The notes under the pieces are model-generated. The model was not told where the DNA came from, made no database searches, and worked only from the letters and a program-made list of their open reading frames with translations. A program made the position numbers and the translations under genes. Of a DNA stretch of 64,000 nucleotides, positions 1-64,000 are shown piece by piece; within the stretch, counting starts at the first letter, position 1, and every line of letters begins with the position of its first letter. The stretch is from IMG/VR virus record IMGVR_UViG_3300025652_000046, one strand, 5' to 3'. The stretch comes from an uncultured virus (IMG/VR IMGVR_UViG_3300025652_000046) (taxonomy: Duplodnaviria; Heunggongvirae; Uroviricota; Caudoviricetes).

Positions 1-425
1 CCCTCGCATTTAATAGAAATATTAACTTTATAACCCTCAATTTCTGCTATTCTTTTACATATATCTAAATCATTCATCATTTAATCCTCATAATCCATAA
101 CTCATTTAAAAAGCCGGTCCTTAGTTGTTAATGTGTCGCTTTCTACTTGTTCCGCGTTCATTGTTATATCCTTTTATTGATTTACCTGTAATGATAGAGC
201 ATAAAATTATTATAGCAAGAAATAAAGTGAACTATTTCAGGTTAGATGGTTCACTGGTATTTATTATAGTGACGTAGATATTTGAAACACCCTATTGAAA
301 AAGGCTTAACTCAGATTTTAGTTATGGGTGTTTAGTTGATGACACTAGTGACTATTATAAGAAGTAAGAAAGGGAAAACTAGCACTGGCAATACCTATAG
401 CCAATTTTAGGTAGTCATTCCCTAC

Positions 426-704
426 CTAGAGGGTAGCCATCCCTAGACCAGCAGTTGTTGTACCTCCAGGGGAGTCTAATACTAGCAGTAGGCGGGAGTA
501 AGGGTATCTACTCACTGTTGCTTTTAGAACCGCTTCCAGCTGCTTATCTGTCTCGTTGTAGAATCTACCTTCTATAGTTATAACAAGTTCTTTCACGTTG
601 TGCTCTACTACGCGTATCTCGGCTGCATGGGCGGGGAGAGACCTAGCTATTAGTAGCAGGGCTCCCAACACTATTGCTGCTAACACAGAATTTAATTTCT
701 TCAT
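426..704 (-). CDS. Signal-peptide protein with N-terminal half of a ClpP/SppA-like fold; possibly truncated
   Basis: MKK + hydrophobic stretch + AHA signal peptide; ends shortly after LVLDSPGG..AGL, a ClpP/crotonase-like motif, before any catalytic Ser. Confidence 0.45.
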   Translation of the reverse strand: MKKLNSVLAAIVLGALLLIARSLPAHAAEIRVVEHNVKELVITIEGRFYNETDKQLEAVLKATVSRYPYSRLLLVLDSPGGTTTAGLGMATL

Positions 705-728
705 AATTTTGTATCTCTTTGATTTATA

Positions 729-1262
729 TTAGTATACCAGCTCATGGCATATTGTGTAAACGGCATTTAAACGATTGTACCAACCCTTTAAGAACTTCTT
801 ATTGTTGTTAATATTACCTGTATCATTGTAAAAAGAACGCCTGGCAAGGAAGTAGTTGTGTAGTAACCATTCACTTGGTACCGCCTTAACCGCTGCTACT
901 GTTTTAGAGCCTATGATACCATCTGCTTTTAAGGGTAGTAAACCTTGTAGCTTAAGAGCTGCACGATGCACACCGCTATTGACAGCCATATCCGCCACTA
1001 TGATATCTATACCAGAAGGTAAGTCATCGCCTCTAACCTTATCCCAATACTCTTGTTTGTAGAGGGCTCTCACGTCTCCTATACGCATCCACTTCATATC
1101 CGCCGAGGAAGGCTTACGACCATATAAGGGTTCGAAGTATGCTGTATAAGTGGCTATAGTAATGCCGTAGTTGGTCTCTCCGCCGCTATCATCGGGGTCA
1201 TTAACATAACCACCTTCAACAGACAAGATGACCTCCATAAACGACTCAAAGTTTTCTTTCAT
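729..1262 (-). CDS. Endolysin, glycoside hydrolase family 108 with C-terminal peptidoglycan-binding region
   Basis: EGGYVNDPDDSGGETNYGIT motif, DMAVNSG, DGIIGSKT, FLKGWYNRL. Confidence 0.92.
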   Translation of the reverse strand: MKENFESFMEVILSVEGGYVNDPDDSGGETNYGITIATYTAYFEPLYGRKPSSADMKWMRIGDVRALYKQEYWDKVRGDDLPSGIDIIVADMAVNSGVHRAALKLQGLLPLKADGIIGSKTVAAVKAVPSEWLLHNYFLARRSFYNDTGNINNNKKFLKGWYNRLNAVYTICHELVY

Positions 1263-1278
1263 AATCTTTCCTAATAGT

Positions 1279-1310
1279 AAAAAGCCCCAACACCATAGAG
1301 GTATTAGGGC
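1279..1310 (-). terminator. Rho-independent terminator-like hairpin
   Basis: minus strand gccctaatacc-tctat-ggtgttggggc followed by T5. Confidence 0.65.
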
Positions 1311-1317
1311 AATTCAA

Positions 1318-1800
1318 TTAATGTTGAGTGTCAGCGTCTTCACTGTCCACTGCGGGTATAACTTCAACTATGTTAGCATCTTCGATAGTGACACCAGTAA
1401 GGTTGATCTGGAAAGGCTTCCTATCGGTAACCTCTGTCTCAATCTTCTCAGGCACATATCGATAACCATAACGTAATAAGTCATTCACTATCTTTTGTTT
1501 GTTGATTACTAGTGCAGCTAAAGCAGGAGCACTGTAGCGTCTTGGGTGGTCAGTATCCTCCATCTCATCAATAATCTGCTCTGTCTCAAAATAGAGATCT
1601 ACCATCTTCTCCATTGGGTCGAAGTTTAATTCTTTTAGCCTATCAACTGAGTGCTTAGAGAATTGATTTTTAGAACCCCGAGGTCGTCCAGCACCTGCTC
1701 TCTTACCGCCATTCCTCTTTTCTGAGACAGGCTCGTTAGCGTTAGGGTCTACCGTAGTATCCTCCGCGCTAATGTTCGGGTCATCGTAATCGTTGCTCAT
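1318..1800 (-). CDS. Probable terminase small subunit
   Basis: GGKRAGAGRPRGSKN motif followed by helical region, typical of many phage TerS proteins; 160 aa. Confidence 0.55.
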   Translation of the reverse strand: MSNDYDDPNISAEDTTVDPNANEPVSEKRNGGKRAGAGRPRGSKNQFSKHSVDRLKELNFDPMEKMVDLYFETEQIIDEMEDTDHPRRYSAPALAALVINKQKIVNDLLRYGYRYVPEKIETEVTDRKPFQINLTGVTIEDANIVEVIPAVDSEDADTQH

Positions 1801-1801
1801 G

Positions 1802-1984
1802 TTATTCCTTCTGTTCGGTTAAGGTGGACTCAGCTAACCAGTCAGCATTAATTGCTAACCAGTCGATACCGCTGTCATCACACGCATTTAGTTTAGCCTC
1901 TGCTCTTTGAGTGTTAAGTTCTTTGTTCACACGTTTGCGGTGTTTCTTTACACGTTTTGAAGTATTCATTCTTGTCTTAGACAT
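1802..1984 (-). CDS. Small basic hypothetical protein
   Basis: AGGAG RBS, packed between neighbours. Confidence 0.6.
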   Translation of the reverse strand: MSKTRMNTSKRVKKHRKRVNKELNTQRAEAKLNACDDSGIDWLAINADWLAESTLTEQKE

Positions 1985-2019
1985 AAGAGTTCTCCTGGGC
2001 AGTTAGTTGGTTTAGTTAT

Positions 2020-2571
2020 TTACTCCGTGTCAAAGAAAAAGGTTTGGAAGAGACGTCCAGTAAACTTACACGTACCAAATCCAGGGCGTACACTTCTGTG
2101 ATAGTAGTTGCCATTGTAGATTACCGCTCTATTAAAGAGGTTTCCTACTTCGGCTACCTTCTCCCAATCCTCGTCAACTGTCTGAACTTCATTGAAGTCA
2201 ACAGCAGCATCAGGGGTATTTCGGAAGATACCAGTTTCTTTATGTCGATATAACGCTGTGCCGGAGTCAAGCGGAGCGTCAGGTGTCAGGTATACCACAC
2301 ATGCCCACTGAGTGGCATCGTAGTGTACCCAAGTCTTGTCGTCCTTCGTAGTATATTGGAATACACTATTATACTCTTCCGGCCAACGAGTTATTTTAAG
2401 GTTTAGCAACTTCTCGAAGTGAGACTTGAAACCATAGAACCAAGGGCCTAGTTCAATCTCTGTCCTTAAACCGGGATAGTTTCCGGCTACAGTGAAGTCC
2501 TTAGATAAGGCATGTGCACGTACTTCTTCAGCATTGTTATAGAAATCATCTATAACTAACAGATTAGACAT
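2020..2571 (-). CDS. 2OG-Fe(II) oxygenase-like protein (DUF6445-like)
   Basis: VIDDFY start, HYD and distal HRS iron-ligand pattern, SGT.LY, FNR.V.Y, RLFQTFF. Confidence 0.75.
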   Translation of the reverse strand: MSNLLVIDDFYNNAEEVRAHALSKDFTVAGNYPGLRTEIELGPWFYGFKSHFEKLLNLKITRWPEEYNSVFQYTTKDDKTWVHYDATQWACVVYLTPDAPLDSGTALYRHKETGIFRNTPDAAVDFNEVQTVDEDWEKVAEVGNLFNRAVIYNGNYYHRSVRPGFGTCKFTGRLFQTFFFDTE

Positions 2572-2580
2572 ATATTTTCC

Positions 2581-3144
2581 TTAGTATGTTTCAGAGATAG
2601 AATCAACGATGCCATGCTTAATACATTCTTCAGGGGTTAACCACTCATCTTGAGGGCTAAGTAAATGTTTACGAATGTACTTCTCTGACTTGCCAGTACA
2701 CTTCTTATAGTGGTCAAGCATACGTTGAGAAGACATCTCGAACTCTTTCTGTATAGCATATAGTTCGTGTTCTTTACCACCGGAGCCCCAGCTGTACGTG
2801 TGACTCATTACAGAGGTATTCTGAGTCATAGAGCGTTTAGCACCTGCCATTAGGGTTAGTACACCACAAGAGGCTACACAACCCATACCTACTGTATGTA
2901 CAGGTATCTTTGAGGTCTTCATAACATCAATCAAGTGCCATGCGCTATGCACAGAACCACCAGGAGAGTTAATAATTAGAGTAAGATACTCAGGACGTAA
3001 CTTCTCAGGTAATAGGTTGTACTCCATAATACGTCCCACTAAAGGCATAATGTTTGTCTGATTGAACTCACGAGTAAGTAATAAGATACCGTGGTCTGCT
3101 AATAATTTTCCTGGCTGTTCGTAAACGATTGCTTCAGTAGTCAT
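2581..3144 (-). CDS. ClpP-like serine protease
   Basis: INSPGGSV, GCVASCG (catalytic Ser), MSH (His), DEWL.PEEC..GIVD; start taken at MTTEA. Confidence 0.88.
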   Translation of the reverse strand: MTTEAIVYEQPGKLLADHGILLLTREFNQTNIMPLVGRIMEYNLLPEKLRPEYLTLIINSPGGSVHSAWHLIDVMKTSKIPVHTVGMGCVASCGVLTLMAGAKRSMTQNTSVMSHTYSWGSGGKEHELYAIQKEFEMSSQRMLDHYKKCTGKSEKYIRKHLLSPQDEWLTPEECIKHGIVDSISETY

Positions 3145-3148
3145 AGTA

Positions 3149-3460
3149 TTATCCTCTATATATAGTTTTGTTGTCGATAGCGGTAGGGCCACCTATTATA
3201 TCTACTGCGAAAGCATCAGAAGCGTCTGTAACGCCCTGTTCCTTTAAATCGGCAGCTTCTTTATCTCTCACTATCTCCGCTGTAAGACGCGCTTCTTCTT
3301 CACGTTTAACTTCTGCTATGGTAGCCTCTACAAGGTCAAAATAAAGAGCAGCACTATTCTGTACTTCCTCTTCGCTTATATCCTGTCCATCATATAGGAC
3401 ATCCTTCATAAAGCCGGACATCAATGTAATCGTTTTTTCTCTTAGTAAATCATTAGTCAT
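3149..3460 (-). CDS. Hypothetical protein
   Basis: ORF abutting both neighbours. Confidence 0.6.
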   Translation of the reverse strand: MTNDLLREKTITLMSGFMKDVLYDGQDISEEEVQNSAALYFDLVEATIAEVKREEEARLTAEIVRDKEAADLKEQGVTDASDAFAVDIIGGPTAIDNKTIYRG

Positions 3461-3796
3461 TTAGTATCTCACTTGTTCTGTAGTTTCTGAAATCGTGTTA
3501 GCAAACCGCGAGCGAATGCGAAGCGGGCGTACCACATTGTTTGTACGTTTAAATACGAAAGCCACCCGGTTCTTTCCACCGATACGGCCTAGGTTGATTA
3601 CATCTGTTACGAGACCAGTTATGTACGAGTCTGCCTTTTTACTGTGATGTAATGAAATGCGCCCATCTAAAAAATCGTGCATTTTGCGTTCGGACATGAC
3701 CCACGGTGAAACCATATACATGCGGTTTCCTAGGTAGGTTACTTCTGAAGTTACTTTATGAGCGATTAACATTATATTTTCTTGTACGGTATCCAT
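3461..3796 (-). CDS. Hypothetical protein
   Basis: AAGGA RBS, 111 aa. Confidence 0.6.
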   Translation of the reverse strand: MDTVQENIMLIAHKVTSEVTYLGNRMYMVSPWVMSERKMHDFLDGRISLHHSKKADSYITGLVTDVINLGRIGGKNRVAFVFKRTNNVVRPLRIRSRFANTISETTEQVRY

Positions 3797-3847
3797 AATT
3801 TTTATCCTTTAGTCTAATAGGGGGCACTATCTGATATTCAGCTGATT

Positions 3848-4936
3848 TTAAACAAGGTCTAAATCAAAACTATCCAGTATAGCATTCTGAAGCGATTTAG
3901 CAGAGCTCGAAAGGGCACGACCCAGGCTTGAAGCTACGGAAACGTACTTACCTCCGTTAGCCTCTATCCTTACATAGTAGTACCCTTCTAAAGTACTTAC
4001 CCATTCATTAAGCTCTGACAGTGTTTTACGTCTACTCCCCCAGTACTCAGAACAACTACGTAGGTTAACTATTCGGATTCCTTTAGTTATTTTGTAGACT
4101 GCGATAGTTTGGTCGCCTACCACAGTTGATATGTTCTTTAAAGATTTAGCTAGTTCAGAGGGATCAACTTTCTCAACAGCCCCGATTACACCTTTCTTAC
4201 TATTGACTCTAAAGCTCGACATATCAATTCCTGCTGCATATAGTCCCTCCAAATCCTTAGCACCAAAGTTAAACTCCATAGTACCACCCTTGTTTTCTGC
4301 TGCCTCACTCTCATTCTGCACCCAACCAAGCGATGTTACAGGTTGATCCATCTGTACTTTAACTGTCCTATTACTCCAATCGTAAGAGTTGGGAGCTAAG
4401 TGTTTTATTTGCGAGTTAATTTTATTTTTGTATATAGATAGAGAAACCTCAAGACCATCAAGTTCGTTAAACTCACGTAAGAAAAACCTCAGACCTACCA
4501 CCGCCTTTATCGTGTTTTGTAGGGTATTAAGCATCTCGCGCTTGACATGGTTAAAAGGTCCTAAAAGATTTACATCCTTTAGCATCCCTGAGCGACTTAG
4601 ATTCATCCAACCATAGCTACTCGAAAATGCCCCATTCAGCGTCTTGTAGGCGGCAGTAATAAGGTCGTTTTCTTCTAGCAGCTGCACCTTTTCCTGTGTG
4701 AACAGCTCTTCTACGCGAACCTCTATCTGCCCTATACTACTCTTGTCATCCATTAGTTTTTCGTACTCACTAATTAACTCCTTTCTCTTAGCTAATTCTT
4801 CTTTTATAACAGCAATCAGCACAAGGCTTAAGCAGTACTTCCCGTCTACCTTATCAAAAAGAAAACTAGCCGCGTTTTCTGGATTATAGCGAAGTGGTAC
4901 GCCTGCAGTCTTTAATACATCTTCAAAATCTCTCAT
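3848..4936 (-). CDS. Hypothetical protein
   Basis: 362-aa ORF, AGGAG RBS, downstream of the VWA gene. Confidence 0.7.
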   Translation of the reverse strand: MRDFEDVLKTAGVPLRYNPENAASFLFDKVDGKYCLSLVLIAVIKEELAKRKELISEYEKLMDDKSSIGQIEVRVEELFTQEKVQLLEENDLITAAYKTLNGAFSSSYGWMNLSRSGMLKDVNLLGPFNHVKREMLNTLQNTIKAVVGLRFFLREFNELDGLEVSLSIYKNKINSQIKHLAPNSYDWSNRTVKVQMDQPVTSLGWVQNESEAAENKGGTMEFNFGAKDLEGLYAAGIDMSSFRVNSKKGVIGAVEKVDPSELAKSLKNISTVVGDQTIAVYKITKGIRIVNLRSCSEYWGSRRKTLSELNEWVSTLEGYYYVRIEANGGKYVSVASSLGRALSSSAKSLQNAILDSFDLDLV

Positions 4937-4944
4937 CTTATCTC

Positions 4945-6120
4945 CTAAACTTTAATTTTAACTAAATCACCAAATGGTACTTCATACTCTTTACCTGAGC
5001 TACACCAGATAACTGGGAAGTCAGGGTGATTGACAGGGAAGTCATTACGCCCAACATACATATCTGAGAAGTAAATTAACTGGTCTACTTCTACTTTATG
5101 TTCCTCAATGTACTCAAACACAGGTACAAATGATGTACCTCCGCCACCTACTGCATCAAAGTCAGTAAAGTAATGGCCTTCATCATACTCCTTAACATCT
5201 GCTACCCTATAGTCAGAAGACATAAGGAATACTTTAGTTGGTTGAATTTCATTAATGATAGCATTGATTTCACCTACAAACAATACAAGTTCTTCTTGGC
5301 TTACAGAACCAGAGGTGTCCACTGCTATTACAATATTACCTGCTTTCTGTCCTGTCATTGTTGGTAGATACAGACCACTACCAATATGTCTGCGGTTAGG
5401 TCTTGAGAAAGAAAAGTCCTCAGGGTACCTCGACTTAACCAACCTTTGAAGTTGTTCAGCCCAGTGTATTTGAGCAGTTCGTATCTCTTTGATACGCTCC
5501 TTTAAACCACCAGGAAGCTTCCCTTTACCTCGCATCTCTTGTTGTGTAGCAGCACGGATAACCATATCATCTATCTTCTCAGAGGCTTCCCCTTCTTCGG
5601 AGGCAGTCTTAGCATTTCCTGGTTCTATGTGTTCTTCTGCATTCGCCATCTGCTCTTTTAGTTTATCCTTTTCTGACTCAGACATATCGTCAGTGCTTTC
5701 GGTCTTCTCATCCTTCTTAACCTGATCAAGGATACGATACACCTCTTGCCAAGCCATCCCTGTAAAGCGGCCATTCCTGTCAATCAAGGCTCCCTTTATA
5801 ACAGAGAAACCCGCACCCTCCAGCTGCTCATTGATTACATAGTCCATAGCCACATTACATGCCTGTGGATCCTTACCTTTCCAAGGTTGACAATGCTTTA
5901 GAATAACGTGCATCACCTCGTGTGCTAATACAAAGCGCACTTCTTCTTCAGATATACCGTCTACGAACTCTGTACCCCAACGAATCTCTGACCCATTGGT
6001 GCACATAGTTGGTACAGATTTATCCTCAATCAACTTCAACTGCATTAGACAACTACCAAAGAATGGTTGGTTGAATGCCAAGTTAGTTACCGCTCGGCTT
6101 ACTTTTAGTGCTGCATCCAT
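4945..6120 (-). CDS. Metallopeptidase (HExxH) + VWA domain protein, DUF2201-like
   Basis: LAHEVMH and N.AMDY.IN; C-terminal VDTSGS MIDAS, GGGGTSF.PVF, YFSD. Confidence 0.9.
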   Translation of the reverse strand: MDAALKVSRAVTNLAFNQPFFGSCLMQLKLIEDKSVPTMCTNGSEIRWGTEFVDGISEEEVRFVLAHEVMHVILKHCQPWKGKDPQACNVAMDYVINEQLEGAGFSVIKGALIDRNGRFTGMAWQEVYRILDQVKKDEKTESTDDMSESEKDKLKEQMANAEEHIEPGNAKTASEEGEASEKIDDMVIRAATQQEMRGKGKLPGGLKERIKEIRTAQIHWAEQLQRLVKSRYPEDFSFSRPNRRHIGSGLYLPTMTGQKAGNIVIAVDTSGSVSQEELVLFVGEINAIINEIQPTKVFLMSSDYRVADVKEYDEGHYFTDFDAVGGGGTSFVPVFEYIEEHKVEVDQLIYFSDMYVGRNDFPVNHPDFPVIWCSSGKEYEVPFGDLVKIKV

Positions 6121-6122
6121 TA

Positions 6123-6320
6123 TTATTTATCCTTCAGTGAGTTTAATTTAAGTGTTAACTTGTTTAGATCCCTCTTCAGCTTACTTATCTCTGCTTTCTG
6201 CTCTGCTATCAACTCATCATCCATAGCGAGAACTTTGTAAAAGTAAGCTTCAGTCATTGGCATCCTAGTGTCCTTAGGGGTAGGAGGAGCCATCTCCTGC
6301 CACCCTGTTTTATCCGACAT
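6123..6320 (-). CDS. Small coiled-coil hypothetical protein
   Basis: GAGG RBS before MSDKTG; heptad-like C-terminus. Confidence 0.55.
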   Translation of the reverse strand: MSDKTGWQEMAPPTPKDTRMPMTEAYFYKVLAMDDELIAEQKAEISKLKRDLNKLTLKLNSLKDK

Positions 6321-6330
6321 ACATAGCCTC

Positions 6331-7359
6331 TTAAAGTAGTAAATCACGACCATCAGTTACAACCCAACCCGCAATGTTCTTATCTTTCTTAAGAGCAGGG
6401 TTACGAGACAATGTGTCTCTCATACAGAAAGCAGCAAACTCTTTGGACTGGAAACGCTTAATGAAGGTAACCAATGCCTTAGCTTCCGTTATGGAAACTT
6501 TGTGAGCAAGGTTAGAACATAGTGCATATAAAACATCCGGAGCAACTGGTATCTCAGTAGTTTCAGGGTTAGCAAATACATCTGCTGCTGAAGGTAGATC
6601 ACGGTAGATACGTAAGTACCCGCTAAAGTCAGTTAAGGCTGCTTCACCTATCTGACCCCTAAGTGCTTGACGCTCACAATCACGGTCTAAACCAAGATTA
6701 ATAATAGTATTGGCACGTTCCCAAGAGCGAGGAGACGGTGAAGCCATTACGTTTGGATCGAACTTTTGTAACCACTCAGGGCGGTCATTGATGAAACCTG
6801 TAATCTCCGGTGACAAACCTTTACCTAAGGCGTAGTTACGGAAACCTTCGTGGTCTGTTTCAATGTCTAAGTGGGTTAAACGGTCTTTTAAGTGAGATGG
6901 CATTTGGCTTGTGCCTGCTCTTGAGTTCATAGGGTTACCTGCTGCTACAATTGCTACATTGTCTGGTAAGACGTGTTCACCAATACGGCGCTCGTTAATA
7001 AGCTGAGCCATAACATTTTGGTTAGCCATTACTGCTTGTGGTAATTCATCTAAGAACAATAAAGTAGCTTTACAACCTTCTTGTGGAAGGAAGAAAGGAC
7101 GAGCTCGGTTATAAGTTAAGCCATCCGCAGAAAGCTTAGGGAAACCACCTAACTCAGCATAGTCAAATTGTGCTACAATTACTGTCTCCACTACTAAGCC
7201 TAACTCGGCTGCTAAATCTTCTACCATAGTAGTCTTACCTTCACCTGGTAAAGACCATAACATAGGTACTAAGTAAGAAGCATTAGAAGCACCTTTTTTC
7301 AAAGAAAGATTGCTGTTGATCATTGCTTTTGTGATGTTTTTCGCTTGAGATAATTTCAT
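6331..7359 (-). CDS. MoxR-like AAA+ ATPase
   Basis: Walker A PGEGKT, Walker B LFLDE, AAGN, SPRSW; paired with the VWA gene. Confidence 0.9.
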   Translation of the reverse strand: MKLSQAKNITKAMINSNLSLKKGASNASYLVPMLWSLPGEGKTTMVEDLAAELGLVVETVIVAQFDYAELGGFPKLSADGLTYNRARPFFLPQEGCKATLLFLDELPQAVMANQNVMAQLINERRIGEHVLPDNVAIVAAGNPMNSRAGTSQMPSHLKDRLTHLDIETDHEGFRNYALGKGLSPEITGFINDRPEWLQKFDPNVMASPSPRSWERANTIINLGLDRDCERQALRGQIGEAALTDFSGYLRIYRDLPSAADVFANPETTEIPVAPDVLYALCSNLAHKVSITEAKALVTFIKRFQSKEFAAFCMRDTLSRNPALKKDKNIAGWVVTDGRDLLL

Positions 7360-7448
7360 ATTTAATAGTCCTGTAGTTTGTTAAATTAAGTTAATTGATT
7401 AAAAAGAAATTAAGTAGATCAGTATTGCACTCTATCTATTTAAAATAT

Positions 7449-7482
7449 AAAAAGCCCCAACAGACATTGCGTCTATAGGGGC
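7449..7482 (-). terminator. Rho-independent terminator
   Basis: minus strand gcccctatagac-gcaat-gtctgttggggc + T5. Confidence 0.7.
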
Positions 7483-7494
7483 GGTACTACTATC

Positions 7495-7758
7495 CTACCT
7501 TGCGGTAAGTGTATTATAAAAGCCAAAGATCATTGCGATTGTCATACAAAAATCTGTTGGTAGGAAGGTAAAATAACCAACCAATGCACCAGCAACTCCA
7601 GCTGCTATAGTATTTACAACATAACGATTTGAGGTTATGCTCTTCAGGAAGCTGCCGAGGCCTTTGCCTGCTTCTTTACGTGCTTCTGAATTGGCAAATT
7701 CTTTTGCTGTGGAGGTTGCTCTTGTTGCACTGTCTTTGATTGATTCGATTTTTATCAT
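7495..7758 (-). CDS. Hypothetical membrane protein
   Basis: hydrophobic C-terminal segments; start taken at MIKIES. Confidence 0.55.
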   Translation of the reverse strand: MIKIESIKDSATRATSTAKEFANSEARKEAGKGLGSFLKSITSNRYVVNTIAAGVAGALVGYFTFLPTDFCMTIAMIFGFYNTLTAR

Positions 7759-7804
7759 GTATTTCTCGTATATTGTATGTGGCCCATAGAACAGGGCCAG
7801 CGTT

Positions 7805-8785
7805 TTATGCACTAAATGTAAATGTTTCTATGTCTTCCCAGCCCCAATCATCTCCTATCATACCTTCTGCGTTGTATTCTGTAACGGTTGTTTCAAAGAA
7901 GTTATCATGTGATGTAGTGGCTATCAAAGGTTCAAGCCAGGGTAAAGGATTGTCCTTAACACCGTAGTTTGATTTAAGACCTAACTCAATAAGACGACGA
8001 TCCGCTATAAACCTAATGTACAGCTTTACCTCTTCCTTAGTTAGCCCTTCTATTGGTCCCATCTCGTAAGCAAGGTTAATGACACTATCTTCTAACTTAA
8101 CTGCTTCTCTCACCATATTGTAGATGTCTGCTTTAAACTCATCATTAACGATACGAGGGTGTTCGGCACAGAAAGTCTTAAACAGTTTTGTCATACCTTC
8201 ACAATGTAGAGATTCATCCCTGATAGACCATTGTACTATCTCTCCCATACCCTTCATCTTACCGAATCGAGTATAGTTAATAAGCATAACGAAAGCAGAG
8301 AACAAGCTCATACCCTCACTGATAGCACTACGGGCAACACCTTTAGCTAAGCCTGCGTGGCTGTGGGTGTCTATGTTTGTCATAAAGTCTACTTTCTCTT
8401 TCATTTCTGAATATTCGAGGAAAGCAGTGAAGTCATCTTCAGGTAAACCTAAGGTGTCATTCAGTAAAGCGTAACTACGCTGGTGTGTAAATTCCCTATT
8501 CGCAAACGAGGTAAGCATAGAGCGTATCTCATTGTTCTTGAATTTAGGAATATAAAACTCCAAATAGTTAGTACCTACAGCAACATCACTTTGTGTGAAT
8601 AACCGTAGAATCTGTGTAATGTGGTTTCGTTCTATATCTGTTAGCCTAGTTTTCCACTGAGTTACATCATCTTGTAACTTAGCTTCCCACTCACCCCAAT
8701 GTAAGGTCTCGTGTACAACACTGTACTCTATGGCCCAAGGGTAACTAAATGGTTTGTAAGCTAACCCTGCTTCTAATACTGACAT
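7805..8785 (-). CDS. nrdB: Ribonucleotide reductase class Ia beta subunit
   Basis: YKPF.YPW, FTQSD, E..H..SY, EG..LFSAF, RDESLH, NFFE..VTEY. Confidence 0.95.
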   Translation of the reverse strand: MSVLEAGLAYKPFSYPWAIEYSVVHETLHWGEWEAKLQDDVTQWKTRLTDIERNHITQILRLFTQSDVAVGTNYLEFYIPKFKNNEIRSMLTSFANREFTHQRSYALLNDTLGLPEDDFTAFLEYSEMKEKVDFMTNIDTHSHAGLAKGVARSAISEGMSLFSAFVMLINYTRFGKMKGMGEIVQWSIRDESLHCEGMTKLFKTFCAEHPRIVNDEFKADIYNMVREAVKLEDSVINLAYEMGPIEGLTKEEVKLYIRFIADRRLIELGLKSNYGVKDNPLPWLEPLIATTSHDNFFETTVTEYNAEGMIGDDWGWEDIETFTFSA

Positions 8786-8967
8786 ACTCTTCCTCGTTTA
8801 TATTCTTCTAAGTAGAAGTTTCCGATATCCGGCGACATTAAGCCTGAAGTTACCGCATCATCTATAATTTCTTTTACCGTATAGTTTTGTAACATATTAC
8901 GGTCGACTTTGTATAGGGCAGCCATTGCTGCTTCTACATCTTTAATACTATTATGTTCATATATCAT
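8773..8967 (-). CDS. Hypothetical protein
   Basis: short ORF between nrdA and nrdB. Confidence 0.5.
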   Translation of the reverse strand: MIYEHNSIKDVEAAMAALYKVDRNMLQNYTVKEIIDDAVTSGLMSPDIGNFYLEEYKRGRVCQY

Positions 8968-8971
8968 TATG

Positions 8972-10984
8972 TTATCCTTGGCAATTTAGACAATCATCAT
9001 CGTCTTCTTCGTCTGTTAGCTTAAACATTACTTCGTCAAGTACATTAAGGTGTGTGTCTAAGTCGGAGTATCCTCCTATGTATTGTCCATCAAGATAAAT
9101 TTGAGGAACAGTATTAACTTCTTTTCTTCCAGTTACTTGAGCAGCAGTCTTACCTAACTCTTGTAGATTGACATACTCATAAGGTATCCCTTTTGTTTCC
9201 AATAATGCTTTTGCTTTATCACAGAAAGGGCAACCAGGTTTACCGTAGATTACATTAGTAGCATCATCCGCTAAAGCGTGTCGCTCTACTGATTCCCCTA
9301 CTTTGTCGCCAGTACGACCCGCAGTTGTTCTTAGGTAATACAAACCTTTTAACTTCTTCTGCCAAGCAGTGTAGTGTACCATGTTTACTACCTTCTTAGT
9401 AGTTCCCGCAGGAAAGAAAACATTAACACTTTGTCCTTGGCATATAGAGGGTTGTCTATCCGCTGCGTGTTCAACAACCCAAAGCTGATCTAACTCAAAG
9501 CTGGTCTTAAACACTTTTCTGTGGTGGTCTGACATAAAGTCCAGATGCTGTACAGAACCATCCTTCTTCATAATAGAATCCCAGGTATCATCGTTGTCTT
9601 TACCGTAAGAAGCTAATACGGGTTTAAGATACTGGTTTTTAACAACATCCGCACCTGCTCTCGTACGATGTACAAAACAGTTAGATTTGAGAGGTTCTAT
9701 AGACGCTGTAGCATTACATAGTATAGAGCTGTTAGCATTAGGAGCAATCGCAAACAAGTGAGTATTACGAACACCATAACCTTTGGCATCCGGGGCTTCT
9801 CCTCTTTCCAGTGCTAATACACGAGTCTGTTCTTTCCCTTGCTCTGCCATCTTCCTAAAGATAAATCTATTATAAGTACAAGCCTTTTCACTTTCCCAAG
9901 CAATGTTCTCTTTCATTAGTAAGCCGTGGAAACCCATAGCACCTATACCAATACTACGCTCGCGTTCAGCAGAGTACCGAGCTCGTTCCATAGCATCCGG
10001 TGCGTTTTCTATGAATACCTCTAACACATTATCTAAGAATGTCACCAGATCCGCAATCATCTTAGTGTCTGTCCACTCAGCGAAAAGCTCTAAGTTAACA
10101 GAAGATAGACAACATACAGCAGTACGGTCAGCGTTGGTCGCTAAATGTATCTCATTACACAAATTAGAGCCGTTAATACTTAAGCCTAAATCTTTCTGGT
10201 ATTGAGGTAGCTGCTCATTAGCGGTATCAATGAAGTTTAGATAAGGACTACCTGTACGGAAACGAGCATCTAATATACGTTGCCATATGTCAAGCGCCTT
10301 TACAGTATCTACAACTATCCCTTTAGCTGGGCATATCAAGTCCCAATCTCCATCTACGCGTACTGCCTCCATAAAGGAATCAGAGAGATTAACCCCGTTA
10401 AACAAGTTGAAACACTTACGGTTGGTATCTCCTCCTGTTGGTAGTTTGAAGTTAATAAACTCTATGATTTCAGGATGCGAAACACCCAAGTAAGCAGCAT
10501 AAGAGCCTTTACGAGTCTTACCTTGCTTATACGCTGTCATCTGTGAATCATTAACTTTCATCATAGGTAGTACGCCAGTAGACTTATCCGTAATACCTCT
10601 TACATCTTGCCAGTGTCCGCCTACCCCGCCACCTTTAACAGAAAGCCAAGCGGTCTCTGCGTGGTGATTTATTAATCCATCTACCGTGTCTGGTACATAG
10701 GTTAAGAAGCAGCTAATAGGTAAACCAGTTGGTTTCTTTCCTGGCTTAGCTGCGTTACTTAGTACTGGGGAAGAAAACATAAACCAACCCTTTGATACGT
10801 ACTCGTAAATACGTTGAGCTAAGCCCAAGTCTCCTGCACAGTAAGCCACGGATGCTCTCGCAAACGACTCTTGTGGGCTTACTTCGCCTTCTTCTAAATA
10901 GAATTCTTTGAGAAGCTTAAGTGACTGCTCTGACAATCTTTCATCTCTTTTTAGTTCTACATCTATTCCGTACGCTTTTATCAT
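8972..10984 (-). CDS. nrdA: Ribonucleotide reductase class Ia alpha subunit (no ATP cone) with fused glutaredoxin domain
   Basis: FSSPVL, PISCF, KGGGVG, GSNLCNEI, VCCLSS, APNANSS, CQGQS, LYYLR; then YGKPGCPFC..TVPQIYLDGQYIGGYSD (Grx) and terminal CLNCQG. Confidence 0.95.
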   Translation of the reverse strand: MIKAYGIDVELKRDERLSEQSLKLLKEFYLEEGEVSPQESFARASVAYCAGDLGLAQRIYEYVSKGWFMFSSPVLSNAAKPGKKPTGLPISCFLTYVPDTVDGLINHHAETAWLSVKGGGVGGHWQDVRGITDKSTGVLPMMKVNDSQMTAYKQGKTRKGSYAAYLGVSHPEIIEFINFKLPTGGDTNRKCFNLFNGVNLSDSFMEAVRVDGDWDLICPAKGIVVDTVKALDIWQRILDARFRTGSPYLNFIDTANEQLPQYQKDLGLSINGSNLCNEIHLATNADRTAVCCLSSVNLELFAEWTDTKMIADLVTFLDNVLEVFIENAPDAMERARYSAERERSIGIGAMGFHGLLMKENIAWESEKACTYNRFIFRKMAEQGKEQTRVLALERGEAPDAKGYGVRNTHLFAIAPNANSSILCNATASIEPLKSNCFVHRTRAGADVVKNQYLKPVLASYGKDNDDTWDSIMKKDGSVQHLDFMSDHHRKVFKTSFELDQLWVVEHAADRQPSICQGQSVNVFFPAGTTKKVVNMVHYTAWQKKLKGLYYLRTTAGRTGDKVGESVERHALADDATNVIYGKPGCPFCDKAKALLETKGIPYEYVNLQELGKTAAQVTGRKEVNTVPQIYLDGQYIGGYSDLDTHLNVLDEVMFKLTDEEDDDDCLNCQG

Positions 10985-11460
10985 TCTTTTTCCTCAAAGT
11001 ATTTATATAAAGTAATTCCACTGCTGAGAATTAACTCAGTAGCTTTATTACCCTTGTAGTCTCTTTTGAAAACTATAGTTTTAATTCCTGCTTGTATTAG
11101 GGATAAAGCACAACTCATACAAGGGAACAAGGTACAGTATACCGTTGCTCCTTCCCCTGACTGAGTTGATTTGGCTAATTTAGCAATTGCATTTTGTTCG
11201 GCATGAACAACCGTGTCCAAGCAATGACCGCTACTACAGCGCATATCATTGTTTGAACCCGTTGCCGTACCATTGTAGCCATACGATAATATATTACGGT
11301 CTTTAGAGATCACAGCACCAACTTTGGTTTTATAATCGTGGCTTTCAAGGGCCGACCGTTCCGCAATATCCATCATAAAGGCTACTTCTTTTTCGTCACT
11401 ACCACCCCAAGCAACATATACTACAGTAGGACCATCAGACTCAATTGCCTTCTGTATCAC
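10981..11460 (-). CDS. dCMP deaminase
   Basis: KVGAVI, GYNG, HAEQNA, PCMSC zinc motifs. Confidence 0.92.
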   Translation of the reverse strand: MIQKAIESDGPTVVYVAWGGSDEKEVAFMMDIAERSALESHDYKTKVGAVISKDRNILSYGYNGTATGSNNDMRCSSGHCLDTVVHAEQNAIAKLAKSTQSGEGATVYCTLFPCMSCALSLIQAGIKTIVFKRDYKGNKATELILSSGITLYKYFEEKE

Positions 11461-13172
11461 AAGTGGTAACCTACTGTCTTCTCTTCTGTAATCACTTCAC
11501 CTAGAGTTAATTTCTTAAGCTCTATCTCGCTATTCAACAACTCACGTACTCTCTTTACCGTTAGCTTGGCTACATCAAACTGAGCAGCCTCTTTAACAGC
11601 GCGAAAATCGCCAGGAGTCAAGTAAGGTATGAAACCTAGCTTACTACGCTTCAGTTTAGGGAAGTATAATTGGAAAGCTGTTTCAATTTGATCTTCCTCA
11701 AGGAATTCAAACTTAACCTTTAAGAACAAGCGGCGAAGTACTGCGGGGTCCAAACCATCCATGAAGTTTGATGTGGCTAGGAAGATACCTTTAAATTCAT
11801 CCAACTCAGTTAATAGTTGATTAACAAAGGTTTTCTGGTAGTTCTTATCCGCATTCTTACGATTACCCGCAATTGAATCTAACTCATCAATCAACAAGAT
11901 AGCTCCTTCCGCTTCAGCTTCAGCAAACGCTTCAGACAGCTGCTTCTCACCCTCACCAACATACATACTCTGTAGCTCCGCGTAGGTCTTCTTGAGAACA
12001 GGGCGGCCTAATTGGTCACCAATGTAATCAGCTAACATAGATTTACCTGAGCCTGGCACACCGTAGAACAAACCCGTTACTAGAGAAGGTCGTTCATCTT
12101 CTGGCTTAGATAACACACCTTTGATCTGTTCAACTAGTTCTTGAGCAGGGCGGTCAATGTTAACTAAAGACAAATCGTACTGTTTAAACTCTTTCTTATT
12201 AGAAAATTTAGCATGTATAGCAGTCATGTCCACCTTTATATCCTTGCCAAATAGTAAAGAGTCAGGTGTAACACAAATACCCTCCGCCTTGTTAGCAAGT
12301 TCATTTAGTGCTGCAATCTGAGATGCCATGTACTTAGTTTCAGTCACAGAGAACTGGATAGGTTCAACGTGCAGAGCAACTCCTGGCAGGTTTACACCTG
12401 TAAATGTTACCGTTACGGCCTTACCTTCTGCCCAATCTCTCTCGGTTGCTGCGTCTTCTGCTGAAGCGATACCTGATAACAGGTCAGCTATAAAAGACAC
12501 GTTGTCAGTCTGCTCACTATCCGCTGCACCTGCCAAGCCTTTGAGGTATGTGCTGTAGTTACCTAGTTCTTTAGCAAACCAACCAGACAGTGCGTTAGTT
12601 CTATTCATGTAGGAGTAGCTCTTACTATCTTCTAAACAAGCCTCCGCATTTTTCTTGCGCTTACTGTATATACCGTAAGTTTCAGCCACACCCCCTGAGG
12701 AGTTACGTAACATACCATGTCGTTGTATCATCAAGCTTTTAATCCAAGCACCGTTTAAAAAGTCTTGTACTAGTTTTGTCGCATCATTTGTAGGCATAAT
12801 TGCTCCAGTTGCTTTGCTATTACATGTAAGGAAATCGGCATCTTGCATATCTTGGGCTAACCCGCGAACATGCGTAACCAATGAGCTTACGGTTTTATGC
12901 GCTTTCTTATCCAGCTTAGATAACTCAGTATAGTTAAGGCTATCTTCTAGCGCATCGTAACACGCAAATAACATATCCGTAGTTATTTCACAGTTCATCA
13001 TTGGTTCTAGTATTTCTTCAGGGAAAGCTTCCTTAGCTTCCTCCATATAAAGATCCTTCAAAAGGTCGTAAGCAGCTTGCAATTTCCCTTTTCTAAGGTC
13101 AACTGTGGTATAAGTGTAGCATAAGGCAACGTATAAAGCGCCTAGGTCTTTTACAATGTTATCATTACTCAT
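11457..13172 (-). CDS. AAA+ ATPase with long uncharacterised N-terminal region
   Basis: FYGVPGSGKS, SMYVGEGEK, LLIDELD, LDPAVLRR. Confidence 0.88.
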   Translation of the reverse strand: MSNDNIVKDLGALYVALCYTYTTVDLRKGKLQAAYDLLKDLYMEEAKEAFPEEILEPMMNCEITTDMLFACYDALEDSLNYTELSKLDKKAHKTVSSLVTHVRGLAQDMQDADFLTCNSKATGAIMPTNDATKLVQDFLNGAWIKSLMIQRHGMLRNSSGGVAETYGIYSKRKKNAEACLEDSKSYSYMNRTNALSGWFAKELGNYSTYLKGLAGAADSEQTDNVSFIADLLSGIASAEDAATERDWAEGKAVTVTFTGVNLPGVALHVEPIQFSVTETKYMASQIAALNELANKAEGICVTPDSLLFGKDIKVDMTAIHAKFSNKKEFKQYDLSLVNIDRPAQELVEQIKGVLSKPEDERPSLVTGLFYGVPGSGKSMLADYIGDQLGRPVLKKTYAELQSMYVGEGEKQLSEAFAEAEAEGAILLIDELDSIAGNRKNADKNYQKTFVNQLLTELDEFKGIFLATSNFMDGLDPAVLRRLFLKVKFEFLEEDQIETAFQLYFPKLKRSKLGFIPYLTPGDFRAVKEAAQFDVAKLTVKRVRELLNSEIELKKLTLGEVITEEKTVGYHL

Positions 13173-13182
13173 AGTTTCTTCC

Positions 13183-14835
13183 TTATAATTGAGGTTCTTC
13201 ATCAAATTCGTGATTTATGTATTCTAATCTGCCTGTGTCCGTATTATACAAAGCGCCACCTGCATCGCCTGTTCTCCCAGTAAAACGAGACTTTAACACT
13301 CTCACTTTAATCGTGTTGCGTTCTATCAATGATGTAGCAATCATGTTTCTAGCAAATGCAATTATCTGGAAGCTAATTTGTTTGATAGAGCCAGAACCCT
13401 TTATATCATCCATAGATGGTAGTTTTCCTTCTTCAAAGGATTTACCTTGTAACCCTGTCTTACGTAAATGCGAGATTACCCCAAACCAGACATTGTGTTT
13501 CTTAGCGGTTTTTAGTATATCCGACATAACTTTATCGGTAGCGGCGTTAGTGTCGCCAGCATCAGACTCTGATACCGCAATAGTTAAATGGTCAAGTATC
13601 AGGTACTTACAACCCATTAGGCATAAGGTCTCTACTTTATCCATTAAAGAGTCATCTGATACGGAGCCTTGGTGGTCAAGTAGCTTTACCCTCTTGTCCC
13701 CAAACACTTCCTCGAAGGCAGCTTTCTCCTCCTCCAGAGTAACTTCGCAGTCCGTTAAGTTCTTCTTCAGGTGCATCCCTATGAACTTCTCCACCGTGTC
13801 GCCCGGACTCTCTTCCAACGAGATAATACCAATAGAGTCTTCGGTTGTTTCTTTTAGAGATAGTATTATTTCCTTAATTATTGTGGACTTACCGGAGCCT
13901 GTGCCAGAGGTGAATAAGTCTACCTCACCAAACCTCATACCTTTTGTTTTTTCATTTACGCCTGCCAAACAAAGAGGGTAAGGGATCGACTCAGTAGCTT
14001 GTCTCTCTAAGAACTTATCCCAGAGGTCATTACCTTGTAAGATACCCACAGGAGACCACGGTTGTGCATCCCAGATGGCCTCAATGATACTCATGTGTCC
14101 ATACTTAATTAGAGAATCATTAGCATCTTTGGTCTTTAGCTTAGCGATACGTGCTTTGTCTACTCCGATAATCTTACAGGCTTCAGCTTGCGCTTTCTGC
14201 CCTGCTTCATCATTATCGAGCATCAACACTACTTCGTCAAATCTACGTACCCAGTCTCTTTGCTCCAGTAGTTGTTTCAAACCACTTGCGCTAGGTATAG
14301 ATACTACGGGGTATATCTTTCCGTTATGGCGTTGATGGTAAGCATACGCTACAGAAAGAGCATCAAGCTCTCCTTCTACTATAATTAATCGCTTACCACC
14401 GTTGAACAACTGTTGTCCGAATAGACCCTCAATGGTACCTATAGAACGAAATTCTTTAGGTAGTTTACGAATTTTATAACCTACTGTTCTGTCTACACCA
14501 TAAGGGTAGTAGTGTTCAGTAATGTTACCGTGTTGGTCTTGTCCTGCTTTCACACCGAAGAAGTCGGCGATAGCTTTAGGTATATTACGCTCTTTGAATC
14601 CCCTAACCGGGTAATCCGCAATAGCATCAATGTTCACTGTCTTAGTAAACACGTCTTTTACAAATGCTGTCTGCTCTGGCAATCTCTGTACTCCTTTCTT
14701 TTCCCATTGGTATGATTTCTCACACACAAAACATTTACCCCAGCCGTCATCATACGCACCGTAGCCATCGCTGGAGCCACACTTCTCGCAAGGTTGGTGC
14801 CCTACGAAATTAGCCTTAATCCGTTGTTTTGCCAT
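13183..14835 (-). CDS. T7 gp4-like DNA primase-helicase
   Basis: Zn finger C..C/C..C, TOPRIM VEGELDA and LDNDEAG, SF4 helicase SGTGSGKST, ILDH, SHLRK, GSGSIKQ, KSRFTG. Confidence 0.96.
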   Translation of the reverse strand: MAKQRIKANFVGHQPCEKCGSSDGYGAYDDGWGKCFVCEKSYQWEKKGVQRLPEQTAFVKDVFTKTVNIDAIADYPVRGFKERNIPKAIADFFGVKAGQDQHGNITEHYYPYGVDRTVGYKIRKLPKEFRSIGTIEGLFGQQLFNGGKRLIIVEGELDALSVAYAYHQRHNGKIYPVVSIPSASGLKQLLEQRDWVRRFDEVVLMLDNDEAGQKAQAEACKIIGVDKARIAKLKTKDANDSLIKYGHMSIIEAIWDAQPWSPVGILQGNDLWDKFLERQATESIPYPLCLAGVNEKTKGMRFGEVDLFTSGTGSGKSTIIKEIILSLKETTEDSIGIISLEESPGDTVEKFIGMHLKKNLTDCEVTLEEEKAAFEEVFGDKRVKLLDHQGSVSDDSLMDKVETLCLMGCKYLILDHLTIAVSESDAGDTNAATDKVMSDILKTAKKHNVWFGVISHLRKTGLQGKSFEEGKLPSMDDIKGSGSIKQISFQIIAFARNMIATSLIERNTIKVRVLKSRFTGRTGDAGGALYNTDTGRLEYINHEFDEEPQL

Positions 14836-15016
14836 AGTTTACTTTCCTCTTAGGTAGCAGTACCATGCTCATCCAAGTAGTTGTTGCGACACCTGCAAGA
14901 AACATTTCAGTAGGGTCTAAGGGTATTTCTGTCATTAGACTATTTAGCACTGTAATGACAGTGTAACCCATCGCAACTAATACAAATAAAACAAATATTA
15001 ATCTAAGTAATAACAT
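14816..15016 (-). CDS. Small membrane protein
   Basis: two hydrophobic segments. Confidence 0.55.
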   Translation of the reverse strand: MLLLRLIFVLFVLVAMGYTVITVLNSLMTEIPLDPTEMFLAGVATTTWMSMVLLPKRKVNYGKTTD

Positions 15017-15518
15017 TTTCTTTTCTCCTAGTACGAATTAATCTTTGCGCTTTAGCAAAGGAACTTAACATAGTATCGTGCTGCTCAAAGTCCAACTTTG
15101 GAATGAATCTAATAGCAGCTACTTGGTTGTTGTACCACCTACGCTCCCCGTCTCCATCACGGTCTGTGATAGATTGCAAAGCCATTTGTAGCCATGCTTC
15201 AGTGTAGTTACACCAAGCACGAGTTTTAAACATCCCTAACATAATGAACTCTAGCTCATCACCTTTTACCGCATCCGCTTTTACGTGTACAGAGGAAGTA
15301 GCATAACTTCTCCACAGGGCTTTACCTGTTTTAATATGAGTGTTCTTCTTATAAGACCACACTTGCTTCTTACCTATGTAGAACTTGTTACGGGTTTTAT
15401 TGACAACTAAATACACAAAACCAAAGCAATCAGCAAGATTAACGTCATCTCCTTTGTATTTCCAGTGACCTAAGTCAGTTTTCAAGTGTTCCTTTTTCGC
15501 TATAAATTTAGAACTCAT
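15003..15518 (-). CDS. GIY-YIG-like nuclease
   Basis: FGFVYLVVN...FYIGKK, W..Y.TSS, YN..V pattern. Confidence 0.65.
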   Translation of the reverse strand: MSSKFIAKKEHLKTDLGHWKYKGDDVNLADCFGFVYLVVNKTRNKFYIGKKQVWSYKKNTHIKTGKALWRSYATSSVHVKADAVKGDELEFIMLGMFKTRAWCNYTEAWLQMALQSITDRDGDGERRWYNNQVAAIRFIPKLDFEQHDTMLSSFAKAQRLIRTRRKENVIT

Positions 15519-16257
15519 CACCCGCTTCCTCTTCCTGTTTAAGTTGGGTAGGGGTAGCACCATCTATAGTAAACCAATCATCTCTCGTTCGTAGGATGTG
15601 GATCAAAACTCCATTGTGCATAACCTCTGTTTCCCAAGTGTCTCCGTATACTTCATAGTATTTGTCTACTACTCTCTGGCATCTCTCTTCATGGGTGGTA
15701 GCACCTTCTAGTATACCCGCAGCCTTCTTAGGCCCGATACCTTTGATACCTCTTATGTTATCTACGCTGTCACCAGTGAGTACCTGTGTCCAGTAATGTG
15801 TATTCGCTGTTTCTTCATCTACATGAATCAGCTTGTCATGGTGTATTAAATAGTGGTGACTGACAATACACTGTAAATCTTTATCCACAGTTGCAATAAC
15901 TGTAATGTTACCTTTTGCAGCTTCTTCTTCATGCCAAATACGTACGAGGTCATCCGCCTCCATACCTTCTGCTACTGTCACTAAGCCCTTCTTTACTAGT
16001 AAATCTCTCAGCTTAAAAAAGAAAGGATTGTTTGCCTTAGCTTTAATTCGACCAGGAGTGTTTTTATAGTCTGCAAAGAAATCCTTGCGGTAGTTAGTTG
16101 CGCTGTACACTGCTATCTTAATCTCATCACAGAATGTAGTGTTCTTAATGTCCTGTAGCCGTTCCTCCCAGGTTTCAAGGGCTTGTTTAAGTGATTTTTT
16201 GTTGTAAGCTGCCCGAAACATGAGGGGGTCAGCATCTAATAATAGAACTATTGCCAT
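15508..16257 (-). CDS. 5'-3' exonuclease (T7 gp6/FEN-like)
   Basis: LDAD, YKN, MEADD, DKDL, GDSVDNI.GIKGIGPKKA. Confidence 0.93.
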   Translation of the reverse strand: MAIVLLLDADPLMFRAAYNKKSLKQALETWEERLQDIKNTTFCDEIKIAVYSATNYRKDFFADYKNTPGRIKAKANNPFFFKLRDLLVKKGLVTVAEGMEADDLVRIWHEEEAAKGNITVIATVDKDLQCIVSHHYLIHHDKLIHVDEETANTHYWTQVLTGDSVDNIRGIKGIGPKKAAGILEGATTHEERCQRVVDKYYEVYGDTWETEVMHNGVLIHILRTRDDWFTIDGATPTQLKQEEEAGDEF

Positions 16258-16262
16258 ATTAT

Positions 16263-16427
16263 CTATTCCTCTAATGCAACGTTTATGGCCCTGTTCATGA
16301 AGCTAATAATAACTTCTAGGTACTCCGCTTCATCCATTTCGTAATTTTTTAATGCTACAGCAGCACCTACTAAATGTGCTTTCTCATATTCTGTCAATTC
16401 TATGTAGTTCTTAGTAACAAATTTCAT
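16263..16427 (-). CDS. Small hypothetical protein (54 aa, below ORF-track cutoff)
   Basis: read by hand, MKFVTKNYIEL...; GGAG RBS; fills the gap between genes. Confidence 0.5.
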   Translation of the reverse strand: MKFVTKNYIELTEYEKAHLVGAAVALKNYEMDEAEYLEVIISFMNRAINVALEE

Positions 16428-16445
16428 TTCATTTTCTCCGTTTAA

Positions 16446-17048
16446 TTAACTACCGTAGCCAAGATATATAGGGTCGAGACCATATGATAAAAAGTAGTCT
16501 TCTACTTTAGAATCCATTTGCTCTTCCCACAGGTCACAAGCTTCATCAAAGAGATCCACATTCTTAAAGTATTCTTCCTCAGGGTACTCCCCTGCTACCT
16601 CTTCAAATGTTGAGCTTTCCGTATTGTAATCTTCGTTTTTCACTGTGAGGTATCCTAAGAAATCCTGGGCTCTATCGCAGAACATTATATCTACTTTAAG
16701 ACCAGGGTTAGCCGCACACAACCTCCCTACAAACCCAGTAGGAGGTCCCCAAGCAGTGTCAAATATATGGCTGTAAACCCCGTGAGATTCTTCTTCTAAG
16801 GTGTCAGGTACTCCTTCTTCCTCTTCACCAGCAAAGGTAGGAACAGCTATATCCCACTTAGTACCCCACTCTTCCGAATTACAACTGGAAGGGTCGGTTT
16901 TCGGTATTAAATAACTAAAGAAACCATCATCCATCTCCTCCTCTGCTATCTTGATACCCATCTTAAGCAATACTAACTTCTTAGCAAAGTCTGTACTACG
17001 GGCATCGGTTATGTCGTAGACTATCTTGTTGGCGCACCAATTAGGCAT
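16446..17048 (-). CDS. DUF1281/YubB-like ferredoxin-fold protein
   Basis: MPNWC.N, WGTKWD, FDTAW.PP motifs. Confidence 0.8.
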   Translation of the reverse strand: MPNWCANKIVYDITDARSTDFAKKLVLLKMGIKIAEEEMDDGFFSYLIPKTDPSSCNSEEWGTKWDIAVPTFAGEEEEGVPDTLEEESHGVYSHIFDTAWGPPTGFVGRLCAANPGLKVDIMFCDRAQDFLGYLTVKNEDYNTESSTFEEVAGEYPEEEYFKNVDLFDEACDLWEEQMDSKVEDYFLSYGLDPIYLGYGS

Positions 17049-17643
17049 TTTGTACCCCTGTGTATATTGCATATATATCTTCTTTCTCCGTGTAAACACG
17101 ATAACCTTGTCTTTCGAGCAAGGCCGTCAACGCGAGGTCATCAATGTGCTTATGTTCTACTTTAATGAACGTAGGTTTAACTTGCCAAGAGTAAGCTTGT
17201 AGTATGGTCAACTCGTGACCCTCCGTGTCCATCTTCAGGTAGTCTAATTTACCGTGATTAAGGAAAGCGTAATGTTTGTTCATTAAGCTGTCCAAGGACA
17301 TACAGGGTACTTGTTGTATCTTGTTATATAACAAGTTAGCATTATTACCTAAAGTATACAAACAAGTACCTGTGTGGTTTGGATTAACTACCGTTCCTAC
17401 TCCGCGAGACCAATCATCATTAGCCTCCTTAGTAGTAGCAAAATCAATGAAACCGTTGTAGTCTGTTATTGCGACTTGCTCTGTCCGAATGTTGTAATCC
17501 GTTTTTAAACTGGTTAGAACAGATTCCATCAGGTGAGGGGTAGGCTCACACATAACCCCTTTCCATTTTCCCGAATTAGCGAAATCAGCACAAGTGTCAA
17601 AATCACAAGTACCAATCTCTACAAATGTTTTATAGTCTGGCAT
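17041..17643 (-). CDS. FkbM-family SAM-dependent methyltransferase
   Basis: FVEIG..D, W.G..CEP, DYLKMDTEGHE..IL, I.VEH. Confidence 0.85.
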   Translation of the reverse strand: MPDYKTFVEIGTCDFDTCADFANSGKWKGVMCEPTPHLMESVLTSLKTDYNIRTEQVAITDYNGFIDFATTKEANDDWSRGVGTVVNPNHTGTCLYTLGNNANLLYNKIQQVPCMSLDSLMNKHYAFLNHGKLDYLKMDTEGHELTILQAYSWQVKPTFIKVEHKHIDDLALTALLERQGYRVYTEKEDIYAIYTGVQNA

Positions 17644-17858
17644 TAGCCTTTCCCCTGTAAGGTTATAATCGTGGCTCTCATCTCTGCTCTGACAACAGCA
17701 GGGTTCCCTCCTTCTATAAAGTAAACCATATGGCGCTGCAGGGAAGCCCTTAATACTGCCATAGCTCTCTCACGTTTAGCAGAGGTGGTATGTCTCTTCT
17801 TATGCGCATCGCAATAATCCTGGATTAACTTATATGAACTTGCCCTAGAGCACTCCAT
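17643..17858 (-). CDS. Hypothetical protein
   Basis: stop/start overlaps with neighbours. Confidence 0.55.
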   Translation of the reverse strand: MECSRASSYKLIQDYCDAHKKRHTTSAKRERAMAVLRASLQRHMVYFIEGGNPAVVRAEMRATIITLQGKG

Positions 17859-18103
17859 TATTCGTCCCCCGTCATTATTTCCATCAGTAGCTGTTCAATT
17901 TTCTTTTCCATGTTGGTTACAGAGTACACAGGGGTATCTCCACTTAGATAGAACCCCACATGTGCCATTAAGGCACCAAGTACCATGGCGTTACCAGACG
18001 AGTGGCCGTAACGCTGCCTGTATGCCTCTACGTAATCGTTGACTAACTTATTTGCATCCAATATATCTTTAGACATAATTTTCTCCATTCTAGTGAGTGT
18101 CAA
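17858..18103 (-). CDS. Hypothetical protein
   Basis: overlaps end of the polymerase gene. Confidence 0.55.
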   Translation of the reverse strand: MTLTRMEKIMSKDILDANKLVNDYVEAYRQRYGHSSGNAMVLGALMAHVGFYLSGDTPVYSVTNMEKKIEQLLMEIMTGDE

Positions 18104-19979
18104 ACCAATTGTTACCTATCATACTTTCACCATCCATACAAACCACACCGTACCATTTAGGAGCCTCTCTAAATGCTTCTTTCATAATAGCAGCAGCGCG
18201 TTCCGCATCTTTTTCAGCTACAGCCCATTGCATCTCATCATGGTAAAAGATTAAAGGACGAGCATCAATGTTTTCTTCTTTAAACTTATCCATCGTATAG
18301 GCTACAGCAGCTTTACAGGTAATACCTTCAGCAGACTGCAACAAGTAGTTCAAAGCTTTATGTCCTGAATCCAGGTATACACGTCTACCGTCAAGGGCAG
18401 GTATACTTGCTCTTCTTTCTCTTGACTCAGATATCTTAACAATCTCCATCAAGCGATCAATCAAGCGTTTTAAACCAGGCGTACCGTCTACAAAGCTTTT
18501 CTTGGCTTTCTTACCTATAGAAGAATCTCGCTTACCTGTAAGTATTAAACCAAGCTTCTCTAAGCCGCCTCCAAACAAGAAAGCGTATAAGAAAGGTTTT
18601 GCATTACCACGAGTACAAGGGAACACTTGTGAAAGAGTATCCGCATTACGTTGGTGTACATCTCCGTCTATTACTTCTCTCGTAAACTCATCGTTTTTAA
18701 GGTAATGACATAGAGCTCTCATCTGGTTACCGCTTGAATCAGAGCCAACTACTTTGTAGCCCTTCTCACAACCAAACAAAGAGCGCATCTCTGTTCCCCA
18801 AGTAGCTTTTGGTGAGGGTACATTAACAACAATCTTATGTCTAGATCGACCAGTAGGGGTAGCTATGGTAAACATATCACCTCTCAGACGACCATCAGGG
18901 TCTGTGTGAGTAATCCAGCCTTGTATGATACCTAGTCTGCTGCGGGTAGTATAGAACCTGTTGATTAACTCTCCAGTTTCTCCTAATGCATTTAGTGATT
19001 CATCACAGAGCTTAGGGGACTTCTTTCTAAACTCCCGACCAACACGTTCCCAGTTCCAATCCAGTGGTTCCCACCCGATACTGTACAGGTACTCCTTAAC
19101 ATAATCCATAGAGCCTAAATCAGGGTCTAAGAATTTAACTCTCTGATAAGGACCATCTAGAGGTTTAGAGGTTTTACCAAGTTCTTGGTCTATTTCAAAG
19201 TGGTGTATAGTACGAGCCATGTAAGCCCCGTCTTTACGGTACTCGGGTAAACGGGGTTCAGCATCTAATATCTTCACCCTTACTTTCATCTTAGGTTCAA
19301 CTGTGTTTCTAATCTTTTCAAGTTCCTCTTTCATTTTCTGTTCTAAATCCAAAGCAGACACCATATCAAACTGCCAACCACCTTCTACACACTGTGCTTG
19401 GAATTCAGAAAGCTGATGTTCAACCCTTAGACTTTTCTTCATGTATTCAGGATTCTTAGAGCGTGAGAGTGCCTCTGTTAGCTCTCTTGCTAATAGACGG
19501 TACACCTTTACGTTAATACGAACATCTTCACGACAACGATGTACCATTTCTTCACTAAAGTTTAACCAATCAGTATGTTCTGGTTTTTTAACTCCTAAGT
19601 ACTCACCCCATACAGCAAGATTATGCTTTCCATCAAAGCGATTATAATCCAGTATTTGAGACATCAATAAAGTGTCCCTTACAACAGTGGTTGCCTTTGG
19701 TATCCACTTACATATCTTTTTTAGCACAGGTAAATCATACTGTATCTGGTTGTGAGCGATTAGCTCTTTTGCCTTATTAAACAAAACCTTAAAGTCCAGA
19801 AAAGGTCTCACTATAAGTTTTGCGGCGTGATTAGTTTTCAATTCAGTGTAATCACAAAACACATACTCCATATCTGTTACAATATCATTGGCTACTACCA
19901 TCCAAACCGTATCTACGGGATCGCTCTTCTTATTGCCTCGAAGTAACCCGTTCGATTCAATGTCATATACTAGTTTCAT
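18090..19979 (-). CDS. Family A DNA polymerase with 3'-5' exonuclease
   Basis: ExoI YDIES, ExoII HN...YD, ExoIII C..DV; TGR..H, motif A DSSGNQMR, motif B R.NAKPFLYAFLFG, LNYLLQS, motif C HDE. Confidence 0.96.
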   Translation of the reverse strand: MKLVYDIESNGLLRGNKKSDPVDTVWMVVANDIVTDMEYVFCDYTELKTNHAAKLIVRPFLDFKVLFNKAKELIAHNQIQYDLPVLKKICKWIPKATTVVRDTLLMSQILDYNRFDGKHNLAVWGEYLGVKKPEHTDWLNFSEEMVHRCREDVRINVKVYRLLARELTEALSRSKNPEYMKKSLRVEHQLSEFQAQCVEGGWQFDMVSALDLEQKMKEELEKIRNTVEPKMKVRVKILDAEPRLPEYRKDGAYMARTIHHFEIDQELGKTSKPLDGPYQRVKFLDPDLGSMDYVKEYLYSIGWEPLDWNWERVGREFRKKSPKLCDESLNALGETGELINRFYTTRSRLGIIQGWITHTDPDGRLRGDMFTIATPTGRSRHKIVVNVPSPKATWGTEMRSLFGCEKGYKVVGSDSSGNQMRALCHYLKNDEFTREVIDGDVHQRNADTLSQVFPCTRGNAKPFLYAFLFGGGLEKLGLILTGKRDSSIGKKAKKSFVDGTPGLKRLIDRLMEIVKISESRERRASIPALDGRRVYLDSGHKALNYLLQSAEGITCKAAVAYTMDKFKEENIDARPLIFYHDEMQWAVAEKDAERAAAIMKEAFREAPKWYGVVCMDGESMIGNNWFDTH

Positions 19980-20653
19980 CCGAAACCAACCTGAGAAACA
20001 GCTGTCCTCCAAGTGGAGGTCTTCTCAACTTCTCTGACTAAAACACGTTTTGTTTTGTCATCAATCTCAAATGTTGGGAACCTCTTAACTATCTTATTTA
20101 CATAACGGTTGTTGAATTTGTCAGGGGGATGGAACTCAAATCTAATTTCTTTATCAACTACTGAATCGAGAAAGGGTTTAGAATAAACAGGTCCGTATTC
20201 CGCTGTCTGCCACGTCATACTTAGCGAACAACAAAATACTTCATTGATGTACGTAAGCGGATCCATCTTTAACACAATAATTTGCATAGGGTGGTTACTG
20301 TAGTTCCCAGAGAGACTAGCTACCGTACCCTCATATACTGAGTGTATTGCACCACCCGCGTAGCCACCACTCATAGCGTCCTCAGGTTCCATTTGCTTAA
20401 AATCGCTTAAACCACTAATACCTTCCAACATAGCTACCATGAACGTTTCATACTCAAAGCCTTCTTGTTCCTGTATATAAAAATCGAAGTCCTGTCCAGG
20501 GTTCTCAAAATAGTGGTCTCTGAGCATTCCTCCTGCTAGGTACGCGGTTTGTCTAAACGTAGAAGATAATCGTTTTAGCGTTTCACTTCCTATATGCTTC
20601 TGTTCGTTTATACGTGGTGTATCTTTACTTACGAATTCAGAATAAATTGACAT
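19976..20653 (-). CDS. Nucleotidyltransferase, poly(A) polymerase/CCA-adding head-domain-like
   Basis: YLAGGMLRD...DFDFY signature. Confidence 0.75.
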   Translation of the reverse strand: MSIYSEFVSKDTPRINEQKHIGSETLKRLSSTFRQTAYLAGGMLRDHYFENPGQDFDFYIQEQEGFEYETFMVAMLEGISGLSDFKQMEPEDAMSGGYAGGAIHSVYEGTVASLSGNYSNHPMQIIVLKMDPLTYINEVFCCSLSMTWQTAEYGPVYSKPFLDSVVDKEIRFEFHPPDKFNNRYVNKIVKRFPTFEIDDKTKRVLVREVEKTSTWRTAVSQVGFG

Positions 20654-20654
20654 A

Positions 20655-21314
20655 TTAATCATTCCCCTCACAATCTACTTTACCTGTTTGTTTAAATTTA
20701 ACTAGGCAGTTGATATACCAACGAGCCTTACGGTACTCTTGTTCTACATCATCTTTCTTACCTGTCCGGAACAAGTACTTATAGATCTGACCTAAGAGAT
20801 GAGCTTCTACCCCTTTTTTGTCAGCTAACATATGCTCCATCATTTCCATATACTGCCAGCCAGGAACTACATCGTTGTAATGTGATCCGCTTACTGCTTC
20901 AGTTATGGCATCAGGAGGGCAGCTACCTAACCCATAAGGGTTATACATGCGCCCGGTGTTAGTTGTGTCTATCTCTGAGCTGCCACAGATATCACTCATT
21001 TTCGAGAGGTATGCTTCAACCTCTTCTTGTTGTTTCAGGTCTGCTTCATCTATCTCTTCAGGATACAAACTTACTCTGGTCATCATACCTATCGCTTGTT
21101 GCTCACGGAAAGCCTCTTCTTCACAACTGCCGTGAGGGGGTCTTCCTATAGCCTCCTCAAACTGTATCAAATCCACACCCGCAACAATCGCACAATGCTC
21201 CATATATACCACATCTTCAAAAGAGTAGGTGTTACAATGGGTTAACGCTTGAACCGCGAGAGAAGGTGTGAACTCGTTTATGTCTGCTATTTTTAAATTT
21301 ACTTTATTGACCAT
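20655..21314 (-). CDS. DUF3310 (T7 gp1.7-related) domain protein with acidic N-terminal extension
   Basis: HY...G, GQIYKYLFR.GKK....EY.KA.WY. Confidence 0.75.
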   Translation of the reverse strand: MVNKVNLKIADINEFTPSLAVQALTHCNTYSFEDVVYMEHCAIVAGVDLIQFEEAIGRPPHGSCEEEAFREQQAIGMMTRVSLYPEEIDEADLKQQEEVEAYLSKMSDICGSSEIDTTNTGRMYNPYGLGSCPPDAITEAVSGSHYNDVVPGWQYMEMMEHMLADKKGVEAHLLGQIYKYLFRTGKKDDVEQEYRKARWYINCLVKFKQTGKVDCEGND

Positions 21315-21342
21315 AATATTCTCCAATATATTTAGTTTATCT

Positions 21343-21633
21343 TTAGTATTTACTATCTTTTTCTGTTCTTTCAAAAATAACGTCTCCGTTCTTCGCAATA
21401 CACTCATCCTCATAAGGTCCCACATATCTACGATAGAATTCAAGGTTAGCACCATTGAGAGCACCCATAACATCATTCATAGTTTGGTAGCGGTAATCGT
21501 TATTCGACATATAGCCTTTAATAACTAACGCGATTAAGTACTGGATTTCTCCTGCACTTTCTGCTGCGTGTCTCTTAAGTACGTGTTCTACATATTCAAA
21601 GCTCTCACGGTCAACCTGTGCAATGTATGGCAT
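21343..21633 (-). CDS. Conserved phage hypothetical protein
   Basis: MPYI..., GE..Y, GAL..A..EFYRR..PYED..I..NGDV pattern. Confidence 0.75.
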   Translation of the reverse strand: MPYIAQVDRESFEYVEHVLKRHAAESAGEIQYLIALVIKGYMSNNDYRYQTMNDVMGALNGANLEFYRRYVGPYEDECIAKNGDVIFERTEKDSKY

Positions 21634-21669
21634 ATTGTATTCTCCTATAGTGTTGGTTTAATTGTATCT

Positions 21670-22041
21670 CTAGTCATCATACTCGTATTCCTTATGTCTT
21701 ATTCTGATAGCCAAGTACTCACTCGCTGGCCCTGGAACCCTAAGGTGTAGAAATTCCTTACCTCTCCATAGTATTGCTACAACATTTCTTCCCCCAGGGT
21801 ACCCTTGGTATCCAAAAGCTTTACCGAATAAGAACCATACCCTCCAAAAGCGAAAGATATTACCTATCACAGAACCTTCGTTGCCATGAGAGTTAGTAAA
21901 GTTCACTACAAAGACATCCTCTATTACTGTACCTTTGGCTCTATTATCCAAGTTCTCAACGTAAGGGATATCCACTCTTTTCCATGGGGCATATTTTACA
22001 TGTTTAACGTGACTCTCATACAGAGTGAAGTACTTATACAT
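21670..22041 (-). CDS. Hypothetical protein
   Basis: GAGG RBS. Confidence 0.6.
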   Translation of the reverse strand: MYKYFTLYESHVKHVKYAPWKRVDIPYVENLDNRAKGTVIEDVFVVNFTNSHGNEGSVIGNIFRFWRVWFLFGKAFGYQGYPGGRNVVAILWRGKEFLHLRVPGPASEYLAIRIRHKEYEYDD

Positions 22042-22054
22042 AACGTGTTCCTCT

Positions 22055-22492
22055 CTATTTCCTTAATAGTTTACTCATTACAAGGACATCCTTGCCTTCA
22101 TCCGACATGTAAAATATGTCTTGTACTATTCTCTCAACCTCATATTCATCTATCAAAGCCAGTACCTCGGGAGGCATTTCGCCGTTTGCTATACTGTCCG
22201 CTACTGTATCATTGGAATGTTCACAGTGCTCCAGACACCACGTTATCTCATCTGCTATTTGCTCAATATTATACAGCTTTATATCCAATATAGCGTTGTA
22301 GCCACCGCAAAGCGACTTGCTAAGTACAAAAGCACCCTCGGTGTCCTGTCTAACTTCGTAGTGAATTTCTGAATCGTAATCACAACTCCAAGAGAAAACA
22401 AAGGTCAGCTTAAGTAGAGCTTGGCATCTGCTATACTCCTCTACCTGAACCCTGCTGTGAGCTGCTAAAAGATTGTCTATTATATTTGACAC
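22055..22492 (-). CDS. Hypothetical protein
   Basis: GTG start with GGGG RBS, same strand as the operon. Confidence 0.6.
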   Translation of the reverse strand: MSNIIDNLLAAHSRVQVEEYSRCQALLKLTFVFSWSCDYDSEIHYEVRQDTEGAFVLSKSLCGGYNAILDIKLYNIEQIADEITWCLEHCEHSNDTVADSIANGEMPPEVLALIDEYEVERIVQDIFYMSDEGKDVLVMSKLLRK

Positions 22493-22501
22493 AGTTAACC
22501 C

Positions 22502-22951
22502 CTAATAGTAAGAACGGACCGCTTCGATTGCTTCCTCAAATGAGAAATGTTTCTCTGTGTACATCGATTCATAAAAGGGATGAATGAAATCTTCTTTATC
22601 AGCCACTAATATAATTATCTTGTTCTTAGTATGGGCAAACATAAGCTCCATACTGGTACCTGTGCCTCTACCGGAAACACGTCTAACATCTGCCAGTACT
22701 ACTCTACTATTTGCGATGTCTTGCATATCTTGCTTAAAGATACGTTGACAGGTGTTTCTGGACTTAGCTTCATCCTGCAAGTCTGCTATCTGGTCGTGGA
22801 AGGACACCCGTCTTGTAGGGTCTAATACTGGTATATTGCTGGCTCCCAACTGTTCGCTAACCTTATCCCTCCATCCCGTCATATGCTCTTTAGAACAATC
22901 TTCCATTGGACCTGCAACATATGTAAAGCCTTTTGTTTCTAAGTTATCCAT
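22502..22951 (-). CDS. Nucleoside 2-deoxyribosyltransferase-like / nucleotide N-hydrolase
   Basis: YVAGPM, WR, LDP.RR, D..DI..S, GTGTSME. Confidence 0.85.
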   Translation of the reverse strand: MDNLETKGFTYVAGPMEDCSKEHMTGWRDKVSEQLGASNIPVLDPTRRVSFHDQIADLQDEAKSRNTCQRIFKQDMQDIANSRVVLADVRRVSGRGTGTSMELMFAHTKNKIIILVADKEDFIHPFYESMYTEKHFSFEEAIEAVRSYY

Positions 22952-22970
22952 AAGTATCCTTAATATTTTA

Positions 22971-23000
22971 ATGGCAGAAAGGATAATCCCTCTCTGCCGT
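22971..23000 (-). terminator. Stem-loop after the SSB gene (terminator or processing site)
   Basis: acggcagagaggg-atta-tcctttctgccat; no strong U tract. Confidence 0.45.
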
Positions 23001-23020
23001 TGTTTCTAACTACTATTGGA

Positions 23021-23515
23021 TTACCAATCAGAGTCGTCTGTGTTTGTGTCAACTGGTACTACTACTTCAGTTTCACCTTCTACATCGAAGGAGAGAGTGT
23101 TGCCACCTTTGTACTCTACAAGTTTAATCACCTGTACTGCTTTTAACGAGAAACCGATACCATCTACACCGTTCATTGTATAAGGATAAGTATCAATTTG
23201 AACGTGGCCTTCAGAGCCGTTACCTAGCGTTGCGCCATCAATAGGCATCAACTGACCATCTACAACTTTAACAGGGTCACGAGGGTCACCTTTGTTAGTA
23301 AATGCTTTACGTTTAAGGTTAACTTGGTAGAATGTACCATCGTTATCTTCTTTTAATGTTGCGTTCATACCTTGGTCTTTCCAGCCTTTAGCTTCGGCTT
23401 TATCACGAGTACGAATCTGTAGTTCCCAATGTGGATATGGAGCGTTGAAAGGGTTTACAGGTTGGTCAAGTTTAGCCCAGAAAAAGTTTGCGTTGCGAAT
23501 TAAGATTGAAGCCAT
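23021..23515 (-). CDS. Single-stranded DNA-binding protein, T7 gp2.5-like
   Basis: P..VD......LGNGS, L.AVQV..LVEY, acidic tail ending in an aromatic (DDSDW). Confidence 0.88.
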   Translation of the reverse strand: MASILIRNANFFWAKLDQPVNPFNAPYPHWELQIRTRDKAEAKGWKDQGMNATLKEDNDGTFYQVNLKRKAFTNKGDPRDPVKVVDGQLMPIDGATLGNGSEGHVQIDTYPYTMNGVDGIGFSLKAVQVIKLVEYKGGNTLSFDVEGETEVVVPVDTNTDDSDW

Positions 23516-23582
23516 GTGTATTTATTCCTTTGGATTTAATTTAAGTTATTTAGCTACATTATTGTAGAAATAAGTTGGATTT

Positions 23583-25853
23583 TTAAGAGAAAGCAAATTC
23601 TGAATTTAGAATTGATTTCAGGTTTAGATTTCCACGTTCAGGCAGAAGATGTAAAGCATTACACTGAGTAAGCAATTGCACCAATGGGTCTGATTCGTAG
23701 AAGCGTACAAATTCCTCACGGGTTATCCGGAAGAGGTCCTCCATGTTACCAGGGTGACTGCCGAAGCTGTCGTGTACCGTAGTTACAATAAAGGGTGATT
23801 CATTCACTATCAATGTCAAGTGTGCGGCATCAAAGGAATGAATAATGTTTGGTGAAGCTCCACGTTTTTGGCCTTGCTTATTTAACGTGTTGAGTTCATC
23901 GGGTTGGATAGTTATACGTATACGCTTCCTCTTACAGAAGTTTAAACGGGGTCTATCCTCTTTAGTGTTGTAATACTGTTGTAGAACCTTGAAGTTGGTT
24001 ATAGGTACTGTCCAACCTAAGTGTTCTTTTCTAGTGTTAAACTCAGTTGCTAATGTCTCAAATAAATTAAGAAGTATAGCGGGTCCTTTCAATTCCTTAA
24101 GCATAACAGACATTACTAAATCTGCGAAAGGGTTTGTCCAGTAGGGTTTATCTTTGAACTTAAGTGGCTCTGAGAGTGTCTGTGTATCCTCAAATATCTG
24201 ATTTCTAACACCAGATATAGTAGCGCCATAACCAAGAGTCATTACGGGTCTCTTGATAGTCTTACGTTGTAGTTTCTTATCCTCAAGGTACATATGCCAG
24301 AAGGGTACAGCAATGTCCACAATCAAGTGTTTATTGTCTGCTCTCCAGGTGTCAAGTCTCTCTCGGAAGTCTTTAAGTTCAGGGGTACCGCCTCTAAGGG
24401 TTTCTCTCTCAAGCTTAAAAGACTTTATCTCTTGTATTAGGCGTTGTAGCTCCTCTTTAACAGGGTGGTCTCCCATCTTTATAAATCGAAGGTCTACTTC
24501 ACCCCATACAGCTTCAGCGATAAACATGTAAACATCACCAGGAAGTTCATTGTCATCACAAAGGTTCACTAATGGTGCAATCTGCTCATCCAGAGACAAA
24601 GCAGTTAGATGCTGTACACCATTGTTAGTACCATCGATGAATATAGGTATGTCACAGTTGTACTCTTCTCTAGGGTGACCTCCAATGATATGCCACTCTT
24701 CTAGCTTCTGGAACTCCATAGCGGCAGCAAGGGTTGACCATGGTTTGTCAGCTTGCATCCACCCAGTGTTCTCAAGTGGTCTCTTTGCCCATCCCATGAT
24801 GTCATCCATGTTGTCTACTACGTATTGTGCTCTACCGTTAAGAGGTAATTTGTCTTCTCCAATCGAGTTAGCCAAGTGTACAGCAAGCCAGAATTCACCA
24901 TTGTCTCCTAAGGGGGCACTATCTCTATATCTCAGTAAACCCTTGGCATTATCTGAGCTCTGTTCGTTAAGAAACGGAGTCAAAGGGTATATACGACCTC
25001 TGAAATCACAGTTGTATCCGTGGTAGAACGTTCTATCTCCAATACGGTCACAGAGGGACTTAATGAAGTTAGCTTCCAAGAACATACCTATCCTGCTTTC
25101 TCTTCGTGTTTCTTTGTCGTGTTTAAAGGGTGATTCTTTAGGGGGCACAAATTCATTTGAGAATAGAAGTTCTCTATCGCTCCTGGCGAATAGTTCTTCG
25201 TACACTCCAAATATCCTTGGACTTATTAAGAATCCTGTTCTTTGAAGTTTGTTTAATGCATCGTATATCCTGGGGGCTGAATCAGGAGTCATCGATTTCA
25301 GTATGTGGTTAGGTGCTTTTCTTACCATGGGGGCTTTTATAACATCATGGAAAGCAGAGGTCCAATCACCAGCAGGTTCAAGTAATGGGAAATCAGGGCT
25401 GAACTCCAAATCAGAAGATTCAATCAATTCTGCCAGTAAGTCTTGGTCTACACAACGTACCTCATAGACCGTGGTGCTATCCACTACGACCTTTCCTAAA
25501 TCTAGTAGCTTAAGTTTACTGTCAGGTTTATCTGTATTACAATAAGCCTCTAAAACTTTCATACCCATGAAGAGGTTGCTCTTAGTTTCTTTCTCAACGG
25601 CAGGAGCGTCCAGGTGTATCCTGACAAGCTTACCTATGCGTATTGCTACGTTTGCTACTGGCATCTCTTGCATTGCTGCTACTAGTACCTTCCCAAAAGT
25701 TAGGAGATAAATCTTCTCAGCGAGGACTTTTAGTTCTTCCTCATTGCTGAAGTGTTCAGACAACCAATTAATATAGGTTTGCCTTGAATCACTGGCAGAG
25801 CGCAATCGTTCAGATATGCTATCAATCACCAGCTGTCTTGTGGTTTCTTTCAT
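23583..25853 (-). CDS. Single-subunit T7-type DNA-directed RNA polymerase (stand-alone)
   Basis: DFRGRIY, motif A DGTNNGVQH, DVY, motif B R.TIKRPVMTLGYG, PNIIHSFDA, motif C VHDSF. Confidence 0.96.
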   Translation of the reverse strand: MKETTRQLVIDSISERLRSASDSRQTYINWLSEHFSNEEELKVLAEKIYLLTFGKVLVAAMQEMPVANVAIRIGKLVRIHLDAPAVEKETKSNLFMGMKVLEAYCNTDKPDSKLKLLDLGKVVVDSTTVYEVRCVDQDLLAELIESSDLEFSPDFPLLEPAGDWTSAFHDVIKAPMVRKAPNHILKSMTPDSAPRIYDALNKLQRTGFLISPRIFGVYEELFARSDRELLFSNEFVPPKESPFKHDKETRRESRIGMFLEANFIKSLCDRIGDRTFYHGYNCDFRGRIYPLTPFLNEQSSDNAKGLLRYRDSAPLGDNGEFWLAVHLANSIGEDKLPLNGRAQYVVDNMDDIMGWAKRPLENTGWMQADKPWSTLAAAMEFQKLEEWHIIGGHPREEYNCDIPIFIDGTNNGVQHLTALSLDEQIAPLVNLCDDNELPGDVYMFIAEAVWGEVDLRFIKMGDHPVKEELQRLIQEIKSFKLERETLRGGTPELKDFRERLDTWRADNKHLIVDIAVPFWHMYLEDKKLQRKTIKRPVMTLGYGATISGVRNQIFEDTQTLSEPLKFKDKPYWTNPFADLVMSVMLKELKGPAILLNLFETLATEFNTRKEHLGWTVPITNFKVLQQYYNTKEDRPRLNFCKRKRIRITIQPDELNTLNKQGQKRGASPNIIHSFDAAHLTLIVNESPFIVTTVHDSFGSHPGNMEDLFRITREEFVRFYESDPLVQLLTQCNALHLLPERGNLNLKSILNSEFAFS

Positions 25854-25867
25854 TATATCTTTCTCCT

Positions 25868-26134
25868 CTACGGTTGTTCTACCTGCTTGGCGAGGCGGGA
25901 TATAGTATCGCTGATAGCGCTTGATACTTTATGATGAATCCACGTTTCTACTACTGCTTTATTTAGCTCCCCTTCAACCAAGACGTATGCTTCTCCCTCG
26001 AAGTAGTCTTCAGGGTGGTGTATCATATTATCCGCTAAGAACTTGAACTCCCCTTCAACAATACAACTAATCTTGTCGTAAGCCTTCGGGTTAGCTTCAT
26101 CCAACAGTCGGAGTAGATCTTTCATTTTTTCCAT
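25868..26134 (-). CDS. Hypothetical early protein
   Basis: AAGGAAG RBS before MEKMKD; the longer ORF-track start lies inside the hairpin. Confidence 0.6.
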   Translation of the reverse strand: MEKMKDLLRLLDEANPKAYDKISCIVEGEFKFLADNMIHHPEDYFEGEAYVLVEGELNKAVVETWIHHKVSSAISDTISRLAKQVEQP

Positions 26135-26162
26135 GTTTCTTCCTTTCAAAAAAAAAATAGTA

Positions 26163-26284
26163 TGGTACACCCCGCCCCCTAAACCGACAAGACCATAAAT
26201 TGCTGCTTTAGAGGGCACTATCGTTAGATAGCACTCACTTAGGCAACAATTTATGATCCTGAAGGCTCAGGGGGCGGGGTGTAC
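26163..26284 (-). ncRNA. Long (~120 nt) structured RNA hairpin; candidate ncRNA, processing site or terminator
   Basis: 16-bp perfect inverted repeat 26165-26180/26269-26284 enclosing further stems with several G-U pairs on the minus strand; followed by a U tract. Confidence 0.6.
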
Positions 26285-26302
26285 ATTTACTTTCTTTTCA
26301 TT

Positions 26303-26413
26303 TTAGTAAAAACTAACAATTATGGTAACAAGTGCTGCTACCAGCAAGGCAGCTACAAGGCTACCCAAAATTACACCACCAACAACTGCACATACAAACA
26401 TTACAATATCCAT
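26303..26413 (-). CDS. 36-aa hydrophobic peptide
   Basis: read by hand: MDIVMFVCAVVGGVILGSLVAALLVAALVTIIVSFY; AAGGA RBS. Confidence 0.55.
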   Translation of the reverse strand: MDIVMFVCAVVGGVILGSLVAALLVAALVTIIVSFY

Positions 26414-26416
26414 TAT

Positions 26417-26557
26417 TTAATCCTTTTTAGCAAACTTATGACGAGCAAAGAATACTCGTTTCTTCTGGTCTTTATTTAAACCCGACCACTCAACATCAGT
26501 AAAGGGGTAAAAGGCTTTCTGTTTTAAACTCATAGATTCGAATTGTGCTACAGTCAT
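26417..26557 (-). CDS. Small hypothetical early protein
   Basis: AAGGAG RBS before MTVAQF. Confidence 0.55.
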   Translation of the reverse strand: MTVAQFESMSLKQKAFYPFTDVEWSGLNKDQKKRVFFARHKFAKKD

Positions 26558-26558
26558 A

Positions 26559-26819
26559 TTACTTGTACTCCTTTTTAAATGATTCAATTGCAATACCAAC
26601 AAAGTGTTTTTTGTGCAACGTGTACACAGTATCAATAAAGTTAGGTATATCTCTACCTTGTGCAAGGTCGTAACTTTGTTCTGTAATAGCTAAGAACAAA
26701 CAATATTTCGATTGAAGTTCTACTGCTCTTTCAAGACCATAAACTTCAACAAGTGGATACATGTCAGACGCTGAAAGTTCTAAGCTGTTTACGATTGATA
26801 ATATAGATTGGTTTTTCAT
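26559..26819 (-). CDS. Hypothetical early protein
   Basis: preceded by the conserved leader motif. Confidence 0.65.
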   Translation of the reverse strand: MKNQSILSIVNSLELSASDMYPLVEVYGLERAVELQSKYCLFLAITEQSYDLAQGRDIPNFIDTVYTLHKKHFVGIAIESFKKEYK

Positions 26820-26871
26820 AAGTATATTCCTTAAAGGTTTAGTCTAGGTTATTACGATTATTACGTCTTAT

Positions 26872-27531
26872 TTATTCACAAGCATGTATATGTACGCCAA
26901 AGGTTTTTACTAGGGATTCACAAGTACCACGAGGGTCTTCTTTATCTAGCTGCCCCATGGCGTGTACTATATGCTCAAGGTAGCTCTTTTTACTGTAGTC
27001 CAAAGTACCGTGTTCTGTAATTACATGCTTAAAAAGTTCTGCTTCAACAGATAAAAAGTTTAGTAAGTCATCAAGGTAGTTATCTTTAACTCCTTCTTTT
27101 AAAGCTTCTGTAACCATAACTTTCGTTTCTTGCCATTCAACTTTTAATTCATCCGCAGTGTATCTTCCTTCTTCTACTTCAGCAACTAGAAAATTTGCAA
27201 AGCGAGTAAGGTCAATAATGTAGCCATTGTAGCCATCGTCCACTTCTTGCAAGTCCGCTTGTTTTACTGCATTGTCTACAGCGTTTGCAAAGTCATTAAG
27301 TTCAGCAATGTAGCTCTCATCCATTCCAAAGTCAGTAAGATCAGTAATATAAATACTTTCTGTTTGCACGGAAGGTACTTCTACTGGTTCGCTGGCTTGA
27401 ACACTTCGCGTCCCAATCATAACAAGTATTAAGAGGGCTACTAGTGGAAAGATGTGTACCATTATTTTAAGCGTAAATTCAACTAAAACTAGCAGTGTGT
27501 CTGATAATAAAGATAATATAGATTTTAACAT
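26872..27531 (-). CDS. Acidic membrane-anchored or exported hypothetical protein
   Basis: long hydrophobic N-terminus ending VQA, acidic body. Confidence 0.7.
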   Translation of the reverse strand: MLKSILSLLSDTLLVLVEFTLKIMVHIFPLVALLILVMIGTRSVQASEPVEVPSVQTESIYITDLTDFGMDESYIAELNDFANAVDNAVKQADLQEVDDGYNGYIIDLTRFANFLVAEVEEGRYTADELKVEWQETKVMVTEALKEGVKDNYLDDLLNFLSVEAELFKHVITEHGTLDYSKKSYLEHIVHAMGQLDKEDPRGTCESLVKTFGVHIHACE

Positions 27532-27562
27532 GGGGTATTCCTTAGGGTTTAGTTTAAATAGA

Positions 27563-27703
27563 TTAAAAGGTTCTTTTTACAAGTGCTTCAAGTTTAGGTC
27601 CAAATGTTTTACCAGCTTCAATACTTACGTATAAAGAAACAGCAAGGTAAATTACAGTGTTGAAAGAAAGGTTCATAGATACAAGTTCGATTAAAGAGTT
27701 CAT
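27563..27703 (-). CDS. 46-aa hydrophobic early peptide
   Basis: read by hand, MNSLIELVSMNLSF...; preceded by the conserved leader and repeat promoter. Confidence 0.55.
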   Translation of the reverse strand: MNSLIELVSMNLSFNTVIYLAVSLYVSIEAGKTFGPKLEALVKRTF

Positions 27704-27770
27704 AGTATTTTCCTATAGGGTTTAGTGTTAATAGAGTTGGTATTAGGTTTAGAAGAAGGGGTCTTTATTT

Positions 27771-27806
27771 ATTCTTCCATTATAGATACATCATTTTTCT
27801 CACTTT
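27771..27806 (-). promoter_or_regulatory. 36-bp direct repeat copy 1, candidate early promoter
   Basis: aaagtgagaaaaatgatgtatcTATAATggaagaat, identical to 29905-29940. Confidence 0.7.
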
Positions 27807-27828
27807 CAGGGGTAATATTTAAGCTAAT

Positions 27829-28134
27829 CTATCTTACACAATTAGCGAAAGTATTATTTTTAAATTGAATTGTAGTAGCCCATTTTTCAGCATGTGTTCT
27901 ACGTAGTCTCCATTTAACTGCTGCTGGTACAAGCGCTTTAACTTCTTTTATCGTGAATGACTTGTATAACTCTGCCATGTCCTCGTTGTTCTGACGTGCT
28001 GTCATTATGTGACCAGCCATATTGGCTAACAAGTGGCAACCTTGAACCTTTAGATCTCTAAGCTGTTCAGTGCTTGCCTGTGCGGTGCTTGTTAATACTA
28101 GTGTAGATGCTAATAATATCATTGCTAATTTCAT
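27829..28134 (-). CDS. Exported hypothetical protein
   Basis: signal peptide MKLAMILLASTLVLTSTAQA; two Cys. Confidence 0.7.
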   Translation of the reverse strand: MKLAMILLASTLVLTSTAQASTEQLRDLKVQGCHLLANMAGHIMTARQNNEDMAELYKSFTIKEVKALVPAAVKWRLRRTHAEKWATTIQFKNNTFANCVR

Positions 28135-28136
28135 TT

Positions 28137-28550
28137 TTATTTACCTTTAGTTAAGTTGTCTGCGATTACTGATTCGTAGTGAGCTACTACCTCGTCCTCT
28201 CTGCGGTAAGCTTCGATTTCATGGGGTTGCTCTAGGTAGGGTAGAGAGAAGTCAAAGTCGTCTCCCCGTAGATACTGCATGACATGAATTAACTCATGAC
28301 CTACCATACGTTTAAAGTTGTCTTCTGTTTCTTCTAGTTTAGGGTCATACGATACTTCAAAGAAATGGATTCCCAACTGAGAACCCAAATACTCTAAGTA
28401 CGCGGATTCTGAGGGTACTTCCCCCTCTTTAGTTTCAAAGTTAACAATTACAAAGCCAACATCGGGTAATTCCCGTGCAACATATTGTAACATGATATCC
28501 TTCATTTCTTCTATTTCATCTTTAGTAAACACGGGTTTCTCCTCAGCCAT
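28137..28550 (-). CDS. Zincin-like metallopeptidase (cytoplasmic paralogue)
   Basis: HELIHVMQ...PHEIEAY. Confidence 0.75.
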   Translation of the reverse strand: MAEEKPVFTKDEIEEMKDIMLQYVARELPDVGFVIVNFETKEGEVPSESAYLEYLGSQLGIHFFEVSYDPKLEETEDNFKRMVGHELIHVMQYLRGDDFDFSLPYLEQPHEIEAYRREDEVVAHYESVIADNLTKGK

Positions 28551-28695
28551 TACTGACGTCCCAGCTTTCAACTAATTTTGATTGAAGCCTCTTTTCTTCT
28601 TTACGTTGTAGTCTACGAGCCTTTGCTTCTCTCGCTATTTTAAATTTCCGTTTCTGTATTGTATCTCTGTGAAGCCATGCGAACATAAATTTCTC

Positions 28696-28881
28696 CTAAT
28701 TAAACTTACGGGTGTTTGCATTACCATTTTTTATATAACGTTGGTGTTCTCTCCTGGTTGGCCAAGTGAGAAGCAAGTAGCCCGTGTGTAGCACATTAAC
28801 TACAACAATACCACCTAACCAAAATATAAGAACAACTGATGCCATGTATACGATGAAAAGTCCTATTGTAGTAATTAACAT
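28696..28881 (-). CDS. Small membrane protein
   Basis: hydrophobic N-terminal half, AGGAG RBS. Confidence 0.6.
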   Translation of the reverse strand: MLITTIGLFIVYMASVVLIFWLGGIVVVNVLHTGYLLLTWPTRREHQRYIKNGNANTRKFN

Positions 28882-28896
28882 AAATTTCTCCTGGGT

Positions 28897-29298
28897 TTAT
28901 TTACAAAATGTATAAAGCTGTTTTTCAAGTTTAAAGGCTTCTATTTCATGCTTGCGATCATGATACGCTGGTTCCGTATCAAAAGTGTCTCCACGTAGAT
29001 GCTGCATGATATGAACCATTTCGTGAGCAATAGTTAACTTTGCATCTCTGTGGCCTGTGATGAGTCTCTTATTTAGAACAAGGGCACTTGTGTTCTCATC
29101 GTTAGTAGTAGCGAAGTATCCATATACATTACGTAATCTCTCGTCCTTCATCCATACTCTGTGGTCTGTATCTTGTAGTCCTAGAGCGGTAGCTACCTGT
29201 GCAGCACATTCAACATGCTTAGTTGAACCGATGAACTCAAGCGCATTAACGTTAAAAGTAAACATAGCAGTAATAATGATAGCAATAAAAGTTTTCAT
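28897..29298 (-). CDS. Zincin-like metallopeptidase with signal peptide
   Basis: MKTFIAIII...VNA signal; HEMVHIMQ...HEIEAF. Confidence 0.75.
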   Translation of the reverse strand: MKTFIAIIITAMFTFNVNALEFIGSTKHVECAAQVATALGLQDTDHRVWMKDERLRNVYGYFATTNDENTSALVLNKRLITGHRDAKLTIAHEMVHIMQHLRGDTFDTEPAYHDRKHEIEAFKLEKQLYTFCK

Positions 29299-29353
29299 AG
29301 TAGTTCCTTAGGGTTTAGTTTAATAGGGTTACGAGGTTAAATAAAAAGGACCC

Positions 29354-29647
29354 TTAAGCTATAATAGCATCAAGGGCGTTGTAGTAAAATTCGCGGAGTT
29401 GAACATCATTTTCGATAACAAGCTCGACGCCGTTACCTACTGATTTGTTGTAATTGTTTTCCTTGTTGATCATGCGTGGCTCAACTTTTTGAAAGTCTGC
29501 ATCAAATTCAATCTCAAGTATTGTACTTCCGTAGTTGTTAGCAACTGCTTTTGAAGGGGTTAAGTGGAAAGGTAAACGAATTGTACCTTTTTCTATAGCT
29601 GCAATTACTGTCGCAGGGTTGTCAGTTCCGTGGTAATAAATGGTCAT
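29354..29647 (-). CDS. Possible small ADP-ribosyltransferase-fold protein
   Basis: YHGT, FHLT....A..YG, terminal ELVI strand. Confidence 0.45.
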   Translation of the reverse strand: MTIYYHGTDNPATVIAAIEKGTIRLPFHLTPSKAVANNYGSTILEIEFDADFQKVEPRMINKENNYNKSVGNGVELVIENDVQLREFYYNALDAIIA

Positions 29648-29651
29648 AGTG

Positions 29652-29852
29652 TCATCCCTCTAGTTTAATTAGTTTAGTAACAATTAGTTTGTTAGCGAAC
29701 CACAGTTCCTCTATCCGAGCAGCAACATCCTCTCTGTTGTTGTTCTTAAGTAAGAGTTTAATTTCGGTACTGTTGATATCAGACAGCAGGTGTAGCTTAG
29801 CGATATAATCTTTTTGAATAGCAGTAGTAGTGGCGCATATAGAATAGTACAT
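29652..29852 (-). CDS. Hypothetical early protein
   Basis: first gene after the repeat promoter; conserved leader. Confidence 0.6.
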   Translation of the reverse strand: MYYSICATTTAIQKDYIAKLHLLSDINSTEIKLLLKNNNREDVAARIEELWFANKLIVTKLIKLEG

Positions 29853-29904
29853 AGTGATCCCTTAGGGTTTAGGTTAAATAGATTAAGTATAGAAGGGTCT
29901 TTTA

Positions 29905-29940
29905 ATTCTTCCATTATAGATACATCATTTTTCTCACTTT
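29905..29940 (-). promoter_or_regulatory. 36-bp direct repeat copy 2, candidate early promoter
   Basis: identical to 27771-27806; contains TATAAT; lies just after the structural-operon terminator. Confidence 0.7.
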
Positions 29941-29965
29941 TTTGGCCCCTTTTTGGCCCCTTTTT

Positions 29966-30003
29966 AATAAAAATAACCCCCAAAACCGTGAGGTCTTGAG
30001 GGT
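29966..30003 (-). terminator. Terminator closing the structural gene block
   Basis: accctcaagacc-tcac-ggttttgggggt + tattttt. Confidence 0.7.
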
Positions 30004-30032
30004 AAATTTTATTCATGTGTAGCGTGGTATTG

Positions 30033-30326
30033 CTATTTGTTTACAATTCGCATTACACGAGTACGATCGTCAATCCGACCACCAGAGGTAGTGACTCTAC
30101 AAGTGATAGAGTAATTAGATTTCAATTTTCCAGCTGTCATCCAAACTACAACCTGATCTGCCAACAGCGCAGATTCATCTACAACCAGTTGGTCAATGTC
30201 AGTCTGGGGTGTTACGAGCACCTCATAGCTAATAATCGAGTCACCATCAGGTACCCAATCAGACCAGTCAAATACATAGTCTAATCTAGCCTGGGGGTCC
30301 TTAGTCCAAGTTTCCGTAGTTGCCAT
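30033..30326 (-). CDS. Probable virion fibre/adaptor protein
   Basis: KDP...LDY.FDW..W and TT..GR..DR pattern seen in phage structural adaptors. Confidence 0.6.
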   Translation of the reverse strand: MATTETWTKDPQARLDYVFDWSDWVPDGDSIISYEVLVTPQTDIDQLVVDESALLADQVVVWMTAGKLKSNYSITCRVTTSGGRIDDRTRVMRIVNK

Positions 30327-30334
30327 CTTATCCC

Positions 30335-30862
30335 CTACGCAGCGGTCTCGCCAGTTAGTGAGAAGGTACAGCTATCAGTTGCCGCAGCAACAGTAGTGTT
30401 AATTACAGTACGGCGTATCCAGATTGCTTGGAAGTCACCCGCATTAGTGTTACCAGCGAAAGTAAGGTCAGCTGAGAAAGCCTGAGCGCCTCCGCCAATT
30501 GTAACCCAAACTGCGCCTGCTGGTGCTGTATCTTCGTTTGCAATAGTCCCAGCGGTAACATTAACTGCATCTTGGATAGAGAAGTGAATTGAAGTATCAG
30601 GGTCAGTAGCATCAGTAATCAATGCTAATGCTGGACTGATGAGGTCATTCTCTTCAGCACCTGTACCGAAGCTTTTATTTTGTACATATATACAACGATA
30701 CTCCGTGTCACCAGCAGTAGATTCAGCAGAACTGATTTGGTCAAAAAGACCATTAAGGCCAGCCGTTAATTCAGTAGCAGTAATAGCGCCACCGAGTGAA
30801 TTGATTGCTGAGACTGAGTTAGTAGATTCGAAAAATTTGATGTTAGCTGTATTGATAGCCAT
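30335..30862 (-). CDS. Probable virion structural protein
   Basis: SLGG.I, LFD.IS..E...G..EYRCIY, AIWIRR; A/T/D-rich. Confidence 0.6.
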   Translation of the reverse strand: MAINTANIKFFESTNSVSAINSLGGAITATELTAGLNGLFDQISSAESTAGDTEYRCIYVQNKSFGTGAEENDLISPALALITDATDPDTSIHFSIQDAVNVTAGTIANEDTAPAGAVWVTIGGGAQAFSADLTFAGNTNAGDFQAIWIRRTVINTTVAAATDSCTFSLTGETAA

Positions 30863-30910
30863 TTGGTAATTCCTTGTTTAATTTTGTTGAGAGTATTCTC
30901 ATTGAGTTGT

Positions 30911-31540
30911 TTATTCAGTAACTAAGAAACTTCTGTCTTCTGATTCGACAGTCATAGTTCTGATTGAGGGTGCGGTGATGTTAATGACTTGTATACGTTT
31001 GTTCCAATTTAATGTTACTGACTTACTCACTAGGCCATCATCGAGTTTGTCCCAATTGAAAACCACACTGATAGTTGTGATCGGTTTATTTTTATTCCAA
31101 TCCAATACTATAGATTTACTTACTGGGGAATTTGCTGCGAGCTTATTCCAATCTAATGCAGTCTGCTTAGAAACTGATACGAGCTTATTCCAATCTAATA
31201 CTATAGATTCACTTACTGGGGAATTTGTTGCGATCTTATTCCAATCTAATGTAGTCTGCTTGGAAACTGATACGAGCTTATTCCAATCTAATACTATAGA
31301 TTTACTTACTGGGGAATTTGCTGCGATCTTATTCCAATCTAATGTAGTCTGCTTGGAAACTGATTTTAGCTTATTCCAATCTAATGTAGTCTGCTTGGAA
31401 ACCGATTCGCGCTTATCCCAGTCTAATGTAGTCTGCTTAGAAACTGATTCGAGCTTATTCCACTCAACCAGTAACGGTTTAGATAATGGGGTAGTGGCTA
31501 CAGACCAATTATTCAACCCTCCCCATACATTTAAAGACAT
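30911..31540 (-). CDS. Trp-repeat protein (VSK....DWNK units)
   Basis: about 11 repeats of 14 or 17 aa. Confidence 0.7.
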   Translation of the reverse strand: MSLNVWGGLNNWSVATTPLSKPLLVEWNKLESVSKQTTLDWDKRESVSKQTTLDWNKLKSVSKQTTLDWNKIAANSPVSKSIVLDWNKLVSVSKQTTLDWNKIATNSPVSESIVLDWNKLVSVSKQTALDWNKLAANSPVSKSIVLDWNKNKPITTISVVFNWDKLDDGLVSKSVTLNWNKRIQVINITAPSIRTMTVESEDRSFLVTE

Positions 31541-33228
31541 TACTCAGTAACTCCTATGTAGGCCATCCCAGTAACAGGTGCATTGCTACCCTCAATAAGT
31601 GTCCAAGTTTCCGTGCCTGTATTTACTGTTAATATGGTTGAGCTACTACCACCTGAAAATGTTAATGACTTGGTTTCTATTAGCAGCTTTGTTGTGTTGT
31701 TGTATGTGTCAGCAGTGTATGAACCGTCTGGCGTTCCTGTGCTTAATAGGTTTAATGTAGACACAGCAGCAGCTAAAGGGAATGCCGCCAATCTTATATC
31801 CCTAGCTGCGATAGCATCCGCTTCTAATATAACATGGATATCATCATTGGCTGCGTTTGTGGTGCTTGATATATCAATTACCTGCAAATCACCACCATCA
31901 AAGACAAATGCATTGCCAGATATAACCGTATCAAAAACACCTCTAACATTATTTAGGCTCGCAATAGGTATAGAGGAATTACTCCCGTTTGATGGAAAGT
32001 AAGTTAAATAGTGATTAGTCCCGAAGTCTGTATTTAAGTCCGTCAACATACCAGTTAAATCGCTCTCAAATGTGACTATATTTGTTTCCTGTATAGCGTC
32101 TGACTCACCACCAATAGATGCTGTAAATTCCAAGCCACCACAGTCATCATGGAATGCTTGTATCTTTGTGTAATTTGCCCCCCCTTTTTTCCAGAGACTT
32201 ATCCTAGTGCCACCCACAGCTACGTTAGCAAAGCAAATCGGTATTCCTTGGTCTGAATATGACTGCGCCATTCTTGCAGCAATAGAGCCATCCATTACAC
32301 CCTCTGTTCTCATTGGGTCGGCTAAAACTGAAAATACACCACCCTTATACATTGACGGTGTCGGGTTATTGCCAGTAACGGTTGGTGTAAATAAATTTTC
32401 TACCCTGCCAGCCTCGTTTGATTGCCACCAGAAAGCAACACAAGCCGCCGCTTTCAATCTTAATTTTGTATCTGTTTGAGCTGGTGCGTTACTAAGCCTT
32501 ACACTTAAGTCGACCTCGCCATTAATAACAACATTACCTGTAAATGTTGTTGTTGGGCTTGCATCTAATGTTAACCACGTAGAGCCATTGATAGTGTATT
32601 CTACGGCTGTAGCGCCAGTAACAGTACCAGCAACAGTAAATGTAGCGTTACCACTTCCATCTCGCTGTCTACACTGGTCGTTACTTAATGATGTTATTGA
32701 TATTGATTCATCTAGTGCTGTAAATCCGCCAGAAGTAAAACCAGAAAGTGTACCATTTTGGGCTGATGTGGTGTCAACAAGTGTAGTGCCTACTCCATCC
32801 ATATTATAAGTACGTGTTGCGTTATTATCGCCAGACATAGTTAATATGCCACTCATTAACCCCTCATATGGTAATGCACCGCCGTTATATGTACCTAAAA
32901 CGTTGAGTATTACAGTACCAGTTTCTTCTACCGTACCAGCCACTCCATCAACTGTAAAGGTAACAGTGGTTCCAATTCTTTTCCATTCCCAGATTACCGT
33001 ATCACCAGTAGTATAACTACCAACTAATATATCAGAACCGTTAGTTTTTGCTCCCAGATTACCAGCAGAGCGGCCAACAGCCAACCATGAAAGCGGGCCA
33101 TTTATGTCTCCTAAAAATACCTGTATGGCACTATCCTTGTACTCTGTGGTTCCTGAGATTAAAAAGTCGCCTGTCTCGGACCACTCAGGGATGGTTACGA
33201 GACCACCGCCATCAAATTGTAAAGCCAT
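31540..33228 (-). CDS. Virion appendage with lectin-like N-terminus and SGNH/sialate O-acetylesterase-like domain
   Basis: QSNEAG block I, AVGGT.IS.W, GESDA, DDIH catalytic pattern. Confidence 0.65.
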   Translation of the reverse strand: MALQFDGGGLVTIPEWSETGDFLISGTTEYKDSAIQVFLGDINGPLSWLAVGRSAGNLGAKTNGSDILVGSYTTGDTVIWEWKRIGTTVTFTVDGVAGTVEETGTVILNVLGTYNGGALPYEGLMSGILTMSGDNNATRTYNMDGVGTTLVDTTSAQNGTLSGFTSGGFTALDESISITSLSNDQCRQRDGSGNATFTVAGTVTGATAVEYTINGSTWLTLDASPTTTFTGNVVINGEVDLSVRLSNAPAQTDTKLRLKAAACVAFWWQSNEAGRVENLFTPTVTGNNPTPSMYKGGVFSVLADPMRTEGVMDGSIAARMAQSYSDQGIPICFANVAVGGTRISLWKKGGANYTKIQAFHDDCGGLEFTASIGGESDAIQETNIVTFESDLTGMLTDLNTDFGTNHYLTYFPSNGSNSSIPIASLNNVRGVFDTVISGNAFVFDGGDLQVIDISSTTNAANDDIHVILEADAIAARDIRLAAFPLAAAVSTLNLLSTGTPDGSYTADTYNNTTKLLIETKSLTFSGGSSSTILTVNTGTETWTLIEGSNAPVTGMAYIGVTE

Positions 33229-33305
33229 TGTTCATTTCCCCTTTTTTGTTTATGTTAAGTGATGTCATTTCACCACCCTCTTTGTTTTTTCTCATATTAA
33301 TTTCC

Positions 33306-34556
33306 TTATCTTTCTCTTACTTGCCAGTTTGAATCCAGCTCCAGTGTACAATCCCCTGTCCCACTCTCGTTAGACACTTCCCAAAATACATACTCATTTT
33401 GGTTTAGTATTGCTGATGTAGTACCTGTGTAGAATGCTACATCACGGCCACCTGAGAGATTGTTTATAGGACGCGTATAAGAGCGCACTATTGTCGGTGT
33501 GCCGCCCGAGACCTTAACTAGGGATATTTTGTAGTCGTTGTTTGCTGTACCTTCTAATACAAAGTTGTGTAAACAAATGTACTCAATTGGTTTTATACCA
33601 ATGTGTCTAAGCTGGCCGTTAGCCGGGCTGTCAAAGTGCTGCAAATCAGAGGCCCCGAAAGTACCTGCTATTGGTAGAGGTGCATTCTGTGTTACTATCT
33701 CAGTTAATACTTCTAAATCGCACTGTGTACTACCACCAACGAATGTATTTGATATACCGAGGTTGTTAGTCCAATCACATGCTAGATTTGAAGCTAGTAG
33801 GTTGCTGAATATATTTACATCATTTGCATCAAATACACCATCACGGCTAAACAATGCTCCTTGAATCTGCACTGTTGAGGGGTTAGGGAACATAGCTGTT
33901 GTGAAGTCGCAGAACGGTTGTAATGTCCCTAAGTCACAGTTAATGTCTGTTAAGAATCTAGAGTTCATTTGAAATGCAGTACCAGCTTTAAACAGTGGTT
34001 CTGTAGTTGTATCACTCATAGACCTGACGATAGATGTTGTTATTCTAAAACCACCTACCCATGTACCATGTAGGGTCAACGATGGTGAACCTCCGAATCT
34101 ACCAGTACCAGTTTCAAGACCCTGTCTGTAGTTATAGATGTCACCTAATGAAGTACAACCATTATAATTGACACGTGAGAATTCAAACGCGTTGAAGCCT
34201 GTTGCATCTGTTAGGTCATACACTTTAGAGTTTGTACCTGATGTTGTTATACTGTAATCTTGCCCTAATACATTCCCAGAACCACCTACCGGAGACACAA
34301 ACATGGTGTAGTTATCTTCACTAGATATTAGTTGAGAGATATCAAAGCTACCACCGCGTAAGTTCAATCCAGTTGAAGGTACTTCTATTGTCTGTGTACC
34401 CATATCGATAATACCATCTATGTAATACTCTATGGTACTGTCCAGTATGCCTGCTAAATCACTAGCTTTCGTTACTACTGTACGAGTGGCTAATGTTTGT
34501 CCGTTTTGCCCCGCCTGGCTGGGTATCATCCCAGGGGAGTTGTAAGTTAAAGACAT
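33306..34556 (-). CDS. Putative virion fibre/appendage protein 2
   Basis: N-terminus MSLTYNSPGMIPSQAGQ shared with 34653-36872; beta-rich. Confidence 0.6.
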   Translation of the reverse strand: MSLTYNSPGMIPSQAGQNGQTLATRTVVTKASDLAGILDSTIEYYIDGIIDMGTQTIEVPSTGLNLRGGSFDISQLISSEDNYTMFVSPVGGSGNVLGQDYSITTSGTNSKVYDLTDATGFNAFEFSRVNYNGCTSLGDIYNYRQGLETGTGRFGGSPSLTLHGTWVGGFRITTSIVRSMSDTTTEPLFKAGTAFQMNSRFLTDINCDLGTLQPFCDFTTAMFPNPSTVQIQGALFSRDGVFDANDVNIFSNLLASNLACDWTNNLGISNTFVGGSTQCDLEVLTEIVTQNAPLPIAGTFGASDLQHFDSPANGQLRHIGIKPIEYICLHNFVLEGTANNDYKISLVKVSGGTPTIVRSYTRPINNLSGGRDVAFYTGTTSAILNQNEYVFWEVSNESGTGDCTLELDSNWQVRER

Positions 34557-34652
34557 TACATAACTCCTATATTAAGTTCTTTAAATTTGTTAGACACAGA
34601 TGTATCCTCGTTGGTTTAGCTTCCTTTCACTGTATTGTACAACTCCTAGTTG

Positions 34653-36872
34653 TTAAATAATTTCGTAGTTAGCAGGTTCTAGTACATATGACACATAGCC
34701 GTACGTATCAGGAACACTTAAAGTTAAGAGGTCAGCTGTAGTTTTTGGTATTTTAAAACCACCAGCAACATCACCGATGTCTACCTGTAAAGCTATTGGC
34801 GGTGCAAATGTACCATACGTCACATTGAGTAGTGGAGCTACCGAAGCATACCACACAAGCCCTGCGTCACCTGTATCAAAAGTAGATTCTACTGATACTA
34901 AATACTTAGCTGTTTTAAGATAACCAATGTTACCACTAACGTTTGTGTTGACTATGATAGTTAAGTTATACAGACCTGCCTTGTTAAAAGGTATCTGCAT
35001 TTTCTGAACACCACCACCAGTTACCCAAGGAAACGGTCTACGTACTTTTGAATACGTTACGTTTGGTAAGTAATTTTGTGGTGTAGGTGTGTTTGGGTCT
35101 ATTTCAGTGTACTCATATAATGGCGCACTAAGTGACTTATTATCAAAATTATCTACCCTAATTGTTGTACTAGGATTAGAGTTTGTTACACCTATCAAAG
35201 CCTGTGTTGAGGCCTGTGCTCCTCCGTCAATATGACCTTCGAAGAAACCCCCAGCGATTGTAAACTCTGTTGGTAACGTACCATCAATTACTGCTAATGC
35301 TCGTTCCCATACAAATTCACTAGGTTCATGGAGTACATCAGTTTCAAGCTTGTCTATGGTTACAGAAGCATTTTTTACGTAAAAACCTTTCGATGTAGTA
35401 CCCTGGCTTAACTCTGCTATTGCTTGTTGTTTAATAGAAATCGTACCGATCTTAAGTTTGTTACCTGCCCCAGTTACTATACCAGCCCAACCATCATAGT
35501 TATTCGCATCGATTCTACCAATGCTAACATCAGATGATATACCTGCAATATCTATAATTGCTAGAAACGATGCCATAGTACCCTGTGTCTTAGATACTAA
35601 TCTGTCAATCCTAAAGTTAGTAGGAGCCGCAGTACCTGCAACGGTTAGCGGAGCATACTTAGTAAAGTTACTTTGGTAAAGCCCAATATCTATGTTATCA
35701 GGTGCGCCTGAAACGTATAACCCAAAGTTAACATCAAAAGTGTATATCTCACTTAACATTATATTAACACAGTCTCCGAAGTCAATAGCTTTAAGAGTAC
35801 CAGAGTCAAAAATTATTTTACTAATTTGACCATCTGCTGCCCCATCACCAAGTCGCAACCCTACCGATGCAGCTAACCATAGATCACTTAGCACGAATCC
35901 TGGGACTCCAGATACTTCAACCGCTATATTAGAGTTCTGTGGTACAACAACCATGCTCTTTAGCAATGGTGCAGGGTCCCTTACATAAATTCCTTTAGTT
36001 GGGAATGCAGTTAAATCCGTAGTATTACTAAAATCTTCTAATTCATACTGGGCCCAACCTTCTGTACCAAGTAAGTAGTCAATTAAACATTTTCCTATAG
36101 ATACGGCAGGTATGACATTAGCGTTGGCACCACCACCACCCAATTGTGGAAACTCTGATGTGCTGTTTAGAATAAGAACCTTACTGGCTCCTTGTTCATC
36201 TCCAAAGCTAGTCATACCTTTTGGCACTGTGTAACCACTTGAAAGGTTATACTCTCCAGACTCAACCTTAGTTGCCCAAGTAAGCGTCTTAGCCACATAT
36301 CCAACTGAGTTGGTGTATACGGTCGTATCGTTTACCCAACCACCTGGGTCATCTCTGTTACCATAGAAGTTCTTTAAAACGACTCCTTGGTTCAGTAAAG
36401 TTGAAGGATCATACGATAGACGCCTAGCATCCCATTCTGAACGTAAAGATAAATGAGCTGCTCTAAATGCGCGAGTATTGTCTGCCGCCACACCTGTACC
36501 GTCAAAAGGAATAGCTCCAGTATAGTCGTAAGGGATTGCACCACACTGTTGTACACCTATTACTCCGTTAGTTGGGAGTAGCATAGCTATCTTTCCACCA
36601 ATTAGGTCATGGTCTCTCCAACCATCTCCAACAGACAGACCTGAGTATAGTTCGTATTCGGCGGGTTCTAATATGAGATACGAAGAACCTCCATAAGGTT
36701 TGCTGTTGTAGTATGCAGCAGTAGTCACCACTTTATTAACTAGTTCTGCTGCGTTGGTTATAGCTAGTAGTGCTGCTACTGATTCAAGCTCTAGTGAAGA
36801 ACTTTGCAATGCTGCTCCTGCTTGCCCTGCCTGAGAAGGTATCATACCAGGGGAGTTATAGGTTAAAGACAT
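34653..36872 (-). CDS. Putative tailspike/depolymerase-like appendage protein 1
   Basis: V.Q.GA...DG...DNT.AF.AA motif typical of the start of pectate-lyase-like beta-helices; start taken at MSLTYNSPG. Confidence 0.65.
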   Translation of the reverse strand: MSLTYNSPGMIPSQAGQAGAALQSSSLELESVAALLAITNAAELVNKVVTTAAYYNSKPYGGSSYLILEPAEYELYSGLSVGDGWRDHDLIGGKIAMLLPTNGVIGVQQCGAIPYDYTGAIPFDGTGVAADNTRAFRAAHLSLRSEWDARRLSYDPSTLLNQGVVLKNFYGNRDDPGGWVNDTTVYTNSVGYVAKTLTWATKVESGEYNLSSGYTVPKGMTSFGDEQGASKVLILNSTSEFPQLGGGGANANVIPAVSIGKCLIDYLLGTEGWAQYELEDFSNTTDLTAFPTKGIYVRDPAPLLKSMVVVPQNSNIAVEVSGVPGFVLSDLWLAASVGLRLGDGAADGQISKIIFDSGTLKAIDFGDCVNIMLSEIYTFDVNFGLYVSGAPDNIDIGLYQSNFTKYAPLTVAGTAAPTNFRIDRLVSKTQGTMASFLAIIDIAGISSDVSIGRIDANNYDGWAGIVTGAGNKLKIGTISIKQQAIAELSQGTTSKGFYVKNASVTIDKLETDVLHEPSEFVWERALAVIDGTLPTEFTIAGGFFEGHIDGGAQASTQALIGVTNSNPSTTIRVDNFDNKSLSAPLYEYTEIDPNTPTPQNYLPNVTYSKVRRPFPWVTGGGVQKMQIPFNKAGLYNLTIIVNTNVSGNIGYLKTAKYLVSVESTFDTGDAGLVWYASVAPLLNVTYGTFAPPIALQVDIGDVAGGFKIPKTTADLLTLSVPDTYGYVSYVLEPANYEII

Positions 36873-36882
36873 TAAGCAACCC

Positions 36883-37170
36883 CTATATCGAGATACCACA
36901 AACAACAGCGAGACCGCTAGTGTTCGTAACATTTACTTTAAATTCAACAGCAGTAACTACTTCTTGTATTACACTAACACCTGTAGCAGTTAGTACATCT
37001 ATAAAATCCATAGAGGCATCAATACGTGCTTGTAACACAACGATATCTCCTGTATTAACCTTGGCTTGAAAAACACAGGTACGATTGTTTATACTGTCTC
37101 GTTGAACAGGGGAGCTAGAATAAGAGGTAGTGTTTACCTCCGCATAGAATTCTTTAAATTTGTTAGACAT
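36883..37170 (-). CDS. Small virion/adaptor-like hypothetical protein
   Basis: AAGGAG RBS; beta-rich 95 aa. Confidence 0.6.
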   Translation of the reverse strand: MSNKFKEFYAEVNTTSYSSSPVQRDSINNRTCVFQAKVNTGDIVVLQARIDASMDFIDVLTATGVSVIQEVVTAVEFKVNVTNTSGLAVVCGISI

Positions 37171-37194
37171 AAATGTCTCCTTGTTAGTGGGTAT

Positions 37195-37671
37195 CTAGAT
37201 TGTTGGAAGGGCTGGCCAGATTACGTCATCTAGTCGCGCTGTTGATGTAGCTATAGTAGAAGGTAAATCCCTTAGCTGTTGTCTATAAACTGCTGCTTCC
37301 TGCTGTTGTATCGATGAAAGGGGAGAGTCCGGGAGTATCATCCAGTCTGTCTCTAAGAGCTTGAAATCTCTCGTCACTCTCACCTCTGCTAAGAATGCAT
37401 CAGTATCCCAACTCCAACCGTGAGGTTCTAAAGTTGTGTCCCAGAATGACCAAGGGTTAGGAGGGAAAGGTACCTGCTTCCACCAATCAGTTTCGTCACT
37501 CCATATATAGGTTCTTAGGAATTCTGAGATGTCAGCTGCTTCTTCTAAGCTGTATACTCTGTGGATAGTCAAGCCGTCTACTTGTGTACCGTCTTCTCCA
37601 TAACTTCCTGAGTCAACTTGTGTTATTTGTATTACGCCTGAATCATCATGTAATGCTATTAAAGGTATCAT
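37195..37671 (-). CDS. Tail fibre assembly chaperone-like protein
   Basis: RD..L.ETDW..LPDSP....YRQQLRDLP....WP. Confidence 0.85.
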   Translation of the reverse strand: MIPLIALHDDSGVIQITQVDSGSYGEDGTQVDGLTIHRVYSLEEAADISEFLRTYIWSDETDWWKQVPFPPNPWSFWDTTLEPHGWSWDTDAFLAEVRVTRDFKLLETDWMILPDSPLSSIQQQEAAVYRQQLRDLPSTIATSTARLDDVIWPALPTI

Positions 37672-37697
37672 ATTTTTATCCTGTTAATTATTTATGT

Positions 37698-38426
37698 TTA
37701 AAAAGGTTTACCACGTATCAGGTATTCGCTAGCGTATCGTGTATAAGTACCAAGAACGCTTTGCTGCCCAAAGTGAGAGATACCAACACCTGAGAAAGTA
37801 TTAGGCGAAGGTCCTGCTGCATTGTAACTTCCTGTGGTGTTAGAAAAAACCATACCTATACTACCGAGGGCACCACCTCCTGATACCATGCCAAATCCTG
37901 CCGCAGGGTACCACTCATCATTATTTATTGTACCGAAAGTGCTAGTGTGGGTAAAACGAGTAGTCCACATGTTATCCACTTGTATTTGATTTGCCGAAAC
38001 AAAAGATCTACTATCAAAAGTCTTGATGGTATAAGCTCCTGACACAGTGTAGGCCTGTAAACCATAGTCTCCTGTAGGAGAATCATTAGTCATAGGCCGA
38101 ACTACTACGTAGTCTACAGTTGTGGGTGTAGTACCGAGGTATCCAACAATGTGAAACTGGAGCTTATAACGTAGAGGACTGGTGGTCCACGTAAAAGACC
38201 TCCCTGTAACTTGAAACATTACGCCCGAGGAAACTGTACCTGTGGGTCTAAAGAGCACTACGTCTCCTGGTTCATATATAACACCTGCGGCACCGTCAGT
38301 AGGGGTATAAGTATTCACGCTAGCAACTGTACCTGACTGTACTGTACATACTCCTTGATAATATTCAGTACTATCAAAGAGTTTAGCACCTGTTGTTCCT
38401 GAAAATGTTTGTATTCCAAATCCCAT
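37698..38426 (-). CDS. Tail tip-associated protein
   Basis: two (F/Y)G(I/L)Q....G....FDS repeats; located in the tail cluster. Confidence 0.65.
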   Translation of the reverse strand: MGFGIQTFSGTTGAKLFDSTEYYQGVCTVQSGTVASVNTYTPTDGAAGVIYEPGDVVLFRPTGTVSSGVMFQVTGRSFTWTTSPLRYKLQFHIVGYLGTTPTTVDYVVVRPMTNDSPTGDYGLQAYTVSGAYTIKTFDSRSFVSANQIQVDNMWTTRFTHTSTFGTINNDEWYPAAGFGMVSGGGALGSIGMVFSNTTGSYNAAGPSPNTFSGVGISHFGQQSVLGTYTRYASEYLIRGKPF

Positions 38427-38428
38427 AA

Positions 38429-38728
38429 TTACCTCGTAAATGCTACATAAAAGAACACTTGACTACTAGTTGCCGTATTCTTGATTTTAAAACCGTCAGT
38501 GATCCTGTTTAGTATCTCATAGTTATCAACAACAGGGGAAGTTAGACTAGGGGTAGGTGCCTCATATACGTATATGTAGTCCACTGCTACTGCAATAATG
38601 TTTGCAGAAGTAACCCCTGCTGCCAATGAAACTTCACCGCTGGCGGTCACTTTTAAAAAGTCATCCATAACAGAGCTATCGAAGGCTAAGTAACCACCAG
38701 CATCGAAGCATTGTAAACCGTATGCCAT
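38429..38728 (-). CDS. Small tail tip-associated protein
   Basis: MAYGLQCFDA.G...FDS, a type commonly found after gpJ-like genes. Confidence 0.65.
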   Translation of the reverse strand: MAYGLQCFDAGGYLAFDSSVMDDFLKVTASGEVSLAAGVTSANIIAVAVDYIYVYEAPTPSLTSPVVDNYEILNRITDGFKIKNTATSSQVFFYVAFTR

Positions 38729-39621
38729 TCTTGTATCCTCCTATTGTGTAATCTGTTTTCTTCTTTTAAACCTTTCATGTGAGCTAATAGAACTCTCATC
38801 CATTTTATAAAACCTACACCATCCCCAGCATAGCTTGTTGCAACTGCAACCCCTGAGATTCTACCATCATACATGTAAGTAGGACGGGATTCATCATGGT
38901 ATACTAATGTAAGAACTTCTCTTTCGTGTAAATCTTTTAATTCTAAGTACTGGAAAGTGTCTTCTCCAACTATGAGGTCTTTGTTATACCTCACTTGTAA
39001 GGTTTTCTTTGACATGAAAACAACACGAGCGGCGAGTTCGTCTATGCCCATTCCATACTCTAATAAACTAATATACTCTTTAAAATCTGGCTTAGCCTCA
39101 GCCAAATTATCGTGCCCTAAGAGGCCTCCTTTCTTTAGAATAGACCAGTCTACTACCGTGGCAGCAATTGCTGTTTTCATAGGAAGGGTATCAGGGTCTA
39201 AGTGCTGTCTACTAGAGTCTACAAGAAGAGAACGTGTTACCAAGTTATCGGGCCAGGAAACAGTTATAGCTCTACTCAAGACTACTGCATCTGGTGGACT
39301 GTCGGAGGCGGCTAGCTCTTTATAGAATTTTACACCTCTATTTGTTAGATAGTCATCACCATCAATTAGTACCGAGTAGTCATTCTCATCCTTCTCAAAT
39401 TGATCTAGGAAAGAGTTTTTACCAGTAGCTGCGGTACCATCACTGTCTGTTATGAAACAGCGAATACCTTCTTCTTCACAATAAGCTTCTGCGGCAGCTT
39501 GGTGCTCTTTATCTAGGGTATTTATTATTACTGTAGTGTCTTCTTTATCTAAAGTTCTAAACTGCCTCTTTAGAGCATATATGTTGTGACTTGTTAATAC
39601 ATAGAATATTCTAGCCTGCAT
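38686..39621 (-). CDS. GT-A fold glycosyltransferase-like protein
   Basis: GKNS, Y..LIDGDDYL (DxD), later GED; start taken at MQARIF. Confidence 0.7.
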   Translation of the reverse strand: MQARIFYVLTSHNIYALKRQFRTLDKEDTTVIINTLDKEHQAAAEAYCEEEGIRCFITDSDGTAATGKNSFLDQFEKDENDYSVLIDGDDYLTNRGVKFYKELAASDSPPDAVVLSRAITVSWPDNLVTRSLLVDSSRQHLDPDTLPMKTAIAATVVDWSILKKGGLLGHDNLAEAKPDFKEYISLLEYGMGIDELAARVVFMSKKTLQVRYNKDLIVGEDTFQYLELKDLHEREVLTLVYHDESRPTYMYDGRISGVAVATSYAGDGVGFIKWMRVLLAHMKGLKEENRLHNRRIQEWHTVYNASMLVVT

Positions 39622-41512
39622 AGTATTCACCTTCTCCTTGATAACGGGCAGACCATACAACTAAGCCATATTTAGTCCCTGATTTCATAGGGAGGCTTTC
39701 GTGAGGGTGAGTCACCTGGGCGGGCCACATTATAAGTTCGCCTGCTGCGTGATTACCGTTGTTCATTTTCTGGCGTGGGAAGTTTAATTCACCACCTTCG
39801 AAGTCAGCATTTAGCTTACAAGCAAAGCTCACTTGGGACATATCGTGGTGCAGGGGTAAAGAGGTCTGCGACTCGCTTGAGTATTTAATTACAAAACAAT
39901 CTCGCAACCCATGCATCTTCAAACACGGCCAATTATTTTGTGCTATTGGGGTTAATGTGTCGTTGAATAGTGCTCTGAACTCTTGTATAAAGCTTTGATC
40001 CTTTAATTGATTCAATCGAATCTCTTGGCCAGGGTACTGATCTCCTGGGAGCGATTCCCAGTTACCATCAGCTTCACAAGCGTCAATCAATCGTCTACAC
40101 CAAGCCTCAGGGATTAACCCGTTGATACCTAGTATCTCTTGGCCCACCGTAAGTTGCTTGTATTCAGGATGGCGAGTGTCTCTTAAAAGACCATTGGTAG
40201 TAGTATACAAATCTTCGAATATCTGTTTAGTCTCTTCACCACCGTTACCATGTATTACACAAGTGGTACAACGGTTCTCTGAGTTTATGATCCAACCACT
40301 GTCTAAGCGAATAGAGTTTTCCGATGCGGATAAGCAAAAGAAAATGTAGCTCTCGTGATCTAGTACAGCGTTATACATTCCTGTTACGAATTGTTTTTGT
40401 ACGTATAACTGATCATCCTCGTGGTTCTCTATAGGTGCTGAGAACATTTTACGTAGTTCTCTTACTGTACCAATAAACGTACCACTGTTTAAAAACCTGT
40501 AACCGTTATTCGGTTGTGGAAAATGTACTTCCATTGAGGTATCTGGCCAGCAAAGTTTCTCTGCGGAGAACACAATCTCCTTACCAAAGCTATAGTACCT
40601 TTCCATTATAACATCTTCATCAACATTTATGAATGTGTCATATCCATCTAGAAACATAACAACATCGTTGTCATTAAGGGTCTCTAAATGCTTTTTAATT
40701 AGATTAATTTTCTGACCACCGCCTGGGCCAAGTGCCATGTTGCCACCTTCCCACTTAACACCCGCACCTAAGTTAGTGATGTTATAGCGTTTGTCGTCTG
40801 TTAGTTTACGAGTTTTGCTCTCGTCTGTTCCTACTGTTATTACATGTAGCATGTGATCTTCCCATATATCTGTTAATGATTCAGTTTCGCTCGTATCAAA
40901 AGCGCCCGGCTCAGGGTCAATAATGTTGTCCCTGAATGCCGCTGCTTTAAAGTATAGTTTTTGATTTAGTGCTTCCCACCTATGTTGATCTAGTATCGCG
41001 GGGAGTACTTCATCCGCAGGAATAAGGGGGTTATTCTTGCAGTAGTCTAGTAACGCCTTTGCTACCTTTGGTTTTATATAGTAAGCGTTAGTCCAGTAGC
41101 AAAAGCCACCTGTTTCAAGAAGAGCATCTAGCTGTACAGCCTCTCCTGAAACATGATTCTTACTCAAGTATAGAAAATCGTAAGTATCAGAGTAACCCTG
41201 CACAAGCGCCTGGTAGTCTCTGTTATTAATTACACAATCGTCTTCTAACACTATAATACCTTCGTTTGCTGCTACACAAATCTCCCAAATTTTAATATGA
41301 GATAAGATACACCCTACTTCACCTTTAGTCATACGCCGATTGTGATAAGGATCTCTCCAATAACGATCTGACGTATAGGGCATTATAGAAGAGGGAGTGT
41401 GTTCCTTACCATCAACCGCTGGAATACGGTAGGCGTTAGGGAAGAGCTTTTCCGTTTTAGCCCGTTTGTCCTTACACCGATCGAGGTTAATAAAAAACTC
41501 TTTTATCGACAT
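39611..41512 (-). CDS. Three-domain collagen-modifying enzyme: GT25 (COLGALT-like) + PLOD-type glycosyltransferase + 2OG-Fe(II) lysyl hydroxylase
   Basis: RDPYHNRRMTKGEVGCILSH/EDD/YWT.AY/PADEVLP; W.GG....GGGQK/MFLDGYD/FSAE..CWP/FLNSG.FIG/DDQL; FVIKY...Q.SL.LHHD/FEGG/THPHE.LP..GTKY. Confidence 0.9.
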   Translation of the reverse strand: MSIKEFFINLDRCKDKRAKTEKLFPNAYRIPAVDGKEHTPSSIMPYTSDRYWRDPYHNRRMTKGEVGCILSHIKIWEICVAANEGIIVLEDDCVINNRDYQALVQGYSDTYDFLYLSKNHVSGEAVQLDALLETGGFCYWTNAYYIKPKVAKALLDYCKNNPLIPADEVLPAILDQHRWEALNQKLYFKAAAFRDNIIDPEPGAFDTSETESLTDIWEDHMLHVITVGTDESKTRKLTDDKRYNITNLGAGVKWEGGNMALGPGGGQKINLIKKHLETLNDNDVVMFLDGYDTFINVDEDVIMERYYSFGKEIVFSAEKLCWPDTSMEVHFPQPNNGYRFLNSGTFIGTVRELRKMFSAPIENHEDDQLYVQKQFVTGMYNAVLDHESYIFFCLSASENSIRLDSGWIINSENRCTTCVIHGNGGEETKQIFEDLYTTTNGLLRDTRHPEYKQLTVGQEILGINGLIPEAWCRRLIDACEADGNWESLPGDQYPGQEIRLNQLKDQSFIQEFRALFNDTLTPIAQNNWPCLKMHGLRDCFVIKYSSESQTSLPLHHDMSQVSFACKLNADFEGGELNFPRQKMNNGNHAAGELIMWPAQVTHPHESLPMKSGTKYGLVVWSARYQGEGEYYAG

Positions 41513-41577
41513 TGTGGACCCTCTTCTAACTGTAGATTCTTTCTCATATCATTATTCCTTATATTTAGTTTAAATTA

Positions 41578-44500
41578 TTAGGCCAGGTTGCCTATCTTAA
41601 CACGGATGACTCCTGTGCCATCTCTGATTTCAATACGGTTACTAGCACCATTCATATTTATAGAGTTATTACCAGTACCATTAGATACGGTGCTTAGCTT
41701 AACCCAAGTACCCACATCATTGTACACCCACATCTGGTCTGTTTGTATGTGCCAGTAGATATCGTATTCTTGTACAGGGGAGCCCTTAATAGCAAGGATC
41801 ATCGCAGCGGCTTCTGTAGGGTTAGCTATTGATGCACCTGTATCGATAGCAACAGTAGCGCCGGAATCTCCAGTGTCCCCTGTAGCACCTATGACCCCCT
41901 GAGGGCCAGTTGGTCCTTTAAGACCTTTAACACCTTGTGGACCTTGGAGACCTTGAAGACCTTGAAGACCTTTGAGACCTTTGAGACCTTGGGCACCTTG
42001 TGCACCTTGGAGACCTTGGAAACCTTGGAGACCTATGATACCTTTGAGACCTTTCTGACCTTGAAGACCTTGGAGACCTTGAAGACCTTGTGGACCTAAG
42101 ATACCTTTGAGACCTTTCTGACCTTGGAGACCTTGGAGACCTTGAAGACCTTGGAGACCTGTAATACCTTTGAGACCTTTCTGACCTTGAAGACCTTGGA
42201 GACCTTGAAGACCTTGTGGACCTAAGATACCTTTGAGACCTTTCTGACCTTGGAGACCTTGGAGACCTTGAAGACCTTGGAGACCTGTAATACCTTTGAG
42301 ACCTTTCTGACCTTGAAGACCCTGGAGACCTTGAAGACCTTGTGGACCTAAGATACCTTTGTCACCTTGGAGACCTTGGAGACCTTGGGCACCTTGTACA
42401 CCTTGTACACCCTTGACGCCAATAACACCTTGTTCCCCTTTAGCACCAGTTGGACCTTGAGCACCCTCTACTGTGAACGGGCCTGTGAAATCAGCAACCG
42501 TAATGTTAACAGCCGCATCAGTAACAGCATATCTCTGCCATCTTATACTAGTAACACCACCAGGTACCTGAGTAGGATTTGGCCACCAGAAGTAAGTACC
42601 TCCAGCAGTTGCCCACTGATTCGAAGACAACGGAGCAGTACCCGCTATGTCTAAGTCTGAAATTATTTCTTCAAAAGATATATCAGTGATGGCTAGATTT
42701 TGCGTATAAACGGAACAATCGAAACGGTAAGTACCACTTGGTGCAGCTGAGGAAGTGTATATTACAATCCCATTTTTTAAGTAGGTTACTACGGTTCCAT
42801 CATTTACTACAGCAAGAATATCTCCAGGTAGATAAGTAGTAACTGGAGTACCACTTATATTGACTCCTTCTTCAAAAATCCATAAGGAGTTACTAGCCCC
42901 ATAAATAGCATAGTCGATTTTGTCGAAGTCAGGATCAGTACCTGGATCATTAGACATACCAAATATAACTTGTTTAGTTGGTGTGCCAGCGGTAGTGTCT
43001 GGAAAAGTAGCTGTAGAAGTACAAGTAGTATAAGCCTGTGGCGAATAAGCACCTGCATTCCAATCTGGGCTAACCGATGTTTTGGTAAACGTGGTACCAA
43101 CCATGCTACCCGTGGCAATATTTGAAGTGACAAAGGTAGTTGCCTCTGGCTCTAAATAGTCTATCGGAGCGTTAGTGTAATAGGAGAAGTTAGTTTCTCC
43201 GGTATTACCTACAGCGCCCTGTAAACCTTGACCACCTTGTGGACCTTGAGGACCTTGTACACCTTTGATACCAATGTCACCTTTCTGACCTTGGAGACCT
43301 TGGGCACCTTGGAGACCTTGTGAACCTAAGATACCTTTGAGACCCTTGTCACCTTGGAGACCCTGGAGACCTTGTGGACCTAAAACACCTTTGATACCTT
43401 TGTCACCCTGGAGACCTTGTAGACCTTGGAGACCTTGGAGACCTTGGGCACCTAAGATACCTTTGAGACCCTTGTCACCTTGAAGACCCTGGAGACCTTG
43501 AAGACCTAAAACACCTTTGATACCCTTGTCACCTTGTAGACCTTGTAGACCTTGGAGACCTTGGAGACCTTGGGCACCTAAGATACCTTTGAGACCCTTG
43601 TCACCTTGAAGACCCTGAAGACCTTGAAGACCTAAAACACCTTTGATACCCTTGTCACCTTGTAGACCTTGAAGACCTTGGGCACCTTGGAGACCTTGGA
43701 AACCTATGATACCCTTGATACCTTTGTCACCTTGGAGGCCTTGGGCACCTTGTAGACCTTGGAAACCTAAGATACCTTTGAGGCCTTTGTCACCTTGGAG
43801 ACCTTGTTCACCTTGGAGACCTTGGAAACCTACGATACCTTTGAGACCTTTATCACCTTGTTCACCTTGGAGACCTTGTATGCCTTTATCTCCTATCTCA
43901 CCTTTAACGCCTTGGTCACCTGGGATACCTTGGGTACCTTGGATACCTTTAACGCCCTCAGGCCCTAAGTCTCCTTTGACTCCCTCAGCACCTTTGAGGC
44001 TGATATTAGAAACGTTTACAGGTCCAATTACAACTGAGTTGGTAGACCTCTTTCCTGTTAGGCTAACTGACCTAATACGGTAGTATATATCAAGCTGCGG
44101 GTTTCCGGGTATGTGGTAAGTTATCTCATTTGAGGTTTCACTAATAGTTACCCATTGGTTGTCATCTGTGGCAGCATTCTCACGAGCTTCAACAATATAC
44201 TTGTCTACTTGGCTGCCGAACACATCTCCATCCCAACGAATAAATACCCGTTGTTTATCTTCATCTACATAGTAACCAGTCACTGTATCAGTGTCTAAGT
44301 CTATTACTGGAATAGCGGTGTTAGATATGAATGGTGGGAAGGTCTTGTAACTAACGATAGGTGGATATGTACTGGCTACCGTATCTGCTATGTTCCATGA
44401 CAAATCAGTAGCGTTAACACGGAAAGCCTCAATCCTTACGGTCATGTTCTCAGTAAGGGTAACTCCTGTTACCAATGCGGTATCGTCATCACTTGTTAGA

Positions 44501-46266
44501 TCATTTAGAACTGAGTTGAACTTTATGTAGTCACCCGGTTCCAGATTGTAGGCCTCAGCGAATGTCTCAAATTCATATATGACAGAGCGCCTGGACTCAC
44601 GAACAAATTGCTCTGCTCTTGAAGTAGCGTGGTAAGGGTCTACGATAGCGTCTATAGTTAGCGCAGCATTCAGTACAACCCCATTATCCTCAGCTAAGAG
44701 TTGGTCATGTAGAGCAGAGCCTGTTGGAGGCCAAGTAGCACTTGCTGAACTAAAATCTTCTTGCTCATTTCTATAATTGACTGTACACTGGTTCAAACGT
44801 TCTGTGGCTTTAGGATAGCTAATTTTAATCTCTGATGTACGTAATATGTCATCTGTGATTATAAGGGTACCCTCTGCGCTAGCTTTTAGTTCAGCTTGGG
44901 TTGCAGGGTACTGTAGCTGTAGCTTATACTTGCCTTCCGACCATACCAGATCCGCATTACCCATACCCAGTAGAATCTCATCTACGTTATCCCTTACAGG
45001 TTTTGATGGATCTAGAGTTACATTACACTCGTATAACGGTAGTGTATCTGCTGGTGTTATCGTCTCTACCCATACCAGTGAGGATTCCTGTACAAGGAAC
45101 TCAGTATTGATATCAATAACATCCGCATTAGGACCTGGGACGATACTTGATATTGGTATATTGAAAGTATTAGTAGACGCCTCATAGTAAGCGCCAACGG
45201 TTTCGGTTATGCTGTATATATTGTCTCCACCTCTATGGAACGACAAACCGCCTGCATCTGAAGCGGCAAACACACCTGTGCCATTAATGAAGTCTGTTCC
45301 AAAGTCCTCTATACTTACCTCAACATCATTACTAGATTCAAGCTCTAAGTAGTCAACATTCTGCTGAGTGGACAAATTCACACCCGATGCATGCCACGAA
45401 GGTGACGTTGCGCTATCGAAGTAATTACCGCCATCAATCTTACCTTGTCGTGCGAATCCGCCCAGCCCTAACTCAGGGTTGACAGTCGAAGCACAAAGGA
45501 CAGCGGCATTATAGAAGGACTCTAGGTTAACATCTTCTAATGCTAGCCCCATGCCGTAGTGGGCAGTCAAGTAATCTAGTAGTACCAGCGCAGCGTTGTT
45601 AGAATATGTTAAAGTACCTGCACGATTATAAGAATAGAAATAAGCACCAGGACTACCAATCCTCCCGATATTAGGAATCTTCTTTCCTTTTATGAAGAAG
45701 CTCATAGCTGGTATACCAGAGTACTGAGGTTCATTATTGTCTAAGTGGAATATACCAGTACAATAGGCAATCTCTGTAAACTTGTTATTAGCATTCATAC
45801 CATTGGCAGTGGCCAAGGGGTCAGCTATCCCTCCGTCTGGGAAGGTACGTAGCATCTGCCCGAAATGCAGGGATTCATTATGGAAGTCTTGATCATCTAC
45901 TTCTATATGTGTAAAGCTTTCTATACCTCCCTGACATACAGCATATTGGCATGTTAAGAACTGGTTACGCCTTGATTTTGATTTGCTGTGAGTTATACTG
46001 GCACCCATGTCTCTAACAGACCACTGCTTAGTCCCTGCTGGTAGTGTACCGTCATACGTATAAGAAGAGGATGTTTTTGCTGCGGTAAGTACTGCTCCTA
46101 CTTTGTTCCTACCGTAGCATATGGGAAGGGACCGTGTTTCACCAGTGACGGTTGCTAGGAAGCCTTTACGCGCTTGCGCATCTGCCTCCATCCTTTTTTT
46201 CATTTTGGCTTGTTTCGAGTAAGTGAATACCGCAGAAACAATTGCTATTACAAGACTCCATGCCAT
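41578..46266 (-). CDS. Tail tip / central fibre protein (gpJ-like) with FN3-like domain and two collagen tracts
   Basis: LPICYGR, SNNAALVLLDYL...YG.G, LEPGDYI, YYRIRSV..G..S; Gly-X-Y tracts; C-terminal RVKIGNL; follows the Dit and gpL-like genes. Confidence 0.88.
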   Translation of the reverse strand: MAWSLVIAIVSAVFTYSKQAKMKKRMEADAQARKGFLATVTGETRSLPICYGRNKVGAVLTAAKTSSSYTYDGTLPAGTKQWSVRDMGASITHSKSKSRRNQFLTCQYAVCQGGIESFTHIEVDDQDFHNESLHFGQMLRTFPDGGIADPLATANGMNANNKFTEIAYCTGIFHLDNNEPQYSGIPAMSFFIKGKKIPNIGRIGSPGAYFYSYNRAGTLTYSNNAALVLLDYLTAHYGMGLALEDVNLESFYNAAVLCASTVNPELGLGGFARQGKIDGGNYFDSATSPSWHASGVNLSTQQNVDYLELESSNDVEVSIEDFGTDFINGTGVFAASDAGGLSFHRGGDNIYSITETVGAYYEASTNTFNIPISSIVPGPNADVIDINTEFLVQESSLVWVETITPADTLPLYECNVTLDPSKPVRDNVDEILLGMGNADLVWSEGKYKLQLQYPATQAELKASAEGTLIITDDILRTSEIKISYPKATERLNQCTVNYRNEQEDFSSASATWPPTGSALHDQLLAEDNGVVLNAALTIDAIVDPYHATSRAEQFVRESRRSVIYEFETFAEAYNLEPGDYIKFNSVLNDLTSDDDTALVTGVTLTENMTVRIEAFRVNATDLSWNIADTVASTYPPIVSYKTFPPFISNTAIPVIDLDTDTVTGYYVDEDKQRVFIRWDGDVFGSQVDKYIVEARENAATDDNQWVTISETSNEITYHIPGNPQLDIYYRIRSVSLTGKRSTNSVVIGPVNVSNISLKGAEGVKGDLGPEGVKGIQGTQGIPGDQGVKGEIGDKGIQGLQGEQGDKGLKGIVGFQGLQGEQGLQGDKGLKGILGFQGLQGAQGLQGDKGIKGIIGFQGLQGAQGLQGLQGDKGIKGVLGLQGLQGLQGDKGLKGILGAQGLQGLQGLQGLQGDKGIKGVLGLQGLQGLQGDKGLKGILGAQGLQGLQGLQGLQGDKGIKGVLGPQGLQGLQGDKGLKGILGSQGLQGAQGLQGQKGDIGIKGVQGPQGPQGGQGLQGAVGNTGETNFSYYTNAPIDYLEPEATTFVTSNIATGSMVGTTFTKTSVSPDWNAGAYSPQAYTTCTSTATFPDTTAGTPTKQVIFGMSNDPGTDPDFDKIDYAIYGASNSLWIFEEGVNISGTPVTTYLPGDILAVVNDGTVVTYLKNGIVIYTSSAAPSGTYRFDCSVYTQNLAITDISFEEIISDLDIAGTAPLSSNQWATAGGTYFWWPNPTQVPGGVTSIRWQRYAVTDAAVNITVADFTGPFTVEGAQGPTGAKGEQGVIGVKGVQGVQGAQGLQGLQGDKGILGPQGLQGLQGLQGQKGLKGITGLQGLQGLQGLQGQKGLKGILGPQGLQGLQGLQGQKGLKGITGLQGLQGLQGLQGQKGLKGILGPQGLQGLQGLQGQKGLKGIIGLQGFQGLQGAQGAQGLKGLKGLQGLQGLQGPQGVKGLKGPTGPQGVIGATGDTGDSGATVAIDTGASIANPTEAAAMILAIKGSPVQEYDIYWHIQTDQMWVYNDVGTWVKLSTVSNGTGNNSINMNGASNRIEIRDGTGVIRVKIGNLA
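41854..42465 (-). repeat. Collagen tract 2 (about 68 Gly-X-Y triplets)
   Basis: 9-nt tandem units with 63/126-nt higher-order period. Confidence 0.95.
43192..43992 (-). repeat. Collagen tract 1 (about 89 Gly-X-Y triplets)
   Basis: GLQ/GDK/GLK/GIK/GIL triplets. Confidence 0.95.
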
Positions 46267-46817
46267 TATTTTTTACCCCATTTGACTTCTGTTTCTTTAG
46301 CAGCGGCGTATACCAGATCCATTGAGGAATCGAATACATCGATGTTACGTTGATAATTTTTATCTGTCATACGATTGTTAGTCCTGTCCAATGCTGCGAA
46401 GGGGGAAGAACATTCTATAACGGCATTCTTTGATCCTTCTGCTGGATTGGTTTCGATCGAGACACCATCGATACGTCCTTTGTAGACTGTATCAAGGTCT
46501 GTGTAGTTTCCCTCAATACCTAATCGAACGGTAACAGGGGTACCTAATGCGTTTGCATCAAAGTAAGCCTTAAATTCATTATTGAAATCTAGTAATTTAA
46601 TACGATATACTTCTCTATCAAGTATAGAAGTAAGTCGAGGTGGTTCAAGTTCAGATAAACCGCCATCGGATATATAAGTATTACCACCAACATCTATGCT
46701 GAAAGGTAGATCGGTTAACCTAACAGTGCCGCCAGTAAACTCCATATCGAGTAGGAGGTAGGGCTGTGATAATCCTGATACTAAAGCAGAAATTATTGAG
46801 CTGGGTGTATTTTTCAT
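46266..46817 (-). CDS. Minor tail / tail tip protein (gpL-like position)
   Basis: RLTD......G.TY, Y.GRID, IEC.SP; lies between Dit and the tip protein. Confidence 0.75.
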   Translation of the reverse strand: MKNTPSSIISALVSGLSQPYLLLDMEFTGGTVRLTDLPFSIDVGGNTYISDGGLSELEPPRLTSILDREVYRIKLLDFNNEFKAYFDANALGTPVTVRLGIEGNYTDLDTVYKGRIDGVSIETNPAEGSKNAVIECSSPFAALDRTNNRMTDKNYQRNIDVFDSSMDLVYAAAKETEVKWGKK

Positions 46818-46944
46818 TTTAAATTCTCTCTTTTGAATGTATATCCCTTTGTGGGTTGTGATATGCGCGCCTCTTTATGTACACAGTATATTACTGTTTT
46901 CATAAGTTTCTCCTTTAAAAAGAGAGAGGCCCGGAGACCACTAT

Positions 46945-47562
46945 CTATAATGCTTCAATGAGGTTTATTGTTCCCATCTCGGATAGGATGCCATCAGTGT
47001 AAGTGATGCCCTGTACGTTAGTTATATCTCTATAAGCCGTGAATGTTATATTGTCTGTTATGTCTCGGTAAAGAAACGAGGTAGCGTTAGGTACCGCTGT
47101 TCTTAAGCTCGGATAAATATTTAGCGTGCCATAACCAGCTCCAGCAGAGGTGGTAGTGCTAGTAACTAAATAAATTTTATCGTGGTTAGCGAACTTTACA
47201 AAACGGCCTTTGTTAATTGTCTCACCCGTAGTCATACCAGTTAATGCAACACTACTATCCCCAGCAGCATGATTTGTAGAAACTGTCAATGCGCTATTAC
47301 TAGTACCTTGTAGTATGGTCTCACCACGAACATTCAGCTGTGGCATTTCGAGATTCACTACATCATGGAACCCTGTAATCATATCTGCAAAGGTAGATGT
47401 AGCATCAGTCATTACTACTTTAAATTCCATCTCCCATCTTTGTGCGCCTTGTTTTACTCTACGGACTTTTAATGTTACAGTATCCGCAGAGAAAACAGGT
47501 TCATTAGATGAGATACGGAATGGAGTTACGATTTCCTGTTCTTGGAAGTAATATACTGCCAT
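46945..47562 (-). CDS. Distal tail protein-like
   Basis: follows tape measure; QRWE, G.F.KF.NH.KIY, I.P.LR. Confidence 0.75.
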   Translation of the reverse strand: MAVYYFQEQEIVTPFRISSNEPVFSADTVTLKVRRVKQGAQRWEMEFKVVMTDATSTFADMITGFHDVVNLEMPQLNVRGETILQGTSNSALTVSTNHAAGDSSVALTGMTTGETINKGRFVKFANHDKIYLVTSTTTSAGAGYGTLNIYPSLRTAVPNATSFLYRDITDNITFTAYRDITNVQGITYTDGILSEMGTINLIEAL

Positions 47563-47573
47563 TCCTTTTCTCC

Positions 47574-50500
47574 TTATTTTCTGTTTTGTTCTTTATTTTG
47601 TTGGTTAACACCTTGAGCGATAGTCGGCATCATACTATAGATTTCTTTCTTAGTTTGACGTGAGATATCACCTGTGACATTAATGCTTATTTGCTGTTGA
47701 TTTCCTGCTTGTCCATTTCTTGAACGGTCAAGTTCACCGAAAAGATTAGATTGCTGCCTTTTGTTGAGAATCATTTCCCCACCATGAGCAATTACAGGAG
47801 TAGGTCCGCCACCAGGTACTAAGCCGCCATCATTGAAGAATCCACCAATAGCAGAGAATATACCGCCGCCACCTTCACCGCCGCCAAATAAGCCGCCAAG
47901 AGAACCTAGTAGATCACCACCACCTCCACCGCCGCCAAATAAGCCGCCAAGAGAACTTAGTAAGCCACTGAAAACACCGCCAAAGCCACCGAGTAGCCCA
48001 TCGAACAAGCCACCTAATCCGGGTAAAAAGCCATCGAATATTTTACCGATGCTACCAGCACCTGCGTCCATACCTGCTTCTACTCCTTCACCTGCTCCTT
48101 CAGCAGCACCTGCGCCGCCTCCTGTGAAAGCTGCGAAAGCGCCACCTGTGTAATCTTTAGCACTACCACCTTCGCTTTTGTCTCCTGCGAAAGCTGCGAA
48201 AGCGCCACCTGTGTAATCTCCGGCACTGCCACCTTTACTTGGTGCTTTATCTTCCTTTCCACCGCCAAAGCCAAAGATTCCGCCAAGAGAAGAGAGTATA
48301 CCACCGCCTTCCTCGCCGCCAAAACCTAGCATGCCTATATCAGAAAACATAGTTTCTAGTGCTTTTGAGAAATCGCTAGCTTCACCGTCTACGTTATTAA
48401 AGATACTTTCAGTAATACCACTAGCTAAAGTATCTAATACAGTACCCGTGAAAGAGTCTAACAGACCATTTGCAAAACCCTTAAAGTCAGTCTCGCCTTT
48501 AAGCAGACCTCCGATACCTGATTCTACATCTCCCTTAATTTTACCAACTCCTTTTGAAGCCAGTGCTGCAATTGCGGGAATCACTACCTTAGTATTTTCT
48601 GCAACATCTTCGAGGATAGCAGATACATTTCCTAATTGGGTGATAAGGTCGTTATCCAAGATTTTAAGTTGGCTTAACAGTTGGAGAGGTACTTTCTCGT
48701 TACGCTTCTCCATCTCAAAAATCTTAGCTTGTACCTTATTACGACTATCGCTAAGATCCAAAAGTCTCTTAGTCAAGCTAGCATTTTCAGCAAGTTCTTT
48801 TGCTAAGACGTCAGTGTCTAGTGTTTGATCTGATAACGTTTTAGTCAACGAGATAATGAGATCATCAGCGCTAAATATACTATCACTAGCCTTTGAACTA
48901 TCTCCACCGAAAGCATTAAAACCTTTTAAGATAGTATCTTTTAATCCAGAGATAACCTTAGATACACTGGCATAGTTCTCTTTACCAAGAAGAGACTCAA
49001 GCATGGACCCTAATGATTCAAGTGCCGACATGAATAAATCACCCATTCCACTTAACACACCGCCACCGCCAGAAGAGGTTGCACTGCTAGAGCTACCTAC
49101 ACTACCGCCACCAGCGAAACCTGGAAGTTTACCTGTGGAGTTAAGCTGTTCTAAGAAGGGGCGATGTTCAGATGCCACTGATGTCTTCATGACAAACTCG
49201 CCATTAGACAACATAGCGGGAATAGAATCTGAAGTAGCTGAGCCTGCACCAAATACAGAACCGCCATTTGCACGTTTAACAGGTGCTATAGGTTTTTCAT
49301 TTGTTTTAGTGTCTGATCCACCGCCGAAACCGAAGGCACTCTTGATGTAAGAGAGGATAGTAGAACCCATCTCCGAAGCGAGGTCTACTAGACCACTTAA
49401 ACCATCGAGTATGGAATCCGCGAAAGTAGTACCTGCTTCTTTTAACCACGTCATACCTTCAAATATAGCACCACCTAGTTTACGACCTACCTCCTCGAGG
49501 AAGTCAAATCCAGCTCTAATGTATCCCATCAGAACTTCGCCTGCTGCCATTATCTCATCGCTAAGCAGGTATGCAATAACGGCAATTGCCCCTACAAGTG
49601 CTGCTACAAGTCCAATAACAAGAAGAGCCATACCACTTATCGGAGCCATTGCTAATAAGAATGCAGCGCCTTGGACAGCAGCGAGGAAAACAAGTGAGGA
49701 CGCTGTCATTATAGAGGAAGCTGCTAGCGTAATAGCTGCGCCTGCGGTAGCTCCTGCGATCTGTGCGCCTATCATAATGGCTCTTACGGCTACGAATGAG
49801 GCCATAATGCCAACTCTCAGAGCTGCTGCGCCCGCTAAAATGCCTACACGCATAGCAACCAGGAGAGTTTTTGTAAGTAATACGAAGCCCTTACCGATGA
49901 ATAGTAATGCCTTACCTGCGCCAACAAACACACTCGTAATCATTGGGGTTAGTAGGCCTGTAATTAGCATCTGAAATGTAGCAGCGGTCACTTGAAAGAT
50001 CGCCTGAACAATACTCCCTACTATTAGTTGTCCAAGCTGTGCTGCTATGAGAACACTAATCATAGTCTCAGCGCTGTTCATGCCAAATGTCTTAGCGGCT
50101 TTAGCCATCATACCCGCGCCCAGGAAACCACCTACCGTTCCACCTATCATTCCGCCTAACCTACCGAAAGCACCGATAGCTGCGGATAGTGTTTCTTTGA
50201 GCCTAGAATTAGGACCGTCTAGTAGTTGTGAGTTAATCTGCAACTTCTTTTGGTTCATTTGTATCGAATTAACAAGTTTGGTGGTTTCGGCTTTCTCTTG
50301 CGCTTTCAGCCCAACTAGCTCCTGGTTTATCTTATTGGCTCTCGCTGACGTAGTAGCTAATCCTGATAACTCAGATTCTAATCTCAGTTTCTGTCCTCGT
50401 ATAGATTCTTTTAAACCTCCAAGTTCGGCGTTTAACAGCTGGCCTTGGGCTTGTAGTCCTCGAATAAAACCGCCAGCCGCTCTTCCTTGCCAAACATCGC

Positions 50501-52325
50501 CGAGGTTTTGACCCACGGCTTTAGTAGCACCGCCGAGGGGGTTAAGTATGCTTGAACCACCTGTCGCTCCTGCGGCTACCATAGTTTTTATAGCAGCAAC
50601 CAGGATAGGTAAGCTCGCCGCAACGGCTATTATGTTCTCACTAAGGAAGTTCATTACCTTTTCTAGACTATCAGTAGGCATTAAAGGTGCTGCACCTGAG
50701 ACAAGCGCGCTAATCCCGTGAGCGATAGTTAACAAAATGTTTACTTGACTCTCAAGAAGCTCATTCATTGGACCAGAAGAGGTAGCTCTTCCCATATCAA
50801 ATGAGTCTACAATACCTATGAGGTAAGCCCCGACTACTCCAATGAAAGCAGTAGCAATCTTAGCGCCTAAGGAGCCAGCGAAGCCTCCTCCTATAACTGC
50901 TATCGCGAAAGCAGCGGTCAAGGCAGCAGCTAGTGCTCCAATTATCCCTACTACAGCAAAAGAAGTTAATTTGTTTACAAAAAGTTTAATACCATTTTGT
51001 ATCTTTTTTAGGAAGGTTTGGAAACCTTCGGTACTAGGGAAAACTATACCTTCAAATGCATCCTTTATCTTATCTCGCAAACTAGCGAAGATGCCACCTG
51101 CTTTAGCTGCAAACGAATTAACTTTAGTTGCTGCTTTGTTTAAGTTGTCTGTGTAATCAACTACCCCATTTACTAGGTCCGGCCAAGTAGAGTTACCTAC
51201 AATTTCGATATACAAGTCGTAGAAGATAGTACCTACGCTCTTTGCAAAAGATTTAACCGCATCAAGAGCGCCGAATAGGCGACTAGCGTAAGAAACTACT
51301 CCGTCTACCATACGCTTAAAGCTATTTACAACAGCGCCTTCTAGGCTTCCAAACTCTAATTTAAGTAGTAAGATATCTGTTTGTATAACTCTTAGGAACA
51401 CTGATATATTGTCAATAGCGTTAGTGATTCCTGCTGTTAAGTTCTGTACAATATCCTCTCCACCAGTAATTGTTTTGAGGGTATCTGAGACTGTGCCAAA
51501 CAGTCTATTCAGAGAGATACCGAGTTCTCTACCAGAGTTTGCAATGATCTGGTTAAAAGGAATTTTCAGAGTAGCAAATTCTGCTTCAATATCATCCTTG
51601 GCATTAAGTAATGCGTTAGCTACTGTATCTCCAGAAATCTTTCCTTCTTCGGCAAGCTTCTTCAGTTGGCCAACGGTTGTTTTCAACTCCTTAGCGATTG
51701 CTTGTGCAATACGCGGAGTTCCTTCAAGTACAGAGTTAAGCTCGTCACCTCTGAGAGTACCCGCTGCTAAGCCTTGTTGTAGCTGCGTTAGGGAAGCAGA
51801 GATTGTTGCTGCAGGACCACCACCAATTTTACCTGCCTTGATGAGCACTTCGGTAAGCGCAGTGGCTTCTTTTCTGCCACGTTGCGCGTTGACAACTAAG
51901 CTTGAATATAAGTTGACTGTAGTTTCTAAATCAACATTGCTCCTACGAGCTATGCCGAATAGTTTTTGTTGTTGTACGACTAATTGCCCTGTTCTACCTG
52001 TAGTAAGTGCAATTCTGTTATTGAGTTCTGTAAACTGTGAGCTTAGGCTAGAGATTCCTCCTGCCGCAAGCAGACTTGTGATAAGCCCCCCGGTGATCTT
52101 AGCAAAGGTGCTAAGGCTGCGTACTGTGTTTTGTAAGCTTTTACCGGATTTTTCTACATTTTTGTTTATGGCCTTTAGATCATTAGAGACATCTTTAGAA
52201 AAGCTGGATATTTCTGCACCGCTTTTCCTTACAGAAGTAGGGAGTTCATCGAGAGTTGACAGAAGGCGCTTAAGACTAGCTTCAGCCTGTTTAGAATTAC
52301 TTTTGATTTCAATTTCTAAACTCAT
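47574..52325 (-). CDS. Tape measure protein
   Basis: QLQQGLA.G.LRGDELNSVLE N-terminal tape-measure motif; A/G-rich helical body; SDSIPAMLSNGEFV. Confidence 0.95.
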   Translation of the reverse strand: MSLEIEIKSNSKQAEASLKRLLSTLDELPTSVRKSGAEISSFSKDVSNDLKAINKNVEKSGKSLQNTVRSLSTFAKITGGLITSLLAAGGISSLSSQFTELNNRIALTTGRTGQLVVQQQKLFGIARRSNVDLETTVNLYSSLVVNAQRGRKEATALTEVLIKAGKIGGGPAATISASLTQLQQGLAAGTLRGDELNSVLEGTPRIAQAIAKELKTTVGQLKKLAEEGKISGDTVANALLNAKDDIEAEFATLKIPFNQIIANSGRELGISLNRLFGTVSDTLKTITGGEDIVQNLTAGITNAIDNISVFLRVIQTDILLLKLEFGSLEGAVVNSFKRMVDGVVSYASRLFGALDAVKSFAKSVGTIFYDLYIEIVGNSTWPDLVNGVVDYTDNLNKAATKVNSFAAKAGGIFASLRDKIKDAFEGIVFPSTEGFQTFLKKIQNGIKLFVNKLTSFAVVGIIGALAAALTAAFAIAVIGGGFAGSLGAKIATAFIGVVGAYLIGIVDSFDMGRATSSGPMNELLESQVNILLTIAHGISALVSGAAPLMPTDSLEKVMNFLSENIIAVAASLPILVAAIKTMVAAGATGGSSILNPLGGATKAVGQNLGDVWQGRAAGGFIRGLQAQGQLLNAELGGLKESIRGQKLRLESELSGLATTSARANKINQELVGLKAQEKAETTKLVNSIQMNQKKLQINSQLLDGPNSRLKETLSAAIGAFGRLGGMIGGTVGGFLGAGMMAKAAKTFGMNSAETMISVLIAAQLGQLIVGSIVQAIFQVTAATFQMLITGLLTPMITSVFVGAGKALLFIGKGFVLLTKTLLVAMRVGILAGAAALRVGIMASFVAVRAIMIGAQIAGATAGAAITLAASSIMTASSLVFLAAVQGAAFLLAMAPISGMALLVIGLVAALVGAIAVIAYLLSDEIMAAGEVLMGYIRAGFDFLEEVGRKLGGAIFEGMTWLKEAGTTFADSILDGLSGLVDLASEMGSTILSYIKSAFGFGGGSDTKTNEKPIAPVKRANGGSVFGAGSATSDSIPAMLSNGEFVMKTSVASEHRPFLEQLNSTGKLPGFAGGGSVGSSSSATSSGGGGVLSGMGDLFMSALESLGSMLESLLGKENYASVSKVISGLKDTILKGFNAFGGDSSKASDSIFSADDLIISLTKTLSDQTLDTDVLAKELAENASLTKRLLDLSDSRNKVQAKIFEMEKRNEKVPLQLLSQLKILDNDLITQLGNVSAILEDVAENTKVVIPAIAALASKGVGKIKGDVESGIGGLLKGETDFKGFANGLLDSFTGTVLDTLASGITESIFNNVDGEASDFSKALETMFSDIGMLGFGGEEGGGILSSLGGIFGFGGGKEDKAPSKGGSAGDYTGGAFAAFAGDKSEGGSAKDYTGGAFAAFTGGGAGAAEGAGEGVEAGMDAGAGSIGKIFDGFLPGLGGLFDGLLGGFGGVFSGLLSSLGGLFGGGGGGGDLLGSLGGLFGGGEGGGGIFSAIGGFFNDGGLVPGGGPTPVIAHGGEMILNKRQQSNLFGELDRSRNGQAGNQQQISINVTGDISRQTKKEIYSMMPTIAQGVNQQNKEQNRK

Positions 52326-52342
52326 TGATATGCCTCCGATGG

Positions 52343-52380
52343 AAAAAAAAAAAAGACCCCCAAGATTAGTTCCAGGGGGC
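52343..52380 (-). terminator. Terminator-like hairpin upstream of the tape measure gene
   Basis: gccccctgga...tcttgggggtc + T12 on the minus strand. Confidence 0.65.
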
Positions 52381-52385
52381 AGTTG

Positions 52386-52787
52386 TTATGTACTTCTTGC
52401 GACTGTGCCTTTAATTTTGAAATACTTTGAAATAGTAGTTTCAATAAAGCGGACAGGAGCTTGAAGGGATGACCCTGCGTTCAGGTCTAGTATGTAAGGT
52501 GTACCATTAGTGATATAAAGCGTTTCTATTACGTTTGTAGGTACTGGACCGAGCCTTATGGTAGGGTTGGCTGAAAAGACACCCCCTTGACTATCGATCA
52601 GTTCCTTAGAGGTATTCAAAGCCCAAGCACTTCTTGCGCGACCCGAGTCTACAGGAGTGTTGTATGCAAGCTCTGTAATGGCCTGAAAAGCAGATATCCG
52701 CTGAGATTGATTTATTAACTTCGTATATTCTTCATTCAACTCGCGTCTAACACTTTCAAAGTTTTTTAATTTTATTGTATATGCCAT
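52386..52787 (-). CDS. HK97 gp10-like tail completion protein
   Basis: TPVDSGRARSAW, YITN..PYI..LN.GSS.QAP. Confidence 0.85.
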   Translation of the reverse strand: MAYTIKLKNFESVRRELNEEYTKLINQSQRISAFQAITELAYNTPVDSGRARSAWALNTSKELIDSQGGVFSANPTIRLGPVPTNVIETLYITNGTPYILDLNAGSSLQAPVRFIETTISKYFKIKGTVARST

Positions 52788-52798
52788 TATAATCTCCT

Positions 52799-53101
52799 TT
52801 ATTTATGAGCAGATTGCAGCATAGCTCCAAAGATAGATTTCTTAAGAGTAGTTTGCATCACTTCTTGATCAGAGCGTTTAGCTTCCGAGTCCTTAAGTGC
52901 TTTTAAGGTAGGGAACATTTCAGGACCGCTTTGCTTAACACCTTGCGCGTTTAGCAACATAGAGGTTCTGTTGTCGTCTCTCCAACCGATAGGTCTTGCT
53001 TCTAGAAAGAGCGCCCACTGTTGTAGTTCTTTAGCAGGCATCTCGTCTAATATTTGATAAACAGGCATACCTAAATGGAATGCCAGTTCAAACACAAACA
53101 T
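52799..53101 (-). CDS. Tail assembly chaperone, gpT-like part reached by -1 frameshift
   Basis: LA..LGM.V..I...M...EL..W; in the -1 frame after GGGAAAC. Confidence 0.8.
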   Translation of the reverse strand: MFVFELAFHLGMPVYQILDEMPAKELQQWALFLEARPIGWRDDNRTSMLLNAQGVKQSGPEMFPTLKALKDSEAKRSDQEVMQTTLKKSIFGAMLQSAHK

Positions 53102-53112
53102 GTCTTCGGGGT

Positions 53113-53409
53113 CTAACCGTTTCCCAAATCAACACCGCCGCCCATAATGGACTGCGATAAAGTGGATAGTTCTAAGATAGGGAAAGAGTCTATTTCTTCG
53201 TCAGTAAGTTCTTCTGCACCGACAACGGCGATACGGACTACTTTACGTAGCAAGCTAAGGTGGTCTCTATCCTGTTCTGGAAGAGCGTTGACTTCCTTAG
53301 ATATGGCTTCGATTTCACGAGCTTGTCCTACAGTTAAGCTACGTACTTCAACTTCTTCGCCCATGAAGGGTACTTTCTTTGTGATTTGTTTACCGATTAA
53401 ATGTTTCAT
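53113..53409 (-). CDS. Tail assembly chaperone gpG-like
   Basis: between major tail and tape measure genes; ends at the slippery site. Confidence 0.8.
   Translation of the reverse strand: MKHLIGKQITKKVPFMGEEVEVRSLTVGQAREIEAISKEVNALPEQDRDHLSLLRKVVRIAVVGAEELTDEEIDSFPILELSTLSQSIMGGGVDLGNG
53119..53125 (-). other. Programmed -1 frameshift slippery heptamer G GGA AAC
   Basis: X XXY YYZ in the correct frame; -1 frame reads RLDPEDMFVFEL into the next ORF. Confidence 0.85.
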
Positions 53410-53413
53410 GTTG

Positions 53414-53662
53414 TTATCCTTTATCAAATAAATGTTTGTTATGCTCTTGGAATTCATCCAAAAGGTTATGCATCTTGTTTAACACGTCAAGTGTTTCGAA
53501 TATCTCAGTACGTTTTTCTACGTGGTCAGGGTTAGTCTCATCAGAGAAATCCTTGAACCTATCGAAGGTCTTACGTGAACTGAAATCAATATCTTTCTTC
53601 ATATTACGTAGTGTAGTTTGAAGAACAAAACCTTTGTCAAAAGGTGGTTTGTCGTTATTCAT
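53414..53662 (-). CDS. Hypothetical protein
   Basis: AGGA RBS, in the tail operon. Confidence 0.65.
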   Translation of the reverse strand: MNNDKPPFDKGFVLQTTLRNMKKDIDFSSRKTFDRFKDFSDETNPDHVEKRTEIFETLDVLNKMHNLLDEFQEHNKHLFDKG

Positions 53663-53677
53663 ATTAGTATCCTAGTA

Positions 53678-53707
53678 TAAAAAAGTAGAGAGCCGAAAGA
53701 CTCTCCC
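53678..53707 (-). terminator. Terminator after the major tail gene
   Basis: gagagtc-tttc-ggctctc + tacttttt. Confidence 0.65.
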
Positions 53708-53728
53708 TCTTGATTAATGTTGTTTTAC

Positions 53729-54340
53729 TTATGCAGGAAGTGCGTAAGTAGAAGTAGTTATATCTGCTACTAAGCTAAATGGACCGTTGAAATCGCCTTC
53801 GATTGTTACAGCAATAGTTGCCTGTAATGAATCAGATAATGAAGGAGAGATTTCGAATGATGCAATAGTACCAAAGAAATAGAAATCAGCAAATTTATCA
53901 ACGTTATCAGCTGTTAAAACACCAGCTGCGTCAGTAGTAACATCCGCATCAGTAATACGTACGCGATAACATAAACGAGTATTTGCTTTACGCAATACGT
54001 CTAGGTTAGCGTGAGCTGAAGGAACGTAGTTTACAGTGAATTCCAAAGAAGGAGCATCAGACTGACCAGATACCTGGCTTGAAGTTGCTTGTCCGTATAC
54101 TGGAACGTTTACGATGTTTGCCGGGGTACCTAAGCTAGGGAACTCACGGATGTTACCAACGTGCTTAACTTCTGCAACGATTGTTTCATCGGTAGGTAAT
54201 TCGGTTGCAAGAATAGTTACGCTGTTATCTGCAAAAAGAGCGTGTAAGTCTACTGCCGCTGACTTTGCGTCATTAGCGGTGTTTTCTACAAAATCTAAAG
54301 TAGTAAACTTAGATGCACCGATAGATGTGATATGTGCCAT
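53729..54340 (-). CDS. Major tail tube protein
   Basis: VREFP-like NIREFPSLG.PAN..NVP.YG, GQSDAP.LEFT.NY; position. Confidence 0.85.
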   Translation of the reverse strand: MAHITSIGASKFTTLDFVENTANDAKSAAVDLHALFADNSVTILATELPTDETIVAEVKHVGNIREFPSLGTPANIVNVPVYGQATSSQVSGQSDAPSLEFTVNYVPSAHANLDVLRKANTRLCYRVRITDADVTTDAAGVLTADNVDKFADFYFFGTIASFEISPSLSDSLQATIAVTIEGDFNGPFSLVADITTSTYALPA

Positions 54341-54352
54341 TATTAACCTCTG

Positions 54353-54748
54353 TTAATTAAAATAGTTAAAGTCTACAGAATAGTCGCCACGAAATAAATC
54401 AGGATTGTCTCGGTCGATACCTAAGACGGATAGTGAACTCTCCCGAGTCCTAGTGCCTGTCCCTAAGTGTTTATTCTGTAATATATTGTCAAGTGAATCT
54501 GCAATTTCCATGAGACGCTTAGTGCCTTGGTTTGCTTTCACGTAGATTTGAATGATAACCTTTCCAAATATGCCTGACCTGTTATAATCAATATCACCAG
54601 TTAATGGTAATACTTCAATTTTAACAAACTCAGTCTTCTGGGCGGGTACCATATAGTTTGAAGGATAAGCAGATATACTGTACGTTGTCCACGAAGGCGT
54701 GGCAAAGACAGATTCTATATCTACTAAGATAGTAGTGTATTTAGACAT
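54353..54748 (-). CDS. Tail terminator-like protein
   Basis: G.VIIQIY....G....E.AD; precedes the major tail gene. Confidence 0.7.
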   Translation of the reverse strand: MSKYTTILVDIESVFATPSWTTYSISAYPSNYMVPAQKTEFVKIEVLPLTGDIDYNRSGIFGKVIIQIYVKANQGTKRLMEIADSLDNILQNKHLGTGTRTRESSLSVLGIDRDNPDLFRGDYSVDFNYFN

Positions 54749-54749
54749 A

Positions 54750-55100
54750 TTATCCCTCCGTTACTAATAGTGTTATTAAACCCGGTTGGTGGGTGAAATT
54801 TATAATTATATGCGATACGCTATCTATTACAACTGTATCGTATAAAGCAGGGCTTGCCAGATCTTTTTCTTTGATATAGACCTCTTTCCGAGGAGCTAAG
54901 ATCTCAGCTTGATTAGGTTCTTGTTTGACAGACATAACGATAGCTTCAATTGAAGTTTCAGTATAAGTGTCAGTAGTTGTACCGGTATCAAAATCGTAGG
55001 TGCCTGTTGCCTTGGTTCGTAATATAACTGTCTCAGCTATATCGCCAACCGCAGTAAATGCTTTATCTACAGCAGAACTTATTTTTTTACGTAAAGACAT
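54750..55100 (-). CDS. Head closure / head-tail joining protein
   Basis: position and size; G.YD..TG motif. Confidence 0.65.
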   Translation of the reverse strand: MSLRKKISSAVDKAFTAVGDIAETVILRTKATGTYDFDTGTTTDTYTETSIEAIVMSVKQEPNQAEILAPRKEVYIKEKDLASPALYDTVVIDSVSHIIINFTHQPGLITLLVTEG

Positions 55101-55103
55101 AAT

Positions 55104-55619
55104 TTAATACCCCCACCAAGAGTTCCCTGCGTTTTGAAGCATAGGTTCAATTGCTCGTCTTACTGTACGAGGGATGCTAGCTGGAGCACTAATATCTTTT
55201 AAAGAAATAGGTCCAACTTTTATATCCGTTATTTCACCAGTAGAATCTAAGAGTCCATCGTTGTTTAACAAGTGATAAGCTAACTCGAAAGCTGCTTGCC
55301 TAATTAAACGAATGTCTCTCTTCAAGTCTACTTCTACTTCATCTTCCTCACTAAAAGTGTAGGTTGATGTAAACGCTATTCTAGAACCTCGCGAGTCATC
55401 TCGGAAGGCTCCAATACGGGGGAAGGCTAAAGCTTGGGAAGCACTTACTGCACTTCCTTGCCAATGCATCTCATCGAGAGTACGTGTGGCAGTCACTAAA
55501 GCCTGTTCTTGTGATCCAAAATCTGCGTTCAACCAAGCAGCAGCATCTAATCGGTCCTCAAAGTAACTGTCCGCTTCACTCAATGTTATATATGAGTTAG
55601 TGCCTTTTATTAATGACAT
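55104..55619 (-). CDS. Head-tail adaptor
   Basis: NSYITL.EAD.YF, AL..AT..LD, Q.L.FPR, KVGPI. Confidence 0.8.
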   Translation of the reverse strand: MSLIKGTNSYITLSEADSYFEDRLDAAAWLNADFGSQEQALVTATRTLDEMHWQGSAVSASQALAFPRIGAFRDDSRGSRIAFTSTYTFSEEDEVEVDLKRDIRLIRQAAFELAYHLLNNDGLLDSTGEITDIKVGPISLKDISAPASIPRTVRRAIEPMLQNAGNSWWGY

Positions 55620-55640
55620 AACAATTACCTCTTAGTTTGA

Positions 55641-56825
55641 TTAGGCGTGGAAAATTGGTAAGATACCAAGGTTAAGAAGGTCAACTTTACGAGTCCAAGT
55701 AGGAGTCGCAGCAGTACCAGCATATGAAGCGTTAGTAGCGAAAGCATCTTGAGTACCAGCGAAGCTGTAACCACGTGCATGCATAACATAGCCCCAACGG
55801 TACCAAGCTGTAGTACGGCCAGAACCAGAACCTACGCTCTCGTTACGATCCATAGCAACAGGGTTAGCAATGCTTGTGCTGTGCATGAAGATAGAACCAG
55901 GAAGCATCATGTAAGATACTTTAGCAGTTGTGATAGAAGTAACACCAGAAAGTGCTGCGTGAGTTACTGCGCCTAGGCCTTGGCCGAAGTTGCGAGAAAC
56001 GATTACGCGAATAACACCGCCTAATAAAGTTTCAAAAGAGATGTTACCATCAGTGATACGTTCGTCATCAACTAAGTTGGCAACTTTGATATCTAGGTAA
56101 ACTTCAGGAGAAACTACTAAGTATACGAAATCTGGAGTGTAGTCAGACCATGCACCCATAGCGCGAATTAAATGTTCAACACGTTGTCCAGGAGAGCTAG
56201 CAGTTAAATCTACTAAGCCTTCTAAGCTAGAACCAGTACCAACAGTGTCGCTTGAAGCAGCAACGTAAGCGAAAGCTTTAGAGTTGTCACCATCTACAGA
56301 GTTGCCAGCGAAGGCTTCTGAGTAGGTAGAACCTGCCAAGTCGTTAGCAGTTTTAAGCTCAGTGTTCATAACACCAGCTAAACAGCTACGTAATGATTGA
56401 TCTTCATCTTCAGCACGAGTTTCAGCGAAGTCACGAGCGATCTTGGCTAAGCCGTCTTCGCCAGAGATAACACTTTGAACTAAATATTCGTTAGCACCGT
56501 GAGTACGGACAGTTTTGATGTAAGTCTGTACTTCAGTTTGGATGTTAGTAGTGCCACCATGATTTTCATCTTGGCTAGCTACGTTAACAACTGCATTGTT
56601 AGAACCAGCAACGTTTTCAGTAGCGTTAACGCCACCTACTGCGTATGCGCCAAGTGGCTTGTAGAAGCGAACTTGACCGATGAAGTCTTCACCGTCTGCT
56701 TTGATTTGTGCGTCTTGACCGATAATCGAAGTTGATACGATTTTCTTTGCACGAGTATACATCTCATCTGAGTAAGCTGAGATTGCTTTATTTAATGTGC
56801 CGAATGCACTTGAAGAAATTGCCAT
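55641..56825 (-). CDS. Major capsid protein
   Basis: 394 aa after the scaffold gene; strong codon bias; G..V.V.. and RWGYV.H..G.SF.G features. Confidence 0.85.
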   Translation of the reverse strand: MAISSSAFGTLNKAISAYSDEMYTRAKKIVSTSIIGQDAQIKADGEDFIGQVRFYKPLGAYAVGGVNATENVAGSNNAVVNVASQDENHGGTTNIQTEVQTYIKTVRTHGANEYLVQSVISGEDGLAKIARDFAETRAEDEDQSLRSCLAGVMNTELKTANDLAGSTYSEAFAGNSVDGDNSKAFAYVAASSDTVGTGSSLEGLVDLTASSPGQRVEHLIRAMGAWSDYTPDFVYLVVSPEVYLDIKVANLVDDERITDGNISFETLLGGVIRVIVSRNFGQGLGAVTHAALSGVTSITTAKVSYMMLPGSIFMHSTSIANPVAMDRNESVGSGSGRTTAWYRWGYVMHARGYSFAGTQDAFATNASYAGTAATPTWTRKVDLLNLGILPIFHA

Positions 56826-56869
56826 TTTTATAATGCCTTAATAAATTAAAAGTAAAGTTAGTTGGGTTA

Positions 56870-57523
56870 TTACAACCACTTGCCACTACCGTCAAGATGT
56901 CCTGCAGCTGCTGCTGTCATTATCTCTTCAGTAGTCATTTCTGCTAGTGATTTGTTAGTGTCGAAACTTCCAGTTGGGGATTGCATTGCTGCTTGTCCTG
57001 TTCCAGAAGATTGCTTTGGTTTAAATAAGAACTCTTTATCATCGTCCTTACGGAAACTGTCAATGAAATCCTTAACAGAAGCGCCAGTTTTATGCACCCA
57101 CTGACCATTCTCATTTTGTGTTAATTGAGATACCACGTCCCGATAGGCAAATTCTGCTGCTGTATCGTTACGGAAGTCTAAGCCCTTAAGAGCACTACGT
57201 ACAGCACCGTCTCGTGTTAACTCAACGATCTGTTTGTCTCTTGCTGCCAATTTAGCAGTAATTTCTGTAAGCTTCATGTCAGATGCTTCTTTGTGCTTAC
57301 CATCTTCTTCTAGTTGAGCTATCGCGCTAAGTCTCTTTTCTTCTTCAAAAGAAACAGACTTTTGTATAGCTTCATCACGTTGAGAGTAAGCGCTGTTTAG
57401 TTTCTCTTTGATACTAGCAAGCTCTTCATCCACTTTTGCTTGGATGATTTTTTGTAGTTCTTCAGAGTCTAAAGCAGATGCTTGGTTTGCTTCGTTATTT
57501 TCATTCATATTATCGTTATCCAT
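56870..57523 (-). CDS. Capsid scaffolding protein
   Basis: acidic coiled-coil, FLFK...SGTG tail; directly upstream of the MCP gene. Confidence 0.8.
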   Translation of the reverse strand: MDNDNMNENNEANQASALDSEELQKIIQAKVDEELASIKEKLNSAYSQRDEAIQKSVSFEEEKRLSAIAQLEEDGKHKEASDMKLTEITAKLAARDKQIVELTRDGAVRSALKGLDFRNDTAAEFAYRDVVSQLTQNENGQWVHKTGASVKDFIDSFRKDDDKEFLFKPKQSSGTGQAAMQSPTGSFDTNKSLAEMTTEEIMTAAAAGHLDGSGKWL

Positions 57524-57669
57524 AATTGTTGCTCCTGGGCACAGCCCGATTGTTGTTAGAGAAGGACACAGCCTTTTCTAGTTAAGAGTTTTTTAAAAAG
57601 TTGATTTGTATCTTTGGATACCTAATCGTAGATTGTTATGTGCAAGTACACATAAAACATACAACCTCC

Positions 57670-60600
57670 TCACGGTCCGATGCCATACCAATCCCAACCA
57701 TCAGGGATTTTAGCACGTATTTCTTTGGCAGTAATGCCATTTTTACTGTTCAGTAAGCCGTCTGCTTCTGCTTTCGCTAAGAGCATTCGGTAAGATTCCT
57801 CAGAGAGTCCTCTTTTTCTCATTGCCTTTAAAGTGTTTAGGAGAGATTCACCGTCTATTGCATCAGCATAAATATCACGTAATGCGAATTTAGCGTCAAC
57901 AGAGTCAGCAAGGTTTGTAAAGAAACCATCGTGAATAGTTGCAGTCAGAATACGATTCTTCTTGCCCCATAAATGGAATTTCCTTACGATTGTAGCATCA
58001 TTCATATGATTGCCGTTTACTCCTAAACCACTACGAGCTCCTATAATAGACTGCTTACCGATAAACTTGCTATCGGTTATAGTATCTTCGTAGATATTTG
58101 AAACCTTTCGTCCAGTTACAGGGTCAGTAAATTCGATCCTTTCTTGAACAACGGGTCTATAGCGTTGAAATAAAAGTTTACCATCCATCGTGACCCAAGG
58201 GATATCAACCTCTTTGGATTCCGTGATGTATACTTTCGCAACGTCTTTCCAGAATGATACAAACTTTTCTGTAACAGGAGCAATATCTTTCAAATGCCCA
58301 CTCATTATTTCAGCAACTTTCTTGAACTGATTAGGTCCGATTAAGCCGCCCTTGACGTTGGTCAACTTGCTAACAAATACAGCAGAATCGGGATGCATGT
58401 CCTGTGCCATAGCAAGGAGCTTGTTTCCGATAGGTGCGTTGTTGTTGATAGCATAGTTTGCTTCTCTTTTTAATTCTTTTAGAGAGGCAGATACTTGTGT
58501 AGCTTTATCACCATCTGCTTTCTTAATGGCACTATCTATGGACCGATTAAACTCACGGAGTTCAGCCCCTGATATGACTACATAGTCTTTCTTGGTGAGT
58601 ATTTTAGCTAGTTTACCTTCTATAGCTGCTGCCTGTGTTGCTTGTCCTGCCCCATAAAATGCAACCATCGATTGTCCCTTAGCTCCTTTTGCAAGGTCAC
58701 CAAAGTCGATGTCATTACCAATAGGGTTTATAGCCCTAAATCGAGGGTCAGACATTGTTCTTTCTGCTACAAGGTCATATAAACGATTCTTACGACCAGT
58801 CGCAAGTACATTGGAAGCTTCGGCTAACGCTCTATCCCTAGTGGATAACGCTATTAACTGTGCTCCAGATGCTGATGCATCGTTTTCATTACCGAGTTGT
58901 GTCTTATACGTTCTTAGCTTTTTAACATTAGTGAAATCGCCATCTACATGATTGTGGATACGAGTGTACTCTAATGCGAATCTGGCTAATTTAGGTAATT
59001 CTTCTGCTTCAATCTCTCTAACTAGGGGATGCTCCAGAAACTGTCTGATGCGACCCTGTCTTTGAGTTTTAGATAACAATAGCTCTCCGATCTCTCGCAG
59101 TTGTTTCTCTCTGGCAGCAAATGAAGCTAATCTTCCTTCGTTAGTTAAAACACTGAATGCTTCGCCTGTTAGGTTACCTAATTGTATTTTTAATTCTAGT
59201 AAAACTGATTCATTAATATTCTTGGCTATTTTGGTGTTTAAGAAAGGTCGAACAAACTCACCACCAGCAGGATGTAAATAACCCTGGGTGTAAACTCGTC
59301 CACGTCCATCTATCTGAGCCCAAGTGCGCCATGATGTTTTGTTTTGTAAATGCCACCTTAAAGATTGCATCATACCCATGCCTTGCTCACCACGTTGTAA
59401 TATAACTTTACGAAAGCTATTAAGCTCATCATACTTAGCTACTTGACCTCTAGGGTCACGAAAGTGCGCCAGGTCATCAAAGAAGCCTGCGAAGTCTGTA
59501 TCTACTTCCCACTCAGCATCCATTACGTGATTGAGCATTTCAGAAAAATCTTTATCAACAAGGTTCTTTTCGTAGTTACCACCAGCCTTACGTGTGATGA
59601 CGCTAACATCAGTCTTGTTACCACGGGTATCGAAAAACTTCTTCTCGCCTGCCTTAACAACTAAACGGTCTTGTTCTTTAATTATACCTATCCGTCTTGA
59701 ATAGATAAGCTCACGGTTAGCTCGTTGTAACTTGAGCATAGTAGGGTCTACTATTTGTACCTCTCTAGCTATAGTGTCTTTAAATGAACCTATCTCATTA
59801 CGTCCACTATCTAAATCGATAACACCTCTGCGGGTTACACCTCGTAATCCTACTTTGATTTTACCTTGTGCCTTTAGACCAGTGAGAATGTTAGAACCCA
59901 TTTTATGGTATTCACCAAGAGTAGGAGCTTTAAAGAATACTTCCCAGTCTCTTACTTCTGCTTCATGTAGCTTCTTACCTATTTGTATAGAAAGACTATC
60001 ATAGTCAGAAGATTGACCTGTAGCAACGTCTTTCATAATCTCAGACATTAGCTTAGTTCTATCTTTTATAAACTCAGGAGTTGCTGATTCTTGTATGAAG
60101 TCAGCCTTCTTCTTAGTATACCACCACTCCAAATCTAGGAACCTGCGCTTTCGCTCAGTACCTGCTTGTAGGAATTTGGTGATAGCACTATCAGAAGGTA
60201 TACCTTTCCATCTACGCACAAACGCTTTACCAAAAGGTATCTTTTCAATTTCTTTAATAATGATAGCTTTCGCATCAGGGAACTTTGGTAGAATGTTGGG
60301 TAGCTTTGGAAAATAATTTCGCAAAGGAGAACGACCACCTAAGTAGCTTTTTCTTGCTAGACCAATCCCTTCTGTTGCTGCCCAGTTAGTTACATATCTT
60401 TGGTTCTTTAGAGTTCTCTCAGCTATCTCATTGAAAGTAGTCCATTCACCCATTATTTGTATCTTTGCATCTTCCCCGCTAGCTCCAAACTTATAGACCT
60501 GTGAACGAGAACGAGAACGTCTGTCTAGTACCCTGGATACGTTGACAACAGAGTTTTTAAGCTCTGCTCTTAATACCGCAGCAAGGTTATCCCATGGTTT

Positions 60601-62121
60601 CTTATCCTTAGCGAATCGCTCCATGACAACACGTAGGTTCTCAATGATAACGGATTGCTGATTGACAGAGACTCCATCATTTTCCATAGACAGTGCAAAT
60701 CGTTTAATAAAGTTCTTTTGGTCTTGACTTAGTAGCTTAGAAGTGTCTAGGTAATCCATACGCTCTTGTAGTACTTTAAAATCAGGATCATAAACGAGAG
60801 TCGATTTAGTCTCACCTGTCAAAGGGTCAACGCCTGTGTTTCTCTCATCGAACTGGTTGTTGGCTCTACGTCTTGTACCTTTCTTACCAGGAACCGAAGT
60901 ACCCCGGAAGTCTGTCAGGGACAGATTAGAGTGTACATTGTGAGCCTCTGCTCTAAAGAATAAGCGTAGTTCATCTTCAACTGCTGCACTTCTTATAAGG
61001 GAGGAGGGCCTGCCTGCGTTGATTGCTAGCGCGTTAACTACATTAGAGCTCAACACTTTTTGTCTAACTGGCGTAGTATTTGTGTTCTTATTATCCAGTC
61101 GGCGTAATGCAGTTAAGGAAAGCGGTTTACCACTTGAGGTAGTAAAACTTTCTATAGGTAATTGACCATTATCGAAAAGTTCTACCTTTCGTATATCGCC
61201 TTGGAAGTGTCTAATTTTTACTTCTTGTTTTTGTCTTTTTAACCAAGTACCGTAATCTTCTTTAGAAGGAGCCACCCCGTTAAGGTTTGCCACTTGGGAA
61301 GCCTTTAATCCCTTTAACACGTCCTTCTTGATATCAGGAGAGGCACTAGTTAGTAATTCACTATGTGACTTTAACACCGGAACCAGAGTACTACGACATC
61401 GCCAATGGAGTGGTGGTATGAATCGGGTATCATCAATATCGTAAACCTTACCGTCATGGTGAGCACAGATCGAAGAAGTACGGCTATCTAATACCGCTGT
61501 AAATCTAATACCTTTCATAATTTCACGGTTTTCTTTAAGCACATTTAGCTGTGCAACCGTTTGTGTTCTTGTTATAGAGGTACGTACTAGAGCGGAAGCG
61601 TGAGCCTCTGTCAGTCTAGTCTTCCCTACCACGTTACGGATTATTTCGCTATTCGATAAACCCTTAGACAGACCTGTGTTGATTGCTGTCTGCATCCTGG
61701 TAAGTTCGCCGCTGCCTAGGCTTTGTATACGTTGAGCGAGATTACCATCACCTCTAACGTTAACCCCTACTATTTCAGCTAGTACCTTTGTAGCTCCTGG
61801 TCTACGTATGTTTGCATACTTACCAATAGCTTTATTTAAATTGTTTGTAGTGAAGTCTACTTCGGTTAATCCGTAGTCCTCCATACCACCTACTAGGTGA
61901 GTGTTCATCTCCGATGTGAAACGTGTGACTTCAGGGTGGATGATGTCTTTCATTGTACGAGTTCTATCTACGGAATTGCCTGCGGATAGTTGTTTAGTCA
62001 GACGAGTACGATGGCGTCTAATTATACGCTTGGTATCTGTTTGGACGTTCTCTTCGTTGAGCCTTACCATTGACGAGTGGTCTACAGTGCGGTCATAAAT
62101 CTTATCATTGATGCTTGGCAT
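57670..62121 (-). CDS. MuF (SPP1 gp7-like) head morphogenesis domain fused to a T7-type RNA polymerase
   Basis: LVRT, FTAVLDSRTSSIC...DG, PPLHWRCRS; then DGRGRVY, DASASGAQ, LYDLVA, K..SM..FYG, W.T.DG, N.NH.NDA, IHDGF. Confidence 0.92.
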   Translation of the reverse strand: MPSINDKIYDRTVDHSSMVRLNEENVQTDTKRIIRRHRTRLTKQLSAGNSVDRTRTMKDIIHPEVTRFTSEMNTHLVGGMEDYGLTEVDFTTNNLNKAIGKYANIRRPGATKVLAEIVGVNVRGDGNLAQRIQSLGSGELTRMQTAINTGLSKGLSNSEIIRNVVGKTRLTEAHASALVRTSITRTQTVAQLNVLKENREIMKGIRFTAVLDSRTSSICAHHDGKVYDIDDTRFIPPLHWRCRSTLVPVLKSHSELLTSASPDIKKDVLKGLKASQVANLNGVAPSKEDYGTWLKRQKQEVKIRHFQGDIRKVELFDNGQLPIESFTTSSGKPLSLTALRRLDNKNTNTTPVRQKVLSSNVVNALAINAGRPSSLIRSAAVEDELRLFFRAEAHNVHSNLSLTDFRGTSVPGKKGTRRRANNQFDERNTGVDPLTGETKSTLVYDPDFKVLQERMDYLDTSKLLSQDQKNFIKRFALSMENDGVSVNQQSVIIENLRVVMERFAKDKKPWDNLAAVLRAELKNSVVNVSRVLDRRSRSRSQVYKFGASGEDAKIQIMGEWTTFNEIAERTLKNQRYVTNWAATEGIGLARKSYLGGRSPLRNYFPKLPNILPKFPDAKAIIIKEIEKIPFGKAFVRRWKGIPSDSAITKFLQAGTERKRRFLDLEWWYTKKKADFIQESATPEFIKDRTKLMSEIMKDVATGQSSDYDSLSIQIGKKLHEAEVRDWEVFFKAPTLGEYHKMGSNILTGLKAQGKIKVGLRGVTRRGVIDLDSGRNEIGSFKDTIAREVQIVDPTMLKLQRANRELIYSRRIGIIKEQDRLVVKAGEKKFFDTRGNKTDVSVITRKAGGNYEKNLVDKDFSEMLNHVMDAEWEVDTDFAGFFDDLAHFRDPRGQVAKYDELNSFRKVILQRGEQGMGMMQSLRWHLQNKTSWRTWAQIDGRGRVYTQGYLHPAGGEFVRPFLNTKIAKNINESVLLELKIQLGNLTGEAFSVLTNEGRLASFAAREKQLREIGELLLSKTQRQGRIRQFLEHPLVREIEAEELPKLARFALEYTRIHNHVDGDFTNVKKLRTYKTQLGNENDASASGAQLIALSTRDRALAEASNVLATGRKNRLYDLVAERTMSDPRFRAINPIGNDIDFGDLAKGAKGQSMVAFYGAGQATQAAAIEGKLAKILTKKDYVVISGAELREFNRSIDSAIKKADGDKATQVSASLKELKREANYAINNNAPIGNKLLAMAQDMHPDSAVFVSKLTNVKGGLIGPNQFKKVAEIMSGHLKDIAPVTEKFVSFWKDVAKVYITESKEVDIPWVTMDGKLLFQRYRPVVQERIEFTDPVTGRKVSNIYEDTITDSKFIGKQSIIGARSGLGVNGNHMNDATIVRKFHLWGKKNRILTATIHDGFFTNLADSVDAKFALRDIYADAIDGESLLNTLKAMRKRGLSEESYRMLLAKAEADGLLNSKNGITAKEIRAKIPDGWDWYGIGP

Positions 62122-62168
62122 ATGGAGCCTCCCGTTATGTAGGTATATTTAAAATTAGTGTATAAGAA

Positions 62169-62205
62169 AACCACTAACAGTGTGTTGTATGTACCGTTAG
62201 TGATT
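62169..62205 (-). terminator. Stem-loop upstream of the MuF-RNAP gene
   Basis: aatcactaacggt...actgttagtggtt + ttctt. Confidence 0.5.
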
Positions 62206-62208
62206 CTA

Positions 62209-62421
62209 TTACTTAATATCTGAAGTTTCGATTACCTTAGCGCAATCTTTGTTTGAAACTAAAAACCTGCCATCTTCGTAGATATGTATAATTTTCCAGC
62301 TATTGTTAACAATATCGCCTATTTTTATACTTTCTTCTGCTCTAGAGGGCACTTCTTTTATTCCAACCTTTTCGATACTTTTGTGCTTATTCTTTTTTGA
62401 ACTTTTAGTTGTTTTACTCAT
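62209..62421 (-). CDS. Small basic hypothetical protein
   Basis: 70-aa ORF in the operon. Confidence 0.55.
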   Translation of the reverse strand: MSKTTKSSKKNKHKSIEKVGIKEVPSRAEESIKIGDIVNNSWKIIHIYEDGRFLVSNKDCAKVIETSDIK

Positions 62422-62423
62422 GT

Positions 62424-62861
62424 TTACACCTTGAAGAATACCATGGCTGCACTAAATGCTAAACCAGCAGCCGATGCTAGTAGTATGTATGATTTAAATT
62501 TGTATGTTTTAGTTTTATCGAGCTGAACTGCTGCGTATACATGGCAGTATGCTGCTACAATACCGCATATTTGTCTGAATGGTATGTTAACTAATGTGCC
62601 ATGTTCAAATAAAAAGTCACTTAATGGTGATGCGTTATCAAAGTAGTGGGCTGTCCACGTGATTAACCAATAAGTATTATCTAATGTTTGTCCAATAAAA
62701 GCTATCACTACGCCTAATATCAACCATTGTTCACTCGTTAATTTCTTATCACTTGTTATTGCGTTGGCTGCTGATTGCCCCCAATGCACTACTACTGCTA
62801 TTCCTAATAAAATCGTTAGGACAGTTAATCCCCCTGATAATACATCTGTCATTTTGTTCAC
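62424..62861 (-). CDS. Multi-pass membrane protein
   Basis: about four hydrophobic segments. Confidence 0.65.
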   Translation of the reverse strand: MNKMTDVLSGGLTVLTILLGIAVVVHWGQSAANAITSDKKLTSEQWLILGVVIAFIGQTLDNTYWLITWTAHYFDNASPLSDFLFEHGTLVNIPFRQICGIVAAYCHVYAAVQLDKTKTYKFKSYILLASAAGLAFSAAMVFFKV

Positions 62862-63109
62862 CTTAAATTCCGTATTTCGTCTAGAACAGATCTGCTTAGT
62901 GTTTCCACTGAATGTACCCTGCCCTTAAGTTCCCTATAATCCCCAGTCATGTCTACTATTTGTTTCTGGTTAATGTCATGCATCATCTCGAATTTCTCGA
63001 GCTTTGCGGCATCTTTCTTTATATATGAGTTTAGTAGGAACCATAAGGATGTTATGACTGTCATCAACACCCCTAGTGCCCCTAGTATCTCTATCCTAGT
63101 GAATTCCAT
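62858..63109 (-). CDS. Single-TM coiled-coil protein
   Basis: N-terminal TM then heptad region; start taken at MEFTRIE. Confidence 0.6.
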   Translation of the reverse strand: MEFTRIEILGALGVLMTVITSLWFLLNSYIKKDAAKLEKFEMMHDINQKQIVDMTGDYRELKGRVHSVETLSRSVLDEIRNLR

Positions 63110-63110
63110 A

Positions 63111-63362
63111 TCATTTCTGCAAGATTTCAAGTGCAGCCTTTTCACTTAGCGCAGCTCGTCCATGGAATTCAATATTCGCTTTTGTACCTATGATAATCCA
63201 CATTCTATCCTTTAGACGGAATGCTTCAATTTTCCATAGGCCACTTTTAGATATAGCACCTACTTCTAATTGAGGAGTAGGTTTAGCTACCGGTTTAGCT
63301 GCGGCTGCCTTTGGGGCAACCTCTTTGCTAGTTGTTTTCTTAATACTAGGTTTGCTACTCAT
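63111..63362 (-). CDS. Hypothetical protein with K/A/P-rich N-terminus
   Basis: overlaps the portal stop. Confidence 0.55.
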   Translation of the reverse strand: MSSKPSIKKTTSKEVAPKAAAAKPVAKPTPQLEVGAISKSGLWKIEAFRLKDRMWIIIGTKANIEFHGRAALSEKAALEILQK

Positions 63363-64000
63363 CTTCATCTTCCTCATTAGTAATTGTTTCAGGTTGTTTT
63401 GACATGCGGTTGACTAAGTCATCCATAGGTAGCGCATCCACTCCGCCCATAATCAAATCATCCTTGCCTATTTCTTCTTGTCCTTTTTCATCATCATAAT
63501 CTGAATCAATGATGTCATTTGCCTTAGCAATGTCAAGGAAAGTTGAACGTGGTATAAGTCCTGTTTGGTACCATTCTGTAACCAGGCGTAACCAGTCAGC
63601 GCCAATAGGTGCTGGGTTTAAATCTGGAGTCAGGTCAAATTTTATGTCTTCTATTTTGTAGTCAGTATCATACCTCCAGTTAATCATCCAACAAAGGACT
63701 TTACGCATTTGCTGAGATACTTTGGTAGATATAGAAGCTAATAAAGCAGACTGTCCTGCGTTTCTTATTTCAAGTGCTACACCTGAATCTCTGCCGCCGC
63801 CTGTCTCTGCTGCCATCATACGGATACCCAAACGAGCCATCTCGTTAACAGTATTTTGAATTACTGTTTCCATGTCACGTAGTGCTGCCGAAGGCGTTTC
63901 TAATGCTTTAATCTCATCGCCTTGCCCTAATTTGATCCAAGAACCTAGACCTGCTGATACCACATCTTCAAAACTGTCGTCTGTCATATCAGACATAATA
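63355..64000 (-). CDS. Portal protein, C-terminal part (runs off the window)
   Basis: M..LG.R, SG.AL..R, W..G.I...T.......; acidic tail; upstream of MuF/scaffold/MCP. Confidence 0.75.
   Translation of the reverse strand, partial: IMSDMTDDSFEDVVSAGLGSWIKLGQGDEIKALETPSAALRDMETVIQNTVNEMARLGIRMMAAETGGGRDSGVALEIRNAGQSALLASISTKVSQQMRKVLCWMINWRYDTDYKIEDIKFDLTPDLNPAPIGADWLRLVTEWYQTGLIPRSTFLDIAKANDIIDSDYDDEKGQEEIGKDDLIMGGVDALPMDDLVNRMSKQPETITNEEDEDE

Follow-up and report, generated by a model that had tools for sequence, protein, structure and literature searches.

Whether a bacteriophage hydroxylates and glycosylates the lysines of a collagen fibre on its own tail is the question raised by a group of genes in the window analysed in this study, a stretch of 64,000 nucleotides from an uncultured virus (IMG/VR IMGVR_UViG_3300025652_000046), which is the genome of a lytic marine siphophage. 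So far, measurements of this chemistry come from animals and giant viruses alone. The original prediction knew of no characterised bacteriophage example, and our literature search likewise gave no report of collagen-lysine hydroxylation or glycosylation in a phage.

The collagen tail-tip protein

The proposed substrate is a tail-tip or central-fibre protein of 1562 aa, which is encoded on the minus strand (41578..46266) after the genes for the tape measure, the distal tail protein and a 183-aa tail protein, and which is matched by the Pfam families Collagen and Phage-tail_3. Its gpJ-like N-terminal anchoring part (aa 1-758; 43993..46266, minus strand) carries the Phage-tail_3 match (E 1.3e-5; 25.6 bits against a cut-off of 23), and the nearest ESM Atlas clusters of this part were Phage-tail_3/tip attachment protein J (score 0.92); a sequence search of the PDB with it returned no match. 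Two uninterrupted collagen tracts follow on the same strand, with 89 Gly-X-Y triplets in the first (aa 759-1025; 43192..43992) and 68 in the second (aa 1268-1471; 41854..42465). They are separated by a non-collagen middle domain (aa 1026-1267; 42466..43191, minus strand), which had no match in a Pfam search and weak relatives within the collagen fibre proteins of loci L082, L033 and L016. The protein ends in a 91-aa domain (41581..41853, minus strand), for which Pfam gave only a sub-threshold Big-like match.

The Collagen match of the tip protein had an E-value of 6.7e-75, and the Gly-X-Y tracts are therefore far beyond chance. Moreover, runs of at least five Gly-X-Y triplets were found in the window, in all frames, only at these two tracts. 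The Y position is occupied by Gln in 84, Lys in 41, Leu in 11 and Thr in 9 of the 157 triplets, and the X position by Leu (64), Ile (20) and Asp (16), with no Lys at all. Pro is rare, with 11 residues at X and 1 at Y (12 of the 314 X and Y positions). The Lys triplets comprise 13 GLK, 11 GDK, 6 GQK, 5 GVK, 5 GIK and 1 GAK, and in tract 1 they form GDK-G(L/I)K doublets with (GLQ)n in between. Thus the triplet numbers originally estimated at about 89 and 68 proved exact, and the description of Pro-poor tracts with Lys at Y in GLK, GIK, GDK, GQK and GVK triplets was borne out by the counts.

Domains and catalytic motifs of the enzyme

Directly downstream of the tip gene, the ORF at 39611-41512 (minus strand) encodes a protein of 633 aa with the module order GT25, PLOD-type GT and lysyl hydroxylase (LH). 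The first module (aa 4-181; 40970..41503, minus strand) is of the COLGALT type, a predicted hydroxylysine galactosyltransferase, and was matched by Glyco_transf_25 of Pfam (aa 4-169, E 3.2e-24, 86.3 bits against a cut-off of 24). It aligned with the catalytic domain of COLGALT1 at an E-value of about 1e-16, with vlEDDc opposite vfEDDl, and was much nearer to this enzyme than to bacterial GT25 enzymes (E 3e-6). Only COLGALT1 residues of about 316-507 were covered, and the non-catalytic GT1 domain of the two-domain COLGALT is absent; since only the equivalent of the catalytic GT2 is present, the module is COLGALT-like rather than a COLGALT orthologue in architecture. The second module (aa 220-427; 40232..40855, minus strand) is of the PLOD/LH3 type, a predicted galactosylhydroxylysine glucosyltransferase, and was matched over the same residues by GT_PLOD (PF25342; E 2.5e-49, 168.1 bits against a cut-off of 27). 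Its closest sequences were the GT of LH3 (E 1e-27) and mimivirus R699 (E 3e-27), and its fold matched the human GGT domain 6wfv (TM 0.83, rmsd 2.2 Å). The third module (aa 450-633; 39614..40165, minus strand) is a lysyl-hydroxylase-type 2OG/Fe(II) oxygenase, for which 2OG-FeII_Oxy_3 (aa 544-620, E 1.2e-5, 26.6 bits) fell just below the curated cut-off of 27. When this module alone was searched against the PDB, all six sequences with E-values up to 1 were LH3 or mimivirus L230; the L230 match (sequence E 1.7e-6; Foldseek E 1e-12, TM 0.78) exceeded the fold matches to prolyl hydroxylases (Foldseek E 1e-7 to 1e-8, TM 0.58-0.69).

For the enzyme as a whole, the sequence matches in the PDB were LH3 (GT and LH parts), R699, COLGALT1 and L230, and the AF2 model (pLDDT 89.8) had full-length LH3 as its best fold match (E 3e-30), followed by 6wfv, R699, COLGALT1 and L230. 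The gene had been read as a lysyl-hydroxylase-type 2OG-Fe(II) domain with two glycosyltransferase domains, and comparison with LH3, COLGALT1 and L230 had been proposed as a check; Pfam recovered the three domains, and each found its counterpart in sequence and fold with the catalytic motifs kept.

Conservation was followed in 25 enzyme homologues with 37-74% identity, in which the metal and donor motifs of all three modules were invariant. In the GT25 module, the invariant E90-D91-D92 aligned with the EDD motif that forms the Mn site of COLGALT1 (PMC12003778). In the PLOD-type GT, W254, D289, D292, D366, D367 and H421 were invariant, and Y291 and W322 were conserved in at least 90% of the sequences. 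These residues correspond to those of LH3, with D289/D292 (DxxD, D289-G-Y291-D292) aligned with D112/D115, H421 with H253, W254 with W75, D366-D367 with D190/D191, Y291 with Y114 and W322 with W145; the LH3 GT has a non-canonical Mn site of DxxD and His, UDP-stacking Trp and Tyr, a gating Trp and an acidic pair (PMC6082870). In the hydroxylase module, the Fe triad of H555-x-D557 and H604 was invariant, and H555-H556-D557 and H604 aligned with the LH3 motifs, where the HxD...H Fe(II) triad is His667, Asp669 and His719 (PMC6082870). LH3 Cys691 was not kept and aligned with Leu576. Furthermore, Lys614 aligned with the Arg through which LH3 (R729) and L230 bind 2OG. This Lys was invariant in the 25 phage sequences; the charge at the salt-bridge position for the 2OG C5 carboxylate is kept, with a different residue. 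Prolyl 4-hydroxylases have Lys at the 2OG-binding basic position.

Genomic coupling and the surrounding cassette

Genes of this enzyme family abound in marine phages, with at least 528 loci in IMG/VR. A locus was regarded as testable when its upstream DNA extended over at least 2.5 kb (50 loci, 19 enzyme clusters), and 41 of these loci had a collagen ORF on the same strand, which in 40 lay within 2 kb upstream of the enzyme; by cluster, the collagen gene was linked in 16 of 19. In the 42 enzyme-linked collagen ORFs, Lys took a median fraction of 0.20 of the Y positions; the median was 0.00 both in 111 control ORFs (Mann-Whitney p 3e-14) and in 49 GC-matched control phage collagens (p 7.5e-12), p-values which overstate independence because the IMG/VR loci are phylogenetically related. 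At the X position, Lys occurred in 1 of 6270 enzyme-linked triplets versus 92 of 10312 in the controls. No residue except Lys at Y follows the enzyme from carrier to carrier, and the fused enzyme was found in 0 of 130 control collagen loci (full flanks covered for 80).

The same arrangement of enzyme and collagen was present in the cultured phages S-PRM1, S-CAM9, S-8S55 and CRP-6, and among distinct GenBank phages the enzyme adjoins a Lys-at-Y collagen fibre gene in four of five. It was also paired with Lys-Y collagen in 11 of 14 bacterial loci, and on bacterial chromosomes the enzymes lie beside Lys-Y proteins with Collagen and YadA_anchor domains (autotransporters). In the other 9 of the 50 testable loci (3 of 19 clusters), the upstream 3.5-10 kb lacked a collagen gene, and a pattern search of five records of such loci, which are 10-26% complete, gave only one (GPQ)n tract. 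The expected co-occurrence of the enzyme with Lys-Y collagen is thus a tight and repeated one in IMG/VR, GenBank phages and bacteria; since the enzyme lies next to collagen in most testable loci, its homologues are not mainly those of phages without collagen tracts.

Collagen and enzyme are also jointly absent from two relatives, L302 and L303, whose tip proteins are 59-72% identical to that of the window up to aa 758, where the homology stops. They have no collagen in the tip, no enzyme and no further GT, and their tip gene leads straight to a homologue of 36883-37170, skipping the cassette. The rest of this cassette (37195..38728, minus strand), likewise absent from the collagen-free relatives, encodes proteins of 99 aa and 242 aa and a tail-fibre assembly chaperone (37195-37671; Pfam Phage_tail_APC, E 2.4e-14). 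A chaperone of the Phage_tail_APC family also lies between the collagen gene and the enzyme in L005, L006, L015, L016, L020, L023 and L027.

The further GT gene said to follow the enzyme is a real ORF (38686-39660, minus strand), with a likely start at the ATG at 39621, an AAGGAG 12 nt upstream and an overlap with the end of the enzyme gene. The resulting protein of 311 aa (38686..39621) is a GT2-like GT-A glycosyltransferase. A Pfam search with this protein alone gave no family match, while 9 of 28 homologues match PF00535; its AF2 model (pLDDT 91.8) retrieved TarP, AvpGT, TarS and SpsA with Foldseek (probability 1.00, E 6.5e-8 to 8.6e-5), and its DxD motif (D87-G-D89-D90) is invariant among homologues. 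Within its own family, the best 80 of 466 IMG/VR loci included 6 in which the gene stands directly behind the enzyme and 74 in which the enzyme was not found within the DNA examined. With the enzyme in only 6 of these 80 loci, a role as its dedicated partner was rejected; this gene encodes a real GT-A enzyme that is loosely linked and may not belong to the system.

The predicted pathway and its alternatives

It is likely, judging from the domain homologies and the gene coupling, that the phage enzyme hydroxylates and diglycosylates Lys residues of the phage's own collagen tail-tip fibre. The tip and enzyme genes share one late operon, and a single polypeptide with three modules would cover every step by which animals modify collagen lysines. 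In the host cytoplasm, the 2OG/Fe(II) domain at the C-terminus would hydroxylate Lys in X-Lys-Gly while the chains are still unfolded, the N-terminal GT25 module would place the first sugar onto hydroxylysine (by homology, galactose from UDP-Gal), and the middle PLOD-type module would add the second (by homology, glucose from UDP-Glc). The modified chains would then trimerise, giving the tail tip a fibre of glycosylated collagen. The glycan may help to keep a helix that is poor in Pro and rich in Leu and Gln soluble or stable, shield it from proteases or make contact with the host, and the neighbouring GT-A gene may serve glycan extension or another target. The feasibility of such a pathway is indicated by mimivirus L230, which hydroxylates collagen co-expressed in E. 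coli (PMC9546862, PMC6783949). For the enzyme and its homologues, we found neither a modified peptide nor a virion proteome nor an assay of activity.

Donor and acceptor specificity are not readable from sequence alignments, and the enzyme might act on the collagen fibre with a chemistry other than that of animals, at another residue or carbon, with one active GT or with other sugars. Such a departure would accord with Lys614 in place of the 2OG-binding Arg, with the lost counterpart of LH3 Cys691, with the extra GT-A gene behind the enzyme and with L230, which in the available text of PMC9546862 glucosylates hydroxylysine directly to give Glc-Hyl rather than Gal-Hyl. We nevertheless regard it as unlikely, given that the metal and donor motifs are strongly conserved in each of the three modules, that no residue other than Lys at Y tracks the enzyme, and that Pro is scarce in the tracts of the window.

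For a phage GT25 or 'LPS biosynthesis' gene near tail-fibre genes, the usual reading is an enzyme of host takeover or superinfection exclusion that modifies host LPS or another surface glycan. Homologues are named 'GR25 family glycosyltransferase involved in LPS biosynthesis' in their sources, PHROGs classes the enzyme family under moron/auxiliary metabolic genes, and a pelagimyophage study, in its available text, takes glycosyltransferases of the tail-fibre region as O-chain modifiers (PMC7029224); however, mimivirus L230 and R655 were also first mis-annotated as LPS enzymes, as the available text of PMC9546862 states. The nearness of the GT25 module to COLGALT1 rather than to bacterial GT25 enzymes, its fusion to PLOD-type GT and LH modules, and the position of the gene after Lys-Y collagen genes in phages and bacteria alike make this function very improbable here. 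It is just as improbable that the protein is mainly a non-catalytic folding or assembly factor that binds unfolded fibre collagen chains, as collagen-modifying enzymes do, and keeps its motifs for binding only: its gene does stand among fibre assembly genes, often adjacent to the tail-fibre assembly chaperone, but residues of three active sites that are invariant down to 37% identity are hard to explain without catalysis.

The predicted hydroxylation and diglycosylation of the tail-tip collagen resembles the human system of LH3/PLOD3 and COLGALT1/GLT25D1 (PDB 6fxk, 6fxr, 8zgc, 9evj; PMC6082870, PMC12003778) in its homologous modules for all three steps (LH, GT25 with EDD, GGT) and in the X-Lys-Gly substrate motif within a collagen tract. 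It differs in that a single GT25-GGT-LH chain stands in place of two proteins in complex, without the LH3 accessory domain or the COLGALT1 GT1 domain and with a Lys where LH3 has its 2OG-binding Arg; moreover, its predicted site is the bacterial cytoplasm, not the ER, and its substrate is a Pro-poor tail-tip fibre. Acanthamoeba polyphaga mimivirus has L230 (LH and glucosyltransferase), R699 (GGT) and R655 (GT25-like) (PDB 6ax6, 9nev, 9dyt, 9crz; PMC9546862, PMC12279948), which are likewise virus-encoded collagen-lysine enzymes for the virus's own collagen-like proteins, the modification being a predicted one in the phage, and the phage LH and GGT modules are homologous to L230 and R699. In this amoebal giant virus the three genes are separate, whereas the phage modules are fused and lie beside the substrate gene in the tail operon. 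Other prokaryotic and phage surface fibres with O-linked glycans are Bacillus anthracis BclA and virion proteins of mycobacteriophages, in which the glycans are on Thr or Ser and no hydroxylase is needed. In contrast, attachment in this phage is predicted on hydroxylysine made by a PLOD-type oxygenase. Neighbourhoods of a bacterial dioxygenase and a collagen-like protein were predicted by Iyer et al. (2010; PMC2938197), together with the hydroxylation of co-encoded collagen-like or tail-collar proteins by prokaryotic 2OG dioxygenases. The available text of that paper covers neither a PLOD-type LH combined with GT25 and GGT modules nor this phage family.

It is conceivable, though rather doubtful, that complete collagen-lysine hydroxylation and diglycosylation by the compact single-chain GT25-GGT-LH enzyme is a widespread trait of prokaryotes and phages, and that metazoan LH3/COLGALT stems from this pool or has its closest outgroup there. 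If so, the chemistry would not be an invention of animals and giant viruses but would build glycosylated fibres for adhesion, namely phage tail fibres and bacterial trimeric autotransporters, and a route of exchange with early animals would be marked by the sponge symbionts, in which the bacterial version is abundant.

Tail-tip collagen and the three-domain enzyme

Every long ORF of the window is on the minus strand, the GC content is approximately 41% over the whole length, and the PHROG matches outline a lytic siphophage. The matched genes include those of the head (portal, head morphogenesis, scaffold, major head protein and adaptors), a single-subunit RNA polymerase, DNA polymerase, primase-helicase, ribonucleotide reductase, endolysin, the tape measure (47574-52325, minus strand), the major tail protein, the distal tail protein (46945-47562, minus strand), a 183-aa tail protein, and further fibre or spike genes beyond the region of the tip and the enzyme. 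No near-identity DNA match to this region was found among GenBank phages.

The tip protein (41578-46266, minus strand; 1562 aa) harbors two collagen tracts, at aa 759-1025 and aa 1268-1471 on the same strand, which the original prediction had put at approximately 89 and 68 Gly-X-Y triplets; the recount gave exactly 89 and 68. The tracts had also been described as poor in Pro with Lys at Y, the third position of the triplet, and this was confirmed: Lys occupies Y in 41 of 157 triplets and X in none, and Pro occurs 11 times at X and once at Y. Pfam Collagen matched the protein with E 6.7e-75, and no run of five or more Gly-X-Y triplets was present in any other frame of the window. Lys occurs in GLK, GDK, GQK, GVK and GIK triplets and in a single GAK, and across both tracts (41854-43992) these triplets mostly form GDK-G(L/I)K-G(I/V)(L/I) doublets with (GLQ)n in between, so that the predicted modification sites would be periodic along the helix. 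Judged by its sequence, the N-terminal part (aa 1-758) is a gpJ-type tip or central-fibre anchor. It matched Pfam Phage-tail_3 with a score slightly over the cut-off, and its ESM Atlas neighbours were Phage-tail_3 and 'tip attachment protein J' clusters (0.92); no PDB sequence matched it.

The enzyme (39611-41512, minus strand; 633 aa) contains a GT25 module (aa 4-169, Pfam E 3.2e-24), a GT_PLOD module, here termed GGT (aa 220-427, E 2.5e-49), and a 2OG-FeII_Oxy_3 module of the lysyl-hydroxylase (LH) type (aa 544-620, 26.6 bits at a cut-off of 27). The family phrog_61 covers it almost end to end, and NCBIfam held no model for it or for the product of the following glycosyltransferase gene. Against the sequences of solved structures, the whole enzyme matched human LH3 in two stretches (GT and LH domains), and further matches were mimivirus R699, human COLGALT1 and mimivirus L230, with bacterial GT25 enzymes much weaker. 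The last 194 residues alone matched only LH3 and L230 in the PDB at E<=1. Moreover, the GT25 module aligned with the catalytic C-terminal domain of COLGALT1, with vlEDDc opposite vfEDDl; a Glu-Asp-Asp motif constitutes the Mn site of COLGALT1 (PMC12003778). The AlphaFold model, for which 25 homologues served as input (pLDDT 89.8, pTM 0.70), had full-length LH3 as its top Foldseek match (E 3e-30). It also matched the human GGT domain 6wfv (TM 0.83, rmsd 2.2 A), R699, COLGALT1 (rmsd 2.4-3.1 A) and L230 (TM 0.78), and prolyl hydroxylases ranked behind (E 1e-7 to 1e-8). The likeness to LH3, COLGALT1 and L230 that had been proposed for this gene was therefore recovered for all three, both by sequence and by model.

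In an alignment of 25 homologues with 37-74% identity, the following residues were invariant or at least 90% conserved: E90, D91 and D92 of the GT25 module; W254, D289, Y291, D292, W322, D366, D367 and H421 of the GGT module; and H555, D557, H602, H604 and K614 of the LH module. The HMMER alignments placed the conserved GGT residues opposite LH3 W75, D112, Y114, D115, W145, D190/D191 and H253, and H555, D557 and H604 opposite LH3 H667, D669 and H719, residues whose roles have been described (PMC6082870). The enzyme differs from LH3 and L230 in that their 2OG-binding Arg (Arg729 in LH3) is replaced by Lys614. Unlike LH3, it has Leu576 in place of Cys691 and lacks the accessory domain; unlike COLGALT1, it lacks the GT1 domain; and its GT25-GGT-LH order is found in none of the solved relatives.

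Collagen beside the enzyme in phages and bacteria

A word-indexed search with the enzyme returned 946 protein clusters at E<=1e-10, and nearly all of the best 120 were 600-660 aa long with the same Pfam pair. When 50%-identity representatives were searched exhaustively, 218 matched at E<=1e-30 and 1048 at E<=1e-10; among them were shorter proteins with GGT+LH, others with GT25+GGT, and some that are longer. Scanning IMG/VR with the single enzyme sequence recovered only 3 loci; an alignment was used instead, and at least 528 enzyme loci were found. Among GenBank phages the enzyme was present in 11 records, representing 5 distinct phages (Synechococcus phages S-PRM1, S-CAM9 and S-8S53/55/56, a marine single-cell virus fragment and Roseobacter phage CRP-6), where its label is either 'hypothetical' or 2OG-Fe(II) oxygenase.

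Co-occurrence of the enzyme with collagen proteins bearing Lys at Y, which had been suggested as a check, was observed in 4 of the 5 GenBank phages, 41 of 50 IMG/VR loci and 16 of 19 enzyme clusters. In S-PRM1, S-CAM9, S-8S55 and CRP-6, a 'tail fiber' gene with a collagen tract lies 1-4 genes upstream of the enzyme, and Lys holds Y in 23/59, 22/59, 24/55 and 26/99 triplets, respectively; the fifth carrier, an 8.3-kb fragment with 1.8 kb upstream, contained no collagen tract. For IMG/VR, the best 80 of the at least 528 loci were examined. In 54 of them, an ORF with 8 or more consecutive triplets was found, always on the strand of the enzyme; of the 26 others, 17 extend less than 2.2 kb upstream. 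The 50 loci among these 80 with at least 2.5 kb upstream are those in which a collagen ORF was present 41 times, within 2 kb upstream in 40, and the 19 clusters are those testable at 70% identity or more.

Three of the 19 clusters had no collagen gene in the DNA examined, and they count against the hypothesis. In the first, six T4-like fragments (L064, L069, L074-L077), a tail-fibre-like gene and a lone 2OG oxygenase precede the enzyme. In the second (L013/L014), the enzyme adjoins ribonucleotide reductase, with another 2OG oxygenase downstream, and in the third (L058), it adjoins neck genes and an FkbM methyltransferase. A collagen pattern search of five records of these clusters, 10-26% complete, found only one (GPQ)n tract, without Lys, in the whole record behind L075 (G004:C1:25092-25204). 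Many unrelated carrier families had also been expected. This was rejected when single-linkage BLAST of the non-collagen parts joined 48 of 58 carriers in one cluster, and no diversity is thus claimed among the IMG/VR carriers. The gpJ-like N-terminus of the tip protein was found in none of the 80 enzyme loci.

In S-PRM1 (L001:8845-10010), S-CAM9 (L003:8695-9860) and S-8S55 (L334:8728-9908), two extra small 2OG-Fe(II) oxygenase genes come after the collagen tail-fibre gene and before the three-domain enzyme. Pro occupies X in about half of the triplets of S-PRM1 and S-CAM9, suggesting that prolyl hydroxylation may also occur there.

The control collagens came from an enzyme-blind scan of IMG/VR for the Gly-codon pattern, which gave 130 phage collagen loci, 80 of them with full flanks. 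None of the 130 carried the fused enzyme, and two had a lone GT25 or a lone 2OG oxygenase. After removal of near-duplicates and of ORFs below 20 triplets, the 42 enzyme-linked ORFs (6270 triplets) had 1393 Lys at Y and 1 at X, with a median Lys-Y fraction of 0.20 (IQR 0.18-0.31) and at least 0.10 in 90% of them. In contrast, the 111 control ORFs (10312 triplets) had 501 Lys at Y and 92 at X, with a median of 0.00 and no Lys at Y in 53%. The difference (Mann-Whitney p = 3e-14) held when the controls were limited to the GC range of the enzyme-linked ORFs (n=49; median 0.00, p = 7.5e-12), although both p-values overstate independence because the loci are related to each other, and the 16 of 19 clusters is the more conservative figure. 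Outside the tracts, Lys content differed little (3.9% enzyme-linked vs 2.6% control). As a second background, 80 marine phage loci of the GT-A family were used; 22 had a collagen ORF of at least 15 triplets, and only 1 of these had Lys in at least 10% of Y positions.

Furthermore, 28 loci came from a scan in which each prokaryotic species was represented by one genome. The GT25 and GGT modules are encoded at 14; the LH module there either follows them in the same polypeptide or stands alone as an ORF of roughly 200 aa, usually ahead of them. Collagen ORFs with Lys at Y (e.g. 18/52, 34/97 and 31/118) and none at X are adjacent in 11 of these 14; another 13 of the 28 loci have a lone GT_PLOD-like domain only, with no collagen nearby. 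Many carriers are MAGs titled by sponge-associated lineages (Poriferihabitaceae, Porisulfidus, Arenicellales). In two annotated loci, L311 and L316, the collagen proteins terminate in a YadA_anchor domain, which points to trimeric autotransporters, and the flanks hold housekeeping rather than phage genes; in L316, three collagen genes of this type (626-659 aa) are interspersed with those of the enzymes. The spans concerned are L311:8263-11973 and L316:8038-16671, within bacterial loci numbered L307-L320. These loci lend independent support to the view that the enzymes probably go with the collagen tract rather than with one phage protein.

The cassette and the GT-A gene

Relatives of the tip protein were sought by a scan with its N-terminal 750 residues, and two were informative, L302 (59% identical) and L303 (72%). 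Both keep the order of distal tail protein, 183-aa protein and tip, and in both the tip homology ends at residue 758, where the collagen of the window starts. Their tips have no collagen triplets, neither carries the enzyme or the GT-A gene, and the next gene after the tip is a homologue (70% identical) of the 95-aa product of 36883-37170. The spans compared were 36883-43992 in the window, L302:9974-15834 and L303:2-4647. On the basis of these two relatives, what sets the window apart is one cassette, made up of the distal portion of the tip with its collagen, the genes of the enzyme and the GT-A protein, two small ORFs and a chaperone for tail-fibre assembly, and its parts appear to behave as one exchangeable unit. 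One IMG/VR contig encodes the enzyme, the GT-A protein, the 99-aa and 242-aa proteins and the chaperone, all at 100% protein identity.

The GT-A gene (38686-39621; 311 aa) most likely starts at the ATG at 39621, with AAGGAG 12 nt upstream, and this start overlaps the final codons of the enzyme gene. No Pfam family matched its product, whose homologues fall in 133 clusters, almost all unnamed. A model from 28 homologues (pLDDT 91.8, pTM 0.90) matched TarP, AvpGT, TarS, SpsA and chondroitin polymerase with probability 1.00; PF00535 weakly matched 9 of the 28 homologues, and D87-G-D89-D90 is invariant among them. The model and fold matches thus uphold the earlier call of a further glycosyltransferase gene after the enzyme. 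A fourth, dedicated component of the system was rejected, as the enzyme was present in only 6 of the best 80 of 466 IMG/VR loci of the GT-A family, each time directly upstream, and was not found in the other 74 within the DNA examined. In L010 and L012, the GT-A gene lies about 1.5 kb downstream of the enzyme. The protein is a real glycosyltransferase and an occasional partner of the system.

Two GT-A-family copies approximately 8-9 kb apart are present in many marine phage loci (L227, L228, L230, L233, L235, L237, L238, L240-L243 and L246). Most of these loci also carry, near one end, a collagen ORF that has no Lys at Y, and the family may therefore serve another fibre modification.

Downstream of the cassette, the products of 33306-34556 (416 aa) and 34653-36932 (759 aa) have a common N-terminal stretch, MSLTYNSPGMIPSQAGQ..., which begins at residue 21 in the longer ORF and suggests two alternative receptor-binding proteins on one attachment module. 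In addition, 31540-33228 encodes a 562-aa fibre-region protein with a SASA (sialate O-acetylesterase-type carbohydrate esterase) domain (E 3.1e-6), possibly a receptor-modifying tail enzyme.

Predicted function and significance

Homology, motif conservation and genomic coupling make it quite likely that lysines in the collagen of the tip protein are hydroxylated and glycosylated by the enzyme, and the original interpretation of a phage-built, hydroxylysine-glycosylated collagen tip is supported as far as computation reaches. The tip chains would be made in the cytoplasm late in infection, and the LH module would convert Lys at Y to hydroxylysine prior to folding, using Fe(II), 2OG and O2. The GT25 module would then place a first hexose onto hydroxylysine and the GGT module a second, and trimerisation of the chains would come last. 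Which sugars are used and what the phage gains are inferred. Activity of a viral LH in the bacterial cytoplasm has precedent in E. coli, where mimivirus L230 was co-expressed with collagen (PMC9546862, PMC6783949).

Modification of host LPS by the enzyme was considered and is unlikely: the best 120 of 946 clusters are unnamed in their sources or go by hypothetical or by the name 'GR25 family glycosyltransferase involved in LPS biosynthesis', and glycosyltransferases by pelagimyophage tail fibres have been read as O-chain modifiers (PMC7029224); the coupling to Lys at Y stands on the other side. A purely chaperone role is likewise unlikely, in view of the residues conserved in all three modules. 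A defence-system reading was rejected, PADLOC giving only a generic 2OG match (E 1e-7) and a weak DpdC match (6.5e-4).

Giant viruses such as mimivirus are able to hydroxylate and glycosylate their own collagen, and bacteriophage collagens are described in the same source as approximately 18 residues inside capsid proteins (PMC8968730). Bacterial dioxygenases of other enzyme families have been predicted to hydroxylate collagen-like proteins (PMC2938197). A literature search, with subscription journals and supplements outside it, found no report of a bacteriophage lysyl hydroxylase or of hydroxylysine glycosylation in bacteriophages. What appears new here is the fusion of the three predicted activities, in tailed phages, with a tail fibre as the predicted target.

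The system is directly testable, since cultured phage-host pairs carry it. The enzyme could also serve as a tool for glycosylated collagen in bacteria; according to PMC9546862, bacterial expression systems cannot yet produce such collagen, one reason being the difficulty of expressing human collagen glycosyltransferases in them. If the reading of the enzyme as a collagen-lysine hydroxylase and glycosyltransferase is true, hydroxylysine-linked collagen glycosylation, known from animals and giant viruses, would also take in ordinary tailed phages and some bacteria, with the reaction set in the bacterial cytoplasm and performed by one soluble polypeptide. It would bear on the origin of the animal collagen-modifying enzymes, offer a new reading of glycosyltransferases in phage tail-fibre regions, and give a concrete role to phrog_61, which is among the larger unnamed phage protein families.

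Follow-up and report, generated by a model that had tools for sequence, protein, structure and literature searches.

A three-domain phage protein with homology to COLGALT and PLOD catalytic domains, encoded beside a collagen-like tail protein

The glucosyl-galactosyl disaccharide carried by hydroxylysine is seen as typifying animal collagen. Glycosylation of collagen hydroxylysine counts as a trait of animals, mimivirus being the known exception (PMC12279948, PMC9546862 and PMC13382579, in their accessible parts). We analysed a window of 64,000 nucleotides from an uncultured tailed phage (IMG/VR record IMGVR_UViG_3300025652_000046) and found that one of its genes encodes, in a single chain of 633 residues, homologues of three domains, the catalytic one of COLGALT and the glycosyltransferase and hydroxylase ones of PLOD, an assignment supported by sequence, profile, fold and catalytic residues. 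The protein combines homology to the animal enzymes, conserved catalytic residues and a confidently predicted fold with a repeated genomic link to collagen-like genes in which lysine is found only at the Y position of the G-X-Y triplets. All three types of catalytic domain are common to the phage protein and the human pair LH3/PLOD3 and GLT25D1/COLGALT1 (8zgc, 6fxk, 9evj), but in humans they are divided between two proteins of about 620-740 residues each, which act in a complex.

Three catalytic domains in one chain

The gene occupies positions 39611..41512 on the minus strand, stop codon included, and both ends coincide exactly with those of the open reading frame, which starts with ATG; GAAGAGGG, a Shine-Dalgarno-like stretch, lies about 7 nt 5' of this codon. 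A previous sequence-only reading had described the product as a fusion of a COLGALT GT25 domain, a PLOD glycosyltransferase and a PLOD lysyl hydroxylase. The motifs on which it relied are all present, the matches go far beyond chance, and the domains do follow one another in this order from the N- to the C-terminus. The AF2 model is confident over the whole chain (pLDDT 93.4, pTM 0.82). A search of the PDB sequences returned LH3 with an E-value of 1.8e-38 in two aligned stretches covering the glycosyltransferase and the hydroxylase, and the best solved structures for the individual domains were LH3, COLGALT1 and mimivirus L230 and R699. The kinship of the domains was judged by scores against solved structures. 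The family profile scored 283 bits with LH3, 184 with R699, 163 with COLGALT1 and 83 with the L230 hydroxylase, compared to 65 bits for a bacterial GT25 beta-1,4-galactosyltransferase and 64 bits for mimivirus R655. The glycosyltransferase domains have their best sequence and fold matches in the human pair, and by sequence the hydroxylase is also closest to LH3; Foldseek identities are about 20-29% per domain. The sequence-only reading could have been overturned by a grouping with bacterial LPS GT25s and generic prolyl hydroxylases; judged by score, the domains group otherwise, the profile search of solved structures returning no prolyl hydroxylase at E <= 0.01.

Residue equivalences were mapped by hand from printed alignments to LH3 and GLT25D1/COLGALT1, human numbering being anchored on landmarks given in parts of PMC6082870, PMC12987934 and PMC12003778. 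Nearly all of the metal, donor and acceptor residues named for the human enzymes are kept, and a set of 62 homologues sharing 24-74% identity shows no change at E90, D91, D92, D167, D289, D292, H421, H555, D557 and H604.

Residues 1-215 (40868..41512, minus strand) are the counterpart of the C-terminal domain of COLGALT1 (CGT/GT2), the catalytic one, and form a predicted hydroxylysine galactosyltransferase. They match Pfam Glyco_transf_25 (PF01755) over residues 4-169 (E 3.2e-24, 86.3 bits for a cut-off of 24) and COLGALT1 in the PDB sequences (E 8e-17 to 4e-16); the family profile scored 152-163 bits with COLGALT1, and the modelled domain superposed on 9evk with an rmsd of 2.4 across 217 columns. 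The motifs RDPYHNRR (53-60), EDD (90-92), YW (139-140) and PADEVLP (165-171) are distributed along the domain. E90-D91-D92 is the equivalent of the Mn2+ motif E435-D436-D437 of GLT25D1 (62/62), Y139-W140 of its hydroxylysine-binding Y494-W495, D167 of the catalytic base D522 (62/62) and E168 of the amino-group anchor E523 (58/62); the spacing from the tryptophan to the aspartate, 27 residues, equals that of COLGALT1. H72 is also invariant (62/62), while K470 and R354 of GLT25D1 are replaced by Asn and Lys. For the lid loop, whose S569 and T571 touch the phosphate of the donor in COLGALT1, the consensus S-D-I-E of the family profile aligns to S-D-T-E of COLGALT1, and the candidate residues S208, T210 and E211, with a conservation of 90% or more among 21 close homologues, were placed by profile alignment and spacing rather than by direct alignment. 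Bacterial GT25 lipo-oligosaccharide galactosyltransferases (8xlz; Pasteurellaceae, Helicobacter, Vibrio) share the fold and resemble the first half of the domain. They are however single-domain proteins of about 250 residues without PLOD fusion, 26-33% identical to residues 1-160 only, and scored 30 bits in the sequence search compared to 64 bits for COLGALT1.

The middle domain (residues 220-430; 40223..40855, minus strand) is a predicted galactosylhydroxylysine glucosyltransferase. It matches Pfam GT_PLOD (PF25342) over residues 220-427 with an E-value of 2.5e-49 (168.1 bits for a cut-off of 27), the LH3 glycosyltransferase with 100 bits and mimivirus R699 with an E-value of 3e-27 in the PDB sequences, and its model superposed on 6wfv with a TM-score of 0.83 and an rmsd of 2.3. 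Its motifs are WEGG (254-257), GGGQK (264-268), DGYD (289-292), FSAE (315-318), CWP (321-323), FLNSG (340-344) and EDDQL (365-369). In LH3 the Mn2+ site consists of a DxxD motif and a histidine, and UDP stacks on W75 and Y114 (available part of PMC6082870). The ligands D112, D115 and H253 are found as D289, D292 and H421 (62/62), W75 as W254 (61/62) and Y114 as Y291 (Y in 57 and F in 5 of the 62 homologues). The gating W145 is W322 (61/62), the acidic pair D190/D191 is D366 (61/62) and D367 (60/62), and V80 is replaced by Met.

Residues 452-633 (39614..40159, minus strand) form a PLOD-type Fe(II)/2-oxoglutarate lysyl hydroxylase domain. Its match to Pfam 2OG-FeII_Oxy_3 (residues 544-620, E 1.2e-5, 26.6 bits) falls just below the 27-bit cut-off, and in the PDB its only sequence matches at E <= 1 were LH3 (1.8e-8) and mimivirus L230 (1.7e-6; 1.3e-5 when the whole enzyme was used as the query). 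In Foldseek the L230 hydroxylase 6ax6 ranked on top (TM 0.74, rmsd 2.3, E 3e-12), with viral and bacterial P4Hs below it (6e-8 and weaker). The motifs LHHD (554-557) and THPHE (601-605) contain H555, D557 and H604, equivalent to the Fe2+ triad H667, D669 and H719 of LH3 (62/62); Y656 is kept as Y544 and C691 is replaced by L576. R729, which binds the 2-oxoglutarate carboxylate in LH3, is conservatively changed to K614, a position held by K in 50 and R in 12 of the 62 homologues. The alignment shows GTRY in LH3 where the phage protein has GTKY (612-615), as the sequence-only reading had proposed for PLODs.

Two non-catalytic scaffold domains of the human enzymes, AC of LH3 and GT1 of COLGALT1, are both missing. 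In the PDB alignment the glycosyltransferase and the hydroxylase are separated by about 355 residues in LH3 and by only about 76 in the phage chain, which bears out the absence of the PLOD accessory domain; the PLOD-type glycosyltransferase match stops at residue 427 and the hydroxylase starts at about residue 452, leaving, in the alignment and the AF2 secondary structure, no segment of the size of AC. The COLGALT1 match spans only residues 316-507 of its 571-residue chain, and the N-terminal non-catalytic GT-A domain (GT1/NGT) was not found in the phage protein. Since it is a phage protein with no obvious signal peptide when its N-terminus is inspected by eye, the enzyme should act in the bacterial cytoplasm.

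The adjacent collagen-like protein and the tail module

Directly 5' of the enzyme gene, after a gap of 65 nt, a gene on the same strand (41578..46266, minus strand) encodes a collagen-like tail protein of 1562 residues, which the sequence-only reading had overlooked. It matches Pfam Collagen (PF01391, E 6.7e-75), PF13550 through a Phage-tail_3 N-terminal part, and tail fibre PHROGs. Two collagen tracts are present, one of 89 uninterrupted G-X-Y triplets (residues 759-1025; 43192..43992, minus strand) and one of 68 (residues 1268-1471; 41854..42465, minus strand). Lysine occupies the Y position in 41 of the 157 triplets and proline in only one, while at the X position lysine is outside the eight commonest residues. 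The tracts are rich in G, L and Q and poor in proline, and we assume that they form triple helices. The Y-position lysine is followed by G-I/L/V in 36 of the 41 cases and by G-D/E in 4; with so few of the latter, we ruled out that these lysines merely serve as KGD/KGE salt-bridge sites. The gene context and the Y-position lysines indicate that this protein is probably the substrate of the enzyme. The predicted target motif, X-Lys-Gly with Lys at Y, would be that of human LH3 and COLGALT1.

On the other side, a gene for a protein of 311 residues (38686..39621, minus strand) is preceded by AAGGAG, and its ATG overlaps the stop codon of the enzyme gene by 11 nt. This protein has no Pfam match. 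It is modelled with a GT-A fold (AF2 pLDDT 94, pTM 0.91), its best Foldseek matches are TarP, AvpGT and TarS (E about 6e-8, TM 0.45-0.52), its ESM Atlas matches are GT2-like, and D87-G-D89-D90 is invariant in 38 homologues; from its model and these matches, it is a probable fourth glycosyltransferase. Further along lies a tail fibre assembly chaperone (37195..37671, minus strand; PF16778, E 2.4e-14; phrog_4912). The enzyme gene is thus located within the tail/fibre module. From PHROGs and the relatives of the major capsid protein, namely those of roseophages DSS3_VP1 and DSS3_PM1 (36% identity) and of Pelagibacter siphophages, we judged the source phage to be a marine siphovirus. A tRNA scan found none, and megablast of positions 30000-50000 of the window against 50,697 phage records gave no match.

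A family linked to collagen-like genes

The enzyme belongs to phrog_61 (E 2.7e-89, residues 45-623 on profile positions 48-629 of 689) and has 562 relatives in IMG/VR as well as homologues in cultured phages. The domain reading proposed earlier stands, but the fusion is no singular case. Cyanophages S-PRM1 (gp162) and S-CAM9 (gp218), phages S-8S53/55/56 and roseophage CRP-6 (gp58) carry phrog_61 members with the same three domains, 33-38% identical over 91-99% of the length, their genes being located after tail fibre genes; compared to these, the 633-residue enzyme is a divergent siphovirus member. Their annotation reads 'hypothetical protein' or '2OG-Fe(II) oxygenase', and neither their records nor phrog_61 mention a collagen-related enzyme or function. 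In the collagen genes beside the enzyme, lysine holds the Y position in 23 of 59 triplets in S-PRM1, 22 of 59 in S-CAM9 and 26 of 99 in CRP-6. The relatives also include forms of 720-1540 residues, and some have a fused methyltransferase or a second GT25 domain; cluster records for 10 relatives, such long forms among them, gave no informative name or taxon.

We then considered 81 IMG/VR loci, taken from the best 80 of the 562 relatives and from a single-protein search. A collagen-like ORF lies beside the enzyme on the same strand in 47 of the 48 loci with at least 3 kb upstream, and the link is present in 7 of the 10 enzyme clusters defined at 50% identity. The exception among these loci is L079, where 3.6 kb of upstream and 10 kb of downstream sequence contain no collagen-like ORF. 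Over the 54 distinct nearest collagen-like ORFs, lysine was found at 2146 of 8704 Y positions and at none of the 8704 X positions, compared to 227 and 66 of 8914 for 80 control collagen-like ORFs from IMG/VR. At least 15% of the Y positions were lysine in 51/54 linked ORFs and 12/80 controls, a difference whose p value of 1.4e-17 is overstated, the controls being neither habitat-matched nor phylogenetically independent. No enzyme was seen in the flanks of these 12 control ORFs, nor in the four of their contigs that were searched whole, which are just 18-63% complete. In related loci, genes for an FkbM methyltransferase, an NAD-dependent sugar epimerase and additional small oxygenases lie between the collagen and enzyme genes.

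A profile scan of genome contigs with a 21-row alignment revealed a split form of the module in chromosomes of sponge-symbiont bacteria, where an ORF with the hydroxylase only and an ORF combining GT25 and GT_PLOD directly follow collagen-like genes with lysine at Y and none at X. The pairing of enzyme and collagen genes is common in ocean phages and present in some bacteria. Mimivirus also encodes a viral set acting on its own collagen-like proteins, L230 (hydroxylase and glucosyltransferase), R699 (GGT) and R655 (putative GT25), but in this giant virus, which infects amoebae, the activities are spread over three separate proteins, and R655 is, by the profile scores above, far more distant from the phage GT25 than COLGALT1 is. 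Prokaryotic dioxygenases modifying adjacent collagen-like or tail-collar proteins were likewise predicted by Iyer, Abhiman, de Souza and Aravind in 2010; in the accessible part of that paper (PMC2938197), the systems have no GT25, PLOD glycosyltransferase or PLOD-type lysyl hydroxylase. Our literature search, which covered few subscription journals, found neither a phage-encoded lysyl hydroxylase with glycosyltransferase nor hydroxylysine in phage tails.

Proposed pathway and competing readings

From homology and gene context, we consider it likely that the upstream tail protein is the substrate and that the enzyme both hydroxylates and glycosylates it at X-Lys-Gly sites. Modification would take place in the cytoplasm, before three chains wind into the triple helix. 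The C-terminal Fe(II)/2-oxoglutarate domain would first hydroxylate the Y-position lysine of G-X-K-G. The N-terminal GT25 domain would then place a first sugar on the new hydroxyl, by homology beta-galactose from UDP-Gal, with E90-D91-D92 holding Mn2+ and D167 acting as the base, and the PLOD-type glycosyltransferase, its Mn2+ bound by D289, D292 and H421, would add a second sugar, by homology alpha-glucose from UDP-Glc. A single chain would thus substitute for the animal LH3-COLGALT1 complex without its two non-catalytic scaffold domains, and the translationally coupled GT-A gene downstream may lengthen or vary the glycan. Through the modification the virion may gain stability, hydration, shielding of a proline-poor triple helix from proteases, or contact with a receptor. 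It is from homology and gene context, too, that we infer catalysis of all three steps; their order, the sugars and a possible relevance to how the animal enzymes originated, to which the sequence-only reading had also pointed, are proposed with the same reserve.

Another product on the same tail protein is rather unlikely. Instead of galactose then glucose, the enzyme could attach glucose directly to hydroxylysine, use other UDP-sugars or initiate a longer glycan built by the GT-A protein. The available part of PMC9546862 describes L230 as a hydroxylysyl glucosyltransferase that attaches glucose directly to hydroxylysine, so a PLOD-type glycosyltransferase need not perform a second step; the coupling of a fourth glycosyltransferase-like gene, the methyltransferase, epimerase and small oxygenase genes of related loci and the extra domains fused in some relatives also point in this direction. 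However, the hydroxylysine-binding YW, the EDD motif and the catalytic base of GLT25D1, a galactosyltransferase, are all retained in the GT25 domain, the middle domain lies about equally close to the glucosyltransferases LH3 and R699, and the epimerase beside the enzyme in one locus (L006) would fit a supply of UDP-Gal.

A target other than the tail protein, whether host lipopolysaccharide or envelope glycans, with which GT25s are usually annotated, a different protein of the virion or the host, or some small molecule, appears very improbable. It is suggested by homologues named 'GR25 family glycosyltransferase involved in LPS biosynthesis', by the PHROGs category of the family (auxiliary metabolic genes), by cyanophage dioxygenase clusters read as secondary-metabolite genes in the portion of Iyer et al. 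2010 (PMC2938197) available, and by the well-flanked locus devoid of a nearby collagen gene. Against it stand the collagen-like neighbour in the 47 other well-flanked loci, the total exclusion of lysine from X, the recurrence of the linkage in bacteria in split form, the preference of the GT25 profile for COLGALT1 over the bacterial galactosyltransferase, and a fused hydroxylase that matches collagen lysyl hydroxylases alone; the LPS-GT25 and secondary-metabolite readings were rejected on synteny and scores. We find it scarcely credible, and least probable of all, that one of the domains is a mere scaffold like the N-terminal domain of COLGALT1 or the accessory domain of LH3. Degenerate GT-A domains do occur in both animal families (accessible parts of PMC12003778 and PMC12987934), and the oxygenase is the weakest Pfam match of the three, but in each of the three domains the metal and catalytic residues show no variation among the 62 homologues, down to 24% identity, which would be unexpected for a scaffold.

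With hydroxylation and glycosylation of the tail protein as the preferred reading, we tentatively raise a broader proposal, which we hold to be possible though doubtful. Ocean tailed phages, including cultured cyanophages and roseophages, and some sponge symbionts would put hydroxylysine-linked Glc-Gal on collagen-like fibres by means of a minimal single-chain or two-gene module, and the COLGALT and PLOD enzymes of animals and giant viruses would descend from this module instead of having been invented by animals. Glycosylated human collagen cannot yet be produced in bacteria, partly since the human glycosyltransferases express poorly there (PMC9546862, available part), and an enzyme evolved for the bacterial cytoplasm would be an obvious candidate for this purpose. 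The natural fused, split and permuted forms offer material for studying the emergence of the animal LH3-COLGALT1 complex. If the preferred reading is true, collagen-lysine chemistry would extend to bacterial viruses and bacteria, and phage tail fibres would carry a widespread, unrecognised post-translational modification.

Domains, catalytic centres and fold of the enzyme

The sequence-only reading had interpreted a 633-residue ORF as a fusion of a COLGALT domain with the glycosyltransferase (GT) and lysyl hydroxylase (LH) domains of PLOD. The ORF lies exactly where it had been placed (39611..41512, minus strand, ATG start), preceded by a purine-rich ribosome-binding stretch, and every motif quoted from it was found at its place in the protein. 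Pfam recognised Glyco_transf_25 (residues 4-169, E 3.2e-24), GT_PLOD (residues 220-427, E 2.5e-49) and 2OG-FeII_Oxy_3 (residues 544-620, E 1.2e-5; 26.6 bits, slightly under the 27-bit cut-off). Among solved structures, the whole enzyme matched human LH3 in two stretches, GT and LH (E 1.8e-38), as well as mimivirus R699 (3e-27), COLGALT1 (4e-16) and the hydroxylase domain of mimivirus L230 (1.3e-5). About 355 LH3 residues separate the two matched stretches compared to about 76 in the enzyme, so that the accessory domain of LH3 lacks a counterpart in the enzyme. The N-terminal domain alone aligned to the C-terminal GT domain of COLGALT1 (8e-17, 64 bits) and scored 30 bits against a bacterial GT25 beta-1,4-galactosyltransferase and 17 bits against mimivirus R655. 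At E <= 1 the C-terminal domain alone matched only LH3 (1.8e-8) and mimivirus L230 (1.7e-6), with no prolyl hydroxylase among its solved-structure matches. A profile of 62 homologues gave 283 bits for LH3, 184 for R699, 163 for COLGALT1, 83 for the mimivirus L230 LH domain, 65 for bacterial GT25 and 64 for R655; beyond these collagen enzymes and GT25/R655 proteins it reached only PiuC-type hydroxylases, at 2e-4. The earlier reading was to be given up if the domains sided with generic prolyl hydroxylases and with the GT25s of bacterial LPS synthesis. Judged by these scores, they do not.

The AlphaFold2 model of the enzyme, computed from a 62-row alignment, had a mean pLDDT of 93.4 and a pTM of 0.82. 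Foldseek against the PDB ranked full-length LH3 on top (E 2e-30), followed by the isolated LH3 GT domain (6wfv, TM 0.83, rmsd 2.3) and R699, then by COLGALT1 (9evk, 217 columns at rmsd 2.4) and by the hydroxylase of mimivirus L230 (6ax6, TM 0.74, rmsd 2.3), with bacterial GT25 and prolyl hydroxylases placed lower.

Catalytic residues were mapped manually from printed alignments, with numbering anchored on published landmarks of LH3 (V80, W75, D112, Y114, D115, W145, D187-191, H253, Y656, H667, D669, C691, H719 and R729, as given in PMC6082870) and GLT25D1 (G377, R354, E435-D436-D437, K470, R471, Y494-W495, D522, E523, S569 and T571, as given in PMC12987934 and PMC12003778). W75, D112, Y114, D115, W145, D190, D191 and H253 of the LH3 GT domain correspond to W254, D289, Y291, D292, W322, D366, D367 and H421 of the enzyme, and Y656, H667, D669 and H719 of the LH domain to Y544, H555, D557 and H604. 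Likewise, E435, D436, D437, Y494, W495, D522 (the catalytic base) and E523 of GLT25D1 become E90, D91, D92, Y139, W140, D167 and E168. Other positions differ: R729, C691 and V80 of LH3 are replaced by K614, L576 and M259, and K470 and R354 of GLT25D1 by N119 and K16. Across 62 homologues with 24-74% identity to the enzyme, H72, E90, D91, D92, D167, K268, D289, D292, E318, H421, H555, D557, H602 and H604 are invariant in all 62, and position 614 holds Lys in 50 of them and Arg in the remaining 12. Such conservation in every centre argues that all three are under selection and that none serves as a scaffold. The N-terminal GT-A domain of COLGALT1 is described as non-catalytic (PMC12003778, PMC12987934) and as similar to the LH3 accessory domain (PMC12003778). 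In contrast to COLGALT1 and LH3, the phage enzyme has neither non-catalytic domain and retains only three catalytic-type domains.

Collagen-like genes beside the enzyme gene in phages

The window belongs to a siphovirus-type phage. The genes listed in its module all lie on the minus strand and comprise head genes, major capsid, tape measure, distal tail protein, a 1562-residue tail protein, the enzyme, a 311-residue protein, small unknown genes and a tail-fibre assembly chaperone. The gene of the 1562-residue tail protein (41578..46266, minus strand), the predicted substrate, is upstream of the enzyme gene, with 65 nt between the two. Pfam identified Phage-tail_3 and Collagen (E 6.7e-75) domains in this protein, which contains two uninterrupted, G-L-Q-rich tracts of 89 and 68 G-X-Y triplets (residues 759-1025 and 1268-1471). 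Lys occupies Y in 41 of the 157 triplets and is outside the eight commonest X residues, while Pro is found at Y only once in 157, so that a prolyl 4-hydroxylase would have almost nothing to act on. We also considered that the lysines might be placed mainly for KGD/KGE salt bridges, and rejected this since only 4 of the 41 Y-position lysines are followed by G-D/E; G-I/L/V follows in 36.

Other genes of the window, all on the minus strand, deserve mention in their own right. Inside the tail-fibre region, 31540-33228 encodes a protein of 562 residues whose carbohydrate-esterase domain is of the SASA type (PF03629, E 3e-6); it may be a receptor-modifying deacetylase. A 1483-residue protein (57670-62121) combines a Phage_Mu_F head-morphogenesis domain (residues 143-246) with a domain of single-subunit RNA polymerases (PF00940, residues 1065-1437, 23.8 bits for a cut-off of 22; phrog_414); it may be an RNA polymerase that a siphovirus carries in its virion. 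A stand-alone 756-residue RNA polymerase is encoded at 23583-25853 (PF00940, E 1.5e-72), and a ribonucleotide reductase large subunit at 8972-10984 contains a thioredoxin-like segment (residues 578-649, phrog_22).

Full-length homologues of the enzyme (33-38% identity) were detected by tblastn in 11 of 50,697 phage records, carried by the Synechococcus myoviruses S-PRM1, S-CAM9 and S-8S53/55/56, a marine single-cell virus and Roseobacter phage CRP-6, and labelled hypothetical or 2OG-Fe(II) oxygenase. In S-PRM1, S-CAM9 and CRP-6 the enzyme gene stands one to four genes past a collagen-like tail fibre gene, with Lys at Y in 23/59, 22/59 and 26/99 triplets, respectively. A family-alignment scan of IMG/VR returned 562 stretches with relatives; the top 80 were retained and, together with loci from a first scan, gave a sample of 81 (L005-L085), L004 being omitted as identical to the window. 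In 59 of the 81 loci a collagen-like ORF of 15 triplets or more lies on the strand of the enzyme gene, and in 21 of the 22 others the upstream DNA is shorter than 3 kb. The proportion reached 47/48 for loci with at least 3 kb upstream and 39/40 where both flanks are that long. Of the 54 distinct nearest collagen-like ORFs, 45 precede the enzyme gene and 9 follow it, with a median of 1048 nt in between; Lys stands at 2146 of their 8704 Y positions and at none of the 8704 X positions. As a control we collected IMG/VR collagen-like loci by a degenerate G-X-Y pattern and removed two loci with weak enzyme-family matches; in the 80 distinct control ORFs, 227 of 8914 Y positions and 66 of 8914 X positions are Lys. 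Lys reached at least 15% of Y positions in 51/54 linked ORFs compared to 12/80 controls (Mann-Whitney p 1.4e-17, an overstated value, given the kinship among loci and the lack of habitat matching in the controls). Of 10 enzyme clusters defined at 50% identity, 7 show the link; in the three that do not, which comprise four loci, flanks are short everywhere but in L079, an IMG/VR contig of 67.8 kb. L079 is the sole well-flanked enzyme locus lacking a collagen-like ORF: a small 2OG oxygenase precedes its enzyme gene, and no G-X-Y run of at least 5 triplets occurs in the locus DNA searched. Its collagen-like partner may be located elsewhere, because the locus begins at the contig end.

On the other side of the enzyme gene in the window, the gene of the 311-residue protein (38686-39621, minus strand) is translationally coupled to it, its ATG at 39621 lying 11 nt within the enzyme gene end with AAGGAG upstream. 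The 311-residue protein has no Pfam match and is predicted to adopt a GT-A fold (pLDDT 94, pTM 0.91), with TarP, AvpGT and TarS as best solved-structure matches (E ~6e-8, TM 0.45-0.52) and concordant results from the ESM Atlas. Its family is virus-only, and D87-G-D89-D90 is invariant among 38 homologues. We regard this protein as an optional extra, perhaps one more sugar transferase, since homologues adjoin the enzyme only in L007 and L042. Accessory genes occupy the gap between collagen and enzyme genes in L021, L043, L052, L079, L080, L006 and L070. Across these loci they encode one or two small 2OG-FeII_Oxy_3 proteins (158-203 residues), an FkbM-type methyltransferase, another methyltransferase or an NAD-dependent sugar epimerase, which suggests further modifications and sugar-nucleotide supply in related phages.

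Fused, split and permuted relatives

We scanned prokaryotes with one genome per species, obtained 234 relatives and kept the best 80 stretches (79 distinct loci). Most matches listed are single-domain or partial, among them GT25 only in Pasteurellaceae, Helicobacter, Vibrio and others (26-33% identity across residues 1-160) and PLOD-type GT only in some Bacteroidota. Among the 16 best loci, five contain a fused three-domain ORF, in MAGs of Bacteroidia, Neomarinimicrobiota, Poriferihabitaceae, Sansalvadorimonas and a Pseudomonadota bacterium. Nine have a split form, with an LH-only ORF (~200-400 residues, ~170-180 of them aligned) and a GT25+GT_PLOD ORF; the LH ORF immediately precedes the GT ORF in 8 of the 9, an order permuted relative to the phage. 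These nine are in MAG chromosomes or contigs of Arenicellales, Porisulfidus, Poriferihabitaceae and other Gammaproteobacteria, and in one alphaproteobacterial MAG contig. The cultured actinomycete Streptomyces kronopolitis (bacterial locus L230, distinct from the mimivirus protein; 9701-12591) has a GT_PLOD+LH ORF (526 residues) followed by a GT25 ORF (310 residues). At 11 of the 16 best loci, these genes have collagen-like neighbours in which Lys is found at Y and never at X. That the three domains were independently fused, split and permuted beside such genes is strong comparative evidence that they act together on Lys-at-Y collagen-like proteins.

Loci L226-L236 include sponge-associated and other marine MAG chromosomes (Arenicellales, Poriferihabitaceae, Porisulfidus), where collagen-like genes, in arrays of up to several, have Lys and Pro at Y and are followed by the split LH gene and the GT25+GT_PLOD gene. 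L234 additionally has a 2200-residue ORF with 722 G-X-Y triplets.

A word-indexed protein search gave 252 matches at E <= 1e-3; PF25342 and PF01755 are both present in 119 of the 120 listed, most of ~610-660 residues. An exhaustive search of cluster representatives gave 3859 matches at E <= 1e-3, including 218 at <= 1e-30. Shorter variants are GT_PLOD+LH (417 residues) and GT25+GT_PLOD (~460-720 residues). Longer ones (the P0128, P0122, P0165, P0238 group of relatives) combine a methyltransferase with GT25 and GT_PLOD (875 residues) or a doubled GT25 with GT_PLOD and an oxygenase (942 residues), and the largest, of 900-1540 residues, have a long insert ahead of the oxygenase; in forms of 1100-1540 residues this insert is unassigned and precedes either the oxygenase or an OGFOD2-like domain. 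None of these variants bears an informative name in its source database.

Proposed pathway and its precedents

From the observed homology, residue conservation, fold and gene linkage we infer a chemistry, an order of steps, a pair of sugars and a benefit to the virion. The tail protein would be synthesised in the host cytoplasm during infection, and the LH domain, using Fe2+, 2-oxoglutarate and O2, would hydroxylate its Y-position lysines ahead of triple-helix formation. The GT25 domain would then attach a first sugar and the PLOD-type GT domain a second, which homology suggests to be Gal and Glc. A different glycan is nevertheless a live alternative to Gal then Glc, because mimivirus L230 is reported to put glucose straight onto hydroxylysine (PMC9546862).

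The family is already in databases (phrog_61; Pfam domains on many metagenomic proteins), without a collagen-related function. We found no description of a phage-encoded lysyl hydroxylase and glycosyltransferase, or of hydroxylysine in phage tails, in the literature searched; most subscription journals lie outside it, so that absence from print is not proven. A 2022 review of prokaryotic collagen, as far as its accessible text goes, mentions viral collagen modification for mimivirus only and phage collagens as short capsid segments (PMC8968730). For other families of bacterial dioxygenases, Iyer et al. (2010) predicted a role in modifying collagen-like proteins, and they interpreted cyanophage dioxygenase arrays as secondary metabolism (PMC2938197). 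The hydroxylation and glycosylation of collagen lysines, until now known in animals and a giant virus, are predicted here for a minimal fused enzyme of tailed phages, with a tail protein as its putative target.
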